This document shows positions 1-64,000 of a stretch of 64,000 bases of DNA, piece by piece. The notes under the pieces are model-generated. The model was given only the letters and a program-made list of their open reading frames with translations. It had not been told where the DNA came from and made no database searches. Location: contig JANXVY010000031.1 in assembly GCA_025351425.1 (NCBI GenBank), positions 9,202 to 73,201 of the forward strand. Direction: 5' to 3'. This DNA is from Hyphomicrobium sp. GTDB taxonomy: Bacteria; Pseudomonadota; Alphaproteobacteria; Rhizobiales; Hyphomicrobiaceae. The number at the start of each line of letters is the position of its first letter. Position 1 is the stretch's first letter. The translations under genes were made by a program, and so were the position numbers.

Positions 1-1103
1 AACGGCTTCTCATCCGACCCGCGCGGCTTTTCCGCGAGCAGCATGGATAGGCCGCGATGTCCCTTCTCGGCAGGATTGGTGCGCACAAGCACGGTCATGA
101 TGTCGGCGCGGACGGGATGCGTGATCCAGGTCTTCTGCCCGGTGATTTTGTAGACGTCGCCCTCGCGCACTGCGCGCGTCTTGAGCGAGGCGAGGTCGGA
201 GCCGGTGTTGGGCTCGGTGAACACGGCCGTGGGCAGCATTTCGCCGGACGCAATCTTGGGCAGGTAGCGCGCCTTCTGTTCCTCGGTGCCGTTGGCAAGG
301 ATCAGTTCGCCCGCGATTTCCGATCGCGTGCCGAGCGAACCGACACCGATGTAGCCGCGCGACAGCTCTTCAGAGACGACGCACATAGACTCTTTGCCAA
401 GCCCCACGCCGCCGAACTCTTCCGGCAGCGAAAGGCCGAACACGCCGAGATCGGCGAGCTTCTGGATAACTTCGAGCGGAATGTACTCGTTCTTGAGATG
501 CCACTCGTGGGCGAACGGGATGACTTCGGCGAGTGCGAACTTGCGCATGGTTTCGACGAGTTCGCCGTGGATTTCATCGAGACCGGCGTTGCCGAACGTG
601 GTGGCGTTGGGCTGTTCCGCGATCAGTTGCGCGAGCCGCGCTTTTACCGCGTCACTGGAACCGGTCGCGATCAACTCCTGGACCTCCGCTGTGTCCTCGA
701 ATGCGCGGATGTCGGCCTTGGAAATTCCCAGCGCCTCTGGGCGCACGACTTCGCCCTGGTTCATCGCAATGCCGCCCGCGAGTTGGGCGAGATATTCGGC
801 GAAGGCTGCCACCAAGATAAGCTGCTCGAAATCGTTGAATTTAGCTTGCGCGTTCAGGCCCTCGGCCCAACTCACCATCTGGCGCAAGCCTTCCACTGTG
901 GTCGCGCACCAGGCAAGGCCATGAGCAGAATGCTGAACCGCATCGACATCGCCGTTGACGGCCGCAATCTTGGCCGCAACCCCTGTCTTGGCCACAGCGA
1001 GTATGCGGTCAGCAGCCCTCAGTGCCTTGTGCGCCCGTTCGACGAGCCCCTTGGCATCGTAATCAATGGGACGGCCGGCGACGTTGCGAGCGGCAATGTT
1101 CAT
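1..1103 (-). CDS. acyl-CoA dehydrogenase family protein, N-terminal ~367 codons (gene runs off the window start)
   Basis: Absent from the ORF track because it has no stop codon inside the window. My own minus-strand translation from the ATG (complement of 1101-1103) reads MNIAARNVAGRPIDYDAKGLVERAHKAL...EVIPFAHEWHLKNEYIPLEVIQKLADLGVFGLSLPEEFGG...AVFTEPNTGSDLASLKTRAVREGDVYKITGQKTWITH, a typical ACAD pattern. The 57..1205 + ORF is its Arg/Gly-rich antisense shadow. Confidence 0.85.
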   Translation of the reverse strand, partial: MNIAARNVAGRPIDYDAKGLVERAHKALRAADRILAVAKTGVAAKIAAVNGDVDAVQHSAHGLAWCATTVEGLRQMVSWAEGLNAQAKFNDFEQLILVAAFAEYLAQLAGGIAMNQGEVVRPEALGISKADIRAFEDTAEVQELIATGSSDAVKARLAQLIAEQPNATTFGNAGLDEIHGELVETMRKFALAEVIPFAHEWHLKNEYIPLEVIQKLADLGVFGLSLPEEFGGVGLGKESMCVVSEELSRGYIGVGSLGTRSEIAGELILANGTEEQKARYLPKIASGEMLPTAVFTEPNTGSDLASLKTRAVREGDVYKITGQKTWITHPVRADIMTVLVRTNPAEKGHRGLSMLLAEKPRGSDEKP

Positions 1104-1230
1104 GGGGGTCAACCTCGAGCCAAAGAAGGGTGTCTGCAGTGTGCACTGCAAGATAGACATTGGGGTGAAGTTGGGAACGCCGTCAACTCGCAGCCCGGAT
1201 CATAGCCATGCGAGCATTAAAGTGCTTCCG

Positions 1231-1322
1231 GGAAAAGTGTGTAGCGGTTTTCCCGAAAGAAGCACGACAAAACAGAGACCTAGAGTCCTTCCGCGATTCT
1301 ATTTAAGTCGAAAGGACTCTAG
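1231..1322 (+). repeat. bipartite intergenic element, copy 1: conserved 5' module plus CTAG-bounded hairpin
   Basis: The module GGAAAAGTGTGTAGCGGTTTTCCCGAAAGAAGCACGACAAAACAGAGACCTAG aligns with the copies at 24061 and 36624. It is followed by a perfect 11-bp stem, CTAGAGTCCTT (1280-1290) / AAGGACTCTAG (1312-1322). Confidence 0.8.
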
Positions 1323-1359
1323 CGACATTCCGCCGCTCGGGCAGCGCGCCCGGCAGCGT

Positions 1360-1911
1360 TCAGCGATGGGCCATCACGCGCAGGAACGGCGGGGGCGGCA
1401 GGGTTGGCCGTCGCGCGGATGGCTCCTGGCAAACGATAGCGACGCTCGCCACGTCGGTAACCCGTCCGCCCGCCCCGTGCATGCGTTCTTCCCCAGCGAT
1501 CGCGGTCAACGGGAACAACTGGAGTGCCAACTTCTGCTCCGGAATGGACGAAGCCCGTTCCGGGCACGGCTCGACGGCTCGTTGGGGCAGCAACGCGATC
1601 TGATCGGCAAGCCTGGCCGAGAGCGTTTCGCAAGCAGGAGGCTCCAGCAGCGCGAGCGCGGCGCTTAGATGGTCATAGGCCTGATGCACGCGATCGGTAC
1701 TCTGCACCGCTGGCAATTCGGCCGCCTTGGGTTCTCGGGCAACACCGGCCCCCTGCAACGCGCGGAAATCGGGATTATTGGCAAGCACCAGGGCTGTCAG
1801 CCTGCGAGCTTCCCGCAGCGCCGCCAGATGCCGGGGCCAGTTATCGATGGGGCGCACGTCGATCGAACCGTTTTCCCCCGGACGTGGTTCAATCTGACGG
1901 TTATCGGTCAC
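1360..1911 (-). CDS. hypothetical protein (putative GTG start)
   Basis: 3' part of track ORF 1360..2376 (-). GC3-rich codons run from the in-frame GTG at 1911 (VTDNRQIEPRPGENGSIDVRPIDNWPRHLAALREARRL...). The upstream part of the ORF overlaps the EamA gene and is rejected. I recognise no family. Confidence 0.35.
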   Translation of the reverse strand: MTDNRQIEPRPGENGSIDVRPIDNWPRHLAALREARRLTALVLANNPDFRALQGAGVAREPKAAELPAVQSTDRVHQAYDHLSAALALLEPPACETLSARLADQIALLPQRAVEPCPERASSIPEQKLALQLFPLTAIAGEERMHGAGGRVTDVASVAIVCQEPSARRPTLPPPPFLRVMAHR

Positions 1912-1985
1912 GCGCGCGCCCCATGGCTGGCCACACCACGGGGGTTGCAAGTCCGGGACCAGGACCAATGGGACCAACGAATGGA

Positions 1986-2864
1986 TCAGGGAATCGACGG
2001 CGGCCGCTTCACTTGCATGAGCAAGACCGCGATCGAAACGACGACCAGCCCCACCAATTGAACTTCGGTCAATTTCTCGTTGAAGATCAGGAACGAGAGC
2101 ACCGCCGTCACGCCCGGCACGAGGTAGAACAGCGCCGAGATTCGCGATACCGCGTTTTCCCGCAGCAGCATCATCAGTAACCCCATCGCGCCGATCGACA
2201 GCACGATCACCAGCCAGGCGAGCGCCCCGATGACGCCAGGGGTCCAATCGACGTGGCGGGTCTCGAACAACAGCGCGAGCGGCGCGACAATAACAAGCGC
2301 GCCCGTATATTGCCAGATCGCGCCTGCCAACAGGTCTATGCCGCCAGCGTGCCGCTTCTGGTAGATGGTGCCGCACGTGATCGCAAACAGCGCGAGAACG
2401 ACGGAAAACAGCGTTGCCGGCGTGATGCCGGCAACAACCGTCGTCATCAGCTTAGGCGCAACGACCATACCGGCGCCCACGAGCCCAAGGCTAGCGCCGA
2501 GCCAGTTGACCCGTGAGAGTGTCTCGCCAAGAAAGATCCCTGCCAGCACGGCCGTCAGCACCGGCTGGAGGCTGACGATCAGCGCCGAAACGTTGGCCGC
2601 CATCCCGGCCCGCATCGCCCACATTACGCCGGACAAATAGACCGCGTGCACCAGCGCCCCGACGATCATGGCATTGCGCCGCTCAGTGCCCGTGAGGCGG
2701 CGCGTGCCCATCGCCCAGCCGAGCGGGATGAGCAGCGCCAACACCAGCACGAATCGGATCGAGATGAACGTAAACGGTTCGGCCCCCGTTGCTCCAAGCT
2801 TCGTCCCGATGAATCCAGTCGACCACAGCAGGACAAAGAGCGCCGGCGCGACACGGCTGAGCAT
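1986..2864 (-). CDS. DMT-superfamily (EamA-like) transporter
   Basis: Track ORF 1986..2972 trimmed to the internal Met (MLSRVAPALFVLLWSTGFIG...). It has about 10 hydrophobic helices and two EamA-like halves. Confidence 0.85.
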   Translation of the reverse strand: MLSRVAPALFVLLWSTGFIGTKLGATGAEPFTFISIRFVLVLALLIPLGWAMGTRRLTGTERRNAMIVGALVHAVYLSGVMWAMRAGMAANVSALIVSLQPVLTAVLAGIFLGETLSRVNWLGASLGLVGAGMVVAPKLMTTVVAGITPATLFSVVLALFAITCGTIYQKRHAGGIDLLAGAIWQYTGALVIVAPLALLFETRHVDWTPGVIGALAWLVIVLSIGAMGLLMMLLRENAVSRISALFYLVPGVTAVLSFLIFNEKLTEVQLVGLVVVSIAVLLMQVKRPPSIP

Positions 2865-3035
2865 GGCGGAACTCCCATTCAAACGCGCTACCTGTCTCGA
2901 ATTTGCACGCTCATGCAACCGCGTTTTTCGGCAACGCCAACCCTCGGCCGGGAAATCCGGCACAAAAATCAACGAATCCGTAACGGTTTTAGCTGCTTAG
3001 TGCCGATTGGACTGCGGCGCTTGAGCACCCAAAAA

Positions 3036-4475
3036 ATGACCATTGCGAACAACATGGGCGGCGGCCTGGCTGGAGCTTGGCAAGACCGGAGATCTGGCCC
3101 CGGCCGGATGCTCGGTCGGGAAGATCGCGCCGTATTGATGCGCTATGCCCGGCAGTGCCTGATCAGCGCGTTGATGGCGTGGGCTTTGGCCTTCGGATAT
3201 CTCGTTTTTACACCCGTAAAATACACGAGCCGGTGGACGCTGATCCTGCCTGGCTCGGCCCAGAGCCAGACGATGCAGCTGGATACGATCGGCCAAGCGA
3301 CCTCCACGGCCAACTCGCCCTTTGGCTCCGTCTCGCTGTCTCCTAAAGTGGTGTACCGCGAAATCGCCGACAGCGATCTCGTGCGCATTGCGGCGAGCGA
3401 ATCCATGGGCATGACCTATCAGGAATTCGGCCGCCCGCGCATCAAGCTGATCGACGAGACGGGTCTGATGCAGTTCGAGATGGGCGGACGTACGCCGCAG
3501 ATCGCGCAGAAGAAAGCGGTGGCCTCGATCGCAGCTCTCAACCACCAGCTTGAAATATTGCGCAAGGACGAGCTGGAGAAACGCGCCGCTGCGACGACCC
3601 TCAACCTGCAGGGATATAAAGACGCGGTCGACGGCGCGCGCCAGAAGATCACCGACATTCAGCTCTCCACTGGTCTCGTATCAGTCAACCAGTTCAACGA
3701 AAGCGTCGGCAACCTCGGCACGACGCGGCGCAAGCTGACAGACCTCGTCGGCGAACTTGGCCGGTTGCGGCAGGAACAGGCCCAGCTGGTCGACCGGATC
3801 GGCATCAATCCAAGCCAGGCCAGCCTCGCCTTGCGCATGGCGGCCGATCCAGCACTCGTCAAGATCGTCACGGAATACTCCGACGCGAACGGTTTGTATG
3901 AAGCCGAAACGCGCCGGCTGGGTCCCGAAAATCCTTATCTGATCAACATCGAGAAGCGCCGCTCGGCCGCGCGCGAACAGCTGCTCCAGCTGGTCTCGAA
4001 GCTGGAACTGGGCAGTTCGTCCGAAGGCCGCGCCTTGATCTTGCTGACCAATGTCTCCCATCAAGCCGAACTGCTGACCCAGTTGGTGCGCAACGAAAGC
4101 GTCATCGAGGGCAAAAGCCGCGAGATCGAAACCCTGACGGCCGAAAAGGCCCGATTGGAGGACGAGATCACCCGGTTGAGCGCAGCGGCGGCCCAGCTCG
4201 AGGACTTGAAGAAGAACCAGATCCTGGCTGAAGCAGTTTATGCCTCTGCCGTCGCGCGCGTCGATACCTCGAAATCCGATATCTACGGCGCCTATCCGAT
4301 CGTCCAGGTCTTGGCGCCACCTAATCTGCCCGAAGGGCACGAGCAGCCCCGCCGCCTGTATGCGTTTGCAGGCGGCATGGCAGGATCGCTCTTTTCCATC
4401 ATCGCCTGGGGCCTCGCATGGCTGCACTATCAGCAATCGACAAGACGCCGGAAGAAGAACTTGTCCACTGGGTGA
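3036..4475 (+). CDS. polysaccharide chain-length determinant / GumC-like exopolysaccharide export protein (no kinase domain)
   Basis: Track ORF 2646..4475 trimmed to MTIANNMGGG (ATG at 3036). It has an N-terminal TM helix, a long coiled-coil periplasmic region (LTAEKARLEDEITRLSAAAAQLEDLKKNQ) and a C-terminal TM helix (LYAFAGGMAGSLFSIIAWGLAWL). Confidence 0.8.
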   Translation: MTIANNMGGGLAGAWQDRRSGPGRMLGREDRAVLMRYARQCLISALMAWALAFGYLVFTPVKYTSRWTLILPGSAQSQTMQLDTIGQATSTANSPFGSVSLSPKVVYREIADSDLVRIAASESMGMTYQEFGRPRIKLIDETGLMQFEMGGRTPQIAQKKAVASIAALNHQLEILRKDELEKRAAATTLNLQGYKDAVDGARQKITDIQLSTGLVSVNQFNESVGNLGTTRRKLTDLVGELGRLRQEQAQLVDRIGINPSQASLALRMAADPALVKIVTEYSDANGLYEAETRRLGPENPYLINIEKRRSAAREQLLQLVSKLELGSSSEGRALILLTNVSHQAELLTQLVRNESVIEGKSREIETLTAEKARLEDEITRLSAAAAQLEDLKKNQILAEAVYASAVARVDTSKSDIYGAYPIVQVLAPPNLPEGHEQPRRLYAFAGGMAGSLFSIIAWGLAWLHYQQSTRRRKKNLSTG

Positions 4476-5716
4476 TCGTCGGCACGTGGGCAATTTGGCT
4501 CATTGGCGGCCTCTACCATATCTATCCGATCGTGGCCTGGACGCTGGCTGGCTGGGGATTTGGCCGCCGGTTTGGCTGGCTCGGCCCTGCCGATGCGCCG
4601 ATGTTGAAGCCCCTGCCCACCGGCGTCTGGGTTTGGATGGCCGGTATGGCGCTGATGGCATTGGCCCTCATCGCTGGCCACATCAATTTTGAGCTCGGCC
4701 TCGACACCTTGATCAAGTCGCTGCTGGGCTGGATGAAGGGATGGGCGCTGTTTGCGGTGCTGCCGTTCGCAGGCGCCTCGCTTCGCATCCGCCCCCAGAT
4801 CCTGTATCGCGCGCTCAACCTTTTGAGTGCACAGACCCTGGTGATAGCGCCCGTGTTCTACCTGGCCTCCATGACGGGGCTGCCGCCGGTGCTCTACACA
4901 TCGCCGCTATATTACCTGGGCGGAGCCCCAGCCACGTTTTTCGACGTCGGCACCCATTGGATCGACCCGGGCGCGAACGATATCCGCTTCCGGCTGTACG
5001 CCCCCTGGAGCCCAGCCATGGCCTTCACCGCACAGCTCTCGATGATGATGGGACTGTTCGACCGCGACTGGCGCTGGCGCATCATCGCGGTCGTGACCGC
5101 AATGGTCGCGTGCATGTTGGCGAAGTCACGGCTCTCGCTGGTTGCCCTGCCCGTCCTGATGTTGGCGATCCCCGTCCTGTCTCACCTTTACCGTCCGGCC
5201 ATCGTAGCCTTGGCCGGCGTCGCAAGCCTGGCCGGCGCCCTGATGTTCAATAGCGTGATGGCAACGATCGACACGGCCGTCGCAAGCTTCAACAACGCGC
5301 GCGCCGACAGCAGCCGCGTCCGCGCAACGCTGCAACGGATTGCCGTCCACCGCTGGCAAAACGAAGCGCCGGTGTTCGGCCACGGCGCGGTGGAGCGCGG
5401 CTCTCACCTGGTCGAGTTCATGCCGATCGGCTCCCACCATACCTGGAACGGATTGCTGTTCGTGAAAGGCGGCGTCGGCTTTCTGGCGCTTGCGGGTCCC
5501 TTCCTGTGGACGTTCATTGAGATCTTGATCAAGGCGCAACGCGACCGGGTGGCGCGCTCCTGCCTCGGCGTCATGATCGTGCTGTTCATAAATTCGTTCG
5601 GCGAGAACCTCGAGATCCTGAGCTACCTCGCATGGCCCGGATTGCTGCTCATCGGCATGGCGCTGAACCGCCGCACGGTAGGACTTTGGTCAGAAACTCT
5701 CGGAACGCCCCGTTGA
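4418..5716 (+). CDS. O-antigen ligase/polymerase (Wzy-like) family membrane protein
   Basis: 432-aa polytopic membrane ORF with a Wzy_C-like loop (RLSLVALPVLMLAIP...VFGHGAVERGSHL). It lies within the polysaccharide locus. Confidence 0.8.
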   Translation: MAALSAIDKTPEEELVHWVIVGTWAIWLIGGLYHIYPIVAWTLAGWGFGRRFGWLGPADAPMLKPLPTGVWVWMAGMALMALALIAGHINFELGLDTLIKSLLGWMKGWALFAVLPFAGASLRIRPQILYRALNLLSAQTLVIAPVFYLASMTGLPPVLYTSPLYYLGGAPATFFDVGTHWIDPGANDIRFRLYAPWSPAMAFTAQLSMMMGLFDRDWRWRIIAVVTAMVACMLAKSRLSLVALPVLMLAIPVLSHLYRPAIVALAGVASLAGALMFNSVMATIDTAVASFNNARADSSRVRATLQRIAVHRWQNEAPVFGHGAVERGSHLVEFMPIGSHHTWNGLLFVKGGVGFLALAGPFLWTFIEILIKAQRDRVARSCLGVMIVLFINSFGENLEILSYLAWPGLLLIGMALNRRTVGLWSETLGTPR

Positions 5717-5977
5717 AGAATGTTGAGGATGGTGGCATGACACCCATGCAACGGTGCCGAAGTTACCAAACCCCACGCAACGAAAGTCATTTGCTTGAAT
5801 TGACGAGGACAATCGTCCGGCATCGGCCTATGCTGCGGAGCGGTAACTTATGCTAAGGGAACGGGTGTTGGCGGGCGGTGAGACGGTGCGCTTAATTAAG
5901 ACGGTCGCCTTAGTAAATAGCCAACCAACTGACACCGCGGCGGCACATTTGATCAAAAAGCTATTTTCTGTTCCCTC

Positions 5978-7147
5978 ATGAAACAAAGACTCGTTTATCT
6001 GGTAACCGAAGATTGGGCGTTCTGGCGCCACCGCTTGCCGATGGCGCGGGCCGCCCGCGATGCGGGTTTCGAAGTCCATGTGATTACCAACATCTCGGAC
6101 CGGGCGACGGGCATCAAGGCCGAGGGGTTCGAGCTGCATCAGGTCGACCTCAAGCGCGGCAGCGTTTCGCCCGCCGACACGATCAGCCCGATCATGAGGG
6201 TGCGCCAGTGCCTGAAGGACATCAAACCAGAGGTGATCCACAACGTTGCCTTGAAGCCGCTGGTCATTGGATCGGTGGCTGCCTGGGGCATGAACGAGAT
6301 CAGCGTCGTCAATTCGATCAACGGCTTGGGGTCGGCCTTCATCTCGACGTCCATCCGCGGCCACGTCATCCGCCTGAGCCTCGAACGCACGTTGCGCCTG
6401 TTGCTGAACCGGCCGAATACCCGCACCATCGTGCAAAATCCGGAAGATTTGTCCGCCGTCGAACGCATCGGCGTCGATCCCAGCCGGCTCGTCCTTGTTC
6501 CAGGCTCGGGCGTCGACTGCGACAAGCTCAGCCCGCTGCCCGAACCCACCCCCGATCCGATCAAGATCGCTTTCGTTGGACGCATGTTGGACGACAAGGG
6601 CTTGCGCAGCCTCATCCGGGCGCAACGTATTTTGCGCTCGCGCGGCGAAGCGATCGAGCTTCTGCTTGCGGGCGAACCCGATCCGGAGAACCCAACGTCC
6701 ATCACGCAGGCCGAACTCGATGCGTGGTCCAAGGAACCCGGCATTCGCTGGCTTGGCCACGTCGAACACGTTCGCGATGTCTGGGAACAAGCCCACATTG
6801 CGGTCCTCCCGTCGCGGGGCGAAGGCTTGCCCAAGAGCCTGCTGGAAGCCGCAGCCTGCGGCCGGCCCTTGATCGCGACCGACGTGCCCGGCTGCCGCGA
6901 AATCGTGATCCAGGGCGAAACCGGCCTGCTCGTCAAGGTGAACGACGACATCGCACTCGCCAACGCAATGAGCGCGCTTGCGCACGATCCTGTCGCACGC
7001 GCAAACATGGGACGCGCGGCCCGCAATCTGACGGTCACTCGATTTTCGTCCGCCGACATTGGCCGCCAAACAGTGGCGGTCTACCGCAATCTTCTGAAAG
7101 CGGGTGCAACTGCGCAGGAGCTGGCTGAACAGCAGCCAATCGGTTAG
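5978..7147 (+). CDS. glycosyltransferase family 4 (GT-B, group 1)
   Basis: 389 aa. The C-terminal half carries the EX7E-type motif region: PSRGEGLPKSLLEAAACGRPLIATDVPGCREIV. Confidence 0.9.
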   Translation: MKQRLVYLVTEDWAFWRHRLPMARAARDAGFEVHVITNISDRATGIKAEGFELHQVDLKRGSVSPADTISPIMRVRQCLKDIKPEVIHNVALKPLVIGSVAAWGMNEISVVNSINGLGSAFISTSIRGHVIRLSLERTLRLLLNRPNTRTIVQNPEDLSAVERIGVDPSRLVLVPGSGVDCDKLSPLPEPTPDPIKIAFVGRMLDDKGLRSLIRAQRILRSRGEAIELLLAGEPDPENPTSITQAELDAWSKEPGIRWLGHVEHVRDVWEQAHIAVLPSRGEGLPKSLLEAAACGRPLIATDVPGCREIVIQGETGLLVKVNDDIALANAMSALAHDPVARANMGRAARNLTVTRFSSADIGRQTVAVYRNLLKAGATAQELAEQQPIG

Positions 7148-7204
7148 ATCAGGCTGATCTCCGGGTTCGGAGCGAACGCCAGACCGCTTGAGTTGCACAA
7201 TCAC

Positions 7205-8209
7205 ATGAAGATCCTTGTCACCGGAGCTGCGGGCTTCATCGGCTTTCACACCGCGTCCACCCTCCTTGCAGCGGGCCATACCGTCGTCGGCGTCGACAAT
7301 TTCAATGCCTATTACGATGTCGGCTTGAAACGCGCCCGCGCAGCACGGCTGGCCGGCGACCGCTTCCGGCTGGTCGAAATGGACTTGGCGAACCGCGAGG
7401 CCACGCAAAAGCTGTTCGACACCGAACGCTTCGACCGCGTCGTACATCTCGCAGCGCAGGCCGGCGTTCGCTACTCGATCGACCATCCCCACGCCTACGC
7501 CGATGCCAACCTGGTGGGCTTCCTCAACGTCCTGGAAGGCTGCCGGCAGACGGCCGTCGGCCACTGCGTGTTCGCATCCTCCAGTTCGGTCTACGGCGCC
7601 AACACCACGATGCCATTTCATGTCGAGGACAATGTCGATCACCCACTATCATTGTATGCAGCAACCAAGAAAGCCAATGAGCTGATGGCGCACAGCTACG
7701 CCCACCTCTACCGGCTTCCGCTGACGGGCCTGCGCTTTTTCACCGTCTACGGTCCCTGGGGCCGTCCCGACATGGCCGTCTACGGCTTCACGAAAAAGAT
7801 CCTGGCCGGCGAGCCCATCGACATATTCAACAACGGCCACCATGCGCGCGACTTCACCTACATCGACGACATCGTGACGGGCGTGGTGCGCACCTTGGAT
7901 CACACCCCCGCACCCGATCCCGCCTGGAGCGGCGCACACCCCACGCCCGCATCATCATCCGCGCCCTATCGCCTCTATAATATCGGCAACGCGAATCCGA
8001 CCGAGCTAATGACGCTCATAGCGACGCTCGAAGGCCTGCTCGGCAAGACCGCCATCAAGCGCTTCCTGCCGATGCAGCCGGGCGACGTGCTGGCGACTGG
8101 AGCCGACGTGAGCGCACTCACCGCAGCCGTTGGCTTTGCCCCATCGACGCCGATCGAAGAGGGATTGGCGCGCTTTGTCGCCTGGTACCGCGCTTATCAC
8201 GGCGTCTGA
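7205..8209 (+). CDS. NAD-dependent epimerase/dehydratase (UDP-glucuronate 4-epimerase-like)
   Basis: MKILVTGAAGFIGFH Rossmann motif, SSSSVYG, and YAATKKANE (YxxxK). Trimmed from the track ORF starting at 7193. Confidence 0.9.
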   Translation: MKILVTGAAGFIGFHTASTLLAAGHTVVGVDNFNAYYDVGLKRARAARLAGDRFRLVEMDLANREATQKLFDTERFDRVVHLAAQAGVRYSIDHPHAYADANLVGFLNVLEGCRQTAVGHCVFASSSSVYGANTTMPFHVEDNVDHPLSLYAATKKANELMAHSYAHLYRLPLTGLRFFTVYGPWGRPDMAVYGFTKKILAGEPIDIFNNGHHARDFTYIDDIVTGVVRTLDHTPAPDPAWSGAHPTPASSSAPYRLYNIGNANPTELMTLIATLEGLLGKTAIKRFLPMQPGDVLATGADVSALTAAVGFAPSTPIEEGLARFVAWYRAYHGV

Positions 8210-8211
8210 AC

Positions 8212-8240
8212 GAAAAACGCCCGCCGGTGAAGGCGGGCGT
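8212..8240 (-). terminator. rho-independent terminator downstream of phaB
   Basis: Stem ACGCCCGCC (8217-8225) / GGCGGGCGT (8232-8240). The plus-strand A-run at 8213-8217 gives a U-tract when read on the minus strand. It lies between convergent genes. Confidence 0.6.
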
Positions 8241-8341
8241 CAATCAACCGGTGCAAGTGCTCATGGGGCAAAAGCGACGAGGCCATCCTCGCCCGCACCC
8301 ACGAAGCGCCCCGGCGCATGCGCGCCAAAGCGCGAGCCCCC

Positions 8342-9067
8342 TCAAATCATGTACTGGCCGCCGTTGGCGGTGATAGTCGCGCCGGTGATGAAGCCGGCGT
8401 CGTCGGCGGCAAGGAACGCCACGCAGCGCGCGATCTCTTCAGGCTCGCCGAGACGGCCAACCGGGATGAACGGCAGGATCGACTTTTCCAGCACGGCTGG
8501 ATCGATCGCCTTCACCATTTCCGTCGCGATATAGCCCGGACAGATCGCGTTGACGGTGATGCCTGCGCGCGCGCCTTCCTGAGCCAGCGCCTTCACGAAG
8601 CCGATGTCACCCGACTTGGCGGCCGAATAATTAACCTGGCCCATCTGACCCTTCTGCCCGTTCACCGACGAGATGCAGATGACGCGGCCGAACTTGCGCG
8701 CGCGCATTCCTTCCCAGACCGGACGGGTCATGTTGAACAGCGAATTCAAGTTGGTGTTGATGACGCCATACCACTGATCGGGCGTCATCTTGTGGAACAT
8801 GCTGTCCTTGGTGATTCCGGCATTGTTGACCAGGACGTCGATAGGTCCCAGATCCTTTTCGACCTGCGCAAGGCCCGCCACACAAGCGTCATAGCTCGAC
8901 ACGTCCCACTTGTAGACCGGGATGCCGGTCTCGGCCTGGAACTGCTGAGCGGCGGCGTCGTTGCCGGCGTAAGTCGCCGCAACCCGATACCCCTTTGCTT
9001 TGAGACCGACTGAAATCGCGTGGCCAATTCCGCGCGTTCCTCCAGTAACGATAGCAACCCGTGTCAT
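8342..9067 (-). CDS. phaB: acetoacetyl-CoA reductase
   Basis: MTRVAIVTGGTRGIGHAI...NAGITKD...YSAAKSGDIGF...ANGGQYMI, an SDR with the PhaB-typical sequence. Trimmed to the Met at 9067. Confidence 0.92.
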   Translation of the reverse strand: MTRVAIVTGGTRGIGHAISVGLKAKGYRVAATYAGNDAAAQQFQAETGIPVYKWDVSSYDACVAGLAQVEKDLGPIDVLVNNAGITKDSMFHKMTPDQWYGVINTNLNSLFNMTRPVWEGMRARKFGRVICISSVNGQKGQMGQVNYSAAKSGDIGFVKALAQEGARAGITVNAICPGYIATEMVKAIDPAVLEKSILPFIPVGRLGEPEEIARCVAFLAADDAGFITGATITANGGQYMI

Positions 9068-9224
9068 GCGACGTTCTCCCTGGTGCCTGCCTTGCAGACA
9101 GGTTTTTGATGACTTTTTTGTTCGATTCAAACGCTTTGCGGTGTCTTAACTCGCAGGTCACGTTCACATTATTTTCAGTCCGCGCACTTACGATATCGCC
9201 GTTGCATACCTTGGAGACTCTCCT

Positions 9225-9515
9225 ATGTCGTGGATCGATCAGATCGTTGGATTCCTCATCGTCAGTCTGGCGTTCAGTTGGCCATATTTTGCTACTGTAA
9301 AGGGCATTTACGCGGCCCGCGGCAGAACCGGCACGAAGCGTGGCGTCTGGCTCGTTAGTGCTGGAATGTTCGGGCTCGCGTGCGTTCTTCCCTTTACGGC
9401 TGAAGGCCAGAAAACTGGTTCGTTCCTGACATTCTCGATCATGTTTGCCTGGGCGGCGATGCCGCTATTGGCGGTTTATGGACCGTTGGCGATCAAGCGA
9501 ATTGAGATCGATTGA
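9225..9515 (+). CDS. small hypothetical membrane protein (3 predicted TM helices)
   Basis: 96-aa ORF with hydrophobic segments. It is visibly lower in GC than its neighbours and lies opposite in orientation between phaB and phaA. Confidence 0.5.
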   Translation: MSWIDQIVGFLIVSLAFSWPYFATVKGIYAARGRTGTKRGVWLVSAGMFGLACVLPFTAEGQKTGSFLTFSIMFAWAAMPLLAVYGPLAIKRIEID

Positions 9516-9567
9516 CGGCGTCGACGAGCGCTGATCGCCGTCAGCAATCGTCGAAAACCCGTCATAC

Positions 9568-10752
9568 TCAGTCGCGGGCAACGCAAAGTGCGATGCCCAT
9601 ACCGCCGCCGATGCAGAGCGTAGCGAGGCCCTTTTTGGCGTCGCGGCGGCCCATTTCATAGAGTAGCGTGGTGAGCACGCGTGCTCCGGATGCGCCAATC
9701 GGATGGCCGATCGAGATCGCGCCGCCGTTGACGTTGACCTTGCTGGTATCCCAGCCGAGCCCCTTGTTCACGGCGCAAGCCTGTGCGGCGAATGCTTCGT
9801 TGGCTTCGATGAGATCGAGGTCGCTGGCCGACCAGCCGGCCTTCGCAAGGGCTGCCTTCGACGCGCTGATCGGGCCTGTACCCATGATCGAGGGGTCGAC
9901 GCCGGTGCTGGCCCACGACACGATCCGCGCAAGCGGCTTGATGCCCCGCTTCTTGGCTTCGGCAGCGCTCATCAGCACGAGCGCAGCCGCGCCGTCGTTG
10001 ATGCCCGAAGCGTTGCCAGCGGTAACCGAACCCGCCTTGTCGAACGCGGGACGCAGCTTGCCGAGCGCTTCGGCCGTGACGCCTTCCTTGATGAATTCGT
10101 CTTCCGAAATGACGACGTCGCCCTTGCGGGTCTTGACCGTGACGGGGATGATCTCGTCTTTGAACTTGCCGGCCTTGCGGGCGGCTTCGGCCTTGTTCTG
10201 CGAGGCGGCTGCGAACGTGTCCTGCTCTTCGCGGGTGATCTGCCACTGGCGGGCGACGTTTTCAGCAGTGTTGCCCATATGGTAGCCGTTGAAGGCGTCC
10301 ATCAGGCCGTCACGCAGCATGGTGTCGAGCATCTTCAGCTCGCCCATTTTCACACCGTCGCGCAGATGGGCGACGTGAGGCGATTGCGACATGCTCTCCT
10401 GACCGCCCGCAACGACGATCTTGGCCGAACCGTCGGCGATCTGCTGGGCGCCGAGTGCAACCGCGCGCAAACCGGAACCGCACAGCTGGTTCATGCCCCA
10501 GGCGGGGCTGTCGACGGGAATGCCGGCGGCGATCGAGGCCTGACGGGCGGGGTTTTGTCCGGTGTTGGCTGTCAGCACCTGACCAAGGATCACTTCCGAA
10601 ACGTCGGCGGGTGCAACGCCCGCGCGCTTGAGTGCTTCAATGATTGCCACTTTGCCCAATTCATGGGCCGGGAGAGAGGCCAGCCCCCCGCTGAAAGAGC
10701 CGACGGGCGTACGCGCGGCGCTGGCAATGACGATGGTCGTTTCTTCACTCAT
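9568..10752 (-). CDS. phaA: acetyl-CoA acetyltransferase (beta-ketothiolase)
   Basis: [20 protein letters not shown]...[11 protein letters not shown]...[13 protein letters not shown] thiolase signatures. Trimmed to the Met at 10752. Confidence 0.93.
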
Positions 10753-10836
10753 CGGACGGGATCTCCTGGGGGGTGACGGGACAATTAGACACGCAGTAGA
10801 CTGCACCAAACGGGCGTCCAGCAAGGGGGAATCTTA

Positions 10837-10864
10837 ATTAGCCTTTCGTCATTAGCCTTTCGTC
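10837..10864. repeat. perfect tandem direct repeat, 2 x 14 bp (ATTAGCCTTTCGTC)
   Basis: Read directly at 10837-10850 and 10851-10864, in the phaA-phaR divergent intergenic region. Confidence 0.9.
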
Positions 10865-10882
10865 GGACGCCTTGATCTGACA

Positions 10883-10925
10883 CCGCACTGCCTTAGTTTT
10901 AACCAGACACTTTGCGGCAGTGCGG
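10883..10925. promoter_or_regulatory. 10-bp perfect inverted repeat CCGCACTGCC-N23-GGCAGTGCGG, candidate operator upstream of phaR
   Basis: Read directly. It is TGC-rich and lies 82-124 bp upstream of the phaR ATG. PhaR is known to autoregulate in other bacteria, so the assignment is inference only. Confidence 0.3.
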
Positions 10926-11006
10926 AAAAATGCTGGCCGGGGCCTTATGGCCTGTGTTACGCTGTCGCATCAAGCCTTTTTGAAATTTCACGGACGGACG
11001 CCACTC

Positions 11007-11714
11007 ATGCTGAACAAGCCAGAACCCCAAGCTGAGAAGCGCGAAACGGTCGTCATCAAGAAATATGCGAACCGCCGCCTCTATAATACGGAAACCAGCT
11101 CTTACGTCACGCTGGACGACCTCGGCACCATGGTCCGCTCCGACCGGGATTTCGTCGTTTACGACGCTAAGACTGGCGATGACCTGACCCACGGCGTGCT
11201 GACGCAGATTATCGTCGAGCAGGAAAGCCGCGGCACCGGCCCGTCGATGCTGCCGATCCCGTTCCTGCGCCAGCTGATCCGCTTCTACGACGACAGCATG
11301 GCCAAGATGGTGCCGGGCTATCTGCAGTTCAGCCTCGAAAGCCTCGCCAAGGACCAGACCAAGTTCCGCACCCAGTTCGCAAGTGCGTTCGGCAGCCCCA
11401 CGGCTGCCTTCGACGTCTACCAGGACCAGGTTCGCAAGAACATGGAACTGTTCGAACAGGCGCTGACGATGTGGGTAGCGTCCCCCGGCGGCCAGGCCGT
11501 TGCGGACCAAAAGAAGCTTCCTTCGACGACCTCGTCATTGCAGCCGGGGCAGCCAGGCTACTCCCAACCCTTACCGCAGGTGCGAACGGCGCAGATCGTG
11601 CAGCCCACGTCGGCTGACAAAAAAGAATCTCCCCGCGACGAGCTGAGCGAATTGCGCGCCCAATTAGCCGCGATGCAGCAGCGCATCGAGCGCATTGCCC
11701 AAACCCGGGATTGA
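11007..11714 (+). CDS. phaR: polyhydroxyalkanoate synthesis repressor
   Basis: VIKKYANRRLYNTETSSYVTLDDL...HGVLTQIIVEQESRG...IPFLRQLIRFYDDSM is the canonical PhaR N-terminus. Trimmed to the ATG at 11007. Confidence 0.9.
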   Translation: MLNKPEPQAEKRETVVIKKYANRRLYNTETSSYVTLDDLGTMVRSDRDFVVYDAKTGDDLTHGVLTQIIVEQESRGTGPSMLPIPFLRQLIRFYDDSMAKMVPGYLQFSLESLAKDQTKFRTQFASAFGSPTAAFDVYQDQVRKNMELFEQALTMWVASPGGQAVADQKKLPSTTSSLQPGQPGYSQPLPQVRTAQIVQPTSADKKESPRDELSELRAQLAAMQQRIERIAQTRD

Positions 11715-11724
11715 AGCCAGGAGC

Positions 11725-12318
11725 TTAATGCCCGGAGTTCTTTTCCGGGGGCTTTTCGCCTCCGTTTGCGCCGTGACCGGGCGACAGGCCGGTGATGTAG
11801 TCTGAAACGGCGAGCAATACACTCGACGTCACGAACACCAAATGAATGACGACGAGCCAGAACAGTCGGCGCTCGTCCGCCGCCGCAACGGTCTTCATGC
11901 TCATGAATTCCTTGAGCAGCTGAATCGCCGAGATCGCAACGATCGAGGACAGCAGCTTGAGCTTGAGCGCTGTGAAATCGATCGTGCCCATCCAAGTCGG
12001 CCAGTCGACGTGCCCGGAATGGTCAATCTTGGAAACGAAGTTTTCGTAGCCCGAGAAGATTACGATGATGAGGAGCGACGCCGTCAGCGAGAGATCTACC
12101 AGTGACAGCACCCCTAAGATGACGTCGGACTCGGAGGCCGACATCAGATGGCTGGCCAGATGCCACAACTCGCGCATGAAGATGACGAGCAGCAGCAACA
12201 GCGAAATTGACAACCCAAGATATATCGGCGCCAGTAGCCAGCGGCTGGCAAACAACGCTTCTTCGCTGAACTTCTCCAATCGGGCAGCCAATTCGGCAAG
12301 CTTCATGCGCTGAAACAC
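11725..12318 (-). CDS. UPF0114/YqhA-family membrane protein
   Basis: FASRWLLAPIYLGLSISLLLL...VILGVLSLVDLSLTASLLIIVIFSGYENFVSKID pattern. The start could instead be the Met at 12306. Confidence 0.8.
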   Translation of the reverse strand: MFQRMKLAELAARLEKFSEEALFASRWLLAPIYLGLSISLLLLLVIFMRELWHLASHLMSASESDVILGVLSLVDLSLTASLLIIVIFSGYENFVSKIDHSGHVDWPTWMGTIDFTALKLKLLSSIVAISAIQLLKEFMSMKTVAAADERRLFWLVVIHLVFVTSSVLLAVSDYITGLSPGHGANGGEKPPEKNSGH

Positions 12319-12388
12319 GATCCTTTCACGACCGCCAAAAGTTGTTCAACCCCGTGAGCAGATCAAACGCGAGCCTGAGGCCAGCCGA

Positions 12389-13603
12389 TCACCGGGCTGC
12401 GTGCTGCGCCCGTTTGCGGGCGGACGCGATGCGCCGGTCAGAACCCCGCTCCTGCGCGGCGACGAAATGCCGGCAGCTAGCGCGTTGAATCGAACACGGC
12501 GGACGCTGGGCTTTCATCCCCGGCTGAAGTTGCGCCAAGAGCGCTTCGCGCAACCGTGCTGGGTTTTGACCGGACCGGCTGTTCGCTTCGACGGCGCGGC
12601 CGCTTGGATAGTTCTGGTACAGGTGCCGGTTCGCCGGCATCGACCGAGGCGCCGATACGGCCGGATTCATCTGCCACGAGAGTTGGGTTAGGACAGCTGG
12701 CGACAATCGCTCCAGAGCCTCCAACGCGGCGAGAGACTCGCCGCACGGGGCTAAAGGGCCGGGCTCGGCTCCCTCCTCGGGAGCCAACTCTTGGAACTTA
12801 TAGCGCCCCTCGCACACACTGACGCGCGGCGGCCGGCTCGACCGCTCGACGATATCGTACCCTTCCTTGAGATTGGCCCAGAACGGCTGCCAAGGGCTGT
12901 CCTTCTGCAGTCGCAGGTTCTCGTCTGTCATCCGGAAGGGAAACACATGCACGGGCACAAACGTCTGCCCGCCCGATATCGCCTGATCGGTGAAATTGTA
13001 GATTTCTTCGATGACCGAATTCGTCATCGCAAAACATCCAACCGACGAGCACCCGCCGTGCACCAGGATGTGCGATCCGTTGCGGGCCCTCACCTTGTCG
13101 TAGACGTTGGGGAACCCAAGATTCAGCGACCGCGGCCAGCGCCCGACATGGTGCATCTGGGCGCGCGTAACGGTGTAAAACCCTTCGGGCGTCTGATGGT
13201 CGCCCTCATGGAGCTTGGGTCCAAGCGTCCCCGACCAGTGGCACACGGGGTAGGTCGCGAACTTGACGTAGGCGTCGTCCTTGCGGATCCACACCTCCAG
13301 CTCCGACTCGGACTTGAACGCGCGCAGCAGCACGGGCGAGCCGAGCTTCAGGCCCTTTTCCGCCAGCCGCTCGTTGAGTCGCGACAGGTCTGGCGTGCCG
13401 GCGAGCGGCAAGCTGCCCTCGGCGGCCGCGCGCTGCCGGTCGAGCCGGTCGCTGGCGACGTCCTTCAATTCGATCGAGACCGCCCAGGCATGAGAAGTTG
13501 CTGCAACGCATAGGGCAAAGGCACCCAGCCGCCGCAGCCAGCCGGCGCGGCGAGGGCGGGCGAGGTGCCGCACGGGCGGTCTCGACTGCTGTGCCATCTG
13601 CAT
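12389..13603 (-). CDS. L,D-transpeptidase family protein (YafK-like), paralog 1
   Basis: Signal peptide (LGAFALCVAATSHAWA), GDHQTPEGFYTV, and HGGCSSVGCFAMT catalytic motif. Trimmed to MQMAQQ at 13603. Confidence 0.85.
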   Translation of the reverse strand: MQMAQQSRPPVRHLARPRRAGWLRRLGAFALCVAATSHAWAVSIELKDVASDRLDRQRAAAEGSLPLAGTPDLSRLNERLAEKGLKLGSPVLLRAFKSESELEVWIRKDDAYVKFATYPVCHWSGTLGPKLHEGDHQTPEGFYTVTRAQMHHVGRWPRSLNLGFPNVYDKVRARNGSHILVHGGCSSVGCFAMTNSVIEEIYNFTDQAISGGQTFVPVHVFPFRMTDENLRLQKDSPWQPFWANLKEGYDIVERSSRPPRVSVCEGRYKFQELAPEEGAEPGPLAPCGESLAALEALERLSPAVLTQLSWQMNPAVSAPRSMPANRHLYQNYPSGRAVEANSRSGQNPARLREALLAQLQPGMKAQRPPCSIQRASCRHFVAAQERGSDRRIASARKRAQHAAR

Positions 13604-13680
13604 TCGAAAGGGGCTCCTCGTTCGATCCTCAGACAGCCTCTCATCGTCGTGTGCCGCATATAGCAGCTTCGTCACGGCCT

Positions 13681-14562
13681 TTAGAGTGCTTTTTTTGCAC
13701 GCCCCCCAACGATCTGCTGAACACAAGCGCCGTTTATGTTTGCCGACGGCTCGAGCGTGCGCCCTGCAGCGAATTTGTACTGAGACTGGCACACCTCAAC
13801 TATAGGTGGCAACCATTCCGTTTCGAATAGGTCCGAACCGCGCTTCAGCTGCCGCCAGAAGCCTATATGCGGGCTCTCGGCGTGCGCCGCGAGGTTCTCA
13901 TCGCTCATGCGAAACGGATAAACCTGGACCTGGAAGCGCTTCTGCTTTCCGCCCGCCAGCGCCGCCGTCGTCAAACGCCAGATTTCGTCGATCACGGCGT
14001 TAGTCATGGCGTAGCACCCGGCCGACGAGCAGCCCCCATGCACCATGAGCGCCGACCCCGACCGCCCATGGGCGGCGTCAAAGGCATTGGGAAAGCCGAG
14101 ATTGAACGAGCGGTGCCAACGGCTGTTGGGGTTCATCTGGTCGCTGGCAACGCTGTAGAAACCTTCTGGCGCCTGCCGGTCGCCGGTCGCGAGTTTCGGC
14201 CCGAGCAGACCCGACCAGCGGCAGATCGGATACGTCGCAAACCGGTGATAGCGCCCGTCGCGCGCCATCCAGAGCTCCAGCTCGAACTCGCGCTTATAGA
14301 TGCGGATTAGCACCGGCGCGCCCAGCGCCACACCGTTGGCCGTAAGCCGCTCCTCGAGGACGGCAAGATCCGGGGTACCCGGCAGCCGCGCGTTGACGGC
14401 AGCGAGCGCAAAATTGGCCGCCCGCTGACGCGCAATCGCCCGCAGCTCGGGATCGCCAAACAGATCGGGTTTGAGCATCAAGGCGAGCCAAAACCCGCCA
14501 GCGAACACGCAGGCAACGAGCACAATGACGAACACAGGCCCAAATCGCACCGCGCGGCTCAT
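13681..14562 (-). CDS. L,D-transpeptidase family protein (YafK-like), paralog 2
   Basis: N-terminal TM anchor, GDRQAPEGFYSV, and HGGCSSAGCYAMT. Trimmed to MSRAVRF at 14562. Confidence 0.85.
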   Translation of the reverse strand: MSRAVRFGPVFVIVLVACVFAGGFWLALMLKPDLFGDPELRAIARQRAANFALAAVNARLPGTPDLAVLEERLTANGVALGAPVLIRIYKREFELELWMARDGRYHRFATYPICRWSGLLGPKLATGDRQAPEGFYSVASDQMNPNSRWHRSFNLGFPNAFDAAHGRSGSALMVHGGCSSAGCYAMTNAVIDEIWRLTTAALAGGKQKRFQVQVYPFRMSDENLAAHAESPHIGFWRQLKRGSDLFETEWLPPIVEVCQSQYKFAAGRTLEPSANINGACVQQIVGGRAKKAL

Positions 14563-14629
14563 TGGCGTTATGTCTGATGAGTTTGGGCGGCTCAACAAAT
14601 CCTCCCCGCGACCATCGAACGTAAGCCGG

Positions 14630-15649
14630 TTACGGCTGATGCAGCCCCAGATCAGTGTGCGGAGTTGAAGCGCCAGCGCCCGCCGGTTGCGAGGGAGCGC
14701 CAGGGCCCGCGCTTGCCGCAACTCGGGTCTTGGACCCAGGGATAATAACCCGTTCGTCCGCCACCTGCTGGTCCGCGGGCTTAGGAATGAACGGCTCGAC
14801 GACAGGCCGCTCAAACGTGGGACATGTGCGATCCGGCTCGACCTTGCTTCGCGGCAACTTGACGTTCACCACATACTTGCGCTCGCACACGGCAACGTCC
14901 GCCGGCAGGCGCGTGCTCTCGAAATGATCGTAGCCTTCCTTGAGCGTCGCCCAGAACGGCGCCCAGGGGCTTTTTGCATGCCGCACGAGATTGCTCTCTG
15001 TCATGCGGAACGGAAACGCATGGACCGGGATGCTCGTTTGCCCGGACCGGATGGCGTCGCGGCCCAGCGCGTAGATTTCCTCGATCAGCGCATCCGTCAT
15101 GGCGTAACACCCGGCCGACCGGCACTGGCCGTGGATCATGACGAAATCGCCGGTGCGATTGAGCGACCGGTCATAGGCGTTGGGAAAGCCGAGATTGAAC
15201 GCGAGGTGATAGTTGGAATTCGGGTTCAGCTGCTGGGCCGAGATCGAATAGAACCCTTCCGGCGCCTGCTTGTCGCCCTGCTTGACCTTGGGACCAAGTT
15301 CGCCCGACCAGTTGCAGATAGGATAAGTCTTGAAATGGTAAAACCGTCCGTCGGCACGCTGCTTCCAGACTTCGAGTTCGGATTCTTCCTTGAAGATTCG
15401 GATGAAGATCGGCGCATCGGCAGTCATGCCCTTCTTCCCGAGCAGCATCATGGCGTCTTTCGACAGCGGCTGATCTGCCGGTGACAGCGAAGGCGCGTTG
15501 GAGCAGGCAGCAAGCTGAAGCGCCACCAGGGCGGACACGGCATGGCCGGCAAAGTTGTTGCCACGTCTACGCAATTGACCGGTGCCCCACTGCTTTGAAA
15601 GTGGCTTCACTTTTCCCTCAAGTCCCGTTAACGCCCGCTTAACGCTCAT
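14630..15649 (-). CDS. L,D-transpeptidase family protein (YafK-like), paralog 3, probable lipoprotein
   Basis: Lipobox-like ALQLAAC, GDKQAPEGFYSI, HGQCRSAGCYAMT, and a Pro/Ala-rich C-terminal tail. Confidence 0.85.
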   Translation of the reverse strand: MSVKRALTGLEGKVKPLSKQWGTGQLRRRGNNFAGHAVSALVALQLAACSNAPSLSPADQPLSKDAMMLLGKKGMTADAPIFIRIFKEESELEVWKQRADGRFYHFKTYPICNWSGELGPKVKQGDKQAPEGFYSISAQQLNPNSNYHLAFNLGFPNAYDRSLNRTGDFVMIHGQCRSAGCYAMTDALIEEIYALGRDAIRSGQTSIPVHAFPFRMTESNLVRHAKSPWAPFWATLKEGYDHFESTRLPADVAVCERKYVVNVKLPRSKVEPDRTCPTFERPVVEPFIPKPADQQVADERVIIPGSKTRVAASAGPGAPSQPAGAGASTPHTDLGLHQP

Positions 15650-15735
15650 CCCCGCGGGCGAACTTCGAATTGGTGCTCACTCGCACCGCAACATGACAAC
15701 ACTATCGCGACGAATGCGGCAAGCCTCGGGCGAGA

Positions 15736-16827
15736 TCACAACGAGCGCCCGATTTCGAGGAACCTGTCGTGCCGCTGCTTGCGGACTTCGGCCGGCGTCT
15801 TGCCGTCGAATTCGGCCAAGGCAGCGGCAACGGCATCGCCCAGCGCGCGGATGGCGCTGGCATGGTCGCGGTGGGCCCCGCCAACCGGCTCCTTGACGAT
15901 TTCGTCGATGACGTTGAGGTGTTCGAGATCCTGCGCTGTGATCTTCATGGCGGTGGCGGCTTCTTCGCGCTTGGTCGCATCGCGCCAGATGATGGAGGCG
16001 GCGCCTTCGGGCGAGATGACCGAATAGATCGCATGCTCCAGCATGATGATGCGGTTGGCGGTGGCGATCGCGATTGCACCGCCCGATCCGCCCTCGCCCA
16101 GGATGACGGACACGATCGGCACGCCGAGCGCGAGGCAGCAGTCGGTCGAGCGCGCGATGGCCTCGGCTTGGCCGCGTTCTTCGGCGGCGATGCCGGGATA
16201 CGCGCCGGCCGTATCGACGAGCGTTATGACCGGCAAGTTGAACTTGTCGGCCATCTCCATCAAGCGGACCGCCTTGCGATAACCGTCCGGCATCGCCATG
16301 CCGAAGTTGTGCTTGATGCGGCTCTCGGTATCGGATCCCTTCTCGTGCCCGATGACCATGACCGAACGACCGCGGAAGCGGCCGATGCCGCCGACGATTG
16401 CCGCATCCTCGGCGAAGTAGCGATCGCCTGCGAGCTGGGTGAAATCTTCAATCAGGACCTTGATCACATCGAGCGAGTGGGGCCGTTCGGGATGGCGCGC
16501 AACTTCCGCCTTCTGCCACGGCGTCAGCTTGCTGTAGGTCTCGACGAGAGCCGCCTTCGCCTTTTGTTCGAGCCGCTTGATTTCGTCCGTGATGGAAACC
16601 GCCCCGCCCGCCTTGGTGAGCGCCTTCAGTTCGTTGACCTTGCTTTCGAGTTCCGCGATCGGTTTCTCGAACGTGCAGTAGGTCCGGATGGGGGCGCGCA
16701 CCGCGGATGGTGGGCTGACGGGCTGGGTCGAAGGTGTGGACTGGTCCAAGGGGGCCTCTGCGTTCAGCGCGTCTTGCGCACTCAAAGTAACGGTGTGTTT
16801 GACCAATAAAGCGCGGCGGCGCATCAC
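15736..16827 (-). CDS. accA: acetyl-CoA carboxylase carboxyltransferase subunit alpha
   Basis: [12 protein letters not shown]...ARHPERPH...[26 protein letters not shown]...GEGGSGGA. The ATG at 16827 gives a ~45-aa N-terminal extension; an alternative GTG lies at 16701. Confidence 0.9.
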
Positions 16828-17050
16828 TCAAGCACGCAACGGCGAGGTGGACGGGCCACGGCTGTCGTTTGTGCATAGCAGCATAGACGTATCGTCGTTT
16901 GTAAATGACAGCACTTGAGACCAGGTTCAAGCAATCAACGGTCGCAGCGACCGGGGCTCAGAAACTGAAAACTGAGCTGTTTCAATGTCGAGTGAGACAC
17001 ATCGTTAACGCGGAAAGTCGGCGCAGGCCGTTTTTTGCGAACGCTTTTCT

Positions 17051-17299
17051 ATGGAGATGACAATGCAAATGTCCCCTTCCGCCATGCCGAGCCGCGGCTT
17101 TTCACAAACCAGCCCCCACACGCTCGGAATTTCGGCTCTCGTGGGCGCCATCGGTTCGAAGCTCCACACTGCCTTCACGGGCTACGTCGAGCGCCGGGAA
17201 GCCTTGGCCGAACTCTATTCGTACGACGATCTGATGTTGAACGACATTGGAATTCCGCGCTGCGGGATCGTTTACGCCGTCGATCACGGCCGCGACTGA
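17051..17299 (+). CDS. DUF1127 domain-containing small protein
   Basis: C-terminal ERREALAELYSYDDLMLNDIGIPR matches the DUF1127 signature (..L..L.D..L.DIG..R). Confidence 0.75.
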   Translation: MEMTMQMSPSAMPSRGFSQTSPHTLGISALVGAIGSKLHTAFTGYVERREALAELYSYDDLMLNDIGIPRCGIVYAVDHGRD

Positions 17300-17330
17300 C
17301 GCTGCGCCGCCGAGCACCGGCGCTGATCGA

Positions 17331-17357
17331 GGCCGGGAGCGTTTCCCGGCCTTTTTT
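17331..17357 (+). terminator. rho-independent terminator after the DUF1127 gene
   Basis: GGCCGGGA (17331-17338) / TCCCGGCC (17344-17351) followed by TTTTTT (17352-17357). Confidence 0.7.
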
Positions 17358-17360
17358 GTC

Positions 17361-18347
17361 TCAGCAATCGGTTTCGGAAGCCCGCTTGGCGAGCGGGTGA
17401 TGCTCGTGAACGAGCTTCTTGAGCCGTTCCTCCAGAACATGGGTATAGATTTCCGTCGTCGAGATATCGGCGTGGCCGAGCAGCTGCTGCACGGCGCGCA
17501 GATCGGCGCCACGGTCGAGCAAGTGGCTCGCAAACGCATGCCGCAGCACGTGCGGACTGACGCGCTCGGCGTCCAGCCCCGCGTCGATCGCGAGCGCCTT
17601 CAAGTCTTGCGCGAACCGCTGCCGCGTCAAATGCCCTTCCGCGCTCTTGGAGGGAAACAACCAGCGCGTGCGAATCATCGCCGCTACGCCGTCCTCGGGG
17701 TCTTGCCCGAGCGCGAGATAGCGCTCGATGGCAGCCCGCGCCGAGCCGTTCAGCGGCACCAGCCGTTCGCGCCCACCCTTGCCGCGGATGGTAAGCACCC
17801 GATCGTCGCCGTCCAGCACCTTCCGGGGCAGCGAGACAAGTTCGCTAACGCGCATGCCGGTCGCATACAGCAGCTCCAGCAGGCAATAGAGCCGCACCGC
17901 CCGCACCCTCTCGCGTCCCCGGGCAGGCGCGATGCGCGCGTGAGCGAGATCGATCAGCCGGTCGACCTCGGCGACCGACAGCGTCTTGGGCAGGGCACGC
18001 TGCTGGCGTGGCCCGGCGATGCCATGGGTCGGATCTTCGTCGATCAGATCCTCGGCCAGCAGATACTTGTAGAGCTGCCGCAACGTCGAAAGCTTGCGCG
18101 CCCGCGAGGCCCCGGCGAGCCCTGCTTCCGACAGCGCCTGGAGATAGCCGGTAATGTCGGCGGGACGCGCGCCCGCAAACGAGAGCCGCGACCGCGCAAG
18201 ATACGAGGCGAAATCGTCGAGGTCGCGCGCGTAGGCCGAGAGCGTGTTGGCGGCAGCGCCCCGTTCCGACGAGATCATGTCGAGGAAGCCGCGAAGGGCG
18301 GCAGCGTTGTCGCCATCCCCGCGCACCGGCATGTTGGAAGCAGCCAT
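17361..18347 (-). CDS. xerD: site-specific tyrosine recombinase XerD
   Basis: LYATGMRVSELVSL...RGKGGRERLVPL...HVLRHAFASHLL..GADLRAVQQLLGHADISTTEIYTHV (R-H-R-Y catalytic set). Trimmed to the Met at 18347. Confidence 0.9.
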   Translation of the reverse strand: MAASNMPVRGDGDNAAALRGFLDMISSERGAAANTLSAYARDLDDFASYLARSRLSFAGARPADITGYLQALSEAGLAGASRARKLSTLRQLYKYLLAEDLIDEDPTHGIAGPRQQRALPKTLSVAEVDRLIDLAHARIAPARGRERVRAVRLYCLLELLYATGMRVSELVSLPRKVLDGDDRVLTIRGKGGRERLVPLNGSARAAIERYLALGQDPEDGVAAMIRTRWLFPSKSAEGHLTRQRFAQDLKALAIDAGLDAERVSPHVLRHAFASHLLDRGADLRAVQQLLGHADISTTEIYTHVLEERLKKLVHEHHPLAKRASETDC

Positions 18348-18357
18348 GCCGGGGGGC

Positions 18358-20214
18358 TTAATTGCCGGCACTGCGCGGCCATAAGGCAAAAAGCGCTTCG
18401 AAACTGAGCCGGCGCGCGTCGTTGTCGAGCCCCGCCCGCCGCAAGGCGCGGATGCTATCGCCGAGCGCAATCATATGCGCGCCTTCCGAGCCCGACGGGC
18501 CGAGCGCCCGCATAACGAGCAACACCGTCCGCGCAAATTCCTTTTTCTTGGAGGCGTCCTGCAGTTCGCTCAATACGCCGGTTTCGGGCAGGAAGCCGTT
18601 GGCAGGCTGCGGAACCTTGCTGGCCGCATCCCACAGCGGGATCGGTACGTTGATGTCGTTGGCATCGAGCACCGTCGCCAGCCGATGAACGAGTTCCGGC
18701 GACAGACGGCCGCGAGTGGCGAGGTCCTCGACGGATGCGAGCGAGCGGCCGCGCTCGGCTTTCAAGGCCGGGTCAGCCAGATCGATGATCGCGTTCCAAT
18801 GGCGCAATCCGCCATCCCCCGGGACCGATCCTCCCAGCATCGACCATTGCCGCGCCCGGTCGAGTTTGCCGCTGGCAAGCCCGATTTCGATCCCTGTTTC
18901 GGCAAACCAGCCGATCTCGGGCACCGGCTGGATGCTGTCGGCAGAGTTGGACAGCATGTCCAGCGCCTGAAGGTAAAGCCCGTTGCGCTTCGAATCGTCG
19001 AGCAACGCCCGTATCAGCCGGACTTTCTTGAGCGGCGTGCGCTCGGCTTCGGCGGCCTTGAACAGACTGGCTCGGTGACCCGCGGGATCGGCTTTGTCGG
19101 CACGCGTTGTCAGCAAGGCTTCGGCGGCAGCTGGCGCGCCGAGCGACCGGTAGATTTCGGCCAGCGCCGATGGTGGCAGCGCATTGAGCCGTGCCGCCGC
19201 TTCCCCGGCGGCAAGCCGCAGCGAAGGCTCCGCGCCCGTATCCTGCGCGAGGCTGAGCAGCAGCGCCGGCTCGCCGTGCTCGAGCGTGTCCTTGCGGTCG
19301 ATCCCGGGGCCCAGCGCCAGCGTGCGGTATTGCAGTAGCGTTACGGTCTTGAGGCCGCTGATCGGCGTCTTCTGCCCGCCAGCCAGCATGTCCAGGATGG
19401 CGATAGCGGCCGGCTGCTCGATCTTTTCTTCACGCGCAAGCTCGGCCGTGAGCCCCGACGCAGCCGGATCGCTCCGTTTTACGGCGGCACAATACCCCGT
19501 CATCAGCAGGGCATCGCCCAGCAACGGCCTGGGCAGGTCGGCGCGGCGCGACAGCAGCGTCTTGGCGAGCTCGCAACCCGTGTCCGTATGACCAAGGCCG
19601 ATTTCGATGCGGGCAGCGGTCGCCGCGCGGATCGCGTCCGACGTCATAGCGGCCGGATCCTTGGCCAGCAGCCCGGCAGCATCCTCCAGCAGCCCGGAAC
19701 GGTAAAGTGCATCGGCACGTACGAGATCGAACCTCGGATCGGAGCCACCGGCGGCAGTGATCAGCCGCCGCCACAATGCTTGGACGGCGGGCGAGCGCGG
19801 CGGAATATCGAGCTTGGCGAGCAGCCGCTCAATGGCGGCAAGATCCAGCCCCTGCCAGGCTTCGGACGGCAGCCCCGTCTGAACACGGCCCCGATCGGCG
19901 GCCGCACCGCCCGAAAGCGCGGCAGGAACCGCAACCGGCGGCAGCTCGGTGCGTTCGATGGGGGCAAGTTCGCTGCGTTGTACCGCCACCGGCTCCCGCG
20001 CGGCGGGCGGAGCATATCGCTCCGGCGGCATGTCTGTGTCGCGCGCGCCCTCGAGGGGCTCTCTGGCGGTCTTTTTCTTGGGCGCAGGTTGCTGGTCAAG
20101 CTGCCCGAACGGATCCCACGCATCGCCCGCCTGGGCCGGCGCAGCAGCGCCCCCAACCGCGATCATGAGGCAAACGGCGGACAGGCGGACGGGCAGGCGG
20201 CTGGGATTGGACAT
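18358..20214 (-). CDS. secreted Ala/Leu-rich hypothetical protein
   Basis: 618-aa ORF trimmed to MSNPSRLPVRLSAVCLMIAVGGAAAPAQA (signal peptide). Coding-like GC3. I recognise no family. Confidence 0.7.
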   Translation of the reverse strand: MSNPSRLPVRLSAVCLMIAVGGAAAPAQAGDAWDPFGQLDQQPAPKKKTAREPLEGARDTDMPPERYAPPAAREPVAVQRSELAPIERTELPPVAVPAALSGGAAADRGRVQTGLPSEAWQGLDLAAIERLLAKLDIPPRSPAVQALWRRLITAAGGSDPRFDLVRADALYRSGLLEDAAGLLAKDPAAMTSDAIRAATAARIEIGLGHTDTGCELAKTLLSRRADLPRPLLGDALLMTGYCAAVKRSDPAASGLTAELAREEKIEQPAAIAILDMLAGGQKTPISGLKTVTLLQYRTLALGPGIDRKDTLEHGEPALLLSLAQDTGAEPSLRLAAGEAAARLNALPPSALAEIYRSLGAPAAAEALLTTRADKADPAGHRASLFKAAEAERTPLKKVRLIRALLDDSKRNGLYLQALDMLSNSADSIQPVPEIGWFAETGIEIGLASGKLDRARQWSMLGGSVPGDGGLRHWNAIIDLADPALKAERGRSLASVEDLATRGRLSPELVHRLATVLDANDINVPIPLWDAASKVPQPANGFLPETGVLSELQDASKKKEFARTVLLVMRALGPSGSEGAHMIALGDSIRALRRAGLDNDARRLSFEALFALWPRSAGN

Positions 20215-20239
20215 ACGACCTTGCTGGGTCTGTGGCGTG

Positions 20240-20386
20240 TTAGGGGCGGCGGATCTTGACGTTGGGCACCGGCTTGCTGACTTCGTGCTGTTCGGGTTCG
20301 AACCGGGTCGCAAGCACATACAGCCCGCCCGACACGACGGCCGTCAGCCCACCCACCACGAAAAGGAACCGAAACAAACTCGGCAT
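20240..20386 (-). CDS. small single-TM hypothetical protein (48 aa)
   Basis: MPSLFRFLFVVGGLTAVVSGGLYVLATRF..., from the internal Met of track ORF 20240..20452. Confidence 0.45.
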   Translation of the reverse strand: MPSLFRFLFVVGGLTAVVSGGLYVLATRFEPEQHEVSKPVPNVKIRRP

Positions 20387-20696
20387 TTGGTCGAACCTGC
20401 TTTGAAATGGTATGTCACGGCTCTTGTTGGCGTCATTATGACCAGGAAACAAGAGCAGGAGTACGCGGCACGACGGGCGGCTTTAAGATCAAACCTCTAG
20501 CATCGCGCGATAACGCCCTTCCAATGCTGCCGAAAGTGCGATTTAAAAAATTGCCCGGAATTTTTGCATGCTGCTGCTATTTGGGCGGCACAGGCTGCCG
20601 CACTGGCCAGTGCCAGGCTGGCCGTGGCGAATCGAAACGAGACTAGTCTGGACGATGATGCAACGGACTGAGATGCAGCGGACTGAGACGGATACC

Positions 20697-22463
20697 ATGA
20701 GCGGACTGCGCGAGGCGCTTGGGCCACGCTCGATCGTGATGGTCGGGCTGATGGGGTGCGGAAAGTCTTCGGTGGGCAGGCGGATGGCTGCCCGCCTGGG
20801 GCTGCCGTTCGTCGATGTCGACGACGAAATCGAAACGTGCGCCCACAAGACGATCAACGAAATTTTCGCTGACCATGGCGAAGAGTATTTTCGCGACGGC
20901 GAGCGCCGCGTGATCGCGCGCCTGCTGAGCAACGGCCCGCAGGTGCTGGCAACCGGCGGCGGCGCGTTCATCAACCCCGAGACGCGCGCCAAGATCAAAG
21001 ACTCCGGCATCTCGATTTGGCTCAAGGCGGACCTGCCGGTACTGATGAAGCGGGTCTCCAAGCGCGACACGCGTCCGCTGTTGCGCAGCGGCGATCCCGA
21101 AGTCACCATGCTTAGCCTGATGGCGCAGCGCTATCCAATCTATGCGGAAGCCGATCTCGCCGTCGAAAGCCGCGACGTTCCGCACGATCAGATCGTGAAT
21201 GAAGTCATCGAAAGCCTGAAACGGCACCCCCTGCTGCAAGGATTGCGACCCCATGCCCAGTCCCAGAACCCGGCACGCCAGGCAGCCCAACAACGCGCGA
21301 TGGAGAAGAGCGTGAGCGCAGCCCTCATATCCGCAGTCACACCCCAAAAAGCAACACTCCCCCGCGTGGTGCACGTACCGCTTCCTGGACGCGCCTATGA
21401 CGTGCTGATCGGGCCGGCCCTCGTCGCTGAAGCCGGTCAGCTCATAACGCAGACACTGGGCCCGGTACGATGCGCCATCGTCACCGACGAAAACGTCGCC
21501 CGCCACCACCTGGCGACGCTGGAAGCAAGCCTCCGCGCACTCAATTGCCACGCCGGCACCATCGTGTTGCCGCCCGGCGAAGCGACGAAATCGTTCCGCC
21601 AGCTGCAGCCATTATGCGAACAGCTGCTGATGCTCGGGCTTGAGCGTGGCGATATCGTCGTCCCCTTTGGCGGCGGCGTGATCGGCGATCTGGCGGGCTT
21701 TGCGGCGAGCATTTTGCGCCGCGGCGTCCGCTTCGTGCAGGTCCCGACTTCGCTGCTGGCGCAGGTCGATAGCTCCGTCGGCGGCAAAACGGGCATCAAC
21801 ACGCCCCAGGGTAAGAACCTGATCGGCACGTTCCACCAGCCAAGCCTCGTACTGGCCGACACCAACGTGCTGTCGACACTGCCGGTTCGCGAAATGCGCG
21901 CAGGCTATGCCGAGGTCGCCAAGTACGGACTGCTCGGCGACGCGCCGTTCTTTGCGTGGCTCGAAGCCCACTGGCAGGGCGTGTTCGGCAACGACGCAAC
22001 CGCCCTTACGGACGCGATCGAAACCAGCATCAAGGCGAAGGCCGCTGTCGTCGTGCGCGACGAGCACGAAACCGGCGACCGCGCGCTGCTAAACTTGGGA
22101 CATACCTTCGGTCACGCGCTTGAAGCCTGGACGGGCTATTCCGGCCGCCTGTTGCACGGCGAGGGCGTGTCGATCGGCATGTGCCTCGCCTTCCGCCTGT
22201 CGGAACAGTTGAACCATTGCCCGCAAGGCACCGCCGAACGGGTGTCGAAGCATTTGAAGGCCGTGGGCTTGCCGACCCGCATTGGCGATATTCCCGGCGG
22301 AAAAGCCAACGCGGACGAGCTGTTTGCGCTGATGGGCCAGGACAAGAAGGTCAAATCCGGCCGCCTGACCTTCATCATGGCCCACAGCATCGGTCAGGCC
22401 TTTATCACGCGCGACATCGAACCCGGCACGGTGCGCGCTTTCCTCGCCAAGGAAATCGGGTAG
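20697..22463 (+). CDS. aroKB: bifunctional shikimate kinase / 3-dehydroquinate synthase (single uninterrupted ORF)
   Basis: The N-terminal part reads VMVGLMGCGKSSVGRRMA...FVDVDDEIE...ATGGGAF (AroK). The C-terminal part reads GGGVIGDLAGFAA..RGVRFVQVPTSLLAQVDSSVGGKTGIN...LNLGHTFGHALE (AroB). There is no stop codon between them. Confidence 0.85.
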   Translation: MSGLREALGPRSIVMVGLMGCGKSSVGRRMAARLGLPFVDVDDEIETCAHKTINEIFADHGEEYFRDGERRVIARLLSNGPQVLATGGGAFINPETRAKIKDSGISIWLKADLPVLMKRVSKRDTRPLLRSGDPEVTMLSLMAQRYPIYAEADLAVESRDVPHDQIVNEVIESLKRHPLLQGLRPHAQSQNPARQAAQQRAMEKSVSAALISAVTPQKATLPRVVHVPLPGRAYDVLIGPALVAEAGQLITQTLGPVRCAIVTDENVARHHLATLEASLRALNCHAGTIVLPPGEATKSFRQLQPLCEQLLMLGLERGDIVVPFGGGVIGDLAGFAASILRRGVRFVQVPTSLLAQVDSSVGGKTGINTPQGKNLIGTFHQPSLVLADTNVLSTLPVREMRAGYAEVAKYGLLGDAPFFAWLEAHWQGVFGNDATALTDAIETSIKAKAAVVVRDEHETGDRALLNLGHTFGHALEAWTGYSGRLLHGEGVSIGMCLAFRLSEQLNHCPQGTAERVSKHLKAVGLPTRIGDIPGGKANADELFALMGQDKKVKSGRLTFIMAHSIGQAFITRDIEPGTVRAFLAKEIG

Positions 22464-22662
22464 TCGCAGATCGCACTTAAATCTCGTCATGGTCGCACAG
22501 GCGGACCTCTGGTCGACCCGAATTTTCAACCGGTTCGTGTCAAACAGTTCGTCGGAACGTCCGGGTCGTGCCCTGCGCAGGCATGACGGCCGCCGCACGC
22601 CAGCGTCAAAAGACGAGAGTGCTCATTACCCGCGCGCCGCAGCCTATGCTAGACACACCACC

Positions 22663-23994
22663 ATGCCCTTAGAAATCATCCTCGTCCTGATCGCCATTTT
22701 TGTGCTGCTTGCGCTGTCGGCATTCTTCAACATCAGCGAAACCGCGCTGACGGCCTCTTCGCGCGCGCGCATGCACGCCCTGGAACAGGAGGGCGACAAG
22801 AATGCCTATCTCGTCAACCGCCTGATGACCCGGCCCGAACGGGTGATCGGCACCGTCCTGCTTGGCAATACGCTGGTGGACGTGCTGGCGGCAGCACTCG
22901 CCTCGCACCTTGCCGTGACGCTGGTGGGTGACGTCGGTGTGGTGGCGGCGACCTTCGTCATGACCGCGCTGATCGTGATCTTCGCGGCTGTTCTTCCCAA
23001 GACCTATGCGATGGCCGACGCCGACCGGACCGCGCTCGCGGTTGCCCCGTTCATGCGCGCGACCATCTGGTTTCTGGCGCCGCTGACGGTCGCTATGCAG
23101 GTGATCGTGCGGCTGTTGCTGAAATTGACCCCGTCCGCGCGCGACGATGCGGCCAACATCCTGGCGACCCACGAGGAACTGCGCGGTACGATCGAACTCG
23201 GCCACAAGGAAGGCGCGGTCGCCAAGGGCGATGCGCATATGCTGGGCGGCGTGCTCGATCTGTCGGACTTGCAAGTACTCGACATCATGGTCCACCGCAC
23301 CAAGATGGAGACGGTGAACGCCGACGATCCGCCCCAGACGATCCTCGATGAGATCCTGAAATCGCAGTACACACGTGTGCCGCTCTGGAAGGACGAACCC
23401 GAAAACATCGTCGGCGTTCTGCATACCAAGGACCTGCTGGTGGCGCTCGGCAAGCAGGGCTGGGATGTTGCGACGCTCGACGTCATGAGTTTTGCAGGCA
23501 AGCCCTGGTTCGTGCCCGATACGACGAGCGTAAAGGACCAGTTGAACCAGTTCTTGAAACAGAAGCAGCAGATGGCGCTGGTGGTCGACGAGTATGGCGA
23601 AGTGCAGGGCCTGATCACGCTTGAAGATATATTGGAGGAGATCGTAGGCCAAATCGCCGACGAGCACGACACCCACGAGAGCGCAATCCGCCCGCAGGCC
23701 GACGGCACGGTGAACGTGGATGGCGCGGTCGCGATCCGCGATTTGAACCGTCACATGGATTGGGACTTGCCCGATGAGGAGGCGACGACGATTGCCGGCC
23801 TCGTGATCCACGAAGCGCAGACCATCCCCGAGCCGGGCCAGGCGTTCACGTTTCACGGCTACCGCTTCGAGGTGCTGCGCAAGTCGCGCAACAAGATCAC
23901 GGCGCTGCGCGTGAAGCCGGTCGCCCCGGTCGGAGCCAATGGTGGCGGCAAGAGCGGCCGCAGCGGCGAAACCGACGCCATGTCGGCGGGGTGA
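22663..23994 (+). CDS. HlyC/CorC-family transporter (CNNM TM domain + CBS pair + CorC_HlyC)
   Basis: MPLEIILVLIAIFVLLALSAFFNISETAL..., then CBS-like repeats, then ITLEDILEEIVG and TFHGYRFEVL. Trimmed to the ATG at 22663. Confidence 0.88.
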   Translation: MPLEIILVLIAIFVLLALSAFFNISETALTASSRARMHALEQEGDKNAYLVNRLMTRPERVIGTVLLGNTLVDVLAAALASHLAVTLVGDVGVVAATFVMTALIVIFAAVLPKTYAMADADRTALAVAPFMRATIWFLAPLTVAMQVIVRLLLKLTPSARDDAANILATHEELRGTIELGHKEGAVAKGDAHMLGGVLDLSDLQVLDIMVHRTKMETVNADDPPQTILDEILKSQYTRVPLWKDEPENIVGVLHTKDLLVALGKQGWDVATLDVMSFAGKPWFVPDTTSVKDQLNQFLKQKQQMALVVDEYGEVQGLITLEDILEEIVGQIADEHDTHESAIRPQADGTVNVDGAVAIRDLNRHMDWDLPDEEATTIAGLVIHEAQTIPEPGQAFTFHGYRFEVLRKSRNKITALRVKPVAPVGANGGGKSGRSGETDAMSAG

Positions 23995-24108
23995 GCCGGG
24001 CGGGCGGCGGCCGCGCCTGTTGGCTCAACGCTTAACAACCGCCGCTTAGAGCGCGTTAGGAAAGGTGTGAAGCGGTTTTCGCATAAAAACGCGCGATAAA
24101 ACAATAAC

Positions 24109-24184
24109 CTAGTGTTCCGGTTCCGACATTTGCTTCCCACCGCAGCACGCACAGTGCAAATGCCGGAACCATGAGGAACACTAG
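24109..24184. repeat. 76-bp CTAG-bounded palindrome (MITE/BIME-like unit)
   Basis: Arms CTAGTGTTCC|GGTTCCG|CATTTGC pair with GCAAATG|CGGAACC|GGAACACTAG, about 24 paired bp around a 22-nt loop. Confidence 0.75.
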
Positions 24185-24197
24185 CCAGTTCATGATT

Positions 24198-24276
24198 CTA
24201 GTGTAGCTTTTGCATCTGACGTTTGGTTGATTGGCCGGCTGCGAGTGGGTACCAAACGTCAGATGCGCTACACTAG
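24198..24276. repeat. 79-bp CTAG-bounded palindrome (MITE/BIME-like unit)
   Basis: CTAGTGTAGC + GCATCTGACGTTTGGT pair with ACCAAACGTCAGATGC + GCTACACTAG, 26 paired bp with a 23-nt loop. It shares the CTAGTGT...ACACTAG termini with the neighbouring unit. Confidence 0.75.
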
Positions 24277-24348
24277 AGCATGTGAGCGATTCAAAGAAAA
24301 GCGAACATGCTCAAGAGCAGAAACGTCGCGCGCGACCGTGGCGAAGCG

Positions 24349-26412
24349 TCAAATCGGCGCCTTTTCCTCATATCTCGACGCAAACGGCGGCGCCAACTTG
24401 CCGCTGGATACCGCGCGAATGGCGTAAATGGCCTCTGCGATCGATTCTAGTCCATCGCCCGCGACAGGGATCGCTGAAAAGCCATCGGCAAACGACGCCG
24501 CAAAGCCCTGCGTCAGTTCGATGGGCAGAATGTTGCAGTGTGCTTCGTCGAACAAGGTTTTGCGGTATCCGATTTCCCGCTGAACCCAGCCAGCTTGCCC
24601 ATCGGGCCCTGCCGCCCGTTCCGACACGAACGGAACCATGACCAGCGATTCTGCGAGCGCCAATTCTATTTCGTTCTTGAACCGGCGCATGGCCTCAGGA
24701 CGGCTCATATAGACCCGCAACCCCGACGTCTCCATTTCTTCGCGCCAGATGTTCGCTATTCTCTCATCCCGATGAGAATAACTTATGAAAACATCGAAAG
24801 AGAATTGGTTGGCGAGCTGTCGCTTTATTGCTTCGACGATTTTCGAGTAGACCAAGGGGCCGAATGATTTCAGGGCGCGCTCATGAATACATACGATCTT
24901 GACGGGTGAGCTGCTCGGGCCCATATCGATCGAAAACTTGTGATAATGCCCGACAACGGCCCCATCCAGATTGGCATAGACGATCGGGAGTGCGGCCGCA
25001 TCGAGTGTCTTATTGATGACTTCGTTTTGCGTCGACTCTTTGAGCCTTCCGCCCGCGAGGATATAAAGACCTGGCGTTTTAAAATTATCGAAGGATTTAA
25101 AAACGAATTCAGCGTCTTTCCAGTCGGCGGATACGATCTCAGAATCCCAGACCATTCTTTCCCACGGTTGCTCGACCCCCGCCAGAGGCGCCGAATTTCC
25201 CTTCGCCAGATAGTCGCAATTGCTGCAAACGAAGCTCAACACGCGATCCAGAAGGAATTCATTGAAAGCGCGTTCCAGCCGGAGATTTTTCGGATTGGCG
25301 TTCAGCAACCCCTGCAAGGTATTGTAGTTGATCGACAGCATGGCCGTCGGGCCTATCGCCTGCAAGGTAGCCGTTCTGTGGCGATTAAGTGCGAGGGCGA
25401 GTTCGCCGACGATTGCTCCTTCGCCGAAGCTCAAATCGAAGGGCGTTGCCGATTGAGTGGCACTCGAACCAGTCTGCGTATTGAGCACGACCCCGATTTG
25501 CCCCTTGAGCACGATAAACATAGTGTCACCGGCATCGTCTTTCATGCAGATCGTCTCGCCGTCTTCGCGTTCGACCAGATGTGCATTGAGCACGAGATCT
25601 TGCATCGATTGCCGGTTCATTTGCGAAAACAAGGGATGAGCCTCAATGCGCTGACCGCTGGGTCCATGGACCACCAATTGCGTAGGGCTGATCATATGCA
25701 AGGCATTCACCGCATCGGGGTCCAGCGAAGCGATCTGGAGCAATCGCTTGGCATGGTAGATGACCGCCCAGAAGTTCCCAGCCTGCAAGGTGCTTTGCAG
25801 CGACGTCCTGACCGTGTTTGATATTTCCGGAATAACTGAACTGAAAACACCGTCCAACGATAGATAGGCGACTGTATGAGCGCGATGGTGCTTTAGATAC
25901 ACGACCCTGTTACCGGCGAACGTGACCCTGCCAACGAGATCGCCACCGCTTGATCTCTGCCCGCCGATAAAGTCGCAAAATGCAGCGGTCGCAACGACGG
26001 CGCCCGGCGTACCGAACTTCAACAGGCTACCGCACAGATTTATGCCATCGCCTGCGAGCTCTTTGCGGGAATCGGCGCCTTCCAGAACGGAAACCGGGCC
26101 GTAGTGCGCCGTCAACCGCAATGCGAGGTTGGGATTATTGTGATCTGGTGACCTGGCATTGGCCCACAGAAAAAGCTCTCTGATCAACGCAAGTGCTGTT
26201 TCGGCATGGCGATCGCTCAGGAACGCAATGTGGCCGCCGTCGCCACCGGACGCCCAGATGACGTCGTTGGAGAAATAGGGTGCGCAGACCTTGCGGATGC
26301 ATCCGTTCAAGGCCTCAATGCGCGCAACTTGACGGCGATGATTCGTATCCGCGCCGTGTCCGACGATATCGCACGATACGAGGATCGCATCCTCCGGCGG
26401 GTCGGTCACCAT
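24349..26412 (-). CDS. fusion protein: class III nucleotidyl-cyclase-like domain + cNMP-binding domain + second degenerate cNMP-like barrel + C-terminal TIR domain (687 aa)
   Basis: Track ORF 24349..26562 trimmed to MVTDPPEDAILV (ATG at 26412, preceded by GGAG with 8-nt spacing). Cyclase-like motifs are LVSCDIVGHG, SGGDGGHIAF, LRLTAHYGPV and GDGINLCGSLLKFGTPGAVVAT. The CNB domain reads GDTMFIVLKGQIGVV...FGEGAIVGELALALNRHRTATLQA. The TIR domain reads FDVFISYSHRDE...LVMVPFVS...GWVQREIG. GC content is visibly lower than in the flanks. Confidence 0.85.
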   Translation of the reverse strand: MVTDPPEDAILVSCDIVGHGADTNHRRQVARIEALNGCIRKVCAPYFSNDVIWASGGDGGHIAFLSDRHAETALALIRELFLWANARSPDHNNPNLALRLTAHYGPVSVLEGADSRKELAGDGINLCGSLLKFGTPGAVVATAAFCDFIGGQRSSGGDLVGRVTFAGNRVVYLKHHRAHTVAYLSLDGVFSSVIPEISNTVRTSLQSTLQAGNFWAVIYHAKRLLQIASLDPDAVNALHMISPTQLVVHGPSGQRIEAHPLFSQMNRQSMQDLVLNAHLVEREDGETICMKDDAGDTMFIVLKGQIGVVLNTQTGSSATQSATPFDLSFGEGAIVGELALALNRHRTATLQAIGPTAMLSINYNTLQGLLNANPKNLRLERAFNEFLLDRVLSFVCSNCDYLAKGNSAPLAGVEQPWERMVWDSEIVSADWKDAEFVFKSFDNFKTPGLYILAGGRLKESTQNEVINKTLDAAALPIVYANLDGAVVGHYHKFSIDMGPSSSPVKIVCIHERALKSFGPLVYSKIVEAIKRQLANQFSFDVFISYSHRDERIANIWREEMETSGLRVYMSRPEAMRRFKNEIELALAESLVMVPFVSERAAGPDGQAGWVQREIGYRKTLFDEAHCNILPIELTQGFAASFADGFSAIPVAGDGLESIAEAIYAIRAVSSGKLAPPFASRYEEKAPI

Positions 26413-26581
26413 GCCAGCCACTCCATATGAGAAGGCGCGCAACCGATGGTACAGGCCTGCCCCAAACCATCGGCCGAGGATTCGTAAGCGAGTGCGGCCT
26501 CCAGCTAGGTCGGCCTTGGCTCGCCGCGACCAAGCGTATTCGAGACACGATGACCTCGGCAAGCCCGTTTCGGGAATTGCG

Positions 26582-26610
26582 AAAAAAGTGTTCCCCGGAG
26601 CGGGGAGAAC
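26582..26610 (-). terminator. rho-independent terminator downstream of hrpB
   Basis: Read on the minus strand: GTTC(T)CCC-CGCTCC-GGGGAAC followed by ACTTTTTTC. The plus-strand A-run is at 26582-26587. Confidence 0.55.
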
Positions 26611-26649
26611 CCGTGCCGGACGGCGAGGGTCGCGCCGGCGGCGGCTCCC

Positions 26650-29130
26650 TCACGTTCCCCTTGGCTTGGCGCGCGCGGTGGGCGCGGTATTCGCGGGATC
26701 GTCGGGCCAGACGTGACGGGGATAGCGGCCTTTCATGTCTGTCTTGACGCTGCTCCAGGAGCCCGCCCAGAAGCCCGGCAGGTCTCGCGTGATCTGGATC
26801 GGCCGGTGCGCAGGCGAAAGCAAATGCAGGGTGAGCGGCCGCCTGCCGCCGGCAATTGTGGGATGCACCTTCAGCCCGAACAGCTCCTGCACGCGAATGT
26901 CTATGGATGGGGCCTGCGGCCCCTCGTAGTTGATCGCGACTCGGTTGCCGGTGGGCGCCTCGAAGTGCATCGGCGCTTCGCGCTCAAGGCGCTGCTTCAG
27001 CTCCCACGGCACCAGCGCATCGAGCGCTGAGCCAAGGTCGTCCGCTCCGATGTCGGAGAGCCGGGTCTTGCTCGACAGATACGGCACGAGCCAGTCACTA
27101 GCGCTCGCCCCCAGAGCGGCATCCGAGAGATCGGGAAGGCCGTCCATCCCGGATGCTGCAAGAAACGCGACGCGCTCGCGCAGCTGGAACTGGGCCTTGG
27201 TCCATGGCAGCTTGTCGATGCCGATGAGCGCGATGCCAGCCGCAAGCGCACTCGCAACCTCGAGTCCAGGCGTGACGGCGCGCGGCTCGGAAGCGAGAAT
27301 GATGGCATCCAACCGCTTGACGCGGCGCGCGCGCACGGCTCCCGCAGCGGCATCGAACGTGACCTCCACGCCCTCCGTGATGCGGCGGCTGCACGCGGCG
27401 AGCAGTATCGCTTCGGTCACGGGCACCGCGCTCATGATGCGGGCGTTGGCGGCTTGACCGGTCAGCTCGGCGACGACGAGATAAGGGCTGGCGGCGATGG
27501 CCTCCTTGGGATCAGCCAGCGCACCCCGCCCGTTGGCGAGCAGGAATTGCCCTCGCTCGCCACGCGCCTTGCCGATGCGGTCGGGAAACGCGAGCAGCAG
27601 CAGCTCCGCGGTTGACACTCTATCGTGAGGCACGCCCCCCTGGCGAGCGGACGCCGTGCCGGCACGGGCCGCCCAGCCGGCCGCCAGGCGCCGCATGTCC
27701 TCCGCCCGCCGCCCGCGATCGCGCCGGAACCCGGCGAGCCGCGCCGAGAGATCGACATCGGTGCCGCCAAGTCCGCGCTCGACGAGCAGGCTCGCGAGTT
27801 CGGCCGCATCATGCGCAGCCCCCCGCTCGCCGGCCGACAGTACCATGGCGGCCAGCCTCGGCGGCAGCGGCAGCGCGCGCAGCCTCATGCCAAGCGGCGT
27901 GATGCGCCCCGCGGCGTCCAGCGCCGAGAGCGTTACGAGTTCGGACGTGGCGGCCGACAGCGCGGCTGACCCCGGCGGATCGAGCCACGACAGCGAGAGA
28001 GGATCGACCGCCCCCCATTCCGCGCAATCGAGCACGAGGCCGGACAGGCTCGCGGCTTTGATCTCGGGCTCGTTGTAGGGTAGCAGCGCGAGATCCTGCG
28101 GCGCATCCCACAGCCGATAGCAGACGCCGGGCTGGGTGCGGCCCGCGCGTCCCCGCCGCTGATCGGCGGACGCTTTGGAGACGCGCACCGTGTCGAGCCG
28201 GGTGACGCCCACATCGGGCTCATAGCGGGGCACGCGGGCAAGCCCGGAATCGATGACGACGCGTACGCCCTCGATGGTGATCGAGGTTTCGGCAATCGAG
28301 GTCGCAAGCACGACCTTGCGAGTTCCAGGCTCGGGCGGGCTGACGGCAAGATCCTGGGCGCCAGCGTCCATCGTGCCATAGAGCGGCGCGAGGATGATGC
28401 TGTCGTCGCGCATTGTTTCCCGGAGCCGTTCCTCGACGCGGCGGATTTCAGCCTGCCCCGGCAAGAACGCGAGCACCGATCCCGTCTCGGAAGTAAGCGC
28501 GCGGCGGATCGCGGCCGCCATCTGGTCTTCGAGCCGCGCTTGAACGTCACGCCCCAGATAGCGCGTCTCGACGGGGTAGGCGCGGCCGAGGGACGAGATG
28601 ACCGGCGCATCGTCGAGCAGCCGGGCGACGCGCGCGCCATCCAACGTCGCCGACATGACGAGAATGCGCAGATCGGGCCGGTAGCCGCGCTGGCAATCGA
28701 GCGCGAGCGCAAGGCCGAGATCGGCGTCCAGCGAGCGCTCGTGGAACTCGTCGAACAGCACCGCGCCAACACCCTCGAGCGCCGGATCGTCCAGGATCAT
28801 CCGCGTGAATACGCCCTCAGTGATGACCTCGATGCGGGTACGCTTGGATACGTTGGTGCCAAGCCGGGCACGGATGCCAACCGTCTCGCCGGTGCGCTCG
28901 CCGAGAGTCTTGGCCATGCGGTCCGCCGCACCACGCGCTGCGAGGCGGCGGGGCTCCAGCACGAGAATTTTTCGACCCTCCACCCACGGCGCGTCCAGCA
29001 GCGCGAGCGGCACCCGCGTGGTCTTGCCAGCGCCAGGCGGCGCAACCAATACGGCGCACGCACGAACGGTGAGCGTTGCCAGCAGTTCTGGCAGCGCTTC
29101 TTCGATCGGCAACCGCTCGTCCATCCTCAT
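26650..29130 (-). CDS. hrpB: ATP-dependent RNA helicase HrpB
   Basis: VLVAPPGAGKTTRVPL, LFDEFHERSLDADL and TSIAETSITIEGV DEAH-box motifs, with a long HrpB-type C-terminal region. Trimmed to the Met at 29130. Confidence 0.9.
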   Translation of the reverse strand: MRMDERLPIEEALPELLATLTVRACAVLVAPPGAGKTTRVPLALLDAPWVEGRKILVLEPRRLAARGAADRMAKTLGERTGETVGIRARLGTNVSKRTRIEVITEGVFTRMILDDPALEGVGAVLFDEFHERSLDADLGLALALDCQRGYRPDLRILVMSATLDGARVARLLDDAPVISSLGRAYPVETRYLGRDVQARLEDQMAAAIRRALTSETGSVLAFLPGQAEIRRVEERLRETMRDDSIILAPLYGTMDAGAQDLAVSPPEPGTRKVVLATSIAETSITIEGVRVVIDSGLARVPRYEPDVGVTRLDTVRVSKASADQRRGRAGRTQPGVCYRLWDAPQDLALLPYNEPEIKAASLSGLVLDCAEWGAVDPLSLSWLDPPGSAALSAATSELVTLSALDAAGRITPLGMRLRALPLPPRLAAMVLSAGERGAAHDAAELASLLVERGLGGTDVDLSARLAGFRRDRGRRAEDMRRLAAGWAARAGTASARQGGVPHDRVSTAELLLLAFPDRIGKARGERGQFLLANGRGALADPKEAIAASPYLVVAELTGQAANARIMSAVPVTEAILLAACSRRITEGVEVTFDAAAGAVRARRVKRLDAIILASEPRAVTPGLEVASALAAGIALIGIDKLPWTKAQFQLRERVAFLAASGMDGLPDLSDAALGASASDWLVPYLSSKTRLSDIGADDLGSALDALVPWELKQRLEREAPMHFEAPTGNRVAINYEGPQAPSIDIRVQELFGLKVHPTIAGGRRPLTLHLLSPAHRPIQITRDLPGFWAGSWSSVKTDMKGRYPRHVWPDDPANTAPTARAKPRGT

Positions 29131-29192
29131 ACGGTGTGCCTCATCCGGGATGTATGGAACGAAGGGAGCGGCACAGGCAAGAGCGCGGCCCC

Positions 29193-30281
29193 CTACTCGG
29201 TCCGCTTGGCAGCGCTCGCCAGCAGATCCTGGACCTGCTGCTTCCAAAGCTTGGCGGCGAGCACGGTGCCATGGCCGCTGGTTTCTTCGCTGCCGGGAAT
29301 GAGAAACAGCCGCGCGCCTTCGATGCGCTTCAACTCGCGGTCCATGACGCCGGTCTCGGGCGGGTTACGCTCATCGTCGGCCGAATTGATCGCCAGCACC
29401 TTCGCGCGGATGGCATCCAACTTGGCCCCCGGATTGTAGTCGCGCGAGGCCTCGTATTGGAACAGCAGGTCGTTCGCATCGGTCGGGAACGCCGCCGCCA
29501 GCCTGGCATCGAGGATCTTGTCGGCCGCCTCGCGCGTCGGCGCTGCGTTCTGGAACGCCCGCGAACCGCCGTTTGTTGCGACGAGATAGAACGCGGTGGC
29601 GGCCCGCACCCGCTGTGGCTGCGTAGTGTAGTTGCCGTTGTTCCAATCGGGATCGTTGCGGATGGAGTCGATGACCAGCCGCCGCATCATCCAGTTCCGG
29701 CTCGACATTTCGGCCGGCTGCGAAGCCATCGGCGCGAGCACATCCATGAAGTTGGGATAGCTGCCGCCCCAGATCCAGGCGTTCATACCGCCCATCGAGA
29801 AGCCGAGCACGAGCCGCACATGTTTGATGCCGAGCCCTTCGGTCACCAGCCGGTATTGGGCGCTGACCATGTCGTCGTAGTTGTAGGAGGGGAACTTGGC
29901 GCGCAGGCCGTCCGACGGCTTCGACGATTTGCCGTGGCCAATCGAGTCCGGCAGAATGATGAAATATTTGCTCGCATCCAGCGGCTGGCCAGGGCCGAAC
30001 AGTTCGCCGCCAAAGCCGGGCGTGAGCAAGCCGGGACCGGAGCCGTTCGTGCCGTGCAGCACCAGGACCGGCTCGCCAGTCGGCGCACCAAGCGTCGTGT
30101 AGTGCAGGCGCAGCTCCGGCAGCACGTCGCCGGTGTGAAAGCGGAAATCCTTGGCGACGAAGTCGCCCTCTTGAGGTGCAGGCCCATCCGCCGCCCGTGC
30201 CGAGGGTCCAACGAGTGAGCAAGCCAGGACGGCGATTGTGCAGGCGATGACGGCGCAGGCAGGAGCAAAGATTCGTTTCAT
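29193..30281 (-). CDS. secreted alpha/beta-hydrolase (homoserine O-acetyltransferase-like fold)
   Basis: Signal peptide MKRIFAPACAVIACTIAVLA and the nucleophile elbow GFSMGG. Trimmed to the Met at 30281. Confidence 0.8.
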   Translation of the reverse strand: MKRIFAPACAVIACTIAVLACSLVGPSARAADGPAPQEGDFVAKDFRFHTGDVLPELRLHYTTLGAPTGEPVLVLHGTNGSGPGLLTPGFGGELFGPGQPLDASKYFIILPDSIGHGKSSKPSDGLRAKFPSYNYDDMVSAQYRLVTEGLGIKHVRLVLGFSMGGMNAWIWGGSYPNFMDVLAPMASQPAEMSSRNWMMRRLVIDSIRNDPDWNNGNYTTQPQRVRAATAFYLVATNGGSRAFQNAAPTREAADKILDARLAAAFPTDANDLLFQYEASRDYNPGAKLDAIRAKVLAINSADDERNPPETGVMDRELKRIEGARLFLIPGSEETSGHGTVLAAKLWKQQVQDLLASAAKRTE

Positions 30282-30404
30282 GATGCGCGACCTCGGGACA
30301 GAATGGACCGCAACATATCGGTCTGCCTTCGACGTACGATGAATCAATACGCAGCGAAAGAGGGCTGCAACGCGCGGCCCGAGCGACTGGCGATCGGCCC
30401 TTGA

Positions 30405-31973
30405 TCAAGCAGCCAGGCGCGCGGCGTCGATCCACTTGACGATCCGGCTTGCATCCGGAGGCGCGTTGTTGCGGAGGATGTGTTGACCAGGGCCCGAAGC
30501 CGCGTAGCGCAGCACGCACGCGCACAGCGCGCCCGGGTCGGCGCTCGCGACGTCGTGGGCGGTCAGATAGCCAGCACCCGTCAAAAGTCGCGCCTGCGTT
30601 CCAGAGAGGCCTGGAACATCGAGCACAAGGCGCGCTTGCTGCTGCCAGACCTTGAGCGTATCGGCGTCCATCCCGGCATGATGCAGCGCCCGCGCGGTGC
30701 GCTCGGGATCGCAGGCCAGAAAGTCGCGCACGGTTTTGATCCCCAACCCGGCAAATCGCTCCGCCGTCTTCGCGCCGATCGATGGCGCAGCTTCCAGATC
30801 GTCGGACAAGCTGAGTTTCGCCGTCACAGGAACCGGCACCAACCCTGCTGCATCGCGCTTTGGAGCCACGGCCTCTGGCTCGGCGTCCGCAAAGTGCGCA
30901 GGAGTGGCCAGAGGAAGTGCGGCAGGTTCCCCAGGAAGGCGGGCAGGAACAGCCTCGCGCAGGGACTTGGCTGGGGCGGAATGCTCGGATGGCGAAGCAG
31001 ACTTCAGCCACGGCGCCACAGTGGCGGGCGTGAAGATCGCAGCCTTTGCAGAGGCACCGAGCACCTCGACTGCGTGCACCTCTTTGACCATCCGGTCGTC
31101 GGCGGGCAGATTTTTCTCGACCACCCCCGTCGCCATCAACTCGTCGTACATGGCCTCCACCACGCGCCGGTCCGCGGCGTCCGCAAGCCGCTTCAGCACC
31201 ATGGCTTTGGGGATGCTCAACGCCCCGATGATCGCCGGCAGCACGAGGCTGACCTGCGGAGCCGCAACCGCAGCCTCGGCAATCGCCTGGTCAATGACCC
31301 GCGCGACGGTCGCGGCCGCAAGCACGAGCAAGTCGCCCGCGATCCGCCGCCCCACAGGGTCAAGTCCCGCTGGCGGATCGACCACGCCGCGCGTAATGTC
31401 GTAGTGCGCGATGAGCCGCTCGTAGTCCTGGTTCGACCGGCTGGCCGATGCCCGCACCAGCTCCGCGAGCCACGCCGCGCCCGGCGCGATTTCAACCACC
31501 GGCTGCGGCGTGCGCACGAGACCTTCGCGGCGCAGGTCGTCATAGGCGCGGTTGATGCTCCACTCGGCAGCGCGGTGGATATTGTTTTCGGCTTCCGATT
31601 GCGCAGTGTGGAACGGCATCAGCGGATCGGTCACGTAGTGGCTGAGCACACCGGCCGAATAGACCGCAGTGTCCCAGTCCTGGACCGACAGCGCAGCAAC
31701 CGTCTTGGCGTACCACACAGTGGCGGCGGCCGGCGCGCCTCCCCAGAAAGAATCGCGCGGGTGCAGTACGTGGTTGGTGAAATCCTTGAACGTGTCGTCG
31801 GGCGCCTTCGCGCCTTCGACGAACCGCGCCGCATGTGCGAGAAAAACGCTCTGCCAGGCGTCGGCGTTTGCAACCGTCATCTGCCCGAGCGCATCCAGCG
31901 CCAGCTTGTGATGGGTGCCCTTGCCGAAGGCGGCGTAGAGAATGCGAAAAGCAAGCGTCATTGCGGGCCTCAT
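30405..31973 (-). CDS. zinc phospholipase C-like N-terminal domain + DUF4332 (HhH) C-terminal domain protein
   Basis: The N-terminus has GKGTHHKLALDAL...HYVTDPLMPFH...NIHRAAEW. The C-terminus has SIGAKTAERFAGLGIKTVRDFL...VPGLSGTQARLLTGAGYLT, two HhH-like repeats. Its ATG overlaps the stop of the upstream ORF (ATGA). Confidence 0.65.
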   Translation of the reverse strand: MRPAMTLAFRILYAAFGKGTHHKLALDALGQMTVANADAWQSVFLAHAARFVEGAKAPDDTFKDFTNHVLHPRDSFWGGAPAAATVWYAKTVAALSVQDWDTAVYSAGVLSHYVTDPLMPFHTAQSEAENNIHRAAEWSINRAYDDLRREGLVRTPQPVVEIAPGAAWLAELVRASASRSNQDYERLIAHYDITRGVVDPPAGLDPVGRRIAGDLLVLAAATVARVIDQAIAEAAVAAPQVSLVLPAIIGALSIPKAMVLKRLADAADRRVVEAMYDELMATGVVEKNLPADDRMVKEVHAVEVLGASAKAAIFTPATVAPWLKSASPSEHSAPAKSLREAVPARLPGEPAALPLATPAHFADAEPEAVAPKRDAAGLVPVPVTAKLSLSDDLEAAPSIGAKTAERFAGLGIKTVRDFLACDPERTARALHHAGMDADTLKVWQQQARLVLDVPGLSGTQARLLTGAGYLTAHDVASADPGALCACVLRYAASGPGQHILRNNAPPDASRIVKWIDAARLAA

Positions 31974-32284
31974 GGCTGATCAAGCGACAGCGCTAGCAAA
32001 CACCGAGTCGCCCCACCCGCAAACGCGCTCGCCACTGCAAAACCACAGGAATTTTCAAGACGGTAACAGTAGCCGGGCCCGGCCCTAGTGCGCGCACGAG
32101 GCGGGCAGTTGAAGTCCTGCAGATCGACAACCAGAACGCTTTTGCCCGAGACCAGCGACGACAAGGTTTCGCGCGACTTGGAGCGCGCGGGATCGCCCTT
32201 GAGGCTGAACGACTCGCCGTCGCGGTAGACGTGGTTTTCGATAACCTGCAGATGCGCCCTGCCGCATCGGGGAGGTGAAAGCAT
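31970..32284 (-). CDS. small hypothetical protein (104 aa)
   Basis: Internal Met of track ORF 31970..32377. GC3-rich codons cover HLQVIENHVYRDGESFSLKGDPARSKSRETLSSLVSGKSVLVVDLQDF. An ATGA overlap with the downstream gene suggests translational coupling. I recognise no family. Confidence 0.45.
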   Translation of the reverse strand: MLSPPRCGRAHLQVIENHVYRDGESFSLKGDPARSKSRETLSSLVSGKSVLVVDLQDFNCPPRARTRAGPGYCYRLENSCGFAVASAFAGGATRCLLALSLDQP

Positions 32285-32380
32285 AGATCGTCCGCACAAT
32301 CCATATCGCAAGAAAAGCTGCCTTGCGGTTGAGCGCAAGGCAGCGTGTGACGCTCGGTTGGATCTTGGAGTCGGCAAGCG

Positions 32381-34222
32381 TTACCCCCTCATCCGGCTCC
32401 GGATGATACGGGGAAATTCGTCCGCGGGGCCGGGCTGCCCCTGGGCGTCGGTTGCTGCGGCCGGCGTATCCATCGACCACCAGCGGTCGGCGGGTGCGGG
32501 GGCGGCAGGCGCCTGCGGGGCCATGCGGGCCTGAGGCGCCTGTTGGGGCTGATGCGCCAGCGCGGGCTGCGGCTGGGAAGCGGGCGCTGCACCGGCAAAC
32601 CAATGCTCGATGAGATCAAGTTCGTCGACGCCGAGGGTCAGCCCGTGGCTGCGGCAGCGGGCGACAACGAAGTTTCGGAACCGGCTGGCGAACAGGTTTG
32701 CGGATGCGCCCTGTTCGAACCACGGATCGGTCTCGCTGACGACCTCGAGCACGAAGCGCACGTCGTCGCCGCGCACATCGACGCCCAGCGCCTTGGCGGC
32801 GGCCGCGATGTTGTCGAGCGTGGGCGCGCCGGTGAGGCCGCGCGTGCTGATTTCCTGCGCCATGACGTCGAACAGCGTTCGATATTCCGGCGGTGACAGC
32901 GGAGGAGCCTGGCAGGCGTCATAGATGCGCGCGACGGCCTGCTGGATTGCGATTGCCGACGGACCGGCGGGACGAGCGGCGGCATTAGGAGCAGCAACCG
33001 GCTGCGGCACGGGCTTGGGAGCCTCGTGCGCGATATTGGCCTGGGGCGCCGGCGCGGGCTGCAGAGGAGGCGCAGCGGGCGCACGCTGTACGGGCGGCAA
33101 CGACGCCGTGAGCGGCACCGGGTCATGCGCAGGGGCACCGGCCGCCTGACCGCGCTGCGCGAGGGGAGCTAACCGCTCAAGCCGATGCAAAGCAGGCTGG
33201 GGCTGGGGCTGGGGAGCCTGGGCGTGAATCTGCGGCAGCGTTTCGAGACGCTGCGGAGCCGGCGCTTGACGTTCCGGCCGGGCGGCGGGCGGCAACGCGC
33301 GAGCCATCTCGAACACGACGAACGGCGGCTGCTCGCTGATGCGCAGGTCTTCGGGCAGATAGGCGGCGAGCAGTTCGCGGAAACCACCTGCCCCACCCCA
33401 ACCGGTGCCAGCGGTCTTGTCGTGCCCCATCTGGCGCAGCGTGCGGTCGGCGAGCGCTTCGAGCGGCACCGGCTGCCCGGCGGAACGCACCAGAGTTGCC
33501 ACTTCGGCGACGATCTCGCGACGCAGTGCACTGAGATCGGCCTGCGGACGGGCTGGTTGAGCAAGTGCTGGCTGAGCCTGCGCGATCTGGGCCGGAGCGG
33601 ACTGCACTTCAATGGCAGGCTCGCTCGCGCCGGTCTTGCCGTCGAGCAGCAGCTGCAGCAGCGTCGACTCGCGCACTTCCCCGTCGCTGATCGCGGTGTA
33701 GGGCGAGGCGGTGTGATCGTTCGTGTAGATGATCGTGCGCCGCGCGTGCGCCCGCAACCGGTGCAGCAGGGGCGTAAAATCGGCGTCGCCCGACAGGATG
33801 ACGAACTCGTCGAAATAGGTGTCGTGCGCAATCATGTCCCGCACGTCCATGACGATGCGGATGTCGGCAGAGTTTTTGAGCTGGGCAGTGAGCGGGGGGC
33901 AATCAATCACTTCGCTGCCCGAGCGCAGGAAGTGGTGGCGCACGAACGGGAACGAGTTCATGTCGGTCGAATTGTCGTTGCTGTTGCGGCGCGGCACGGG
34001 ATTGCCGTAGCACCGGTTCATGACGATGCGGCGGGGCGCGGCCTGGAGGACGCCGCTGGTCATGGTGATGAGGCGGCCGTTTTCGAGCTCCTTGAGCCAG
34101 AGGCCAGCATCTTTGGAGAAGCGCTTCGCGGCGTCTTCATTCTTGCGCTTCAGCGACAGATAGATGTTGTCGTAATCGACAAAAATCGCGCTCAACGCTG
34201 GCCCGGTCGCGTCCCGCTTCAT
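32381..34222 (-). CDS. NYN (LabA/DUF88-type PIN-like) domain protein with a long Pro/Ala/Gln-rich C-terminal region
   Basis: N-terminus: AIFVDYDNIYLSL...ADIRIVMDVRDM...FVILSGDADFTPLLHRLR. A central segment resembles an OST-HTH/LOTUS fold (tentative). There are extensive APQ low-complexity tracts. Confidence 0.8.
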   Translation of the reverse strand: MKRDATGPALSAIFVDYDNIYLSLKRKNEDAAKRFSKDAGLWLKELENGRLITMTSGVLQAAPRRIVMNRCYGNPVPRRNSNDNSTDMNSFPFVRHHFLRSGSEVIDCPPLTAQLKNSADIRIVMDVRDMIAHDTYFDEFVILSGDADFTPLLHRLRAHARRTIIYTNDHTASPYTAISDGEVRESTLLQLLLDGKTGASEPAIEVQSAPAQIAQAQPALAQPARPQADLSALRREIVAEVATLVRSAGQPVPLEALADRTLRQMGHDKTAGTGWGGAGGFRELLAAYLPEDLRISEQPPFVVFEMARALPPAARPERQAPAPQRLETLPQIHAQAPQPQPQPALHRLERLAPLAQRGQAAGAPAHDPVPLTASLPPVQRAPAAPPLQPAPAPQANIAHEAPKPVPQPVAAPNAAARPAGPSAIAIQQAVARIYDACQAPPLSPPEYRTLFDVMAQEISTRGLTGAPTLDNIAAAAKALGVDVRGDDVRFVLEVVSETDPWFEQGASANLFASRFRNFVVARCRSHGLTLGVDELDLIEHWFAGAAPASQPQPALAHQPQQAPQARMAPQAPAAPAPADRWWSMDTPAAATDAQGQPGPADEFPRIIRSRMRG

Positions 34223-34414
34223 CCGCTAATCCCCACTTGATCGATACATTTGATTCGTGGGCCCACTCTTTCCGAGTCGGTTTGGGGCGGCAAGCGGGCG
34301 GCGGTCACGCCCCTGTAAAATTCGGCAACGAGCTGTGTATATCAACGTGTTGCGGTGACTGAGCACCTGCAAACACCGGTGGAGAACCGGCATGCGGCGG
34401 AATCGACAGGCCGC

Positions 34415-34864
34415 TCAAGAGTGAATTGGGGCGAAATCCGCGCCCGCGATTTCGAATCCCTCAAACGTGAAGCCCGGCGCGACGGTGCAGCCAACGAGCG
34501 TCCAGCAGCCTGAGGAAACGGCCTGTTGCCAGTGCATATACGGCACGACCGCCTGCGGCCGCTCTCCGCACAGGAGGCCGGACCCAAGCGTAAAGGAATT
34601 GTAGCTCGCGGCGTCGGACGCGATCCGCAGATCGAGCGCCGCGCCGGCATACCAGTGCCAGGCCTCGATCGCATCCACCCGGTGCCAGCGCGACACGACG
34701 CCTTCAGGCAGCAGGAAATAGATGCAGGTCGAAGCCGCTCGTCCGTTGATCGAATGGGGATCGCGGAACGTCTCGCGGTAGAACCCACCCTCGGGATGCG
34801 GCGCAAGCTCGAGCACGGCGATCACATCGGCGGCCGAAAGTCCAGCCATGGCGGCGGCGCTCAT
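34415..34864 (-). CDS. cupin (DUF985) family protein
   Basis: LELAPHPEGGFYRETFRD...IYFLL..G.VSRWHRV.A.E.WHWYAG. Its ATG overlaps the gloB stop (ATGA at 34861-34864). Confidence 0.8.
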   Translation of the reverse strand: MSAAAMAGLSAADVIAVLELAPHPEGGFYRETFRDPHSINGRAASTCIYFLLPEGVVSRWHRVDAIEAWHWYAGAALDLRIASDAASYNSFTLGSGLLCGERPQAVVPYMHWQQAVSSGCWTLVGCTVAPGFTFEGFEIAGADFAPIHS

Positions 34865-35619
34865 GCCCGGTTCTTGCGTTCGCGCACTTCGCCGAACACT
34901 TTCCAGGCCGGGCAGCCTTCCATGCCGAGCGCATGGCGGATGGGCGCATTCGCAGCACGCAGGAAGGGATTGGTGGCCAGTTCGTCGGCCAATCGCGACG
35001 GCACCAGCGGATCGCCGTTGGATGCCGCCCGCGCACGCACCTGCAGTTCCGTATTGCCGGGCTCGACGGTTAACGCGAAGCGGGCGTTCGACGCCGTATA
35101 GTTGTGGCCGCAGTAGACCATCGTCTCGGGCGGGAGGCCGGCAAGCTTGCTGAGCGACGCCCACATCATCGGATGATCGCCCTCGATGATCCGCCCGCAC
35201 CCCATGGTGAACAGCGTATCGCCGACGAATGCGAGCCCCTGTTGGGCGTCATGATAGGCAATATGGCCAAGCGTATGCCCCGGCGTGTCAAGCACCGCGA
35301 ACGTATGCGTACCGACTGTGACGCTGTCGCCTTCGCGCACGGTTGCGTCGAGCCCCGCGATCTTGTGGGATTCAGCCGCCGGCCCGATAACCCGGCAGCC
35401 CGTCGCCCGCTTGAGGTCGGCGATGCCCACCACATGGTCGCCGTGGTGATGGGTGACGAGAATATGCGTGAGCCGCCAGCCCTTGGCGGCAAGCTCGCGC
35501 GCAATCAGTGCACCATCAGGCGCATCGATGCTGGCCGTCGCGCCGGTATCGGCGTCATGCAGCAGGTAGCAGTAATTATCCTGACCGGCGATGAACTGGT
35601 GGATGTGCAGCTGGGACAT
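34861..35619 (-). CDS. gloB: hydroxyacylglutathione hydrolase (glyoxalase II)
   Basis: DNYCYLLHD...LVTHHHGDHVVG...TPGHTLGHIAY...CGHNYT. Trimmed to MSQLHIHQF at 35619. Confidence 0.9.
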   Translation of the reverse strand: MSQLHIHQFIAGQDNYCYLLHDADTGATASIDAPDGALIARELAAKGWRLTHILVTHHHGDHVVGIADLKRATGCRVIGPAAESHKIAGLDATVREGDSVTVGTHTFAVLDTPGHTLGHIAYHDAQQGLAFVGDTLFTMGCGRIIEGDHPMMWASLSKLAGLPPETMVYCGHNYTASNARFALTVEPGNTELQVRARAASNGDPLVPSRLADELATNPFLRAANAPIRHALGMEGCPAWKVFGEVRERKNRA

Positions 35620-35774
35620 GGAAAGCCTCGGATTGGATGACTGATCCTCAATAGCATTAACAGACGACAGGTGCATGTGGGGCGAGCAGGCATATGAGGG
35701 CCGCCCCGCTACCGATCCCTTGCCAGGGGGCTAGAGATACCCCAAGTTCGCCCTCAAACAGGCGAAGGACCGCA

Positions 35775-36650
35775 ATGCACACGGACGTGACCGATCTGCG
35801 CGACTTCTACCACACGCCGCTAGGCCTGGTGGCGCGTCGCCTGCTGTCGCAGAAGATCCGCGCGAAATGGCCCCGCCCGGTGCGCTTAACGCCCCGGGAA
35901 CTGGAGTTCGACAACCAGCCGGCAGATCCGGGCGCACCAACGCTCGTGAAGCCACGCTCGCAGCTCGCTGCCACCCCGCGCGGGCCCGTGATAATGGGCT
36001 TCGGTTTCACGACCCCGTTCTTAGGCTCGTTCCGCGGCGAAGCTTCGCGCATCAGCGCCCTGATGCCGGAGCGTCAGGGGGCGCTGATCTGGCCGATGGC
36101 CGAGCGCAACATGTCGGTGCTGGTCGAAGAGCAGCACCTGCCGTTGCCTGACAATTGCGTCGACCGGATGCTGATCGTGCATGGCCTCGAGGTTGCGGAG
36201 CGCCCGGCAGCCCTGTTGCGCGAAATCTGGCGCGTGCTGACGCCGGCAGGACGGCTGCTGATCGTAGTGCCGAACCGTTCGGGCGTCTGGGCGCGCACCG
36301 ACCGCACGCCGTTCGGGCAAGGGCGGCCCTATTCGCGTGGCCAGCTCGACGCCCAGCTGCGCGAGGCGATGTTCACGCCCACCGAATGGGATTGCGCGCT
36401 GTATCTGCCGCCGATCGACCGGGGCCTGATCGTGCGGTCGGCCAACACGATCGAACGTATTGGCACCTCGGTTTCGCGCCGCTTCGCAGGCGTGATCGTC
36501 GTCGAAGCGACCAAGGAATTGATCGCCCCCGTCGGCACCAAGGCCCCCGCCCACCCGCTGCGCAACCTGGTGCCGGTGCAGATCGGCGTGCTCGCCCCGG
36601 GCGGCGCACGTAGAATGCGTCAAGAAAAGCGTGAAGCGGTTTTCGCATAA
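35775..36650 (+). CDS. class I SAM-dependent methyltransferase
   Basis: DRMLIVHGLEVAERPAALLREIWRVLTPAGRLLIVVPNR, a Methyltransf_11-like core. The last ~9 codons and the stop codon lie inside repeat copy 3. Confidence 0.75.
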   Translation: MHTDVTDLRDFYHTPLGLVARRLLSQKIRAKWPRPVRLTPRELEFDNQPADPGAPTLVKPRSQLAATPRGPVIMGFGFTTPFLGSFRGEASRISALMPERQGALIWPMAERNMSVLVEEQHLPLPDNCVDRMLIVHGLEVAERPAALLREIWRVLTPAGRLLIVVPNRSGVWARTDRTPFGQGRPYSRGQLDAQLREAMFTPTEWDCALYLPPIDRGLIVRSANTIERIGTSVSRRFAGVIVVEATKELIAPVGTKAPAHPLRNLVPVQIGVLAPGGARRMRQEKREAVFA

Positions 36651-36713
36651 AAACGCGCGACAAAACAATAACCTAGAGCATGTGAGCGATTCAAAAAAAC
36701 GCGAACATGCTCT
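36624..36713 (+). repeat. bipartite intergenic element, copy 3 (compact form)
   Basis: GAAAAGCGTGAAGCGGTTTTCGCATAAAAACGCGCGACAAAACAATAACCTAG is followed by the hairpin AGAGCATGT-GAGCGATTCAAAAAAACGCGA-ACATGCTCT. It is near-identical to the two halves of copy 2. Confidence 0.85.
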
Positions 36714-36744
36714 TGGAGCGGCACCCGTAAGCGCCGCCGCCCGC

Positions 36745-37242
36745 CTACATCCAGCTTGGCCGGTACCACTTGGGCTTGGGCGGGTCGATGAGCCCCTTGT
36801 CGAAGAACTTCATCAGCGCCGGCCGGCCGCCTTTCATGAGGTTATCCATCATCGCGCCGTCGACGGCGGTGACGGTCTTGCCTTCCGTGCTGACGATGCC
36901 GGCGGCAGGAATGCCGCGCCCGATGGAAACGCCGTATTTCTCGGCGACGTCGGTGTTCTTTTTGAAGCGCGCGACGTCGACCTTGACGACGACGTACTTC
37001 TCGGCGAGCAGGCTGCCGAAATCGGCGGCGTTCATCTCCTCGTTGAGCGCCCGGCACGAGCCGCACCAGTTGGCGCCGAAAACCAGCAGCACCTGTTTCT
37101 TCTCGGCAGTCGCCTGCGCCACGGCCGCCGCAACATCCCGTGTTGCATCGGCCAGTTCGTCGTAGACGGGAGCCTTGCCGGCGGCCTGCACGCAGGTGGC
37201 AAAAACGACGGCGAACACAATTTGAAACAGCGCACGGATCAT
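36745..37242 (-). CDS. secreted thioredoxin-fold protein
   Basis: Signal peptide MIRALFQIVFAVVFATCVQA and the active site FGANWCGSCRAL (CxxC). Confidence 0.8.
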   Translation of the reverse strand: MIRALFQIVFAVVFATCVQAAGKAPVYDELADATRDVAAAVAQATAEKKQVLLVFGANWCGSCRALNEEMNAADFGSLLAEKYVVVKVDVARFKKNTDVAEKYGVSIGRGIPAAGIVSTEGKTVTAVDGAMMDNLMKGGRPALMKFFDKGLIDPPKPKWYRPSWM

Positions 37243-37272
37243 ATCGGCACACACCTTGAGTGAGGCGCGTAA

Positions 37273-37545
37273 CTAATCGCGCCGGGGACGAGCGCCTCCC
37301 AAAAGCCGTGCCAACAGATAGACCGGCACCACCACCATGGCGCCGACGATCAGGTATTGGATGATCCAGTCGACGGCGCCGAAGCCGAGATCATAGATCC
37401 GCCGCGCCAGGATATTCAACGACGCAAACAGATTGGACGCATTGATCCCAAGCGCCGACAGCACGATGCCGACAACGAGCGAGATGACCGCCAGCCGGAG
37501 AATGATGGCCAGCGGCGAGTTTCCGCCAGCGCTGTATTGATCCAT
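37273..37545 (-). CDS. small membrane protein (2-3 TM)
   Basis: 90-aa hydrophobic ORF: LAIILRLAVISLVVGIVLSALG...IIQYLIVGAMVVVPVYLLARLL. Confidence 0.6.
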   Translation of the reverse strand: MDQYSAGGNSPLAIILRLAVISLVVGIVLSALGINASNLFASLNILARRIYDLGFGAVDWIIQYLIVGAMVVVPVYLLARLLGGARPRRD

Positions 37546-37580
37546 GACATGCTCCCATTTGAGACAACTGTGCGCTTAGC

Positions 37581-38372
37581 ATGGCGCAGCCCCCGGCAAC
37601 CAGCCTTTCGCAGCATTGGCGGCTAAACCTGTCGACGGCACCGGACGAATCTAGGATTGAGAGCGAACCAGAACCAAGGAGTGCGCCCGTGCCCACGAGC
37701 CGGCTCGACGCCGAGGACTTTCGCGAACAGCCGGTCGCCATTTGCGGCAAGGCGTTTGTCGCGCATTGGTCGGGCGCGCTTTATTGGCCGGCCGAAGAGG
37801 CGCTGATCGTGGCAGACCTGCACCTGGAACCTCGAACAGCCGGGCACGATCCGCACGAAACGCTGTCGCGGCTGGCGGAAACGATCGACCGGACGGGTGC
37901 ATCGTCCGTGATCGCGCTTGGCCACCCCGCGCCGGACTTGGGCGAAGGCGCAATCGCACAAGCGGATCGAGATGCGCTCCGCGTGCTGCAGGAAGAGGCG
38001 GACTGGATCTGGGTCGCGGGCCGCGAGAGCGCAACAATCGCGCAGCAGTTTGGCGGCCACGGCATCGCCGTGCTGACGGTATCCGGGTTGACGCTGCGCC
38101 ACCACCCGGCGACCGGCCGCGTGACGCACGAGATCGCAGGCGCGGTGCACCCGGCCGCGCGCGTGTCGCGCCTGGGTCACACGATCAGGCGGCCGTGCTT
38201 CGTGGGCAACGGCACCCGGCTCATTCTACCGGGCTTTGGTTCGCCGGGCGGCGGCAACAATATCTTGGACGATGCGTTCGAGCCCCTGTTCGGCAGCGAT
38301 GGCATGCAGGTCTGGGTGCTGGGCCACGAAGGGCTCTACCCCGTAGCGCCCCGGTTGTTGCGCGGGGACTGA
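37581..38372 (+). CDS. PdeM-like (ligase-associated damage-response) metallophosphoesterase homolog with degenerate catalytic motifs
   Basis: GALYWPAEEALIVADLHL...LTLRHHP...EIAGAVHPAA...RRPCFVGNGTRLILPGFGSPGGGNNILD resembles PdeM. The GD, GNHD and GHxH motifs read GH, GRES and GAVH instead. The start is uncertain because the N-terminal ~50 aa are low complexity. Confidence 0.55.
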   Translation: MAQPPATSLSQHWRLNLSTAPDESRIESEPEPRSAPVPTSRLDAEDFREQPVAICGKAFVAHWSGALYWPAEEALIVADLHLEPRTAGHDPHETLSRLAETIDRTGASSVIALGHPAPDLGEGAIAQADRDALRVLQEEADWIWVAGRESATIAQQFGGHGIAVLTVSGLTLRHHPATGRVTHEIAGAVHPAARVSRLGHTIRRPCFVGNGTRLILPGFGSPGGGNNILDDAFEPLFGSDGMQVWVLGHEGLYPVAPRLLRGD

Positions 38373-38466
38373 ACGCACGGCGTGTGGCTCGAAGAACAAC
38401 CGGGAGCGCCGGCGCGACCCGGCGCCGGTGCGCTGCTCCGCTGGAGCGCAACCAACGTGTGAAGCC

Positions 38467-39624
38467 CTACCTCGACGCCTCGGCAGGAGTCGAAGGTGGC
38501 AACTCTTTCTCGACCTTGATAATCTCGGCCGCGAGATCCTTCATGTCCTGCCCGCGCCGCGACATCTGGATTTGCAGCCGCCCAATCTCCTGCGTCGCGC
38601 TGATCCGCTTGGCCTGGTCAGGCTCTCGGCCCTGCTCCCGCTGAATGGAAAACAGCCGGTCGAGATCGCGCCGGTTGTCGTCTTCCAACTGCCTGTGGCG
38701 CTGCTTCAACTGAACGAGCGTCGCACTGGCCGCAAGGTTGGAGGTCTCGATCCGGCGCTTCAGGTCCTCCTCGAGCTTGCCCATGCGCTCACGCAACGCT
38801 CTTGCCTCGGCATCGTTCGTCGCGACGCCTGGCTTGGCCAACGGCCCGCCGGCCGCCGTCTTGAAAAAGAACTCCCCCGTCAGTGCCGAGTGATCCCATG
38901 GCACCTGTTTGCCCGAGGTAGCTGCAAGCACGTCGCGCCGCACATTGATCATGACGGACGTCAACGTTTGGCCAGGCTCCAGCATGTGCCGGGCCAACGC
39001 CGCCGTGAAAGGCGAATTGCGTCCAGAGCCGTCGAGAGCCACATTGCCGGGCTGGGTCGAGTAGGCGATGAACGTACCGACGCCGGTTTGCACCTCCGCG
39101 AGGCCGCTGCCGATCACCGTGGAGCGCGTACCCATGGAACGGGCAAGATTGCGGGTCAGCGGATTGTCGCGGCAGGCGTCCAGGATGACGATGTTGGTCT
39201 TGCCGTCCCGTTCGAGTTCCATCTGTTTGAGCACGAGGTCCATCCGCACGGTCTCGAAATCGAGATCGCGTTCACGGCCGATCTTGGCGTCGATCGGGAC
39301 CAGATAGTTCTGCCCGCCAACCTGCAGCCCATGGCCGGAGTAGAACAGCAGCGCGGTCTCGGCCCCTTCAAGTTCGCTCGTGAACGCCCGCAGCGTCTTG
39401 TCGAACCCGGCTTTGTCGAGATCGAGCCCCTTGACGACGACGAACCCGAGCGCGGTCAGTGCATCGGCCATATCTGTGGCATCGTTCGCAGGATTGGCGA
39501 GCGTCGGCGCATGGCTGTAGGCGGAATTGCCGATGACGAGCGCAACGCGCTTCTCCTGGGCCCCAGCCGATGGGGCGAACGCGATAGCCACGAGAACGGC
39601 AAGCATCAAAGGTAAGCGCAGCAT
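38467..39624 (-). CDS. secreted caspase-family (peptidase C14) protein with a C-terminal coiled coil
   Basis: Signal peptide MLRLPLMLAVLVAIAFAPSAGA, RVALVIGNSAY, the catalytic His in LLFYSGHG, the catalytic Cys in VILDACRDNP, and a C-terminal heptad-rich ~110 aa. Confidence 0.85.
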   Translation of the reverse strand: MLRLPLMLAVLVAIAFAPSAGAQEKRVALVIGNSAYSHAPTLANPANDATDMADALTALGFVVVKGLDLDKAGFDKTLRAFTSELEGAETALLFYSGHGLQVGGQNYLVPIDAKIGRERDLDFETVRMDLVLKQMELERDGKTNIVILDACRDNPLTRNLARSMGTRSTVIGSGLAEVQTGVGTFIAYSTQPGNVALDGSGRNSPFTAALARHMLEPGQTLTSVMINVRRDVLAATSGKQVPWDHSALTGEFFFKTAAGGPLAKPGVATNDAEARALRERMGKLEEDLKRRIETSNLAASATLVQLKQRHRQLEDDNRRDLDRLFSIQREQGREPDQAKRISATQEIGRLQIQMSRRGQDMKDLAAEIIKVEKELPPSTPAEASR

Positions 39625-39717
39625 GGTCCCTCCAGGCTCTCAAGCACGTGTGCGAGCCAAGCAGCAGATTACGACCGAAGCAGGGACGGCACGCCGGCAG
39701 AGTTGACCGGCGGCAGA

Positions 39718-40281
39718 TTACGGCGCGGGCGCCATCGGCACAGGGGTTGAGGGCACGAGCGGCACATCCCAGTCGGCCATCCCGTCGGTGCCGTCGGGAT
39801 ACCAGTAGAGAGCGGTGTAGCCGTACCCGGCCGCCCGCTTGACCGCATTCCACGACATCCAGCAGTCGGCCTGGCAATAAATGATGATGGGCATCATTTT
39901 GTTGGCCCCGCTCATCCGCGCAAGATTAGCCTGGAAATAGCGATCCAATGCAGCCGGCAGCACGCCTTTGCCGACATCGGGAAGCCAGACCGAACCCGCC
40001 ATGTTGAAGCGCGCCTTGGGCACATGCCAATCCCCGGTCTGCGGATCGGCCCCCGCCCCTTCCGAAGGCGTCACGTCCAGCAGAATGGCGTTCTGCTCGG
40101 CCGCCAGTTTTTGAAGTTCCTCAAGCGTGACGACGGTCCCACCGGGCACGGACGTGGGGGTCGGCGCGCGGTACTGGCTGATCCGGTAGCCGCTGATGGG
40201 ATCGAAGGTGGAATCGGCAGCTCGTGCAGTGCCGCCCAAGAGCAGCAGGAGCGTAAGCCAGATCAAGAGGCCCGATTTCAT
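39718..40281 (-). CDS. PQQ-dependent catabolism-associated CXXCW motif protein
   Basis: Signal peptide and a rhodanese-like fold, with the diagnostic IIYCQADCWMSWN (CxxCW) motif. Trimmed to MKSGLL at 40281. Confidence 0.8.
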   Translation of the reverse strand: MKSGLLIWLTLLLLLGGTARAADSTFDPISGYRISQYRAPTPTSVPGGTVVTLEELQKLAAEQNAILLDVTPSEGAGADPQTGDWHVPKARFNMAGSVWLPDVGKGVLPAALDRYFQANLARMSGANKMMPIIIYCQADCWMSWNAVKRAAGYGYTALYWYPDGTDGMADWDVPLVPSTPVPMAPAP

Positions 40282-40291
40282 CCTTGCGGCC

Positions 40292-41257
40292 TCACGGCAG
40301 CGGCCTGACCGCCACGCCCCACGGATAACGTCCGACCTTGATGCTTTTGATCGGCCGCAGCGTCGCAGTGTCGATGGCGGTAACATCGTTAGAGATGCCA
40401 TTGGTCGAAAATAGCATGTCGTCCTCGGGCGTGAGCGCCAGATGCCAGACCCGCTGACCGACCAGCACGTACTTCTTGACCTCGGCCGATTTCGTATCGA
40501 TGGCGGCGACCCGGTTGGCGGGGCCGAGCGCAACGAATGCGGTTGCCCCATCGCGCGTGAACGTCAGCCCCACGGGCTGGATATGATCGGCGCCGACACC
40601 GTCGATCTTGAACGTGATGGTTCGCTCGACGCTGAGGGTCGCGATGTCGATGATACTGACTGTGCCGCCGATCTCGGACGTGACCCAGAGTTTCGCGCCA
40701 TCCGCGGTGAACTTGGCAAACCGCGGCCGCGCCGGCACCGCGATGTTGGCCACGCTCTCGAAGGTCGCGGCATTGATGATGTGCGCCATGTTCGTCGTTT
40801 CCGACGTGGTGACGGCGAGTTTGTTGTCGGGCGAAACGGCGACACCCTCGGGCTCTACCCCCACCGCCACCTGGCCGACGACCAGCTTCGAAGCGAGATC
40901 GACGATGGTGGTAACCTCGTTATTCTCGTTGGCGATGAACAGCCGCGCGCCGTCGGGTGCGAGCGCGAATTGCTCGGGATCTTCCCCCGACGGCAGGTCG
41001 TAGAGATGCCCGCCCGCCGCATCATAAACCTGAACCGCATTGCTATCGCTGGCGCAGACGAAGAGCTGAGCAAACGACTTGGAAAACGCGATGCCGCGCG
41101 GCCGTTTGCCGACCGGGAACGTGCGCACGACGGTCAGCGACTTGGTATCGATGACCGAAATCGTGTTGTCCTTCTCGCTCGACACGTAGACTTCGTGGGC
41201 CCACGCAGGCCCGGCCAGAGCGAGGCACACGACTGGGAAAGCGAGCCGGGAGATCAT
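40292..41257 (-). CDS. PQQ-dependent catabolism-associated beta-propeller (YVTN-repeat) protein
   Basis: Signal peptide plus repeated motifs: VYVSSEKDNTISVIDT.., P.G.A.SPDG, LFIANENNEVT.VD, LWVTSEIGGTVSIID. Confidence 0.85.
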   Translation of the reverse strand: MISRLAFPVVCLALAGPAWAHEVYVSSEKDNTISVIDTKSLTVVRTFPVGKRPRGIAFSKSFAQLFVCASDSNAVQVYDAAGGHLYDLPSGEDPEQFALAPDGARLFIANENNEVTTIVDLASKLVVGQVAVGVEPEGVAVSPDNKLAVTTSETTNMAHIINAATFESVANIAVPARPRFAKFTADGAKLWVTSEIGGTVSIIDIATLSVERTITFKIDGVGADHIQPVGLTFTRDGATAFVALGPANRVAAIDTKSAEVKKYVLVGQRVWHLALTPEDDMLFSTNGISNDVTAIDTATLRPIKSIKVGRYPWGVAVRPLP

Positions 41258-41425
41258 GACGGACCAGAAGCAAAAGTTGCGAACATGCCTCCTTTTGGCA
41301 CGAACCGGGTTGGAATGCGCGTAGTACCATTTGGCAATTCAGCGCGCCCACTGAGACACGCTAAGCTGCTGAACAAAGGCGGGATAAACCCGCCCACTAA
41401 AAATGGCCTGGGAGGCAATTCGGCA

Positions 41426-41869
41426 ATGACTTTACGGAACGTTTTGATCGCGCTTAGCGCAGGTGTGATGCTGGCGGCAGGATATGCTGTGCTCGGCGCC
41501 AGCGAAGGACAGGCCCACGGCGACGTGACGCCCCAGGCAGTCGACGTCACCGGCCTCGATCCGCTGGGACCCGAATGGCGCACAGACAATCCTTACGGGG
41601 GCAACAAGCGCGCCCTCGAAGTCGGCTCATCGGGCTACAATCAGAATTGCGCACGCTGCCATGGCCTCCAGGTTATCTCCGGCGGCATCGCCCCCGATCT
41701 GCGTTACCTCGAAAAAGGCAAAATCGGCGACGAGTGGTTCATGACCCGCATCCGCGGCGGCGCGAAAAAACAGGATGGCACCACGATCATGCCGGCCTTC
41801 GAAGGCTTCCTGCCGCAGGAAGCCATGTGGTCGATCCGTACCTACGTCGAGTCCCTGCATCAAGATTGA
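41426..41869 (+). CDS. pedF: cytochrome c-550 PedF/ExaB-like (electron acceptor of quinoprotein ADH)
   Basis: Signal peptide and a single heme site NCARCHG, plus APDLRYL...MPAF. GGGAGG lies upstream of the ATG at 41426. It is the 3' part of track ORF 40442..41869. Confidence 0.85.
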   Translation: MTLRNVLIALSAGVMLAAGYAVLGASEGQAHGDVTPQAVDVTGLDPLGPEWRTDNPYGGNKRALEVGSSGYNQNCARCHGLQVISGGIAPDLRYLEKGKIGDEWFMTRIRGGAKKQDGTTIMPAFEGFLPQEAMWSIRTYVESLHQD

Positions 41870-41885
41870 GCGGGATGTGAATCCG

Positions 41886-42734
41886 ATGATGGCGCTCTCC
41901 CGTTGTTTTGCCTGGTCCTGCCTCGCCGCTAGCCTCGCTCTGGCGGCGCCTGCTGCCGCGCGCCCGCTCGATGAGGTCGTCGAATCCAAGGTGCTGCGCG
42001 TGGTGTTATACGAGGACAACGAACCGTTCTCCTGGCTGCGCGACGGCGAACCGGCCGGCATCGACGTCGAGATCGCGAAGACGCTGGCGCAGAAGATTGG
42101 CGTCGGCGTCGAAATCATCACCCGCATGCAGGGTGAACAGCTCGACCAGGACCTGCGTTTCAACGTCGTACGCGGCACCTTGGGCGGCGGTATCGCGGGC
42201 GACGTGATGTTGCATGTGCCCGTGGACCGCGAACTGAGCCTGCGCAACAAGGAGGCGGTGATCGGCAATGCGTATTTCCGCCAGCAAGTGGCGTTGGCCG
42301 TGCACCCCGACCATCAGGGCGCGATCGCCTCGTTCGATGTCTTCAAGACCGAAAAAATCGGCGTCCAGCTCGGCACGGTCGCCGATTATTTCTTGATGCG
42401 ATTTGATGATGGCGCGCTGGTTCCCAACGTCGCCCACCATCTGAAGGTGGCGCAGGGCGTGCAGCGGTTCATCGACAAGGAAACGCTGGCCATACTGGGC
42501 TTGCGCTCCAATCTGGAAGCGCTGTTGAAATCGAAAAGCCAGCCGGCCAATTGGGTCAATCCCCCAATGCCGGGGTTGATCCGCGCCTCTTGGGTGCTGG
42601 GCACCGCCGTCAACGAACGCAGCCGCGATCTAAGCCACGCCATCGGCGCAGCGCTGGATGACATGAGGGCCAATGGTGCGCTAAAGTCGATCTGCGAAAA
42701 GTACGGCGTCACGTATCTGCCACCGGAACCATAA
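41886..42734 (+). CDS. quinoprotein dehydrogenase-associated periplasmic substrate-binding protein (MxaJ/XoxJ-like)
   Basis: Signal peptide MMALSRCFAWSCLAASLALAAPAAA and an SBP_bac_3-like fold (LRVVLYEDNEPFSW...GIDVEIAKTLA). Confidence 0.8.
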   Translation: MMALSRCFAWSCLAASLALAAPAAARPLDEVVESKVLRVVLYEDNEPFSWLRDGEPAGIDVEIAKTLAQKIGVGVEIITRMQGEQLDQDLRFNVVRGTLGGGIAGDVMLHVPVDRELSLRNKEAVIGNAYFRQQVALAVHPDHQGAIASFDVFKTEKIGVQLGTVADYFLMRFDDGALVPNVAHHLKVAQGVQRFIDKETLAILGLRSNLEALLKSKSQPANWVNPPMPGLIRASWVLGTAVNERSRDLSHAIGAALDDMRANGALKSICEKYGVTYLPPEP

Positions 42735-42831
42735 CGGACCCCCATCAAGGTTCGATTGCCCTTGGCCCCGGGGTCGAGGGGGCGGCCCGCTCACCTGCAC
42801 TATCCGCATCGGCAATCCACGGAGCGACGCA

Positions 42832-43623
42832 ATGAAGGTCCGCCTCATCCTGGCCTGTACCCTGGCCACCCTGGCCGGCGCCGCGTCGGCCGCCGAAGAC
42901 CCGATGCACTCACCGGTCTGGGCGCAACTCGCCGCCAGGCATTTCGGTACGACGCCTTATGTTTACGACGAGCGCGTCGTCGTCACCGTTCCCGGCATCG
43001 TCGAAAACCAGGCCCAAGTGCCGGTTACGGCGGACGCCCGCGCTGTGCCCGGCGTGACCAAGCTGATGGTGATCGCCGATCTCAATCCCATCCAGCATGT
43101 CTTGACGCTCACCCCCGGCCCGAGCGCGCCCTACATCTCGTTCCGCTTCAAGGTCGAGCAGGCAACACCCGTGCGCGCGGCGGCGCTCGCAGCCGACGGT
43201 GTCTGGCACGTGGGCAGCCGCTACCTCGATGCCGCAGGCGGCGGGTGTTCAGCCCCCGCGATGGCGCGCAAAGACGCCGATTGGACCGAAACATTGGGCG
43301 CAGCCCAAGGCCGGATCTGGCGGGACGGCAGCGGCTTGGCGCGGCTGCGGCTGCGGGTGCGCCACCCGATGGATACCGGGCTCGCCAAGGACGGCACGCC
43401 CGCCTTCCATATCGAACAGGTTGAGATGAAGGATGAGAACGGCGCAAGCCTGGGCACTTTGGAACTGTTCGAACCGGTGTCCGAAGACCCGACCGTGACG
43501 ATGCTGCTGCGCGTGCAGCCGTCCACCCCCTCGGTCTCCATCGATAGCCGCGACAACAACGGCGGCGTCTTTCGTGCAACCGTGCCCGCGCCATGGAAAA
43601 GCAGCCAACTGGCAAACCCATGA
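42832..43623 (+). CDS. quinoprotein dehydrogenase-associated SoxYZ-like carrier (fused SoxY-like + SoxZ-like halves), copy 1
   Basis: Signal peptide, a central GGGCSAPA cysteine motif, and a SoxZ-like RVRHPMDTGL in the C-terminal half. Confidence 0.75.
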   Translation: MKVRLILACTLATLAGAASAAEDPMHSPVWAQLAARHFGTTPYVYDERVVVTVPGIVENQAQVPVTADARAVPGVTKLMVIADLNPIQHVLTLTPGPSAPYISFRFKVEQATPVRAAALAADGVWHVGSRYLDAAGGGCSAPAMARKDADWTETLGAAQGRIWRDGSGLARLRLRVRHPMDTGLAKDGTPAFHIEQVEMKDENGASLGTLELFEPVSEDPTVTMLLRVQPSTPSVSIDSRDNNGGVFRATVPAPWKSSQLANP

Positions 43624-44591
43624 GCGCAACCCTCTCTCGCCGCAACGCGCTCGCCGCCCTCTCGGGTCTGGCCGGGGCACCTATCTTGTCGATGTTCGAC
43701 GCTGAGGCTGCCCCCAAAGCCTATACGCTGATGCCGCAGAAACTCACCGACGGCGTCTGGATGGTGGCAGGCGTGCCCGAAGCCATCAATACGGCAAACG
43801 GCGGCGCGATCGCCAACATCTCGATCCTCTCGACATCGGAAGGCGCGGTGATCATTGATACCGGCCCGTCGAAACGCTACGGCGAGCAGCTGCGGGTTCT
43901 CGCGCAGAGCCTGACCGGCAAGGACGTGGCGCGGGTTTACCTCACGCACTTCCATCCCGACCACGTGTTCGGCACCCAGGCCTTCCCGGCCGAAAGCGTT
44001 GCCGCGACAGAAGGCGTGATCAAAGGCCTGACCGAGCTGGGCGAGGGCTTCTCCGCCGCCATGTACCAGGCAGCCGGCGACTGGATGCGCGGCACCGAAG
44101 TCGTGCTGCCCAAACACGTGATCACCAGCAGCGTCGAAGACATCGGCGACCGCCGCCTGCGCCTGTTGCGCATGAAGGGGCACACCGCCTCCGACCTGGC
44201 GATTTTTGATGAACAGACCGGGATCATCTTCGCCGGCGATCTCGTGTTCCTCGATCGCGCGCCGACCACGCCGCATGCCGATATCGGCGCCTGGAAAGTC
44301 GCGCTCGCGAACCTGGGCGGCATTCCGCACACGATGATCGTGCCGGGTCACGGCCCCGCCGAGGACAACACCCGCGGCCTGGATCAGACCCGCGTTTGGT
44401 TGACCGAGATCGATGCGATCATCGGCCAGGCCTTCGAGCGCGGCCTCGATATGACGGAGGCGATCGCACTGCCGCTTCCCGAGTGGACGAACAAGATCGC
44501 GCTCGCCCGCTACGAATACGAGCGGACCGTCATGCACCTCTATCCCAAGCTGGAAGCCGCCAAACTCCCCAAGGTCGGCGGCCGGGGCTGA
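43620..44591 (+). CDS. quinoprotein relay system zinc metallohydrolase (MBL fold), Tat-signal
   Basis: MSATLSRRNALAALSGLAG (twin-Arg-like), LTHFHPDHVFG (HxHxDH), and VPGHG. Its ATG overlaps the upstream stop codon (ATGA at 43620-43623). Confidence 0.8.
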   Translation: MSATLSRRNALAALSGLAGAPILSMFDAEAAPKAYTLMPQKLTDGVWMVAGVPEAINTANGGAIANISILSTSEGAVIIDTGPSKRYGEQLRVLAQSLTGKDVARVYLTHFHPDHVFGTQAFPAESVAATEGVIKGLTELGEGFSAAMYQAAGDWMRGTEVVLPKHVITSSVEDIGDRRLRLLRMKGHTASDLAIFDEQTGIIFAGDLVFLDRAPTTPHADIGAWKVALANLGGIPHTMIVPGHGPAEDNTRGLDQTRVWLTEIDAIIGQAFERGLDMTEAIALPLPEWTNKIALARYEYERTVMHLYPKLEAAKLPKVGGRG

Positions 44592-44613
44592 GCCAGCGCC
44601 ATTGCAAGGCCTG

Positions 44614-45615
44614 CTATTGCACCGGCAGCGGCAAGGCAATGGCCGCCGGCTTGCGGCAATAGAGCTCGGGCGGATAAAGGCGCAACGAACCTGCCAGCGC
44701 CTCGCGATCGAGCCCGCGCGCGATACACAAGTTCTCCTTCGCGCGCTCGACGGACTCCTGCGTGATCCGCTTGAGCGCTTGCGTGTTAAATAGCACCGAT
44801 GCCATCTCGCGCCCAGACGGACGATCGACCTCGATCTCGCGCAGGTCGACGGTGGGGAACGCAAAGCTGATGGTGACGCTGTGCTTGTCGGTGCGCCCCG
44901 CGCTGACCTCGCCCGACGCATTCACCAGCCGGAACGACTGCGGCACCGGGTTCAGCACCAGCGACGGCTTGATCGACCCGTTGAAAGTCGTGGTGAAATT
45001 CAGCGTGTCAGTGAATTCGCCCTTGGCGCCGCCGAATTCGGTCAGCTCGACGAACGTGTTGACGGCCTTCGTCATCCCGATCGAACCGCTGATGGGATAA
45101 TGCAGATGGGCCTCGCGCACCACGAAGTCGTGGCACTTGAGCTTGGCCAAATCGGCAAACGTCTCGACTGTTTCGAAGCGCCGCAAACCGTCGCGCTGCC
45201 GCTTGTAATCGGCGGCCGCCGCGAGATCGAACGAGCCGGTCGTGAACGGAACCTTGAACCCAAGCGCGCCCGACACGTCGTTGTTTTCGCTGATCATGAA
45301 TTCGAACCGGTACGCAATCGAGCTTGCGCCGTAAGCGAGCAGCTTGGCGGCGAGCTTGGCGTCGCGACGGCGGATGCGTTCGAGGTTGGCCGGCTCCAGC
45401 ACATGTTCGGCATCGATATCGCCCGACCCGATAGCCTTGAGCTCGAAAGTGATGCGATCGCGGACGGCGAACTTGGTCTCGCACCGCATGCTGCGCACGA
45501 TGTCCTCGGTCGGAATACCAACCACGTCGTCTGGAATGGGACGGACCGAACAACCAGCCAGAACAGACAATGCCAGCAGCGCCAAGGCCAATCGCATGAA
45601 CACAACTCCCAGCAT
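44614..45615 (-). CDS. hypothetical lipoprotein
   Basis: Lipobox LSVLAGC, then a 300-aa mixed beta-rich sequence. I recognise no family. The start could be 45597. Confidence 0.65.
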   Translation of the reverse strand: MLGVVFMRLALALLALSVLAGCSVRPIPDDVVGIPTEDIVRSMRCETKFAVRDRITFELKAIGSGDIDAEHVLEPANLERIRRRDAKLAAKLLAYGASSIAYRFEFMISENNDVSGALGFKVPFTTGSFDLAAAADYKRQRDGLRRFETVETFADLAKLKCHDFVVREAHLHYPISGSIGMTKAVNTFVELTEFGGAKGEFTDTLNFTTTFNGSIKPSLVLNPVPQSFRLVNASGEVSAGRTDKHSVTISFAFPTVDLREIEVDRPSGREMASVLFNTQALKRITQESVERAKENLCIARGLDREALAGSLRLYPPELYCRKPAAIALPLPVQ

Positions 45616-45942
45616 CGCCAGTTGGTCGGGAACAATCCCTGAGTGCTGCGATCACCCGATTCGCTTGGCCGCGGCAACGCCGGGAGCGCGATCCGTCCAC
45701 CGCTCAATGCGCGATGGCGGGAGAGGTGCGGAGAGACGAGGTGTACTATTTGGCAATTAGCGGCGGATTGCCCCTGCGCTAACGTACCACTTGGTCAAAC
45801 GCCTCACAGCGCATGGCGACCCGGTTCTGGCAGCGTTCAATTTTTGTGAACGACCGTCTTGACCGGAGCCATGCGCCAAAAAAAGCGCGCACAGCGCTGC
45901 CAACGAGGGGCGTAGCCAAGGAAACAGTCCAAGGGAAAACAT

Positions 45943-47706
45943 ATGAACAACCTGAAATGGTTAGCAACCGCGAGCATCGCCGCGATTTCGCTGACGCTTG
46001 CCGCACCGGCAATCGCTGACGTCACGATGGAAGACATCTTGAACGACGCCAAAACCCCTGGCGACGTTGTAACCAACGGCATGGGCACGCAGGGCCAGCG
46101 CTATTCGGCCCTGAAGACCATCAACAAGGACAACGTCGGCTCGCTGGTCCCCGCCTGGACCATGTCGGTTGGCGGTGAAAAGATGCGCGGGCAGGAAAGC
46201 CAGCCTCTCGTCAAGGACGGCGTGATGTATATGACCGGCTCGTATAGCCGCGTCTGGGCCATCGACACCAAGACCGGTCACCGGATTTGGGAATATGCCC
46301 ATCGCCTGCCCGAAGGCATCATGCCCTGCTGCGACGTCGTCAACCGCGGCGGCGCCCTCTACGGCAACATGCTGATCTACGGAACCCTCGACGCGAAGCT
46401 CGTTGCCCTCGACATCAAGACCGGCAAGGTGATCTGGTCCAAGGAAGTCGACGATTTCAAGGCTGGCTATACTGAAACCGCAGCCCCTTTGATCGTGCCC
46501 TCCAAGGCCTTCGGTCCCATCCTCGTGACCGGCGTCTCGGGCGGTGAATTTGGCGTGATCGGCCGCGTGGAAGCCCGCAAGGTCGCCGACGGCGAACTCG
46601 TCTGGTCGCGCCCCACCATTGAAGGCCACGTCGGCATGCTGGCCGGCAAGCCCTCGACCATGACCGGCAAGAAAAATGAAACCTGGCCGGGCGACCTCTG
46701 GCAGACCGGTGGCGGCGCCACCTGGCTCGGCGGCACCTACGATCCCGAAACCAACCAGCTGTTCTTCGGCGTCGGCAACCCCGCCCCGTGGAACTCCCAC
46801 ATGCGCCCGGGCGACAACAAGTGGTCGTGCTCGCGCATCGCGATCAACCCTGAGAACGGCGAAATCAACTGGGGCTACCAGACGACGCCGAACGATGGCT
46901 GGGACTACGACGGCGTGAACGAAGTCGTCTCCTTCGACATGAACGGCACGAAGGCCGCCGCCACCGCCGACCGCAACGGCTTCTTTTACGTGCTCGACCG
47001 CACGAACGGGAAGTTCCTGAGCGCCACGCCGTTCGTGAAGAACATCACCTGGGCCAAGTCGATCGGCGCCGACGGCCGTCCCGTGTACGACCCCGCCAAC
47101 CGTCCCGGCGATCCCACGAAGTCGGCTGATGGCAAGAAGGGCACCGCTGTCTACTCCGTCCCGAGCTTCCTGGGCGGCAAGAACTGGATGCCCATGGCCT
47201 ACAGCCAGGACACCAAGCTGTTCTATGTCCCCTCGAACGAATGGGGCATGGACCTGTGGAACGAGCCGATCGCCTTTAAGAAGGGCGGCGCATACCTGGG
47301 CGCCGGCTTTACGATCAAGCCGACCTTCGAAGACCACATCGGCTCGCTGAAGGCGATTGATCCCGCCACCGGCAAGATTGCCTGGGAAGTCACGAACAAG
47401 GCCCCGCTCTGGGGTGGCGTTCTGGCGACCGCCGGCGGGCTCGTGTTCTACGGCACGCCGGAAGGCGAGCTGAAGGCTGTTGACGCCGCGACCGGCAAGC
47501 AGCTCTGGGCCTTCAATACGGGGTCCGGGATCGTCGGTTCGCCGATCACCTGGGAACAGGACGGCGAGCAGTTGGTCTCTGTCATCTCTGGCTGGGGCGG
47601 CGCCGTTCCGCTCTGGGGCGGCGAAGTCGCCAAGACCATCGCCAACCTGCCGCAGGGCGGCATGGTGTGGACGTTCAAGATGCCCAAGAAGCTCGCAGCG
47701 AATTGA
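45943..47706 (+). CDS. PQQ-dependent alcohol dehydrogenase, ExaA/PedH type, with the lanthanide-type D-Y-D motif
   Basis: Signal peptide. It is co-linear with my memory of P. aeruginosa ExaA ([16 protein letters not shown]..., the vicinal disulfide [29 protein letters not shown]). WDYDG at 46900-46914 carries the extra Asp. Confidence 0.92.
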
Positions 47707-47732
47707 GCTGCCCGCAGACCGTCATGAAACAG

Positions 47733-47765
47733 GGGGGAGCGGGCAACCGCTTCCCCTTCTTTCTT
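47733..47765 (+). terminator. rho-independent terminator after the ADH gene
   Basis: GGGGAGCGG-gcaa-CCGCTTCCCC (one bulge) followed by TTCTTTCTT. Confidence 0.6.
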
Positions 47766-47834
47766 GGACGCTCCATGCATCCAGGCGCGGTCGCGAACTG
47801 ACCTGACTTTCCATTCTGCGTTGAGAGGACTAAC

Positions 47835-48563
47835 ATGTCGCAAAGTGCAGCGTCTGGCGCGTTTGCCGCTTGGGAGACACCGGCTGTGGCCGCAGCAAAT
47901 TTCCTCGTTGTCGATGATCACCCCCTGTTCCTGGAGGCGTTGCAGCTTGCGATCCATTCGGCCTACCCGAACGCTGTAATCGTCGAAGCCACCTCGATCT
48001 CAGAGGCCAAAGCGGCCATTGCCCAGCGCCGCAACTTCGATCTGGTCCTGCTCGATCTCTGCATGCCCGGAACGCGCGGCTTCGAGGGCCTGATCGAACT
48101 CCGCACGCTGTATCCTAAGGTGCCGGTCGTCATCGTTTCGGCGTTGGAAGATTCGCGCATCGTCCACGAGGCCATGACGTGCGGCGCCGCAGGCTTCATC
48201 GCCAAGTCGGCTCGCAAGGCAGCGCTTGCCGCGGCCATTCGCGATGTGATGGCAGGCTCGCTTGCATTGCCGCCTGGCTATGCGCCCCCCGCCGCCGAGC
48301 ACGGCGCTGCCCAGGCGACCGAGATGATGCGCCGCTTTGCAAGCCTCACCCCCCAGCAGCAGCGCGTGCTCCAGATGCTGCGGCAAGGTAAGCTCAACAA
48401 GCAGATCGCCCACGACCTCGATGTCGGCGAAACGACCGTCAAGGCGCACGTATCGGAAATCTTGCGCAAGCTCCATGTCGCGTCGCGCACGCAGGCCGTC
48501 ATCGAAATGTCGAAGATCGACTTCGACGCCGTCATGTCGGGCGCCGCCCAAGTGGCTCGATAA
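47835..48563 (+). CDS. LuxR/FixJ-family response regulator (ErbR/AgmR/PedR1-like)
   Basis: REC domain (FLVVDDHPLF...DLVLLDLCMPG) plus a C-terminal HTH (LTPQQQRVLQMLRQGKLNKQIAHDLDVGETTVKAHVSEILRKL). Confidence 0.88.
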   Translation: MSQSAASGAFAAWETPAVAAANFLVVDDHPLFLEALQLAIHSAYPNAVIVEATSISEAKAAIAQRRNFDLVLLDLCMPGTRGFEGLIELRTLYPKVPVVIVSALEDSRIVHEAMTCGAAGFIAKSARKAALAAAIRDVMAGSLALPPGYAPPAAEHGAAQATEMMRRFASLTPQQQRVLQMLRQGKLNKQIAHDLDVGETTVKAHVSEILRKLHVASRTQAVIEMSKIDFDAVMSGAAQVAR

Positions 48564-48592
48564 GGCTAAGTGGCTCGACAACACGTCTGGCG

Positions 48593-49966
48593 CTAACCGA
48601 GCAGATGCTGCATGAGCGCGCGCAGTTCCGCAGGACGCACGGGCTTGCGCAACAGTTCGCAATCGGCGCGCCGCACCTCGTCCGCGATCGCCTCGGTATA
48701 GTCGGCGGTGATCACGATGGCCGGCAACCCGGCGCCGCACACCGCCCTCATGCGTGCAACCCCCGCCAGTCCGCACTCGCCGAAATCGAGATGATAGTCG
48801 GCCAGCATGATGTCGGGCCGGTAGCGCGGATCGGAGATGAGCGCGCCGAGTTCGTTAAGCGAACTCACGAATCGCATCTGGCACGACCAGCGCTCAAGCA
48901 GCGTTCGCATGGCCTCCTGGATCGCCGCGTCGTTGTCGATGACGAGTACGCTGGCCTGCGAAAAGCCGTAGGCATCGCTGATGTCTGCGGCCGGTCGCAA
49001 GACTTCAAGTTGGCTGGAGCGGCCCGCGTAGGGCGCCAGCACTGAAAACATCGACCCCTTCTTGACGCGCGAACACACCGACAGCGGATGTTCGAGCGTT
49101 TCTGCCATCCTCTGGGCGATCGACAAGCCGAGCCCGAATCCGCCCCGCCGCGACGTCTCGGAAGCCGAGCCGCGCTGGAATTCTTCAAAGATCCATTTCT
49201 GCTCGGCGGAGCTGATGCCGGGACCCGTATCCCAGACTTCGATCCGCACCTGATCGCCGCGCCGGCGCGCCGTCAGCTTGACGGCCCCCGCCTGGGTGTA
49301 ATGTACGGCATTCGCCAGCAGATTCTGCAGAATCCGCCGCAACATCACGGGATCGGAAATGACCGCGGCGTCCGTTGCGCGCGCGGTCAACGACAGGTTT
49401 TTCGTCTGCGCGAGCGGCCCGAGGCTGCCGATCAGGCTGTCGAACAGTTCGTTCAGGACGACGGGCCGCAGATCGGGCGTGATGACGCCGGCTTCGAGCC
49501 GCGAGATATCGAGGATGGTCCGCAGCAGTTCTTCGACCGAACTCAGCGCGTGATCGATTTGCCGCGCGATCGCCCGCTCGGAGGTCGCCGCGTCGTTGTC
49601 GGTCAGTCCCGACAGGGACAGACGCGCGGCGTGCAGCGGCTGCAGAAGATCATGACCGACCGCTGTGAAAAACCGGGTCTTGAACCGGTTGGCCTGCTCG
49701 GAACTGTCCCTGGCGGCGACGAGCTCGTCGTTGATGCGCTCCAGCCGGGTGAGAGTCGTCTTCAATTCTTCGGTCCTGACCTTGACCTGGGCTTCGAGCC
49801 CGATCGCGGTCTGGAACAGCGAATAAGCGTTGGCCTGCTGTTCCATCGAACGCTCGACCCGCTGCATCAGGACGTTATTGATCTTGCGCAGCCTCGCGAT
49901 CTGTTGGTGCAGATCGGCGCCCTCAGCGGCATCGTCGAGCCATGGCAAGTGTGGTCCTGCGTTCAT
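48593..49966 (-). CDS. hybrid sensor histidine kinase/response regulator (NahK/ErcS'-like)
   Basis: Coiled coil, the H-box FFTAVGHDLLQPLH, HATPase motifs (NLLANAVHYT, DTGPGI, GFGLGLSI), and a C-terminal REC (VLVIDND...MLADYHLD). Confidence 0.88.
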   Translation of the reverse strand: MNAGPHLPWLDDAAEGADLHQQIARLRKINNVLMQRVERSMEQQANAYSLFQTAIGLEAQVKVRTEELKTTLTRLERINDELVAARDSSEQANRFKTRFFTAVGHDLLQPLHAARLSLSGLTDNDAATSERAIARQIDHALSSVEELLRTILDISRLEAGVITPDLRPVVLNELFDSLIGSLGPLAQTKNLSLTARATDAAVISDPVMLRRILQNLLANAVHYTQAGAVKLTARRRGDQVRIEVWDTGPGISSAEQKWIFEEFQRGSASETSRRGGFGLGLSIAQRMAETLEHPLSVCSRVKKGSMFSVLAPYAGRSSQLEVLRPAADISDAYGFSQASVLVIDNDAAIQEAMRTLLERWSCQMRFVSSLNELGALISDPRYRPDIMLADYHLDFGECGLAGVARMRAVCGAGLPAIVITADYTEAIADEVRRADCELLRKPVRPAELRALMQHLLG

Positions 49967-51102
49967 GGCGTTACGTCCCGGCGGCCGAAGGCAATGCCCG
50001 TCAGGGTCTGGTTCAGATGCATGGCGTTAAACTGCTCGCCGTAGGTATGGAAACCGACCACATGATACTTGCGGTAGAGTTGATCGACCTGATGACGGAT
50101 CTGTGAGGTTTCGGCATCCAGTCGCCGCAAGATGCAGTCGAAACCGATCACCACATCGATCCCGCCCAGCGACGCCTCGACCTCTCGCAGCGTCTGCTCC
50201 GTCGAACTGACCATATCTTGCGGCCGCGCCACCGTGAACACGAGCCCTTCGTCGATGGCGCAGAAAAAGGTCAAGCTGCCGTCCGGATTCATGTTCCGGA
50301 TCGACCGGCAATAATAGTCCCCGCCGACTTTCACGACCAGCGGATAGGAGGCAAAGCTGAACGGCCCCAGGTCGTTGGGCAGCAGGCCGATCGCCGACGC
50401 ATATTCGCGCGCCGCCGGCTCCGCATTGAGCTCGTGCACGATACGGTTCGCCGTATCGGCGGCAGTGACGACGAGCTTGATCGAGGTCGGATCGAAATTC
50501 TGCGTCTTGAAGATCCGGAACGGCACGTCGGTTTCGATCATCAGTAGCAGCGCCGATTGTATCCAAACCTTCCCGTTATGAATGAGCGCGGTGTTGGCGA
50601 ACGCGAGACTGTCTCCCGCCGATCCGCCCACGAGTTGAATGTCGTCGATCGCCCAGTGGACGGCCGCCACCAACGTTTCCTCGGCATTCGACAGTCCATC
50701 GATCAACATGATCCCGAACGTATTTGTGCGGTTGGGCAACGGATTGCGCAATTGCGACTTCAAGCGCCGCACGATGCCGCCCGCCCGTTCGACCCCGACG
50801 GAGCCTAGGTCTTCGATGATATCGGCATGAATGCAAAAGCCGTCATGGGGAAACGCGAGCGCCAGGACGCCGCCTTCGATCATGCCCCTGGGAACGATTT
50901 CCCCGGACGTGGTGCAGCCCGAAACGGCCACACCGGGAAACGCGAGCGCCAGCGCTGCGGATAGTTTCGCCGCGTCAAAGTGGACCGCGAAAAAAACGAG
51001 CAGATGCTGATAGGGGCGTCCACCCAGCGCATGTTTCAACTCATCGACGGCCGCCCCGATGTCGCGCTGTTCGCTGGCGGCAATGGCAATCCCGCTCGTC
51101 AT
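49963..51102 (-). CDS. FIST N/C-domain sensor protein (NosP-like)
   Basis: FIST_N and FIST_C pattern (GCTTSGEI...; LVGGSAGD...; HTYGEQ). Its stop codon overlaps the kinase start (ATGA). The start could be 51102, 51144 or 51171. Confidence 0.8.
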   Translation of the reverse strand: MTSGIAIAASEQRDIGAAVDELKHALGGRPYQHLLVFFAVHFDAAKLSAALALAFPGVAVSGCTTSGEIVPRGMIEGGVLALAFPHDGFCIHADIIEDLGSVGVERAGGIVRRLKSQLRNPLPNRTNTFGIMLIDGLSNAEETLVAAVHWAIDDIQLVGGSAGDSLAFANTALIHNGKVWIQSALLLMIETDVPFRIFKTQNFDPTSIKLVVTAADTANRIVHELNAEPAAREYASAIGLLPNDLGPFSFASYPLVVKVGGDYYCRSIRNMNPDGSLTFFCAIDEGLVFTVARPQDMVSSTEQTLREVEASLGGIDVVIGFDCILRRLDAETSQIRHQVDQLYRKYHVVGFHTYGEQFNAMHLNQTLTGIAFGRRDVTP

Positions 51103-51177
51103 TGTCGCGCCATCCACCGTGCTCGATCCTCGATGCTGACCCATCGTCTTGCACAAAATTTCGCAACGCACGTCCGC

Positions 51178-52032
51178 TCAGCGCTGCGCAATCCGGTGTG
51201 GACGTCCATGAGGCGGCCTGCGGCCGGGATCGTCGGCGCTGATCTCGGTTACGAATTTCTGCCGCATGGCACGGGCAAAATCACTGTAGCCGTTGGCAGG
51301 AAGAATAAACGCAAATTCCCCGCCCATCACGTATTTTCCGTACCACTGCTCCAGCGTCAGCTGCTCTTCGGCCTCAAGACGGCGCAAGTATTCCATAGAA
51401 TTGCCGGGCGCCCGGTAGGCCCCCGCGCCCACGATCCGTTCGTGGTCTTCGACGATCGGCAGACCGTTGATGGTGACGCCGCTCTTGATGAGCGCATCGT
51501 GCGTTTCGCCCATGGCATCATAGGAGCTGCAGTTGTCGACGCCATCGCCCGAGACGTCGACGACGACGCGGGAGGCTTTCATGGGAAGGTCCGCTATGAC
51601 GCTCTCGCGCAAGTTCTGGAACATGCGAGCCATGCAGGTGAACTCCCCGCCATAGCGTTTGAGATGGCGCACCCGGTCTGCCACGGCAACGGCTTCGGCG
51701 GTGTTTGAAATTTGAACCCACGGCACGGCGAGTTCAGATTTGTCGGCCCACACGACCATGGCGAGCAGCACGCGGCCCTTGGGTCCGCTGGTGAACGTGG
51801 CGATCACCGACGGATCTTCGAGCGCCGCCGCGATGCCATCCATCTGCAGCTGATAGCGGGCATCGTCGACGGACTCCGATACGTCCACCGACACGATCAG
51901 TGCCACATCGGCAACCGCCTCGACGGGCTGGGCAGCCCGGGACTTCCACGCAGTGCCGGCAAAAAGGCTGATCGCGATCAGCCCCGCTACTCGCGCACGC
52001 GTCAGCCCCGGCAACAAGAACAGAGTAGACAA
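51178..52032 (-). CDS. DUF1194 (vWA-like) domain protein
   Basis: ALIVSVDVSESVDDARYQLQ...VVVDVSGDGVDNC...GVTINGLPI. The start is uncertain. I chose the in-frame TTG at 52032, preceded by a G-run. The upstream ATGs at 52137 and 52233 lie in AT-richer sequence that looks non-coding. Confidence 0.6.
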   Translation of the reverse strand: MSTLFLLPGLTRARVAGLIAISLFAGTAWKSRAAQPVEAVADVALIVSVDVSESVDDARYQLQMDGIAAALEDPSVIATFTSGPKGRVLLAMVVWADKSELAVPWVQISNTAEAVAVADRVRHLKRYGGEFTCMARMFQNLRESVIADLPMKASRVVVDVSGDGVDNCSSYDAMGETHDALIKSGVTINGLPIVEDHERIVGAGAYRAPGNSMEYLRRLEAEEQLTLEQWYGKYVMGGEFAFILPANGYSDFARAMRQKFVTEISADDPGRRPPHGRPHRIAQR

Positions 52033-52273
52033 AGCCCCCCCCTGACATGACGGTTTACGAAGACGTAGACATCGAATTTCGCAGTCAAGCTCGAAGTGTA
52101 GAGCATTTTCCGGACGAAGTGGACACCGGTTTGTCATCGCGCTGCGATGCTCCACAGCGGCGCCTGGCATCATATTATAAAAGCACCGCCCGTGTGCGCC
52201 TGAAAGAGTTAACTCGCCCTGCTGCGGCGACATTCGCCCTGACGGCCAGCGGAGAAACGGATTAGGATCGCCG

Positions 52274-53653
52274 GTGGAACGGCAATCCCGCGCTCCTCAT
52301 ACGCGATCCCCTACGGAGACGAGCGCCGTGCTGCGCCGAATTCTGACCAATATGAGCTGGTCCAGCGCCGAGCAGCTGGTGCGCATGCTGGCCGGCCTGA
52401 TCACGTCGATCTGGCTCGCCCGCTATCTGGGCCCCGAACAATTCGGCACCTATAGTCTCGTGCTTTCGACGATCGCCATCGCGTCCTCCCTGGTGCCGCT
52501 CGCCGCCGACCAGATCGTGCAGCGGGAACTGATCCACACGCCCGACCGCAATGCGCAGGTTCTGTCTGCCGCCATTTTTATGCGCGCAAGCGGCGCGGTT
52601 CTGGCGGCGGGCGTGGCGGCCACGGCCATCGATTGGCTCCGGCCCACTCAGCCCGGCGTTCACCCCCTGGCCCTGTTCGCAGGGCTCGTATTGCTGCTGA
52701 GCCCGCTCGATGCGCTGACGAACTGGTTTGCCTCGCAGCTGAACCAGCGGCCGGTCTTTTTCGCCAAGGTGCCCGCGCTTCTGATCGTGTTCGCCGTTAG
52801 GTTGGGACTGATCGCGCTCGGCGCACCCCTGCTGGCCTTCGTTGCGATCCTGAGCCTGGAGATGGCTTTGAGCGGCATCGCGCTGCTCAGCGCTTATCGC
52901 GGCACCGGTCACCATCTGGCCGCCATGCCCCCTTCGCCCGAACTCAGACGCGCGATCTGGCGTGACAGCTGGCCCCTCGTGATCGCCGGCATCACGTCGA
53001 TGCTCTATCTTAAGATTGACGTCTTGATGCTGGCGGCCGTGAAGGGCGACGCAGCGGTTGGGATCTACGGCGCGGCGACGCGGTTGTCCGAGGTCTGGTA
53101 CGCGATCCCGATGATCGTATCCGTATCGCTGCAGCCCGTGCTGTATGGATTGCGGCAAAACAATCCCACGGCCTACGCCTCGACCCGCACCCTCGTTTAC
53201 GCGCTGATGGCCTGGTCGGCACTGGCGATCGCCGCAGGGGTGACGGTGCTGGCCGCACCTGTCAGCGAGCTGTTGTTTGGCCCGAAGTTCCTTCCGTCTG
53301 CCTCCGTGCTCCAGGTCCACATCTGGGCCTGCATCCCGATGTTCCTGGGCGTGGCGGACGCCTGTTTTCTGATCGCGGAAGGGCGCATCAAAACCGCCAT
53401 GGCTCGCCCGCTGGTGGGCCTGATCACGAACGTCGCCTTGAACGCCGCGCTGATACCCCCTCTGGGCGCAGTCGGAGCCGCCATCGCAACACTGGTATCC
53501 TATAGCGCTGCCACGTTTTGCGTCGCAATTCCGCCGCGCTCGCGCCCCCACGCCCTCGCCATGGCGCGCGCTCTGACCCCCGCGGGGCTGTTAGACATCG
53601 TAAGGTGGGTCGGCACGTTGCCCGCTGTCAAAAGCAGATTAGACCTGACTTAG
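52274..53653 (+). CDS. polysaccharide flippase (Wzx; MOP superfamily)
   Basis: About 12-14 TM helices and a Polysacc_synt-like N-terminus ([33 protein letters not shown]). A start at the GTG near 52328 is possible. Confidence 0.8.
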
Positions 53654-54813
53654 ATCCGGCTCAGCGCCATGTCGTCGCGATGGATCAGCTCGGCGCGCCC
53701 GCTGAACCCGAGGATATCGGAGATCTCGCCGGACCGCTTGCCCGCGATCCGCTCCGCATCCGCCTTGCCGTAGGCGGCAAGCCCGCGCCCGATTTCGCGC
53801 CCGTCTGCCCCGCGGATGATCACGGCGTCGCCCCGGTCGAAAGCGCCATCGACGCGCGTGACGCCGGCCGGCAGCAGGCTCTTGCCTGCAGCCAGCGCCC
53901 GTTCCGCGCCTGCATCGATGTGCACCTGCCCCTTGGGCTCCAGCTGCCCGGCGATCCAGCGCTTCTTGGCCGTCACCGGATCGGTGCCCGCCAGGAACCA
54001 CGTAACGGTCGATCCGTTCGAAATCGCCTGCAACGGGTTCATGACCTTGCCTGTGGTGATGACCATGTTGGTGCCGGCCGCAAGCGCGATCTTGCCGGCT
54101 TCCACTTTGGTTTTCATGCCGCCCTTGGAAAGCTCAGTGCCCGCATCCCCCGCCATCGCCTCGATCTCTGGCGTGATCGCGGTCACGAGCGGAATGTGGC
54201 GCGCCGTCGGATCGGACTGCGGCGGCGCGGTGTACAGCCCGTCGATATCCGACAGCAGCACGAGGCAGTCGGCGCAGACCATGCCGGCGACCCGCGCCGA
54301 CAGCCGGTCGTTGTCGCCGTAGCGGATTTCGGCCGTGGCCACGGTGTCGTTTTCGTTCACAACGGGAATGGCGTTGAGCGAGAGCAGCGTCTCGATGGTT
54401 TGGCGCGCGTTGAGATAGCGGCGGCGTTCTTCGGTGTCGCCGAGCGTCAGCAGAATTTGCGCAGCGGTCAGCCCGCGCGCCTTGGCCAGCTCCTGGTAGG
54501 CGTGGGCAAGGCTGATCTGACCGACGCTCGCCGCCGCCTGGCTCTGCTCGAGCGGCAACGGACCCTTGGGCAGCCCCAGCGCATGCCGGCCGAGCGCAAT
54601 CGCGCCCGAGGAGACAAGGACGATCTGCTTGCCGGCCCGAGACAGCGCCGCCACATCGTCGAGCACCGAGCCGAGCCATTGCGTCTTCAGCGCGCCGCTC
54701 GCCCGGTCGGCCAAGAGCGCCGATCCGATCTTCACGACGATCCGGCGCGCCTGTGTCCATTCAGGACGCACGGCGGAAATTGAGGAAGCGGCGGTGGGCA
54801 TGGTCTCAGACAT
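53650..54813 (-). CDS. proB: glutamate 5-kinase
   Basis: [11 protein letters not shown]...VLVSSGAIA...[19 protein letters not shown], plus a C-terminal PUA domain. Confidence 0.92.
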
Positions 54814-54857
54814 CAGCGGCTATTAGCCCTAGGCTTGCGCCGAGGCAACCCGGTCTC

Positions 54858-55508
54858 TCACACGCGCCACACGGCGGTGATCTTGACGAGGCTGTCCTCC
54901 AGCTCCCGCGTAACCGGGACATCGTATTGCGCCGCCAGCGTGAATTGCCCTTTCGGAAAATAGGTCCGCTGCGGATCCCCGATCAGCACCAGCGCGCCCG
55001 CTTTCGCCGCTGCACGGATGAACACCAACACCCGCTCGGCGAGCTGGCGCTCATAGAACAGATCGCCAACGAGGATCACGTCGAACGCTTCCGGCGCGGC
55101 AGCAAGCAGATCGCGTGCGGTCGTCTCGACGGTGACACCGTTGAGCGCCCCGTTCAACGCGCACGCTTCCAGCGCGATTTTGTCGATATCGGCGGCGACG
55201 ACCGATGCAGCCCCCGCCTTCATGCTGGCAATCGCCGTCAGGCCGCCGCCAGCCCCCAGATCGAGCACGCGCCGGCCCGCAAACAGGTCACGGTTGTCGA
55301 GAATGTAGCGCGCGAGGGCCTGTCCGCCTGCCCACGCGAACGCCCAGAACGGCGGCGGCACGTTGACCTCGCCAAGCTCCTCTTCGGTCTTGAGCCAGAT
55401 CGGTACGCTCTCTTGCGCAAGATGCAGTTGGATTTCCGGCACCATCGGCGGCGCCATCACCACCGTATTGGCGCGAATGAATTTGGCAGCGTTGAGCATC
55501 ATGTGCAA
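54858..55508 (-). CDS. class I SAM-dependent methyltransferase (Methyltransf_16/PrmA-like)
   Basis: PPFWAFAWAGGQALARYIL...RVLDLGAGGGLTAIA...VVAADID. Confidence 0.8.
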   Translation of the reverse strand: MHMMLNAAKFIRANTVVMAPPMVPEIQLHLAQESVPIWLKTEEELGEVNVPPPFWAFAWAGGQALARYILDNRDLFAGRRVLDLGAGGGLTAIASMKAGAASVVAADIDKIALEACALNGALNGVTVETTARDLLAAAPEAFDVILVGDLFYERQLAERVLVFIRAAAKAGALVLIGDPQRTYFPKGQFTLAAQYDVPVTRELEDSLVKITAVWRV

Positions 55509-55639
55509 ACGCTATAAGATCACGATCCGCAATACGCAAAAAATTTGCGGTTGGGGCCACACGGAAAAAGGCCAAGCGCGCCGCAGACGGGAACGCCGGA
55601 CCCAGTTTCCCACGCAAATTTGACCGCACAGCTCCCGTC

Positions 55640-56191
55640 TTATTGCGGGGTCAGCGTGACGCGCAGGGTATCATTGTAGGTGCCCGTGATCAGCGGCAGC
55701 GGGTTGGCAGCCGGAACGATCGAAACGCTGAGGTTGCCCGCGTTCGCGGTCGGGATGCCGACCACGGCGCCGGTTTCGTTGGCGCCGACGCTGGCTGTCC
55801 CAACGGTCGACGTATCGATCGCTGCGGTCGCCCCGTTCCAGGTCGCAGTGGCGCTATAATTGATGACGTTGGAGAAGCCCGAACCAGCAGCACCCGCGTT
55901 GAGAACGCCACCGTTAAGCGACGTCAACTGGAGATTAGACGCCGCGTTGCAGGCGACGTTGGCGAAGGGCGAACCCGTCGGCGTGATGGCGGTGGTCGTA
56001 ACGGCGCCGGCGGCCGTGATGGGAATTGTGGCCGATCCGACGGGAGAACCGGTCGCCACGTTGTTGACCGTACAGGCCTTCAACACGGTAGCCGTGATGG
56101 CGATGTCTTGGGTTGCGGTTTGGGCGTTTGCGACGGTGGCTCCGGAAAGAGCGCATGCGGCGATGCCAACGGAAACGAGGAACTTACGCAT
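55640..56191 (-). CDS. secreted fimbrial-like protein (spore-coat-U/Csu-type pilin-like)
   Basis: Signal peptide MRKFLVSVGIAACALSGATVANA and a Thr/Ala/Gly/Asn-rich beta-type sequence with two Cys. The C-terminal GTYNDTLRVTLTPQ resembles the SCPU/Csu donor-strand motif. The family call is tentative. Confidence 0.5.
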   Translation of the reverse strand: MRKFLVSVGIAACALSGATVANAQTATQDIAITATVLKACTVNNVATGSPVGSATIPITAAGAVTTTAITPTGSPFANVACNAASNLQLTSLNGGVLNAGAAGSGFSNVINYSATATWNGATAAIDTSTVGTASVGANETGAVVGIPTANAGNLSVSIVPAANPLPLITGTYNDTLRVTLTPQ

Positions 56192-56426
56192 AGGGGTCTA
56201 ACTCCGAAATCATACCGGGACTAAATCGAATGACGCGAGCTGGTGAGCGCAACTGGCCCTGGCCATCTCAGTACCCGGTCCACGTCATGTGTGCCGGTGG
56301 AGCGAATCTATGCCGCGCACCTTTCGCTTTGGTTAACAAATGGTGCTCGAATGTCCCGGCGTGCACGGTTTTAAAAAGTGCGCAGTTTCGCGGATGCGGC
56401 GACAAGCGACATGCGACAGGAAGGCG

Positions 56427-56714
56427 TCAACGGATACCCGTGACTTTCCTCGCATCAACATCGCCAGCGTCCCGATTTGCGTGAAAGTCGTCGGAATTAT
56501 CGCAGGCGTGAAACGGGGAGATGGCCGGCCGGCCAATACTCGGATTAGTCGCCATTCGAACCTTCGGATTTTCGAAAGTCCAGCATTCTCCGTTTGCGTC
56601 GAGAAACACCGCCCAATAGAGATGGGACTCCATACTGTAGTCTATAAGAAAGTGCGCCACCCCCGCGCCCTTGGGAGTCATAACCGGCAGAGGGGGATTT
56701 AATTGAACGATCAT
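56427..56714 (-). CDS. small hypothetical protein (phage-associated-looking family)
   Basis: MIVQLNPPLPVMTPKGAGVAHFLIDYSMESHLYWAVFLDANGECWTFENPKVRM... From memory I associate this pattern with small prophage ORFs. It sits in a low-GC islet. Confidence 0.5.
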   Translation of the reverse strand: MIVQLNPPLPVMTPKGAGVAHFLIDYSMESHLYWAVFLDANGECWTFENPKVRMATNPSIGRPAISPFHACDNSDDFHANRDAGDVDARKVTGIR

Positions 56715-56835
56715 ATTGCAAGCCTCGGGAGATTGGTTCGCGCCGCGCGTATTGATCTATGACTGAACACCTCGTCTCGCCGTTGGTTCCTTGGAGCCGG
56801 AAAACTGCCAAGGCAGGCAGGCGGCACCCACGCCG

Positions 56836-56893
56836 GGTTGCAGCGCACTCGAAGGTTGCAACGACCGCCGGGCCTTGTCCGGTTGCAACGACC
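56836..56893. repeat. three spaced copies of GGTTGCA(A/G)CG; two extend to 13 bp (GGTTGCAACGACC) and contain the palindrome GTTGCAAC
   Basis: Read directly at 56836-56845, 56854-56866 and 56881-56893. The copies lie between the EVE-gene stop and the small-ORF start. Confidence 0.8.
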
Positions 56894-56923
56894 CCAGGCA
56901 TAAGCCCCAGCCATGAAGGCGCA

Positions 56924-57469
56924 CTAACTCCGCAACGGCGCCAAGGGCTTCAGCGACTTGGCATCGAGCCCGCCCACCTGACACACCAGCGCCCATTCCT
57001 CAGGACGCACCGGCTGCACGGAAAGCCGCATGGACTTGACGAGCGCCATCTCGGCCAGCGCCAGCGTATCCTTGACCTGCGCGAGCGAAACGGGCTTGGG
57101 CAGATCGCAGACCGCCTCCACGTCGACGCACGCCCAGGTGCCGCTGTCGTCGCTCGGGTCGGGGTGCGCGGTTGCGATCACGCGCACAATGCCGACGATC
57201 TCCTTGCCGATATTGGAATGGTAAAAGAACCCCAGATCGCCGAGTTTCATGGCCTGCATGGTGTTGCGGGCGAGATAATTGCGCACCCCGGTCCACGGCT
57301 CGCCCTTGGCCCCTCGCGATTTCTGGTCCGCCCACGAAAACGCATCCGGCTCCGACTTGAACAGCCAGTAGCCGGTGGAAACGACGGGCGCAGGGCCAGC
57401 CTTGGAGGGCCCGCGATCGGTGGAAGCGGCTTTTTTCTTGAGGTTGGGGGCGCGGTTGGGGGCCATCAC
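56924..57469 (-). CDS. EVE (PUA-like) domain protein
   Basis: YWLFKSEPDAFSW...W.GVRNY.ARN.M..MK.GD..FFYHSN....IVGI..V. Confidence 0.85.
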   Translation of the reverse strand: MMAPNRAPNLKKKAASTDRGPSKAGPAPVVSTGYWLFKSEPDAFSWADQKSRGAKGEPWTGVRNYLARNTMQAMKLGDLGFFYHSNIGKEIVGIVRVIATAHPDPSDDSGTWACVDVEAVCDLPKPVSLAQVKDTLALAEMALVKSMRLSVQPVRPEEWALVCQVGGLDAKSLKPLAPLRS

Positions 57470-57753
57470 AGTGCCTTGATCGAGGACTTGGTCCTATTGC
57501 TGCGTGCGGCAGACCATATCGGCAAGCAGCCATCAAGTGTCGGCCGATCGGTGTGCGGCCCGCAAGTCGTCCACATCGAATCCGCAAACCCGCGATCGAA
57601 GTGCGGCATGGACGGCACGGTCGGGGCGAAAAACGCAGGCAGTGCACACCTATACTGCCGTCTACGCGGTTTTCGAACGGTGCCGCGCGACGGCGACCGT
57701 GCTACACGGAAGCTCGTCTGGATGGGGCACCATCTGCAAGTTCACAGGATTGC

Positions 57754-58977
57754 ATGCGTTTGCGTCGAATGAACATGACCGGTTTGGTCAAAGCGGTCTT
57801 GGCGTTGCTCGTGCTCGCGGGCATCGGTGGCTGCGCATCCATGGTGGAGCGCGCCGTTCCGCCAGCGTCCGCCGCAGTCTCGGCGACGGTTCCAGGCCTC
57901 GCCAACGTCCGCTTCTGGGGCGACGAGGTACCCAAGGACGTGGCCGCCGCCATCCGCCAGCGTATGCCCTCGCTCGGCAGCCCGCCACGCGCGCAGTCGT
58001 TCGAAAATGGCCGCCCCGTCGTCAACTATCTAGCCCTCTCGGGTGGCGGCTCGCAGGGCGCCTTCGGCGCAGGACTGCTCGCAGGCTGGACGAAAGCCGG
58101 CAACCGGCCCAAGTTCGAATTCGTGACCGGCATCAGCGCCGGCGCGCTCATCGCCCCATTTGCATTCCTGGGCTCGGCCTACGACCGCCAGCTTGAGGAA
58201 ATCTGGACCCAGTATGGCGACGACGATCTCGTCACCAAGGAGCCGCTCGGCGTGCTGTTTGGCGCTTCCGCCGCGGTCGATACCAAGCCCTTAGCGGATT
58301 TGATCGCGCGTTTTGTCGATACGAAACTCCTGGCGGCAGTCGCTGCCGAATACCGCAAGGGCCGCGTGCTGCTGATCGGAACGACCAACATCGACGCCAA
58401 GCGGCCGGTGGTCTGGAACATGGGCGAGATCGCGCTGAGCCGCGACCCGCGCGCACTCCAGCTGTTCCGCGACGTGCTGTTGGCGTCCGCCTCCATTCCC
58501 GGTCTCATGCCCCCGATCAAGATCTCCGTGGACGCAAACGGCCAGACTTTCGACGAACTGCATGTCGACGGCGGCGTGACACGTCAGGTGTTCCTGACCC
58601 CCGTCGCCCTCAAGTTGAGCGATTTCGACCAGTTCTATAGCAGCCGTCCCCTGCGGCGCGTCTACGTGATCCGCAATGGCACGCTGACGCCGCGCTACAA
58701 GCCCGTCGACACCAGCGCCGCAGCGCTCGCATCGACGTCGATCAGCGCCCTGCTGGACAACCAGGCCGCCGGTGACATCTACCGGATCTATGTGGCCTCG
58801 ACCCGCGACGGCGCGGAGTTTCGTCTCGCCGCCGATCAGTCGACGACTGAATCCGTCTCGAATGGCCTGTTCGACAAGGACCATATGCGGGAACTGTTCA
58901 AATCGACGCGCAATGCCGCAGCGCGCGGCTACCCGTGGCTGACCAGCATCCCCGAATTGCACACCCATAAGAACTGA
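57754..58977 (+). CDS. patatin-like phospholipase, probable lipoprotein
   Basis: Lipobox LAGIGGC, the oxyanion motif LSGGGSQGAFGAG, the nucleophile GISAGA (GxSxG), and the catalytic Asp in HVDGG. Trimmed to the ATG at 57754. Confidence 0.85.
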   Translation: MRLRRMNMTGLVKAVLALLVLAGIGGCASMVERAVPPASAAVSATVPGLANVRFWGDEVPKDVAAAIRQRMPSLGSPPRAQSFENGRPVVNYLALSGGGSQGAFGAGLLAGWTKAGNRPKFEFVTGISAGALIAPFAFLGSAYDRQLEEIWTQYGDDDLVTKEPLGVLFGASAAVDTKPLADLIARFVDTKLLAAVAAEYRKGRVLLIGTTNIDAKRPVVWNMGEIALSRDPRALQLFRDVLLASASIPGLMPPIKISVDANGQTFDELHVDGGVTRQVFLTPVALKLSDFDQFYSSRPLRRVYVIRNGTLTPRYKPVDTSAAALASTSISALLDNQAAGDIYRIYVASTRDGAEFRLAADQSTTESVSNGLFDKDHMRELFKSTRNAAARGYPWLTSIPELHTHKN

Positions 58978-58988
58978 CCGGAATGGTT

Positions 58989-59513
58989 CTAAGGCGCGTC
59001 AATACGGTCGAAGCCGTCGCGGTTCGGCATTTTGACGAGCGGCAAGCTCTCGCGATTGATCTCGAAATCTTCCGCGATGATCTTGTTGGCAAACAGCAGA
59101 TAGGCGGTCACCGCGTACGCCTCGTCGTTGCTGAGCGAGCCGGGCGCATGCATCGGCATCGACCGTCGCGTCATATCGAAGACGGTCGTGGCATACGGCC
59201 AATAAGTGCCGATGGTCTTGTCGGGATCGGGCCCGTTGAGCGGCGAGGTGCTACCGGCCAATTCCTCGGCGGTGCCACCGCGTCCGCCCGCACCATGACA
59301 CCGGGCGCACTGCGCATCGAACAGCGCGCGGCCCTGCCTGGCCGTGCCATTTCCAGGCGGCAATCCGCGCCCATCGGGAAACACGCTGATGTCCCACGCG
59401 GCGACATCGGCAGGCGAAATGGGAATGCCCAGCTTGGGAGCCTCCGCAGATAGCGCGCAAACCGCTCCGCCAAACACGAACCCGGCAGCCAGCAGCGCAT
59501 CACGCATAGACAT
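58989..59513 (-). CDS. monoheme c-type cytochrome (SoxD/SorB-like partner of SoxC)
   Basis: Signal peptide and a single QCARCHG heme site. It overlaps the 3' end of the upstream SoxC gene by 14 nt. Trimmed to MSMRDALL at 59513. Confidence 0.8.
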   Translation of the reverse strand: MSMRDALLAAGFVFGGAVCALSAEAPKLGIPISPADVAAWDISVFPDGRGLPPGNGTARQGRALFDAQCARCHGAGGRGGTAEELAGSTSPLNGPDPDKTIGTYWPYATTVFDMTRRSMPMHAPGSLSNDEAYAVTAYLLFANKIIAEDFEINRESLPLVKMPNRDGFDRIDAP

Positions 59514-60795
59514 GGCTGACTTTCCCCTCGGCGTCGACGCCCCAGGAGACGATGGCGTTGTAATGGAAATAGCCGTGCCGTCCGCGCTCGGCGACAAGGG
59601 CCGCCCGCTCGGGCTGGACATATCCCGTTTCGTCGGTGGCGCGGGATTTCAACACGGCAGGCTGGCCGTCCCATTTCCAGGCGGCGCGGAACCGCGTGAA
59701 GCAGCGCGGCAACACCGGATCCTGCAGCTGTGCCCGCGTCCAAGACGCGCCCCCGTCGGCCGAGACCTCGACCATGGCGATGCGCCCTCGCCCGCTCCAG
59801 GCGAGCCCCTTGAGTTCATAGACGCTAGGACCACTCAGGCTCTGCCCGCACGACGGCGACGTGAGGAGCGATTTCGCGTCGACAACGAACGTGAACATCC
59901 GCGACCGGCCCGACGGCAGCAGTTCTGTGTATTTGGCGGTCTCGTTGCGCGCCATGACCGGCTGGTCGGTCAGCTGGATGCGGCGCAGCCATTTGACGTT
60001 CAACACGCCTTCCCACCCAGGCGCGATCAGCCGCAGCGGGTAGCCGTTCTCCGGCCGGATGCGCTCGCCGTTCTGATACAGGGCGACGATGCAATCCTTC
60101 ATGAGCTTTTCGACTGGGATCGACACGTTCATGAGCATCGCGTCCGCGCCTTCGGCAACGGCCCACAGCGCCTTCGGATCGAGACCAGCTTCATCGAGCA
60201 GGATCGACAGCGGAACGCCCGTCCATTCGCTGCACGACACCAGGCCATGGAACGAACCAACCGGCCGCTGGATCGGCTCCTGATGCCAGCCAGCATTGCT
60301 GTTGCCGCCACACTCGACGAAGATGAGGTGCGACGTCATCGGATAGCGCAGCAGGCTTTCGACCGTGAACATCAACGGCTGCTTGACTAAGCCGTGAATG
60401 ACGAGACGATGTTGAGCCGGATCGATCGCGGGAACACCGTTGTGATGGCGCTCGAAATGCAGGCCCGCCGGCGTGAGGATGCCTTCGAGGCTCTCGAGCG
60501 GCGTCCAGGAAACGCCATTACCGGGCACGTCGTGATTGGCCCCGACGCTGCGCATGACCGCAGCCTCATGCTTCGAGGGCAGGCCGTAGTTGGTGAAGGG
60601 CTGGCCAGGTTCGCGCGTCCAGGACGGGTGAGCGAGATCGGACTCCACGGCAGGCTTTTTGCCGGCAGCGGCCAACGCCGGTTGGGCCGCCCCCGCACTC
60701 GCCAATATCAGTCCGGCTTTGAGCAACACACGGCGATGAAGCAACCCGCCTCCGGCCGCCGGTTGCAGGTCGTCCGTCGAAAACGTTTCCCGCAC
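59500..60795 (-). CDS. soxC: sulfite-oxidase-family molybdoenzyme, SoxC-type sulfite/sulfane dehydrogenase
   Basis: Tat-like signal (RRVLLKAGLILASAGA), GLHFERHHNGVPAIDPAQHRLVIHG, the Mo-ligand Cys region FVECGGNS, and a dimerisation domain. Confidence 0.85.
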   Translation of the reverse strand: MRETFSTDDLQPAAGGGLLHRRVLLKAGLILASAGAAQPALAAAGKKPAVESDLAHPSWTREPGQPFTNYGLPSKHEAAVMRSVGANHDVPGNGVSWTPLESLEGILTPAGLHFERHHNGVPAIDPAQHRLVIHGLVKQPLMFTVESLLRYPMTSHLIFVECGGNSNAGWHQEPIQRPVGSFHGLVSCSEWTGVPLSILLDEAGLDPKALWAVAEGADAMLMNVSIPVEKLMKDCIVALYQNGERIRPENGYPLRLIAPGWEGVLNVKWLRRIQLTDQPVMARNETAKYTELLPSGRSRMFTFVVDAKSLLTSPSCGQSLSGPSVYELKGLAWSGRGRIAMVEVSADGGASWTRAQLQDPVLPRCFTRFRAAWKWDGQPAVLKSRATDETGYVQPERAALVAERGRHGYFHYNAIVSWGVDAEGKVSHVYA

Positions 60796-60819
60796 CTGCG
60801 GCTCCTGAGCGAGATGCGA

Positions 60820-61620
60820 TTACGATCCGCTGGACTGAGAATTACCTTTGAAGATCGCCCCGGTCGTATCCTTGGCGATAACTTCAAGCGAACTGTTGGC
60901 ACCGGCAGGATACGAGAAGATGAAGTGAGGATTTTCCGAAATCGAAATCCCGCCGGCCATCTTGAACACCAGCTTGTCGCCGCTCATGATCTGTAGCTCT
61001 TCGATGTAGCGCGCCGGCGTGAAGTCGCGGGTCAGCTGATCCATCTGCATGCCGGTGAAATTGGGATGCTTGATCATGACTTGGGCCAGGTTGACGCCGG
61101 ACTGCGACTTGCCTGCAACCGTCTTGATCTGCATCTTGCCAGCGCCCTCGAGTGCAGCATCTGCATCCTTGCCGGCCGGCGCCGAGCAGCCGCCCGACGC
61201 TTTGACGAACTTGGTCGTCATATGAAGCTGGCCGTCCTGGGTCTCGGTGATGGCGCGCACGTTCGTATAGCGATCGAACCGCACTCTCGTCGTCAACTTG
61301 CGTTCCTGGTCTCCAGCGGCCGGGCCGAATGTGAACTTGGCGACCACGGGAGCTGGATTTTCATCGACGATCAATGTCAGCTTGGTCACCGAACTTGCAA
61401 TCGCCGCCGGGATTGTGATTGTGAGCGGAACGAGCGCCGCATCTTCGGCCCGCACCGGCGCCTCCAGCAACACTGTGCCGTCCTCTTCCTGAATGGCCGC
61501 AGCACCGAACACATCTTGGCGCAGGCTGGGCCACGAGCTGGCATCCTCTGCGAGTGCAGGGATTACCGCAAGGAGCGCGGCGCAACCGAGGCCGGCGGCA
61601 AAGGGGCGGAACATTGTCAT
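60820..61620 (-). CDS. SoxYZ-like fused carrier protein, copy 2
   Basis: Signal peptide, a central SGGCSAPAGKDAD cysteine motif matching copy 1 (GGGCSAPAMARKDAD), and a SoxZ-like IKHPNFTGMQMD. GGAGG lies 8 nt upstream of the ATG. Confidence 0.75.
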   Translation of the reverse strand: MTMFRPFAAGLGCAALLAVIPALAEDASSWPSLRQDVFGAAAIQEEDGTVLLEAPVRAEDAALVPLTITIPAAIASSVTKLTLIVDENPAPVVAKFTFGPAAGDQERKLTTRVRFDRYTNVRAITETQDGQLHMTTKFVKASGGCSAPAGKDADAALEGAGKMQIKTVAGKSQSGVNLAQVMIKHPNFTGMQMDQLTRDFTPARYIEELQIMSGDKLVFKMAGGISISENPHFIFSYPAGANSSLEVIAKDTTGAIFKGNSQSSGS

Positions 61621-61924
61621 GGAACGATCCTCCAGATGGCCTGATCTTCGGCCGCAAACATGTAGTATTTTTCATATATATGAATTCTTACGGGCGTATG
61701 TGCCAATTGTTACACGCGCTATGCACGAATGTTTGATCGGCACGCACATTGTCGACCCTCGTCCGGCCCCCGCTAACGTTCGAACATGAAAAACATAGTC
61801 CGCAACACTCAGGGGTTGCAAGAAGCTTGGCACCATTCAAGGCAACGGCACTCGGCCGGAAGGCATCCGATTTGCGCGTGGGTTCGGGCCGAAGATCACG
61901 CCAAACGTGCCGGGCATGTTTCAG

Positions 61925-62001
61925 GCTCCCGTCCTTATGCAAAGCTCGCGCACCCCGCTCCCGACGAGCGTGCACAACCCTGAAATGCAAAGGACGGGAG
62001 C
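61925..62001. other. long imperfect hairpin in a 590-bp divergent intergenic region
   Basis: GCTCCCGTCCTT(A)TGCA (61925-61941) pairs with TGCAAAGGACGGGAGC (61986-62001): 16 bp, one bulge, 44-nt loop. The loop contains an inner GCTCG/CGAGC stem. Confidence 0.6.
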
Positions 62002-62212
62002 TTGCCCCGAAACCAAACGGCTGTGTCGAACCGAAATTTCGACATTGCTTATCGATCATAACGGCTAGCGTTGAAACTTATTCCTTATTTTGTTCACATG
62101 ACGGGAATAGGAGTCGTTGGAACCCGTTGTCTGGTTGCCGTTGGCGCGAACTCCCTTACAGGGCGGTCACCGCCCAACAAGGTGGGGAACCAAAAAAACG
62201 TGTCAGGGCTGC

Positions 62213-64000
62213 ATGCACGATCATCGCCGTCGAAACCGCTCCGTGCTTTCGATTGCCGCTCTAGGCGGTGCGCCGCTGCTTGCTTTGGCGGTCGCTGCGT
62301 GCGCACCGGGCGATGCACTTGCCGGCAAAAACAAGGGCTCGGGCAAAAAAGATAACGAGCAGACCCAACAGCTCCAGGACTCGGGCGACAAAGGCGACAA
62401 AGCAAATCAGGCTCAATCGCAGCAGCAATTTCAGTCGCAGACAGGAGATTCGGGCAAGAACGCCGGCAAGTCGGATGACGCTCAATCCACGACCAGCCAA
62501 TTCACGAACAACGCAAGCAAGTTGAACGACCAAGGCGGCGGCGATAACGGCAAATCCAGCGCGGGCAAGTCCGATGGCGGCGATGGGACGAATTCCAAGA
62601 AGGGAGGCTTGAGCAAGACGGCGAACGGCACGGATCAGTCCACCGATCAGAAGGTGCCCAGCACCGTCGCCGAATGGCTCCAGGGTATTTTCAAGGCCGA
62701 AAAATCCGACGATAAGTCCGCGACCGTCCCGCCGGTAGCGGTCGCAGTCCCGGGGCAAACGATCAAGCCCGCATCGGCTGAAAAGACGGAGGCGGTAAAA
62801 CCCATATCGGCGAAACCTGCACCCGAAACCAAACCGCCACCCTCCAAGACGTTGGCAGGCCACAATACGCCTCCGCTCCCTGCCCTCGATCGGCCCGAGA
62901 TGCTGGCCGTAAATCTATCAAAGCAGACGATCGACAAGGCTGTCGCGCTCGGTTTCCGCGCGAATGGCACGGCAGGCGTTTCGCGCCTCAACCTGGGTGT
63001 GACGAGGCTCATAGCCCCGCCCGGTCTCACCGCCGAGCAGGCCCAGGAACTGCTGCGCCAATCTTTTCCCGACGATAATTTTGAGATCAACAAAAAATAC
63101 CGGATCTACCGGACCGCGAACGGCGTCCTCCCTGCGTCGCAGTCGGACCGCATTCCACCGGCCCTTCCGATGCCCACCCCGTGCGGCACAGATCGCTGCT
63201 TCGGCGCGGCGATCATCAATTGGAAACCTCAGCTGCAGGGCTGTACGAATGGCGTCAAGATCGGCGTCATCGACACCGGCTACGACGCAAGCCATCCCGC
63301 GTTCCAGCACCGGTCGATCGAGCCCTACCGTTCGCATACCTCCGGACGACCCAGATCGCCGGACTGGCATGGCACCGGTGTGCTGGCGCTGCTGGCGGGC
63401 GAAGCCAAGAGCGGCACCCCCGGCCTCGTCCCAAATGCGAAGTTTTTTCTGGCGGATATTTTCTTTGCCGATAGCGATGGCGCTCCCGCCAGCGATACCG
63501 CAAGCCTGATCGAAGCGCTCGACTGGCTGGATAAGCAGCACGTCAAGATCATCAACATGAGCCTGACCGGCCCCCCGGACGAACTTCTCAAGAAGGCGGT
63601 CGCGGGACTTTCCGAAAAAGGCATTATTTTCGTCGCAGCGGTCGGCAATGACGGGCCGTCCGCGCCGCCGAGCTACCCCTCCGCCTATAAGGAGGTCATC
63701 GCCGTAACCGCGGTCGACAAGAACATGATGAGCTATCGATACGCGACCCGCGGCAAACACGTCGACGTCGCGGCTCCCGGCGTCGACATTTGGACCGCGC
63801 TCCCCAACGGCCAGGGCGGCTATCATTCAGGAACCTCGTTTGCGGTGCCCTATGTCACAGCCGTCCTTGCCACGGTTTACAAAGACCTGGAGCCCAAATC
63901 GAAAGCTGGGTTCTTGGAACAGGCAAACTTCAAAGATCTCGGCGAACCCGGCCGTGACCCGATCTATGGCAAGGGGCTGCTGCTGGCTCCTGCCGCCTGC
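62213..64000 (+). CDS. S8 (subtilisin-like) serine peptidase, probable lipoprotein, 3' end off-window
   Basis: Absent from the ORF track because there is no stop codon before the window end. My own translation reads MHDHRRRNRSVLSIAALGGAPLLALAVAAC..., then a ~180-aa K/D/G/Q/S-rich linker. The catalytic triad motifs are IGVIDTGYD, HGTGVLALLAG and GTSFAVPYVTA. Confidence 0.85.
   Translation, partial: MHDHRRRNRSVLSIAALGGAPLLALAVAACAPGDALAGKNKGSGKKDNEQTQQLQDSGDKGDKANQAQSQQQFQSQTGDSGKNAGKSDDAQSTTSQFTNNASKLNDQGGGDNGKSSAGKSDGGDGTNSKKGGLSKTANGTDQSTDQKVPSTVAEWLQGIFKAEKSDDKSATVPPVAVAVPGQTIKPASAEKTEAVKPISAKPAPETKPPPSKTLAGHNTPPLPALDRPEMLAVNLSKQTIDKAVALGFRANGTAGVSRLNLGVTRLIAPPGLTAEQAQELLRQSFPDDNFEINKKYRIYRTANGVLPASQSDRIPPALPMPTPCGTDRCFGAAIINWKPQLQGCTNGVKIGVIDTGYDASHPAFQHRSIEPYRSHTSGRPRSPDWHGTGVLALLAGEAKSGTPGLVPNAKFFLADIFFADSDGAPASDTASLIEALDWLDKQHVKIINMSLTGPPDELLKKAVAGLSEKGIIFVAAVGNDGPSAPPSYPSAYKEVIAVTAVDKNMMSYRYATRGKHVDVAAPGVDIWTALPNGQGGYHSGTSFAVPYVTAVLATVYKDLEPKSKAGFLEQANFKDLGEPGRDPIYGKGLLLAPAAC

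Follow-up and report, generated by a model that had tools for sequence, protein, structure and literature searches.

The window, that is, the whole 64,000-nucleotide stretch of Hyphomicrobium sp. DNA that was analysed, carries on its minus strand one gene whose product joins a predicted nucleotide cyclase, a helical linker, two cyclic-nucleotide-binding (CNB) barrels and a TIR domain. The features of the locus are as follows.

24349..26412, minus strand: complete fused gene, 687 aa plus stop, comprising cyclase, helical linker, CNB-A, CNB-B and TIR (ORF and translation)
26421..26424, minus strand: Shine-Dalgarno-like GGAG, 8 nt 5' of the ATG at 26412 (read from the sequence)
25843..26394, minus strand: predicted divergent class III nucleotidyl-cyclase domain, aa ~7-190 (family profile, AF2 model, Foldseek, conservation)
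26368-26370 and 26239-26241, minus strand: codons of the metal Asp residues D15 and D58, respectively
25678..25812, minus strand: conserved TPR-like helical linker, aa ~201-245 (full-length model, conservation)
25285..25647, minus strand: canonical CNB-A, aa ~256-376 (Pfam PF00027)
25357-25428, minus strand: phosphate-binding cassette of CNB-A, aa 329-352
24805..25284, minus strand: long helix and second CNB-like beta-barrel (CNB-B), aa ~377-536 (full-length model, Foldseek, hhalign)
24403..24801, minus strand: TIR domain, aa ~538-670 (Pfam TIR_2, family profile)
24574-24576, minus strand: putative catalytic Glu, E613
26650-29247: hrpB, upstream neighbour of the fused gene
26590..26610, minus strand: terminator-like hairpin and T-run after hrpB (consensus scan, pattern match only)
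22489-23994: CNNM/CorB gene, convergent downstream neighbour
24198..24276, no strand assigned: 3' intergenic element, a long hairpin or inverted repeat with imperfect pairing (outer arms from the sequence)

The open reading frame starts with the ATG at 26412 and ends with a TGA at 24351-24349, confirming the single protein-coding gene proposed in a preliminary description of this DNA. Homologues of the 687-aa protein use the equivalent start position, and a protein 100% identical to it (P0001) is present in public data. The motifs quoted in that description all lie at the residues given for them in the translation, namely D15, D58, LRLTAHYGPV, GDGINLCGS, the cassette FGEGAIVGELALALNRHRTATLQA, GLYILAGGRLKES, DVFISYSHRDE and GWVQREIG with E613. 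Because the whole architecture is common to ~110 homologous clusters (among 5.8 billion clusters), the fusion is not a product of chance.

Both flanks are arranged as previously described. The hairpin at 26610-26590, which is a pattern match, gives hrpB a terminator-like element of its own and separates the fused gene from hrpB transcription, and the CNNM/CorB gene on the other side is convergent. The most similar context is that of a Roseiarcus MAG, whose HrpB shows 77% identity. In the 3' intergenic hairpin the 16-nt arms at 24212-24227 and 24251-24266 pair perfectly, and the element may be a terminator or a repeat element, a link to the fused gene not being implied; four independent assemblies all stop 66 nt past the stop codon, immediately before it. 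Scanning the window for Rfam families and tRNA genes returned zero matches, which indicates that it holds no tRNA integration site.

The N-terminal part of the protein drew no match from the Pfam, NCBIfam or PADLOC models, and the cyclase domain emerged only when a family profile was compared with PDB sequences and when a structural model was searched with Foldseek. Among solved class III cyclases the profile, built from 35 N-termini, matched Ma1120 (E 6e-8) and then GC-A, Rv1900c and CyaC. Its top match, the RecA polyprotein 3cmu, was discarded as spurious, being a 22-residue similarity (GEGINFYGELVDLG versus GDGINLCGSLLKFG) that is counted once for each of the six RecA copies. The AF2 model of aa 1-205 (pLDDT 91) has the palm-like beta-alpha-alpha-beta-beta-alpha-beta fold of cyclase homology domains, and each of its top 50 Foldseek matches in the PDB was an adenylyl or guanylyl cyclase of class III (best E 5e-11, TM 0.6-0.73). 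As modelled, the N-terminal domain is thus a class III nucleotidyl-cyclase fold. The cyclase-like N-terminus of the preliminary description therefore stands on profile and structural grounds, but the Pfam Guanylate_cyc search proposed there came back blank: the protein does not reach the gathering threshold of PF00211, which matches 2/35 family members (best E 0.011). Likewise, none of the PADLOC PycC models matched the 35 family N-terminal domains at E<=1, and the sole PycC match of the whole protein (PDLC00734) sits on the CNB domain, outside the cyclase.

Conservation was counted in 50 sequences, down to ~30% identity. D15, D58, R99 and N125 are invariant (50/50) and K174 is kept in 47/50; these include the two metal Asp, the beta4 Arg and the ribose/transition-state Asn of class III cyclases, and they align with Ma1120 and with the PF00211-positive relatives P0105 and P0106. 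The N-x-x-x-R motif is broken in the window protein, which has Ser129 at the N+4 site of the transition-state Arg, as the preliminary description had noticed. Across the 50 sequences this position is Ser in 31, His in 5, Arg in 4, Gly and Trp in 3 each, Gln in 2, and Asn and Ala in 1 each, and the Arg is still present in P0104, P0119, P0105, P0106 and P0146. Since the alpha4 Arg is replaced by Ser and the position varies across the family, catalysis may be slow or its chemistry different.

Next comes a linker that the full-length model (pLDDT 87) shows as helical at residues 201-211, 214-227 and 232-239; its motif is W..IYHAKRLLQ..S.D..A..AL, in which R223 is invariant. The first CNB domain proved to be as canonical as had been claimed. 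Pfam cNMP_binding (PF00027) matches aa 283-372 at E 6e-13 (49 bits versus a cutoff of 27.5), and the CAP/PKA-type Gly-Glu and Arg-Thr/Ser cassette is intact, with G332, E337, R346 and T347 invariant in 50/50 sequences; the PADLOC PycTIR and Effector models gave weak partial matches on this domain (E 2.5e-7 to 6.6e-9). The second barrel, said to lack the cassette Arg, is visible in the secondary structure of the full-length model, and its cassette is indeed degenerate, having neither Arg nor Glu. Foldseek aligned 280-410 columns of this model to the tandem-CNB PKG and PKA R subunit, the best matches being PKGs, and hhalign placed CNB-A and CNB-B in register at a marginal E of 0.094. A CNB-like second barrel is thus supported by the model, with marginal support from sequence.

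The C-terminal domain is matched by Pfam TIR_2 (PF13676) at aa 541-634 (E 8.5e-8, 33.2 bits versus a cutoff of 28). As a single sequence it found no match in the PDB, and a family profile was required; this profile matched the SARM1 TIR (E 2.4e-8) as well as the bacterial TIRs TcpB (4lqc) and PdTIR (3h16). The Glu that had been picked out in GWVQREIG, E613, falls within WV.rEi, which is aligned to SARM1 WVHKEI, whose Glu we take to be the catalytic E642. D540, F542, W609 and E613 are invariant in 50/50 sequences, and in the alignment the predicted domain has the W-x-x-x-E of NADase-type TIRs. Taken over the whole chain, the conservation pattern is one of three predicted working sites rather than of decayed domains.

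The cyclase clade comprises ~100 clusters at 50% identity, or 106 representatives at E<=1e-30, and 66 of its best 99 representatives have 600 aa or more. Among 67 full-length representatives, a CNB domain is found in 67/67 and TIR_2 in 53/67, with Abhydrolase_6 in 2 (one of which also has DUF676), a kinase in 1 and CHAT in 1. By sequence, then, the clade is essentially dedicated to the fusion, and in individual proteins the C-terminal module is exchanged among TIR, alpha/beta-hydrolase/DUF676, Ser/Thr kinase and CHAT, a pattern typical of conflict systems. No genuine two-gene version was found among the three split candidates. L088, which looked like a cyclase gene next to a CNB-TIR gene, was resolved by tblastn into one contiguous homologue with a frameshift; in L091, on a long-read contig of 2x depth, the called genes overlap, and both it and L092 appear, from the overlap and fragment sizes, to be frameshifted or decayed copies of the fused gene. 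The N-terminal truncation of P0043 is apparently a partial gene call, as tblastn covers residues 1-687 on a contig of equal length, L010 (checked for P0043 among P0043-P0046). On whether the fusion had already been catalogued, a question raised in the preliminary description, it lies outside the PADLOC (2023) models. The searchable literature yielded no description of a cyclase-CNB-TIR fusion, and a mention is possible in the full Pucsar preprint, Tal et al. 2021 or Burroughs et al. 2015.

We favour, with about even confidence, the reading that the fused protein is a self-contained, single-chain cNMP-gated TIR NADase acting as a Pycsar/Pucsar-like abortive-infection or suicide switch. We infer the nucleotide made and the trigger, as well as the defence role, the last from the architecture. 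Class III cyclases form their active sites only on dimerisation, and the cyclase domains of this protein would homodimerise. An infection or stress cue would turn on synthesis of a 3',5'-cNMP, whatever its base, which would bind CNB-A in cis and, by diffusion, in trans on other copies; binding of both kinds would give amplification and possibly positive feedback. The tandem CNB module would then rearrange and drive TIR-TIR assembly, and the TIR domain would hydrolyse NAD+, so that the infected cell stops growing or dies. In the sister proteins the same cyclase and tandem-CNB core would drive alpha/beta-hydrolase/DUF676, Ser/Thr kinase or CHAT protease modules, for killing or signalling.

A somewhat unlikely alternative is a role in housekeeping or stress signalling. 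Here the protein, either as a cNMP switch that activates itself or as a reader of cellular cAMP/cGMP, would tune NAD+ levels or make a product of the cADPR type in the service of dormancy, development or metabolic control, and the cyclase-like domain may be mainly a dimerisation or allosteric nucleotide-binding module. Product-activated cyclases exist, an example being Anabaena CyaB1 with its GAF domain, and the missing N+4 Arg would suit such a module; all the other cyclase catalytic residues are invariant, however, which argues against a pseudo-enzyme. The neighbours are mostly metabolic or housekeeping genes, both in the window and at most loci. All-against-all BLAST of the neighbours at 38 loci, from Alphaproteobacteria, Actinomycetota, Verrucomicrobiota and Burkholderiales, found no conserved partner gene, in line with the preliminary description and in favour of the self-contained switch, and the only recurrences were within-genus synteny in Lentzea and an 8xMP membrane protein at 4 actinobacterial loci, for which a literature search gave nothing relevant. 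PADLOC matched none of 10 window neighbours (~10 kb), and among 132 neighbours in 23 loci it matched 12 models, mostly generic and with 1-2 proteins each. The suggestion that the gene might lie in a defence island was thus not borne out, there being no PADLOC enrichment in the window or in the 23 loci. This, together with the lack of any homologue in the plasmid and phage collections, we counted against the abortive-infection reading. Transposase, SLATT, HicB or additional TIR genes adjoin some loci, a sign of horizontal transfer and gene turnover that we counted for that reading.

Relatives without an effector exist as well. Lentzea species carry cyclase and tandem-CNB proteins that are syntenic within the genus and vertically inherited, and P0105, P0106, P0119 and P0134 are cyclase-only or cyclase-CNB proteins, so the cyclase-CNB core could be a signalling switch of the ordinary kind. 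Free-living Alphaproteobacteria and actinomycetes of soil or water, many represented only by MAGs, make up the hosts, and many hosts are actinomycetes with complex development, as a signalling role would favour. The behaviour of the gene itself speaks against housekeeping. The family is rare, with the ~110 clusters mentioned above, and its phyletic distribution is patchy; frameshifted or decayed pseudogene copies occur in other genomes (L088, L091 and L092); and the alternative C-termini (TIR, DUF676-like hydrolase, CHAT and kinase) are the usual effector set of conflict systems. The fused gene also differs in composition from its neighbours (GC 55.4% and GC3 0.65 versus 63-69% and 0.76-0.81), and on this account it was probably acquired horizontally.

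A distinctly improbable alternative turns the logic of the switch around. Here a constitutive cyclase would keep CNB-A occupied with self-made cNMP, holding the TIR domain OFF in a Panoptes-like guard or decoy arrangement, and phage Apyc-type phosphodiesterases or sponges, by degrading or sequestering cNMPs, would leave the site unoccupied and the NADase free to act. Fusion fixes the stoichiometry at 1:1 and keeps the ligand locally concentrated, which fits a tonic hold-off better than a triggered diffusible alarm; neither the domain search nor the full-length model revealed a separate sensor domain in the chain, and a slow cyclase without the alpha4 Arg would suffice for tonic synthesis. Both halves of the scheme have precedents, as Panoptes uses decoy cyclic nucleotides (as outlined in PMC12657218) and phage anti-Pycsar nucleases exist (as outlined in PMC9117128). 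With PycTIR and PucTIR, which are known CNB-TIR effectors, however, the ligand activates rather than inhibits, and constitutive cyclase activity is an assumption, the sequence being neutral between ON and OFF logic. We give a similarly low rating to the more specific proposal of a fused cNMP counterpart of Panoptes guarding with a possibly unusual-base cNMP, an unusual base being conceivable because the A54 and Q/E118 pocket is unique, or, in a second version, of an all-or-none switch that amplifies itself, its product activating cyclase and TIR alike. In the guard version, phage enzymes or sponges evolved against Pycsar, Pucsar or CBASS signalling would take the ligand away and thereby bring on NAD+ depletion. 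A secreted, host-targeted TIR virulence effector of the TcpB/TirS type, regulated by host cyclic nucleotides, is highly implausible despite the profile matches to TcpB and PdTIR, given the free-living hosts, the conserved cyclase in the same chain, and a protein and neighbourhood in which we saw neither a signal peptide nor secretion-associated genes.

If the single-chain cNMP-gated NADase is functional as proposed, it would be more compact than any other known cyclic-nucleotide immune pathway, with synthase, receptor and NAD+-destroying effector in one 687-aa chain, and would offer a one-gene ligand-gated NADase for structural and synthetic-biology use. It would also pose the question of what purpose a diffusible messenger serves in a tethered chain, for which trans-amplification, thresholding and guarding against phage cNMP-degrading enzymes are candidates. 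Should the reading hold, Pycsar-type logic would reach Alphaproteobacteria and many actinomycetes, outside defence islands. As the cyclase clade is missed by current Pfam, PADLOC and PycC models, it is overlooked by defence annotation pipelines.

Pycsar, which Tal et al. 2021 are said to have described, reportedly consists of a PycC cyclase and a PycTIR or PycTM effector. The window protein resembles it in its class III-type cyclase (which in Pycsar makes a 3',5'-cNMP and here has a predicted product only), in the CAP-type CNB N-terminal to TIR, and in the conserved Gly-Glu...Arg-(Ser/Thr) cassette. [quoted passage not shown] The differences are that Pycsar has two genes and the window one, that the window cyclase belongs to no PycC family recognised by PADLOC, that ~160 extra residues (the long helix and degenerate barrel) lie between CNB-A and TIR, and that the TIR is nearest to SARM1-type TIRs. 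Furthermore, PycC reads its pyrimidine with F100/R142/Q144 and Y50/D94/R97 (PMC11224242), whereas the small residues S13, A54, G56 and G57 occupy the base-reading positions in the window protein, for which a pyrimidine product would be pure assumption. Of the fused one-gene Pycsar-like system announced in the preliminary description, all four domains and the single chain are upheld, but strict membership of Pycsar is not, as there is neither a PycC match nor an operon.

The CNB-A cassette of the window protein reads RTAT, which we take to resemble the cassettes of PKG and CNG channels. Given this likeness and the PKGs among the best full-length Foldseek matches, a purine ligand, possibly cGMP, is plausible. 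Pucsar, according to its abstract, is a Pycsar offshoot that uses purine cNMP, in which the cGMP cyclase PucC pairs with TIR or TM effectors and the CNBD-TIR effector is activated by filament assembly (bioRxiv 10.64898/2026.08.12.744502). Judged by that abstract, it has two genes where there is one here.

With the class III cyclases Ma1120, Cya2, Rv1900c, CyaC, sGC and GC-A the window domain shares the fold (at the TM scores given above), both metal Asp, the beta4 Arg, the Asn and the C-terminal Lys. It differs from them in that its family has an invariant Ala (A54) at the Lys/Glu specificity position and Gln or Glu (Q/E118) at the Asp/Cys/Thr position, that the alpha4 Arg is Ser, that the signature reads WASGGDGGH instead of K..GD..m, and that the domain stays below Pfam thresholds. 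As in the PKA R subunit and PKG, two consecutive CNB barrels precede a C-terminal output module, but here the second barrel lacks a cassette and the output is a TIR, not a kinase. The TIR Glu aligns to the WVHKEI motif of SARM1, and in contrast to both SARM1 and the tandem-CNB regulators, the window chain carries its own predicted source of ligand.

The preliminary description had placed a single fused gene between hrpB and a convergent neighbour. The interval proved to be a real open reading frame on the minus strand, running from the ATG to the stop codon listed below and preceded by GGAG 8 nt 5′ of the ATG as read from the sequence, and every motif quoted earlier was found at its residue in the translation. 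The downstream gene is indeed convergent, and hrpB has its own terminator-like hairpin and T-run by pattern match.

Features around the fused gene
20568-22463, plus strand: aroK-aroB fusion ORF, ahead of the CNNM/CorB gene
22489-23994: CNNM/CorB-type transporter gene, downstream of and convergent with the fused gene
24349-26412, minus strand: fused gene, 687 aa, ATG at 26412, stop at 24349-24351 (ORF translation)
26610-26590, minus strand: terminator-like hairpin with T-run, 3′ of hrpB (pattern scan)
26650-29247, minus strand: hrpB, upstream neighbour in the same orientation (Pfam DEAD, Helicase_C and HrpB_C)

The aroK-aroB frame is a single 631-aa ORF joining shikimate kinase to 3-dehydroquinate synthase. 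Two other neighbours, both on the minus strand, are unusual: one (30405-31973) encodes 522 aa, with a Zn-dependent phospholipase C domain at the N-terminus and DUF4332/HHH at the C-terminus, and the other (32381-34222) encodes a 613-aa NYN-domain protein. Neither matched a PADLOC model.

Pfam gave no match in the N-terminal 250 residues of the window protein. A profile built from homologues (A2, 35 family N-termini) matched class III cyclases of solved structure, namely Ma1120 (E 6e-8), then GC-A, Rv1900c, CyaC and sGC, and the AlphaFold2 model of aa 1-205 (pLDDT 91, pTM 0.89) retrieved class III adenylyl or guanylyl cyclases as all of its best 50 Foldseek matches in the PDB (E 5e-11 to 6e-9, TM 0.6-0.73). 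The profile matches and the structural comparison together establish the predicted N-terminal domain as a class III cyclase fold, bearing out the original cyclase-homology call in a region to which Pfam is blind. Pfam Guanylate_cyc matched two of the 35 family N-termini, both below threshold, and the PADLOC PycC models matched none of the 35; judged by sequence, the window cyclase sits in a divergent class III clade. A six-copy RecA fusion construct topped the profile-versus-PDB list, the alpha4-region cyclase motif GDGINLCGSLLKFG resembling RecA GEGINFYGELVDLG, and was rejected as a short coincidental similarity inflated by the repeated copies.

Across the full-length alignment A1 (50 sequences from homologues, to ~30% identity), the metal residues D15 and D58, R99 on beta4 and the transition-state N125 are invariant, as is A54 at the Lys/Glu base-specifying position; K174, equivalent to the C-terminal KG Lys, is kept in 47/50, and position 118 (N-7) is Gln or Glu. 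Four residues after N125 (N+4, position 129), canonical enzymes carry the transition-state Arg and the window protein has Ser. This earlier caveat was correct, the alignment showing Ser in 31 sequences, His in 5, Arg in 4, Gly and Trp in 3 each, Gln in 2, and Asn and Ala in 1 each. The Arg persists in sequences that branch deeper and in relatives that are cyclase-only or match PF00211 (P0104, P0119, P0105, P0106 and P0146). Set against class III enzymes, the protein has the fold and the metal site, lacks the N+4 Arg and misses the Pfam threshold. Since all other active-site residues are invariant, the pattern argues for an active site that probably works, though an unusual one, and not for a dead domain. 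S13, A54, G56 and G57 place small residues where PycC enzymes read pyrimidines, positions that in PycC adjoin the two metal Asp (PMC11224242).

Beyond the cyclase, the full-length model (pLDDT 87, pTM 0.71) places CNB-A between a conserved helical linker (aa 201-245) and a long helix, which is followed by a second beta-barrel (aa ~417-536) and then the TIR domain. Pfam cNMP_binding recognised CNB-A (aa 283-372, E 6e-13, above the curated cutoff), and the cassette residues G332, E337, R346 and T347 are invariant in the 50 sequences, in agreement with the intact first cNMP-binding domain reported at the outset. Foldseek alignments with tandem-CNB proteins, e.g. Plasmodium PKG and PKA R subunits, spanned 280-410 columns and, with the model itself, support the second barrel also proposed there; profile-profile comparison of the two barrels was marginal (E 0.094), in structural register, and the second has neither cassette Arg nor Glu. 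The RTAT cassette, similar to those of PKG and CNG, and the PKG-like fold matches hint weakly at a purine product, possibly cGMP. The Glu-bearing TIR was likewise recovered, with a TIR_2 match at aa 541-634 (E 8.5e-8, above the curated cutoff) and D540, F542, W609 and E613 invariant in the 50 sequences. The profile of the TIR alignment A3 matched the SARM1 TIR best (E 2.4e-8), aligning the family W-V-x-R-E-I with SARM1 W-V-H-K-E-I, whose Glu is the catalytic E642 of SARM1. PADLOC matched the CNB part with PycTIR and 'Effector' models (E 1e-7 to 1e-9) and the TIR part very weakly with ThsB, and touched no other region. The protein thus has the sequence hallmarks of a CAP-type CNB domain and a predicted enzymatic TIR.

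Word-indexed searching turned up ~110 clusters (90% identity) that share the architecture of the window protein, carried by Alphaproteobacteria (Hyphomonadaceae, Roseiarcus and Acetobacteraceae MAGs), many Actinomycetota (Micromonospora, Phytohabitans, Actinoplanes, Amycolatopsis, Saccharothrix and Solirubrobacterales), Verrucomicrobiota, Burkholderiales and Phycisphaerales. The cyclase profile, run exhaustively as an HMM against 1.84 billion representatives, returned 106 proteins at E<=1e-30, beyond which the scores showed a gap; among the best 99 of the 106, 66 were at least 600 aa and 50 were 640-700 aa. In the 67 full-length sequences scanned (these 66 plus P0001, a public protein 100% identical to the window protein), CNB was found in all, and the C-termini carried TIR_2 in 53, Abhydrolase_6 in two (one also matching DUF676), a Ser/Thr kinase in one and a CHAT protease in one. 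Individual checks confirmed a kinase in P0085 and a DUF676-like hydrolase in P0104; Pseudonocardiaceae and relatives have a different TIR subtype, and Lentzea homologues have no effector. With CNB constant and the C-terminal domains varying, the family has a fixed core of cyclase and tandem CNB to which interchangeable modules for killing or signalling are joined, an architecture characteristic of conflict systems. Stand-alone cyclases of ~210-230 aa from the same clade occur at L089 6001-6684 (P0134, Ala at N+4) and L090 344-973 (P0119, Arg); neither has a CNB or TIR gene close by.

No partner gene conserved across lineages was found among the compared loci, as anticipated, the exceptions being within-genus synteny in Lentzea and an 8xMP protein in four actinobacterial loci. 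This ~190-aa membrane protein (PF24838), absent from the window, directly adjoins the family member (L013 9995-10558, L022 10108-10665, L041 10007-10603, L027 7322-7888) and may serve its subclade as an accessory or as a second effector. A ~750-820-aa protein with a TIR-like N-terminal start, MEFDVFINYRTAD, adjoins family members in Actinophytocola, Actinosynnema and Saccharothrix (L031 5234-7702, L034 9844-12099, L037 9964-12099); no other recurrent neighbour with a defence flavour was seen. At three loci, from long-read or low-coverage assemblies, gene calling split the fused gene into a 'cyclase' and a 'CNB-TIR' gene, so that they could pass for two-gene systems: L088 (6001-7835) is a frameshifted copy of the fused gene by tblastn, L091 (1687-3724), where the gene calls overlap on a long-read contig of 2x coverage, is probably frameshifted too, and L092 (6001-7058) is a decayed copy. 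The L091 copy adjoins a SLATT_1 protein and a transposase.

PADLOC matched none of the 10 window neighbours and showed no enrichment among 132 neighbours in 23 loci, where 12 models, mostly generic (patatin phospholipase effector models, WYL, mad2, Cas3-like helicase, SduA), had one or two matching proteins each. Most neighbours are metabolic genes, and plasmid and phage collections yielded no homologue. Some loci do show signs of mobility, with transposases, a SLATT protein, HicB or a further TIR protein. Of the one-gene Pycsar-like defence system first proposed, the single-chain synthase-receptor-effector architecture stands, and defence gains no independent support from genomic context.

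The fused gene has a GC content of 55.4% and GC3 of 0.65, against 63-69% and 0.76-0.81 in flanking genes, and the GC trough (52-56% at 24000-26400, within a 63-69% region) coincides precisely with gene plus 3′ spacer. This is the signature of a putative recent horizontal insertion of one gene into the interval separating hrpB from the CNNM/CorB gene. In L038, from a Roseiarcus sp. MAG (7566-9599, 10263-10550), HrpB is 77% identical and a homologue 59% identical lies upstream of hrpB, on the opposite side from the window, where it lies downstream; this reversal suggests that a hotspot linked to hrpB received separate insertions or was rearranged. A long imperfect intergenic hairpin lies 3′ of the gene (24198-24276), with perfect 16-nt arms GCATCTGACGTTTGGT / ACCAAACGTCAGATGC and flanking complementary 10-nt arms CTAGTGTAGC / GCTACACTAG. 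It occurs once in the window and has no Rfam match. In four independent public assemblies with the identical gene, the sequence breaks off exactly 66 nt past the stop, just before the hairpin, which suggests a genome-wide repeat that breaks assemblies.

The domain identities and the conserved catalytic and ligand-binding residues are computational results; dimerisation, trigger, product, direction of regulation and defence phenotype we infer, the biological role being read from the architecture. At about even chances, the window protein is a fused Pycsar/Pucsar-like switch: cyclase domains would homodimerise, a cue would activate cNMP synthesis, the cNMP would bind CNB-A in cis and in trans, the tandem CNB would rearrange and TIR domains assemble, and NAD+ hydrolysis would lead to growth arrest or abortive infection. 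PycTIR, activated by cUMP-driven oligomerisation, is a direct precedent (PMC11224242), and Pucsar is reported to extend the Pycsar scheme to cGMP. A non-immune role in cNMP/NAD+ signalling, or a pseudo-enzyme cyclase, is a doubtful but serious alternative, on which the N+4 Ser and the invariance of the other active-site residues both bear. A Panoptes-like guard, in which self-made cNMP keeps the TIR off, seems distinctly unlikely, and a host-targeted TIR effector very improbable.

The proposed fused switch would resemble Pycsar and Pucsar in function, yet is no Pycsar member by testable criteria: its cyclase lies outside the PycC family, none of the 35 family N-termini matching a PycC model in the PADLOC-DB of 2023, and it is one gene whereas Pycsar is a two-gene operon. 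No description of a cyclase-CNB-TIR fusion was found in the searchable literature; it may have been catalogued before. The clade appears to comprise distinct cyclases dedicated to a single-chain synthase-receptor-effector design, and the fused architecture is real, rare, conceptually intriguing and easily testable, with a working scheme that would, by analogy, be similar to that of Pycsar and Pucsar.
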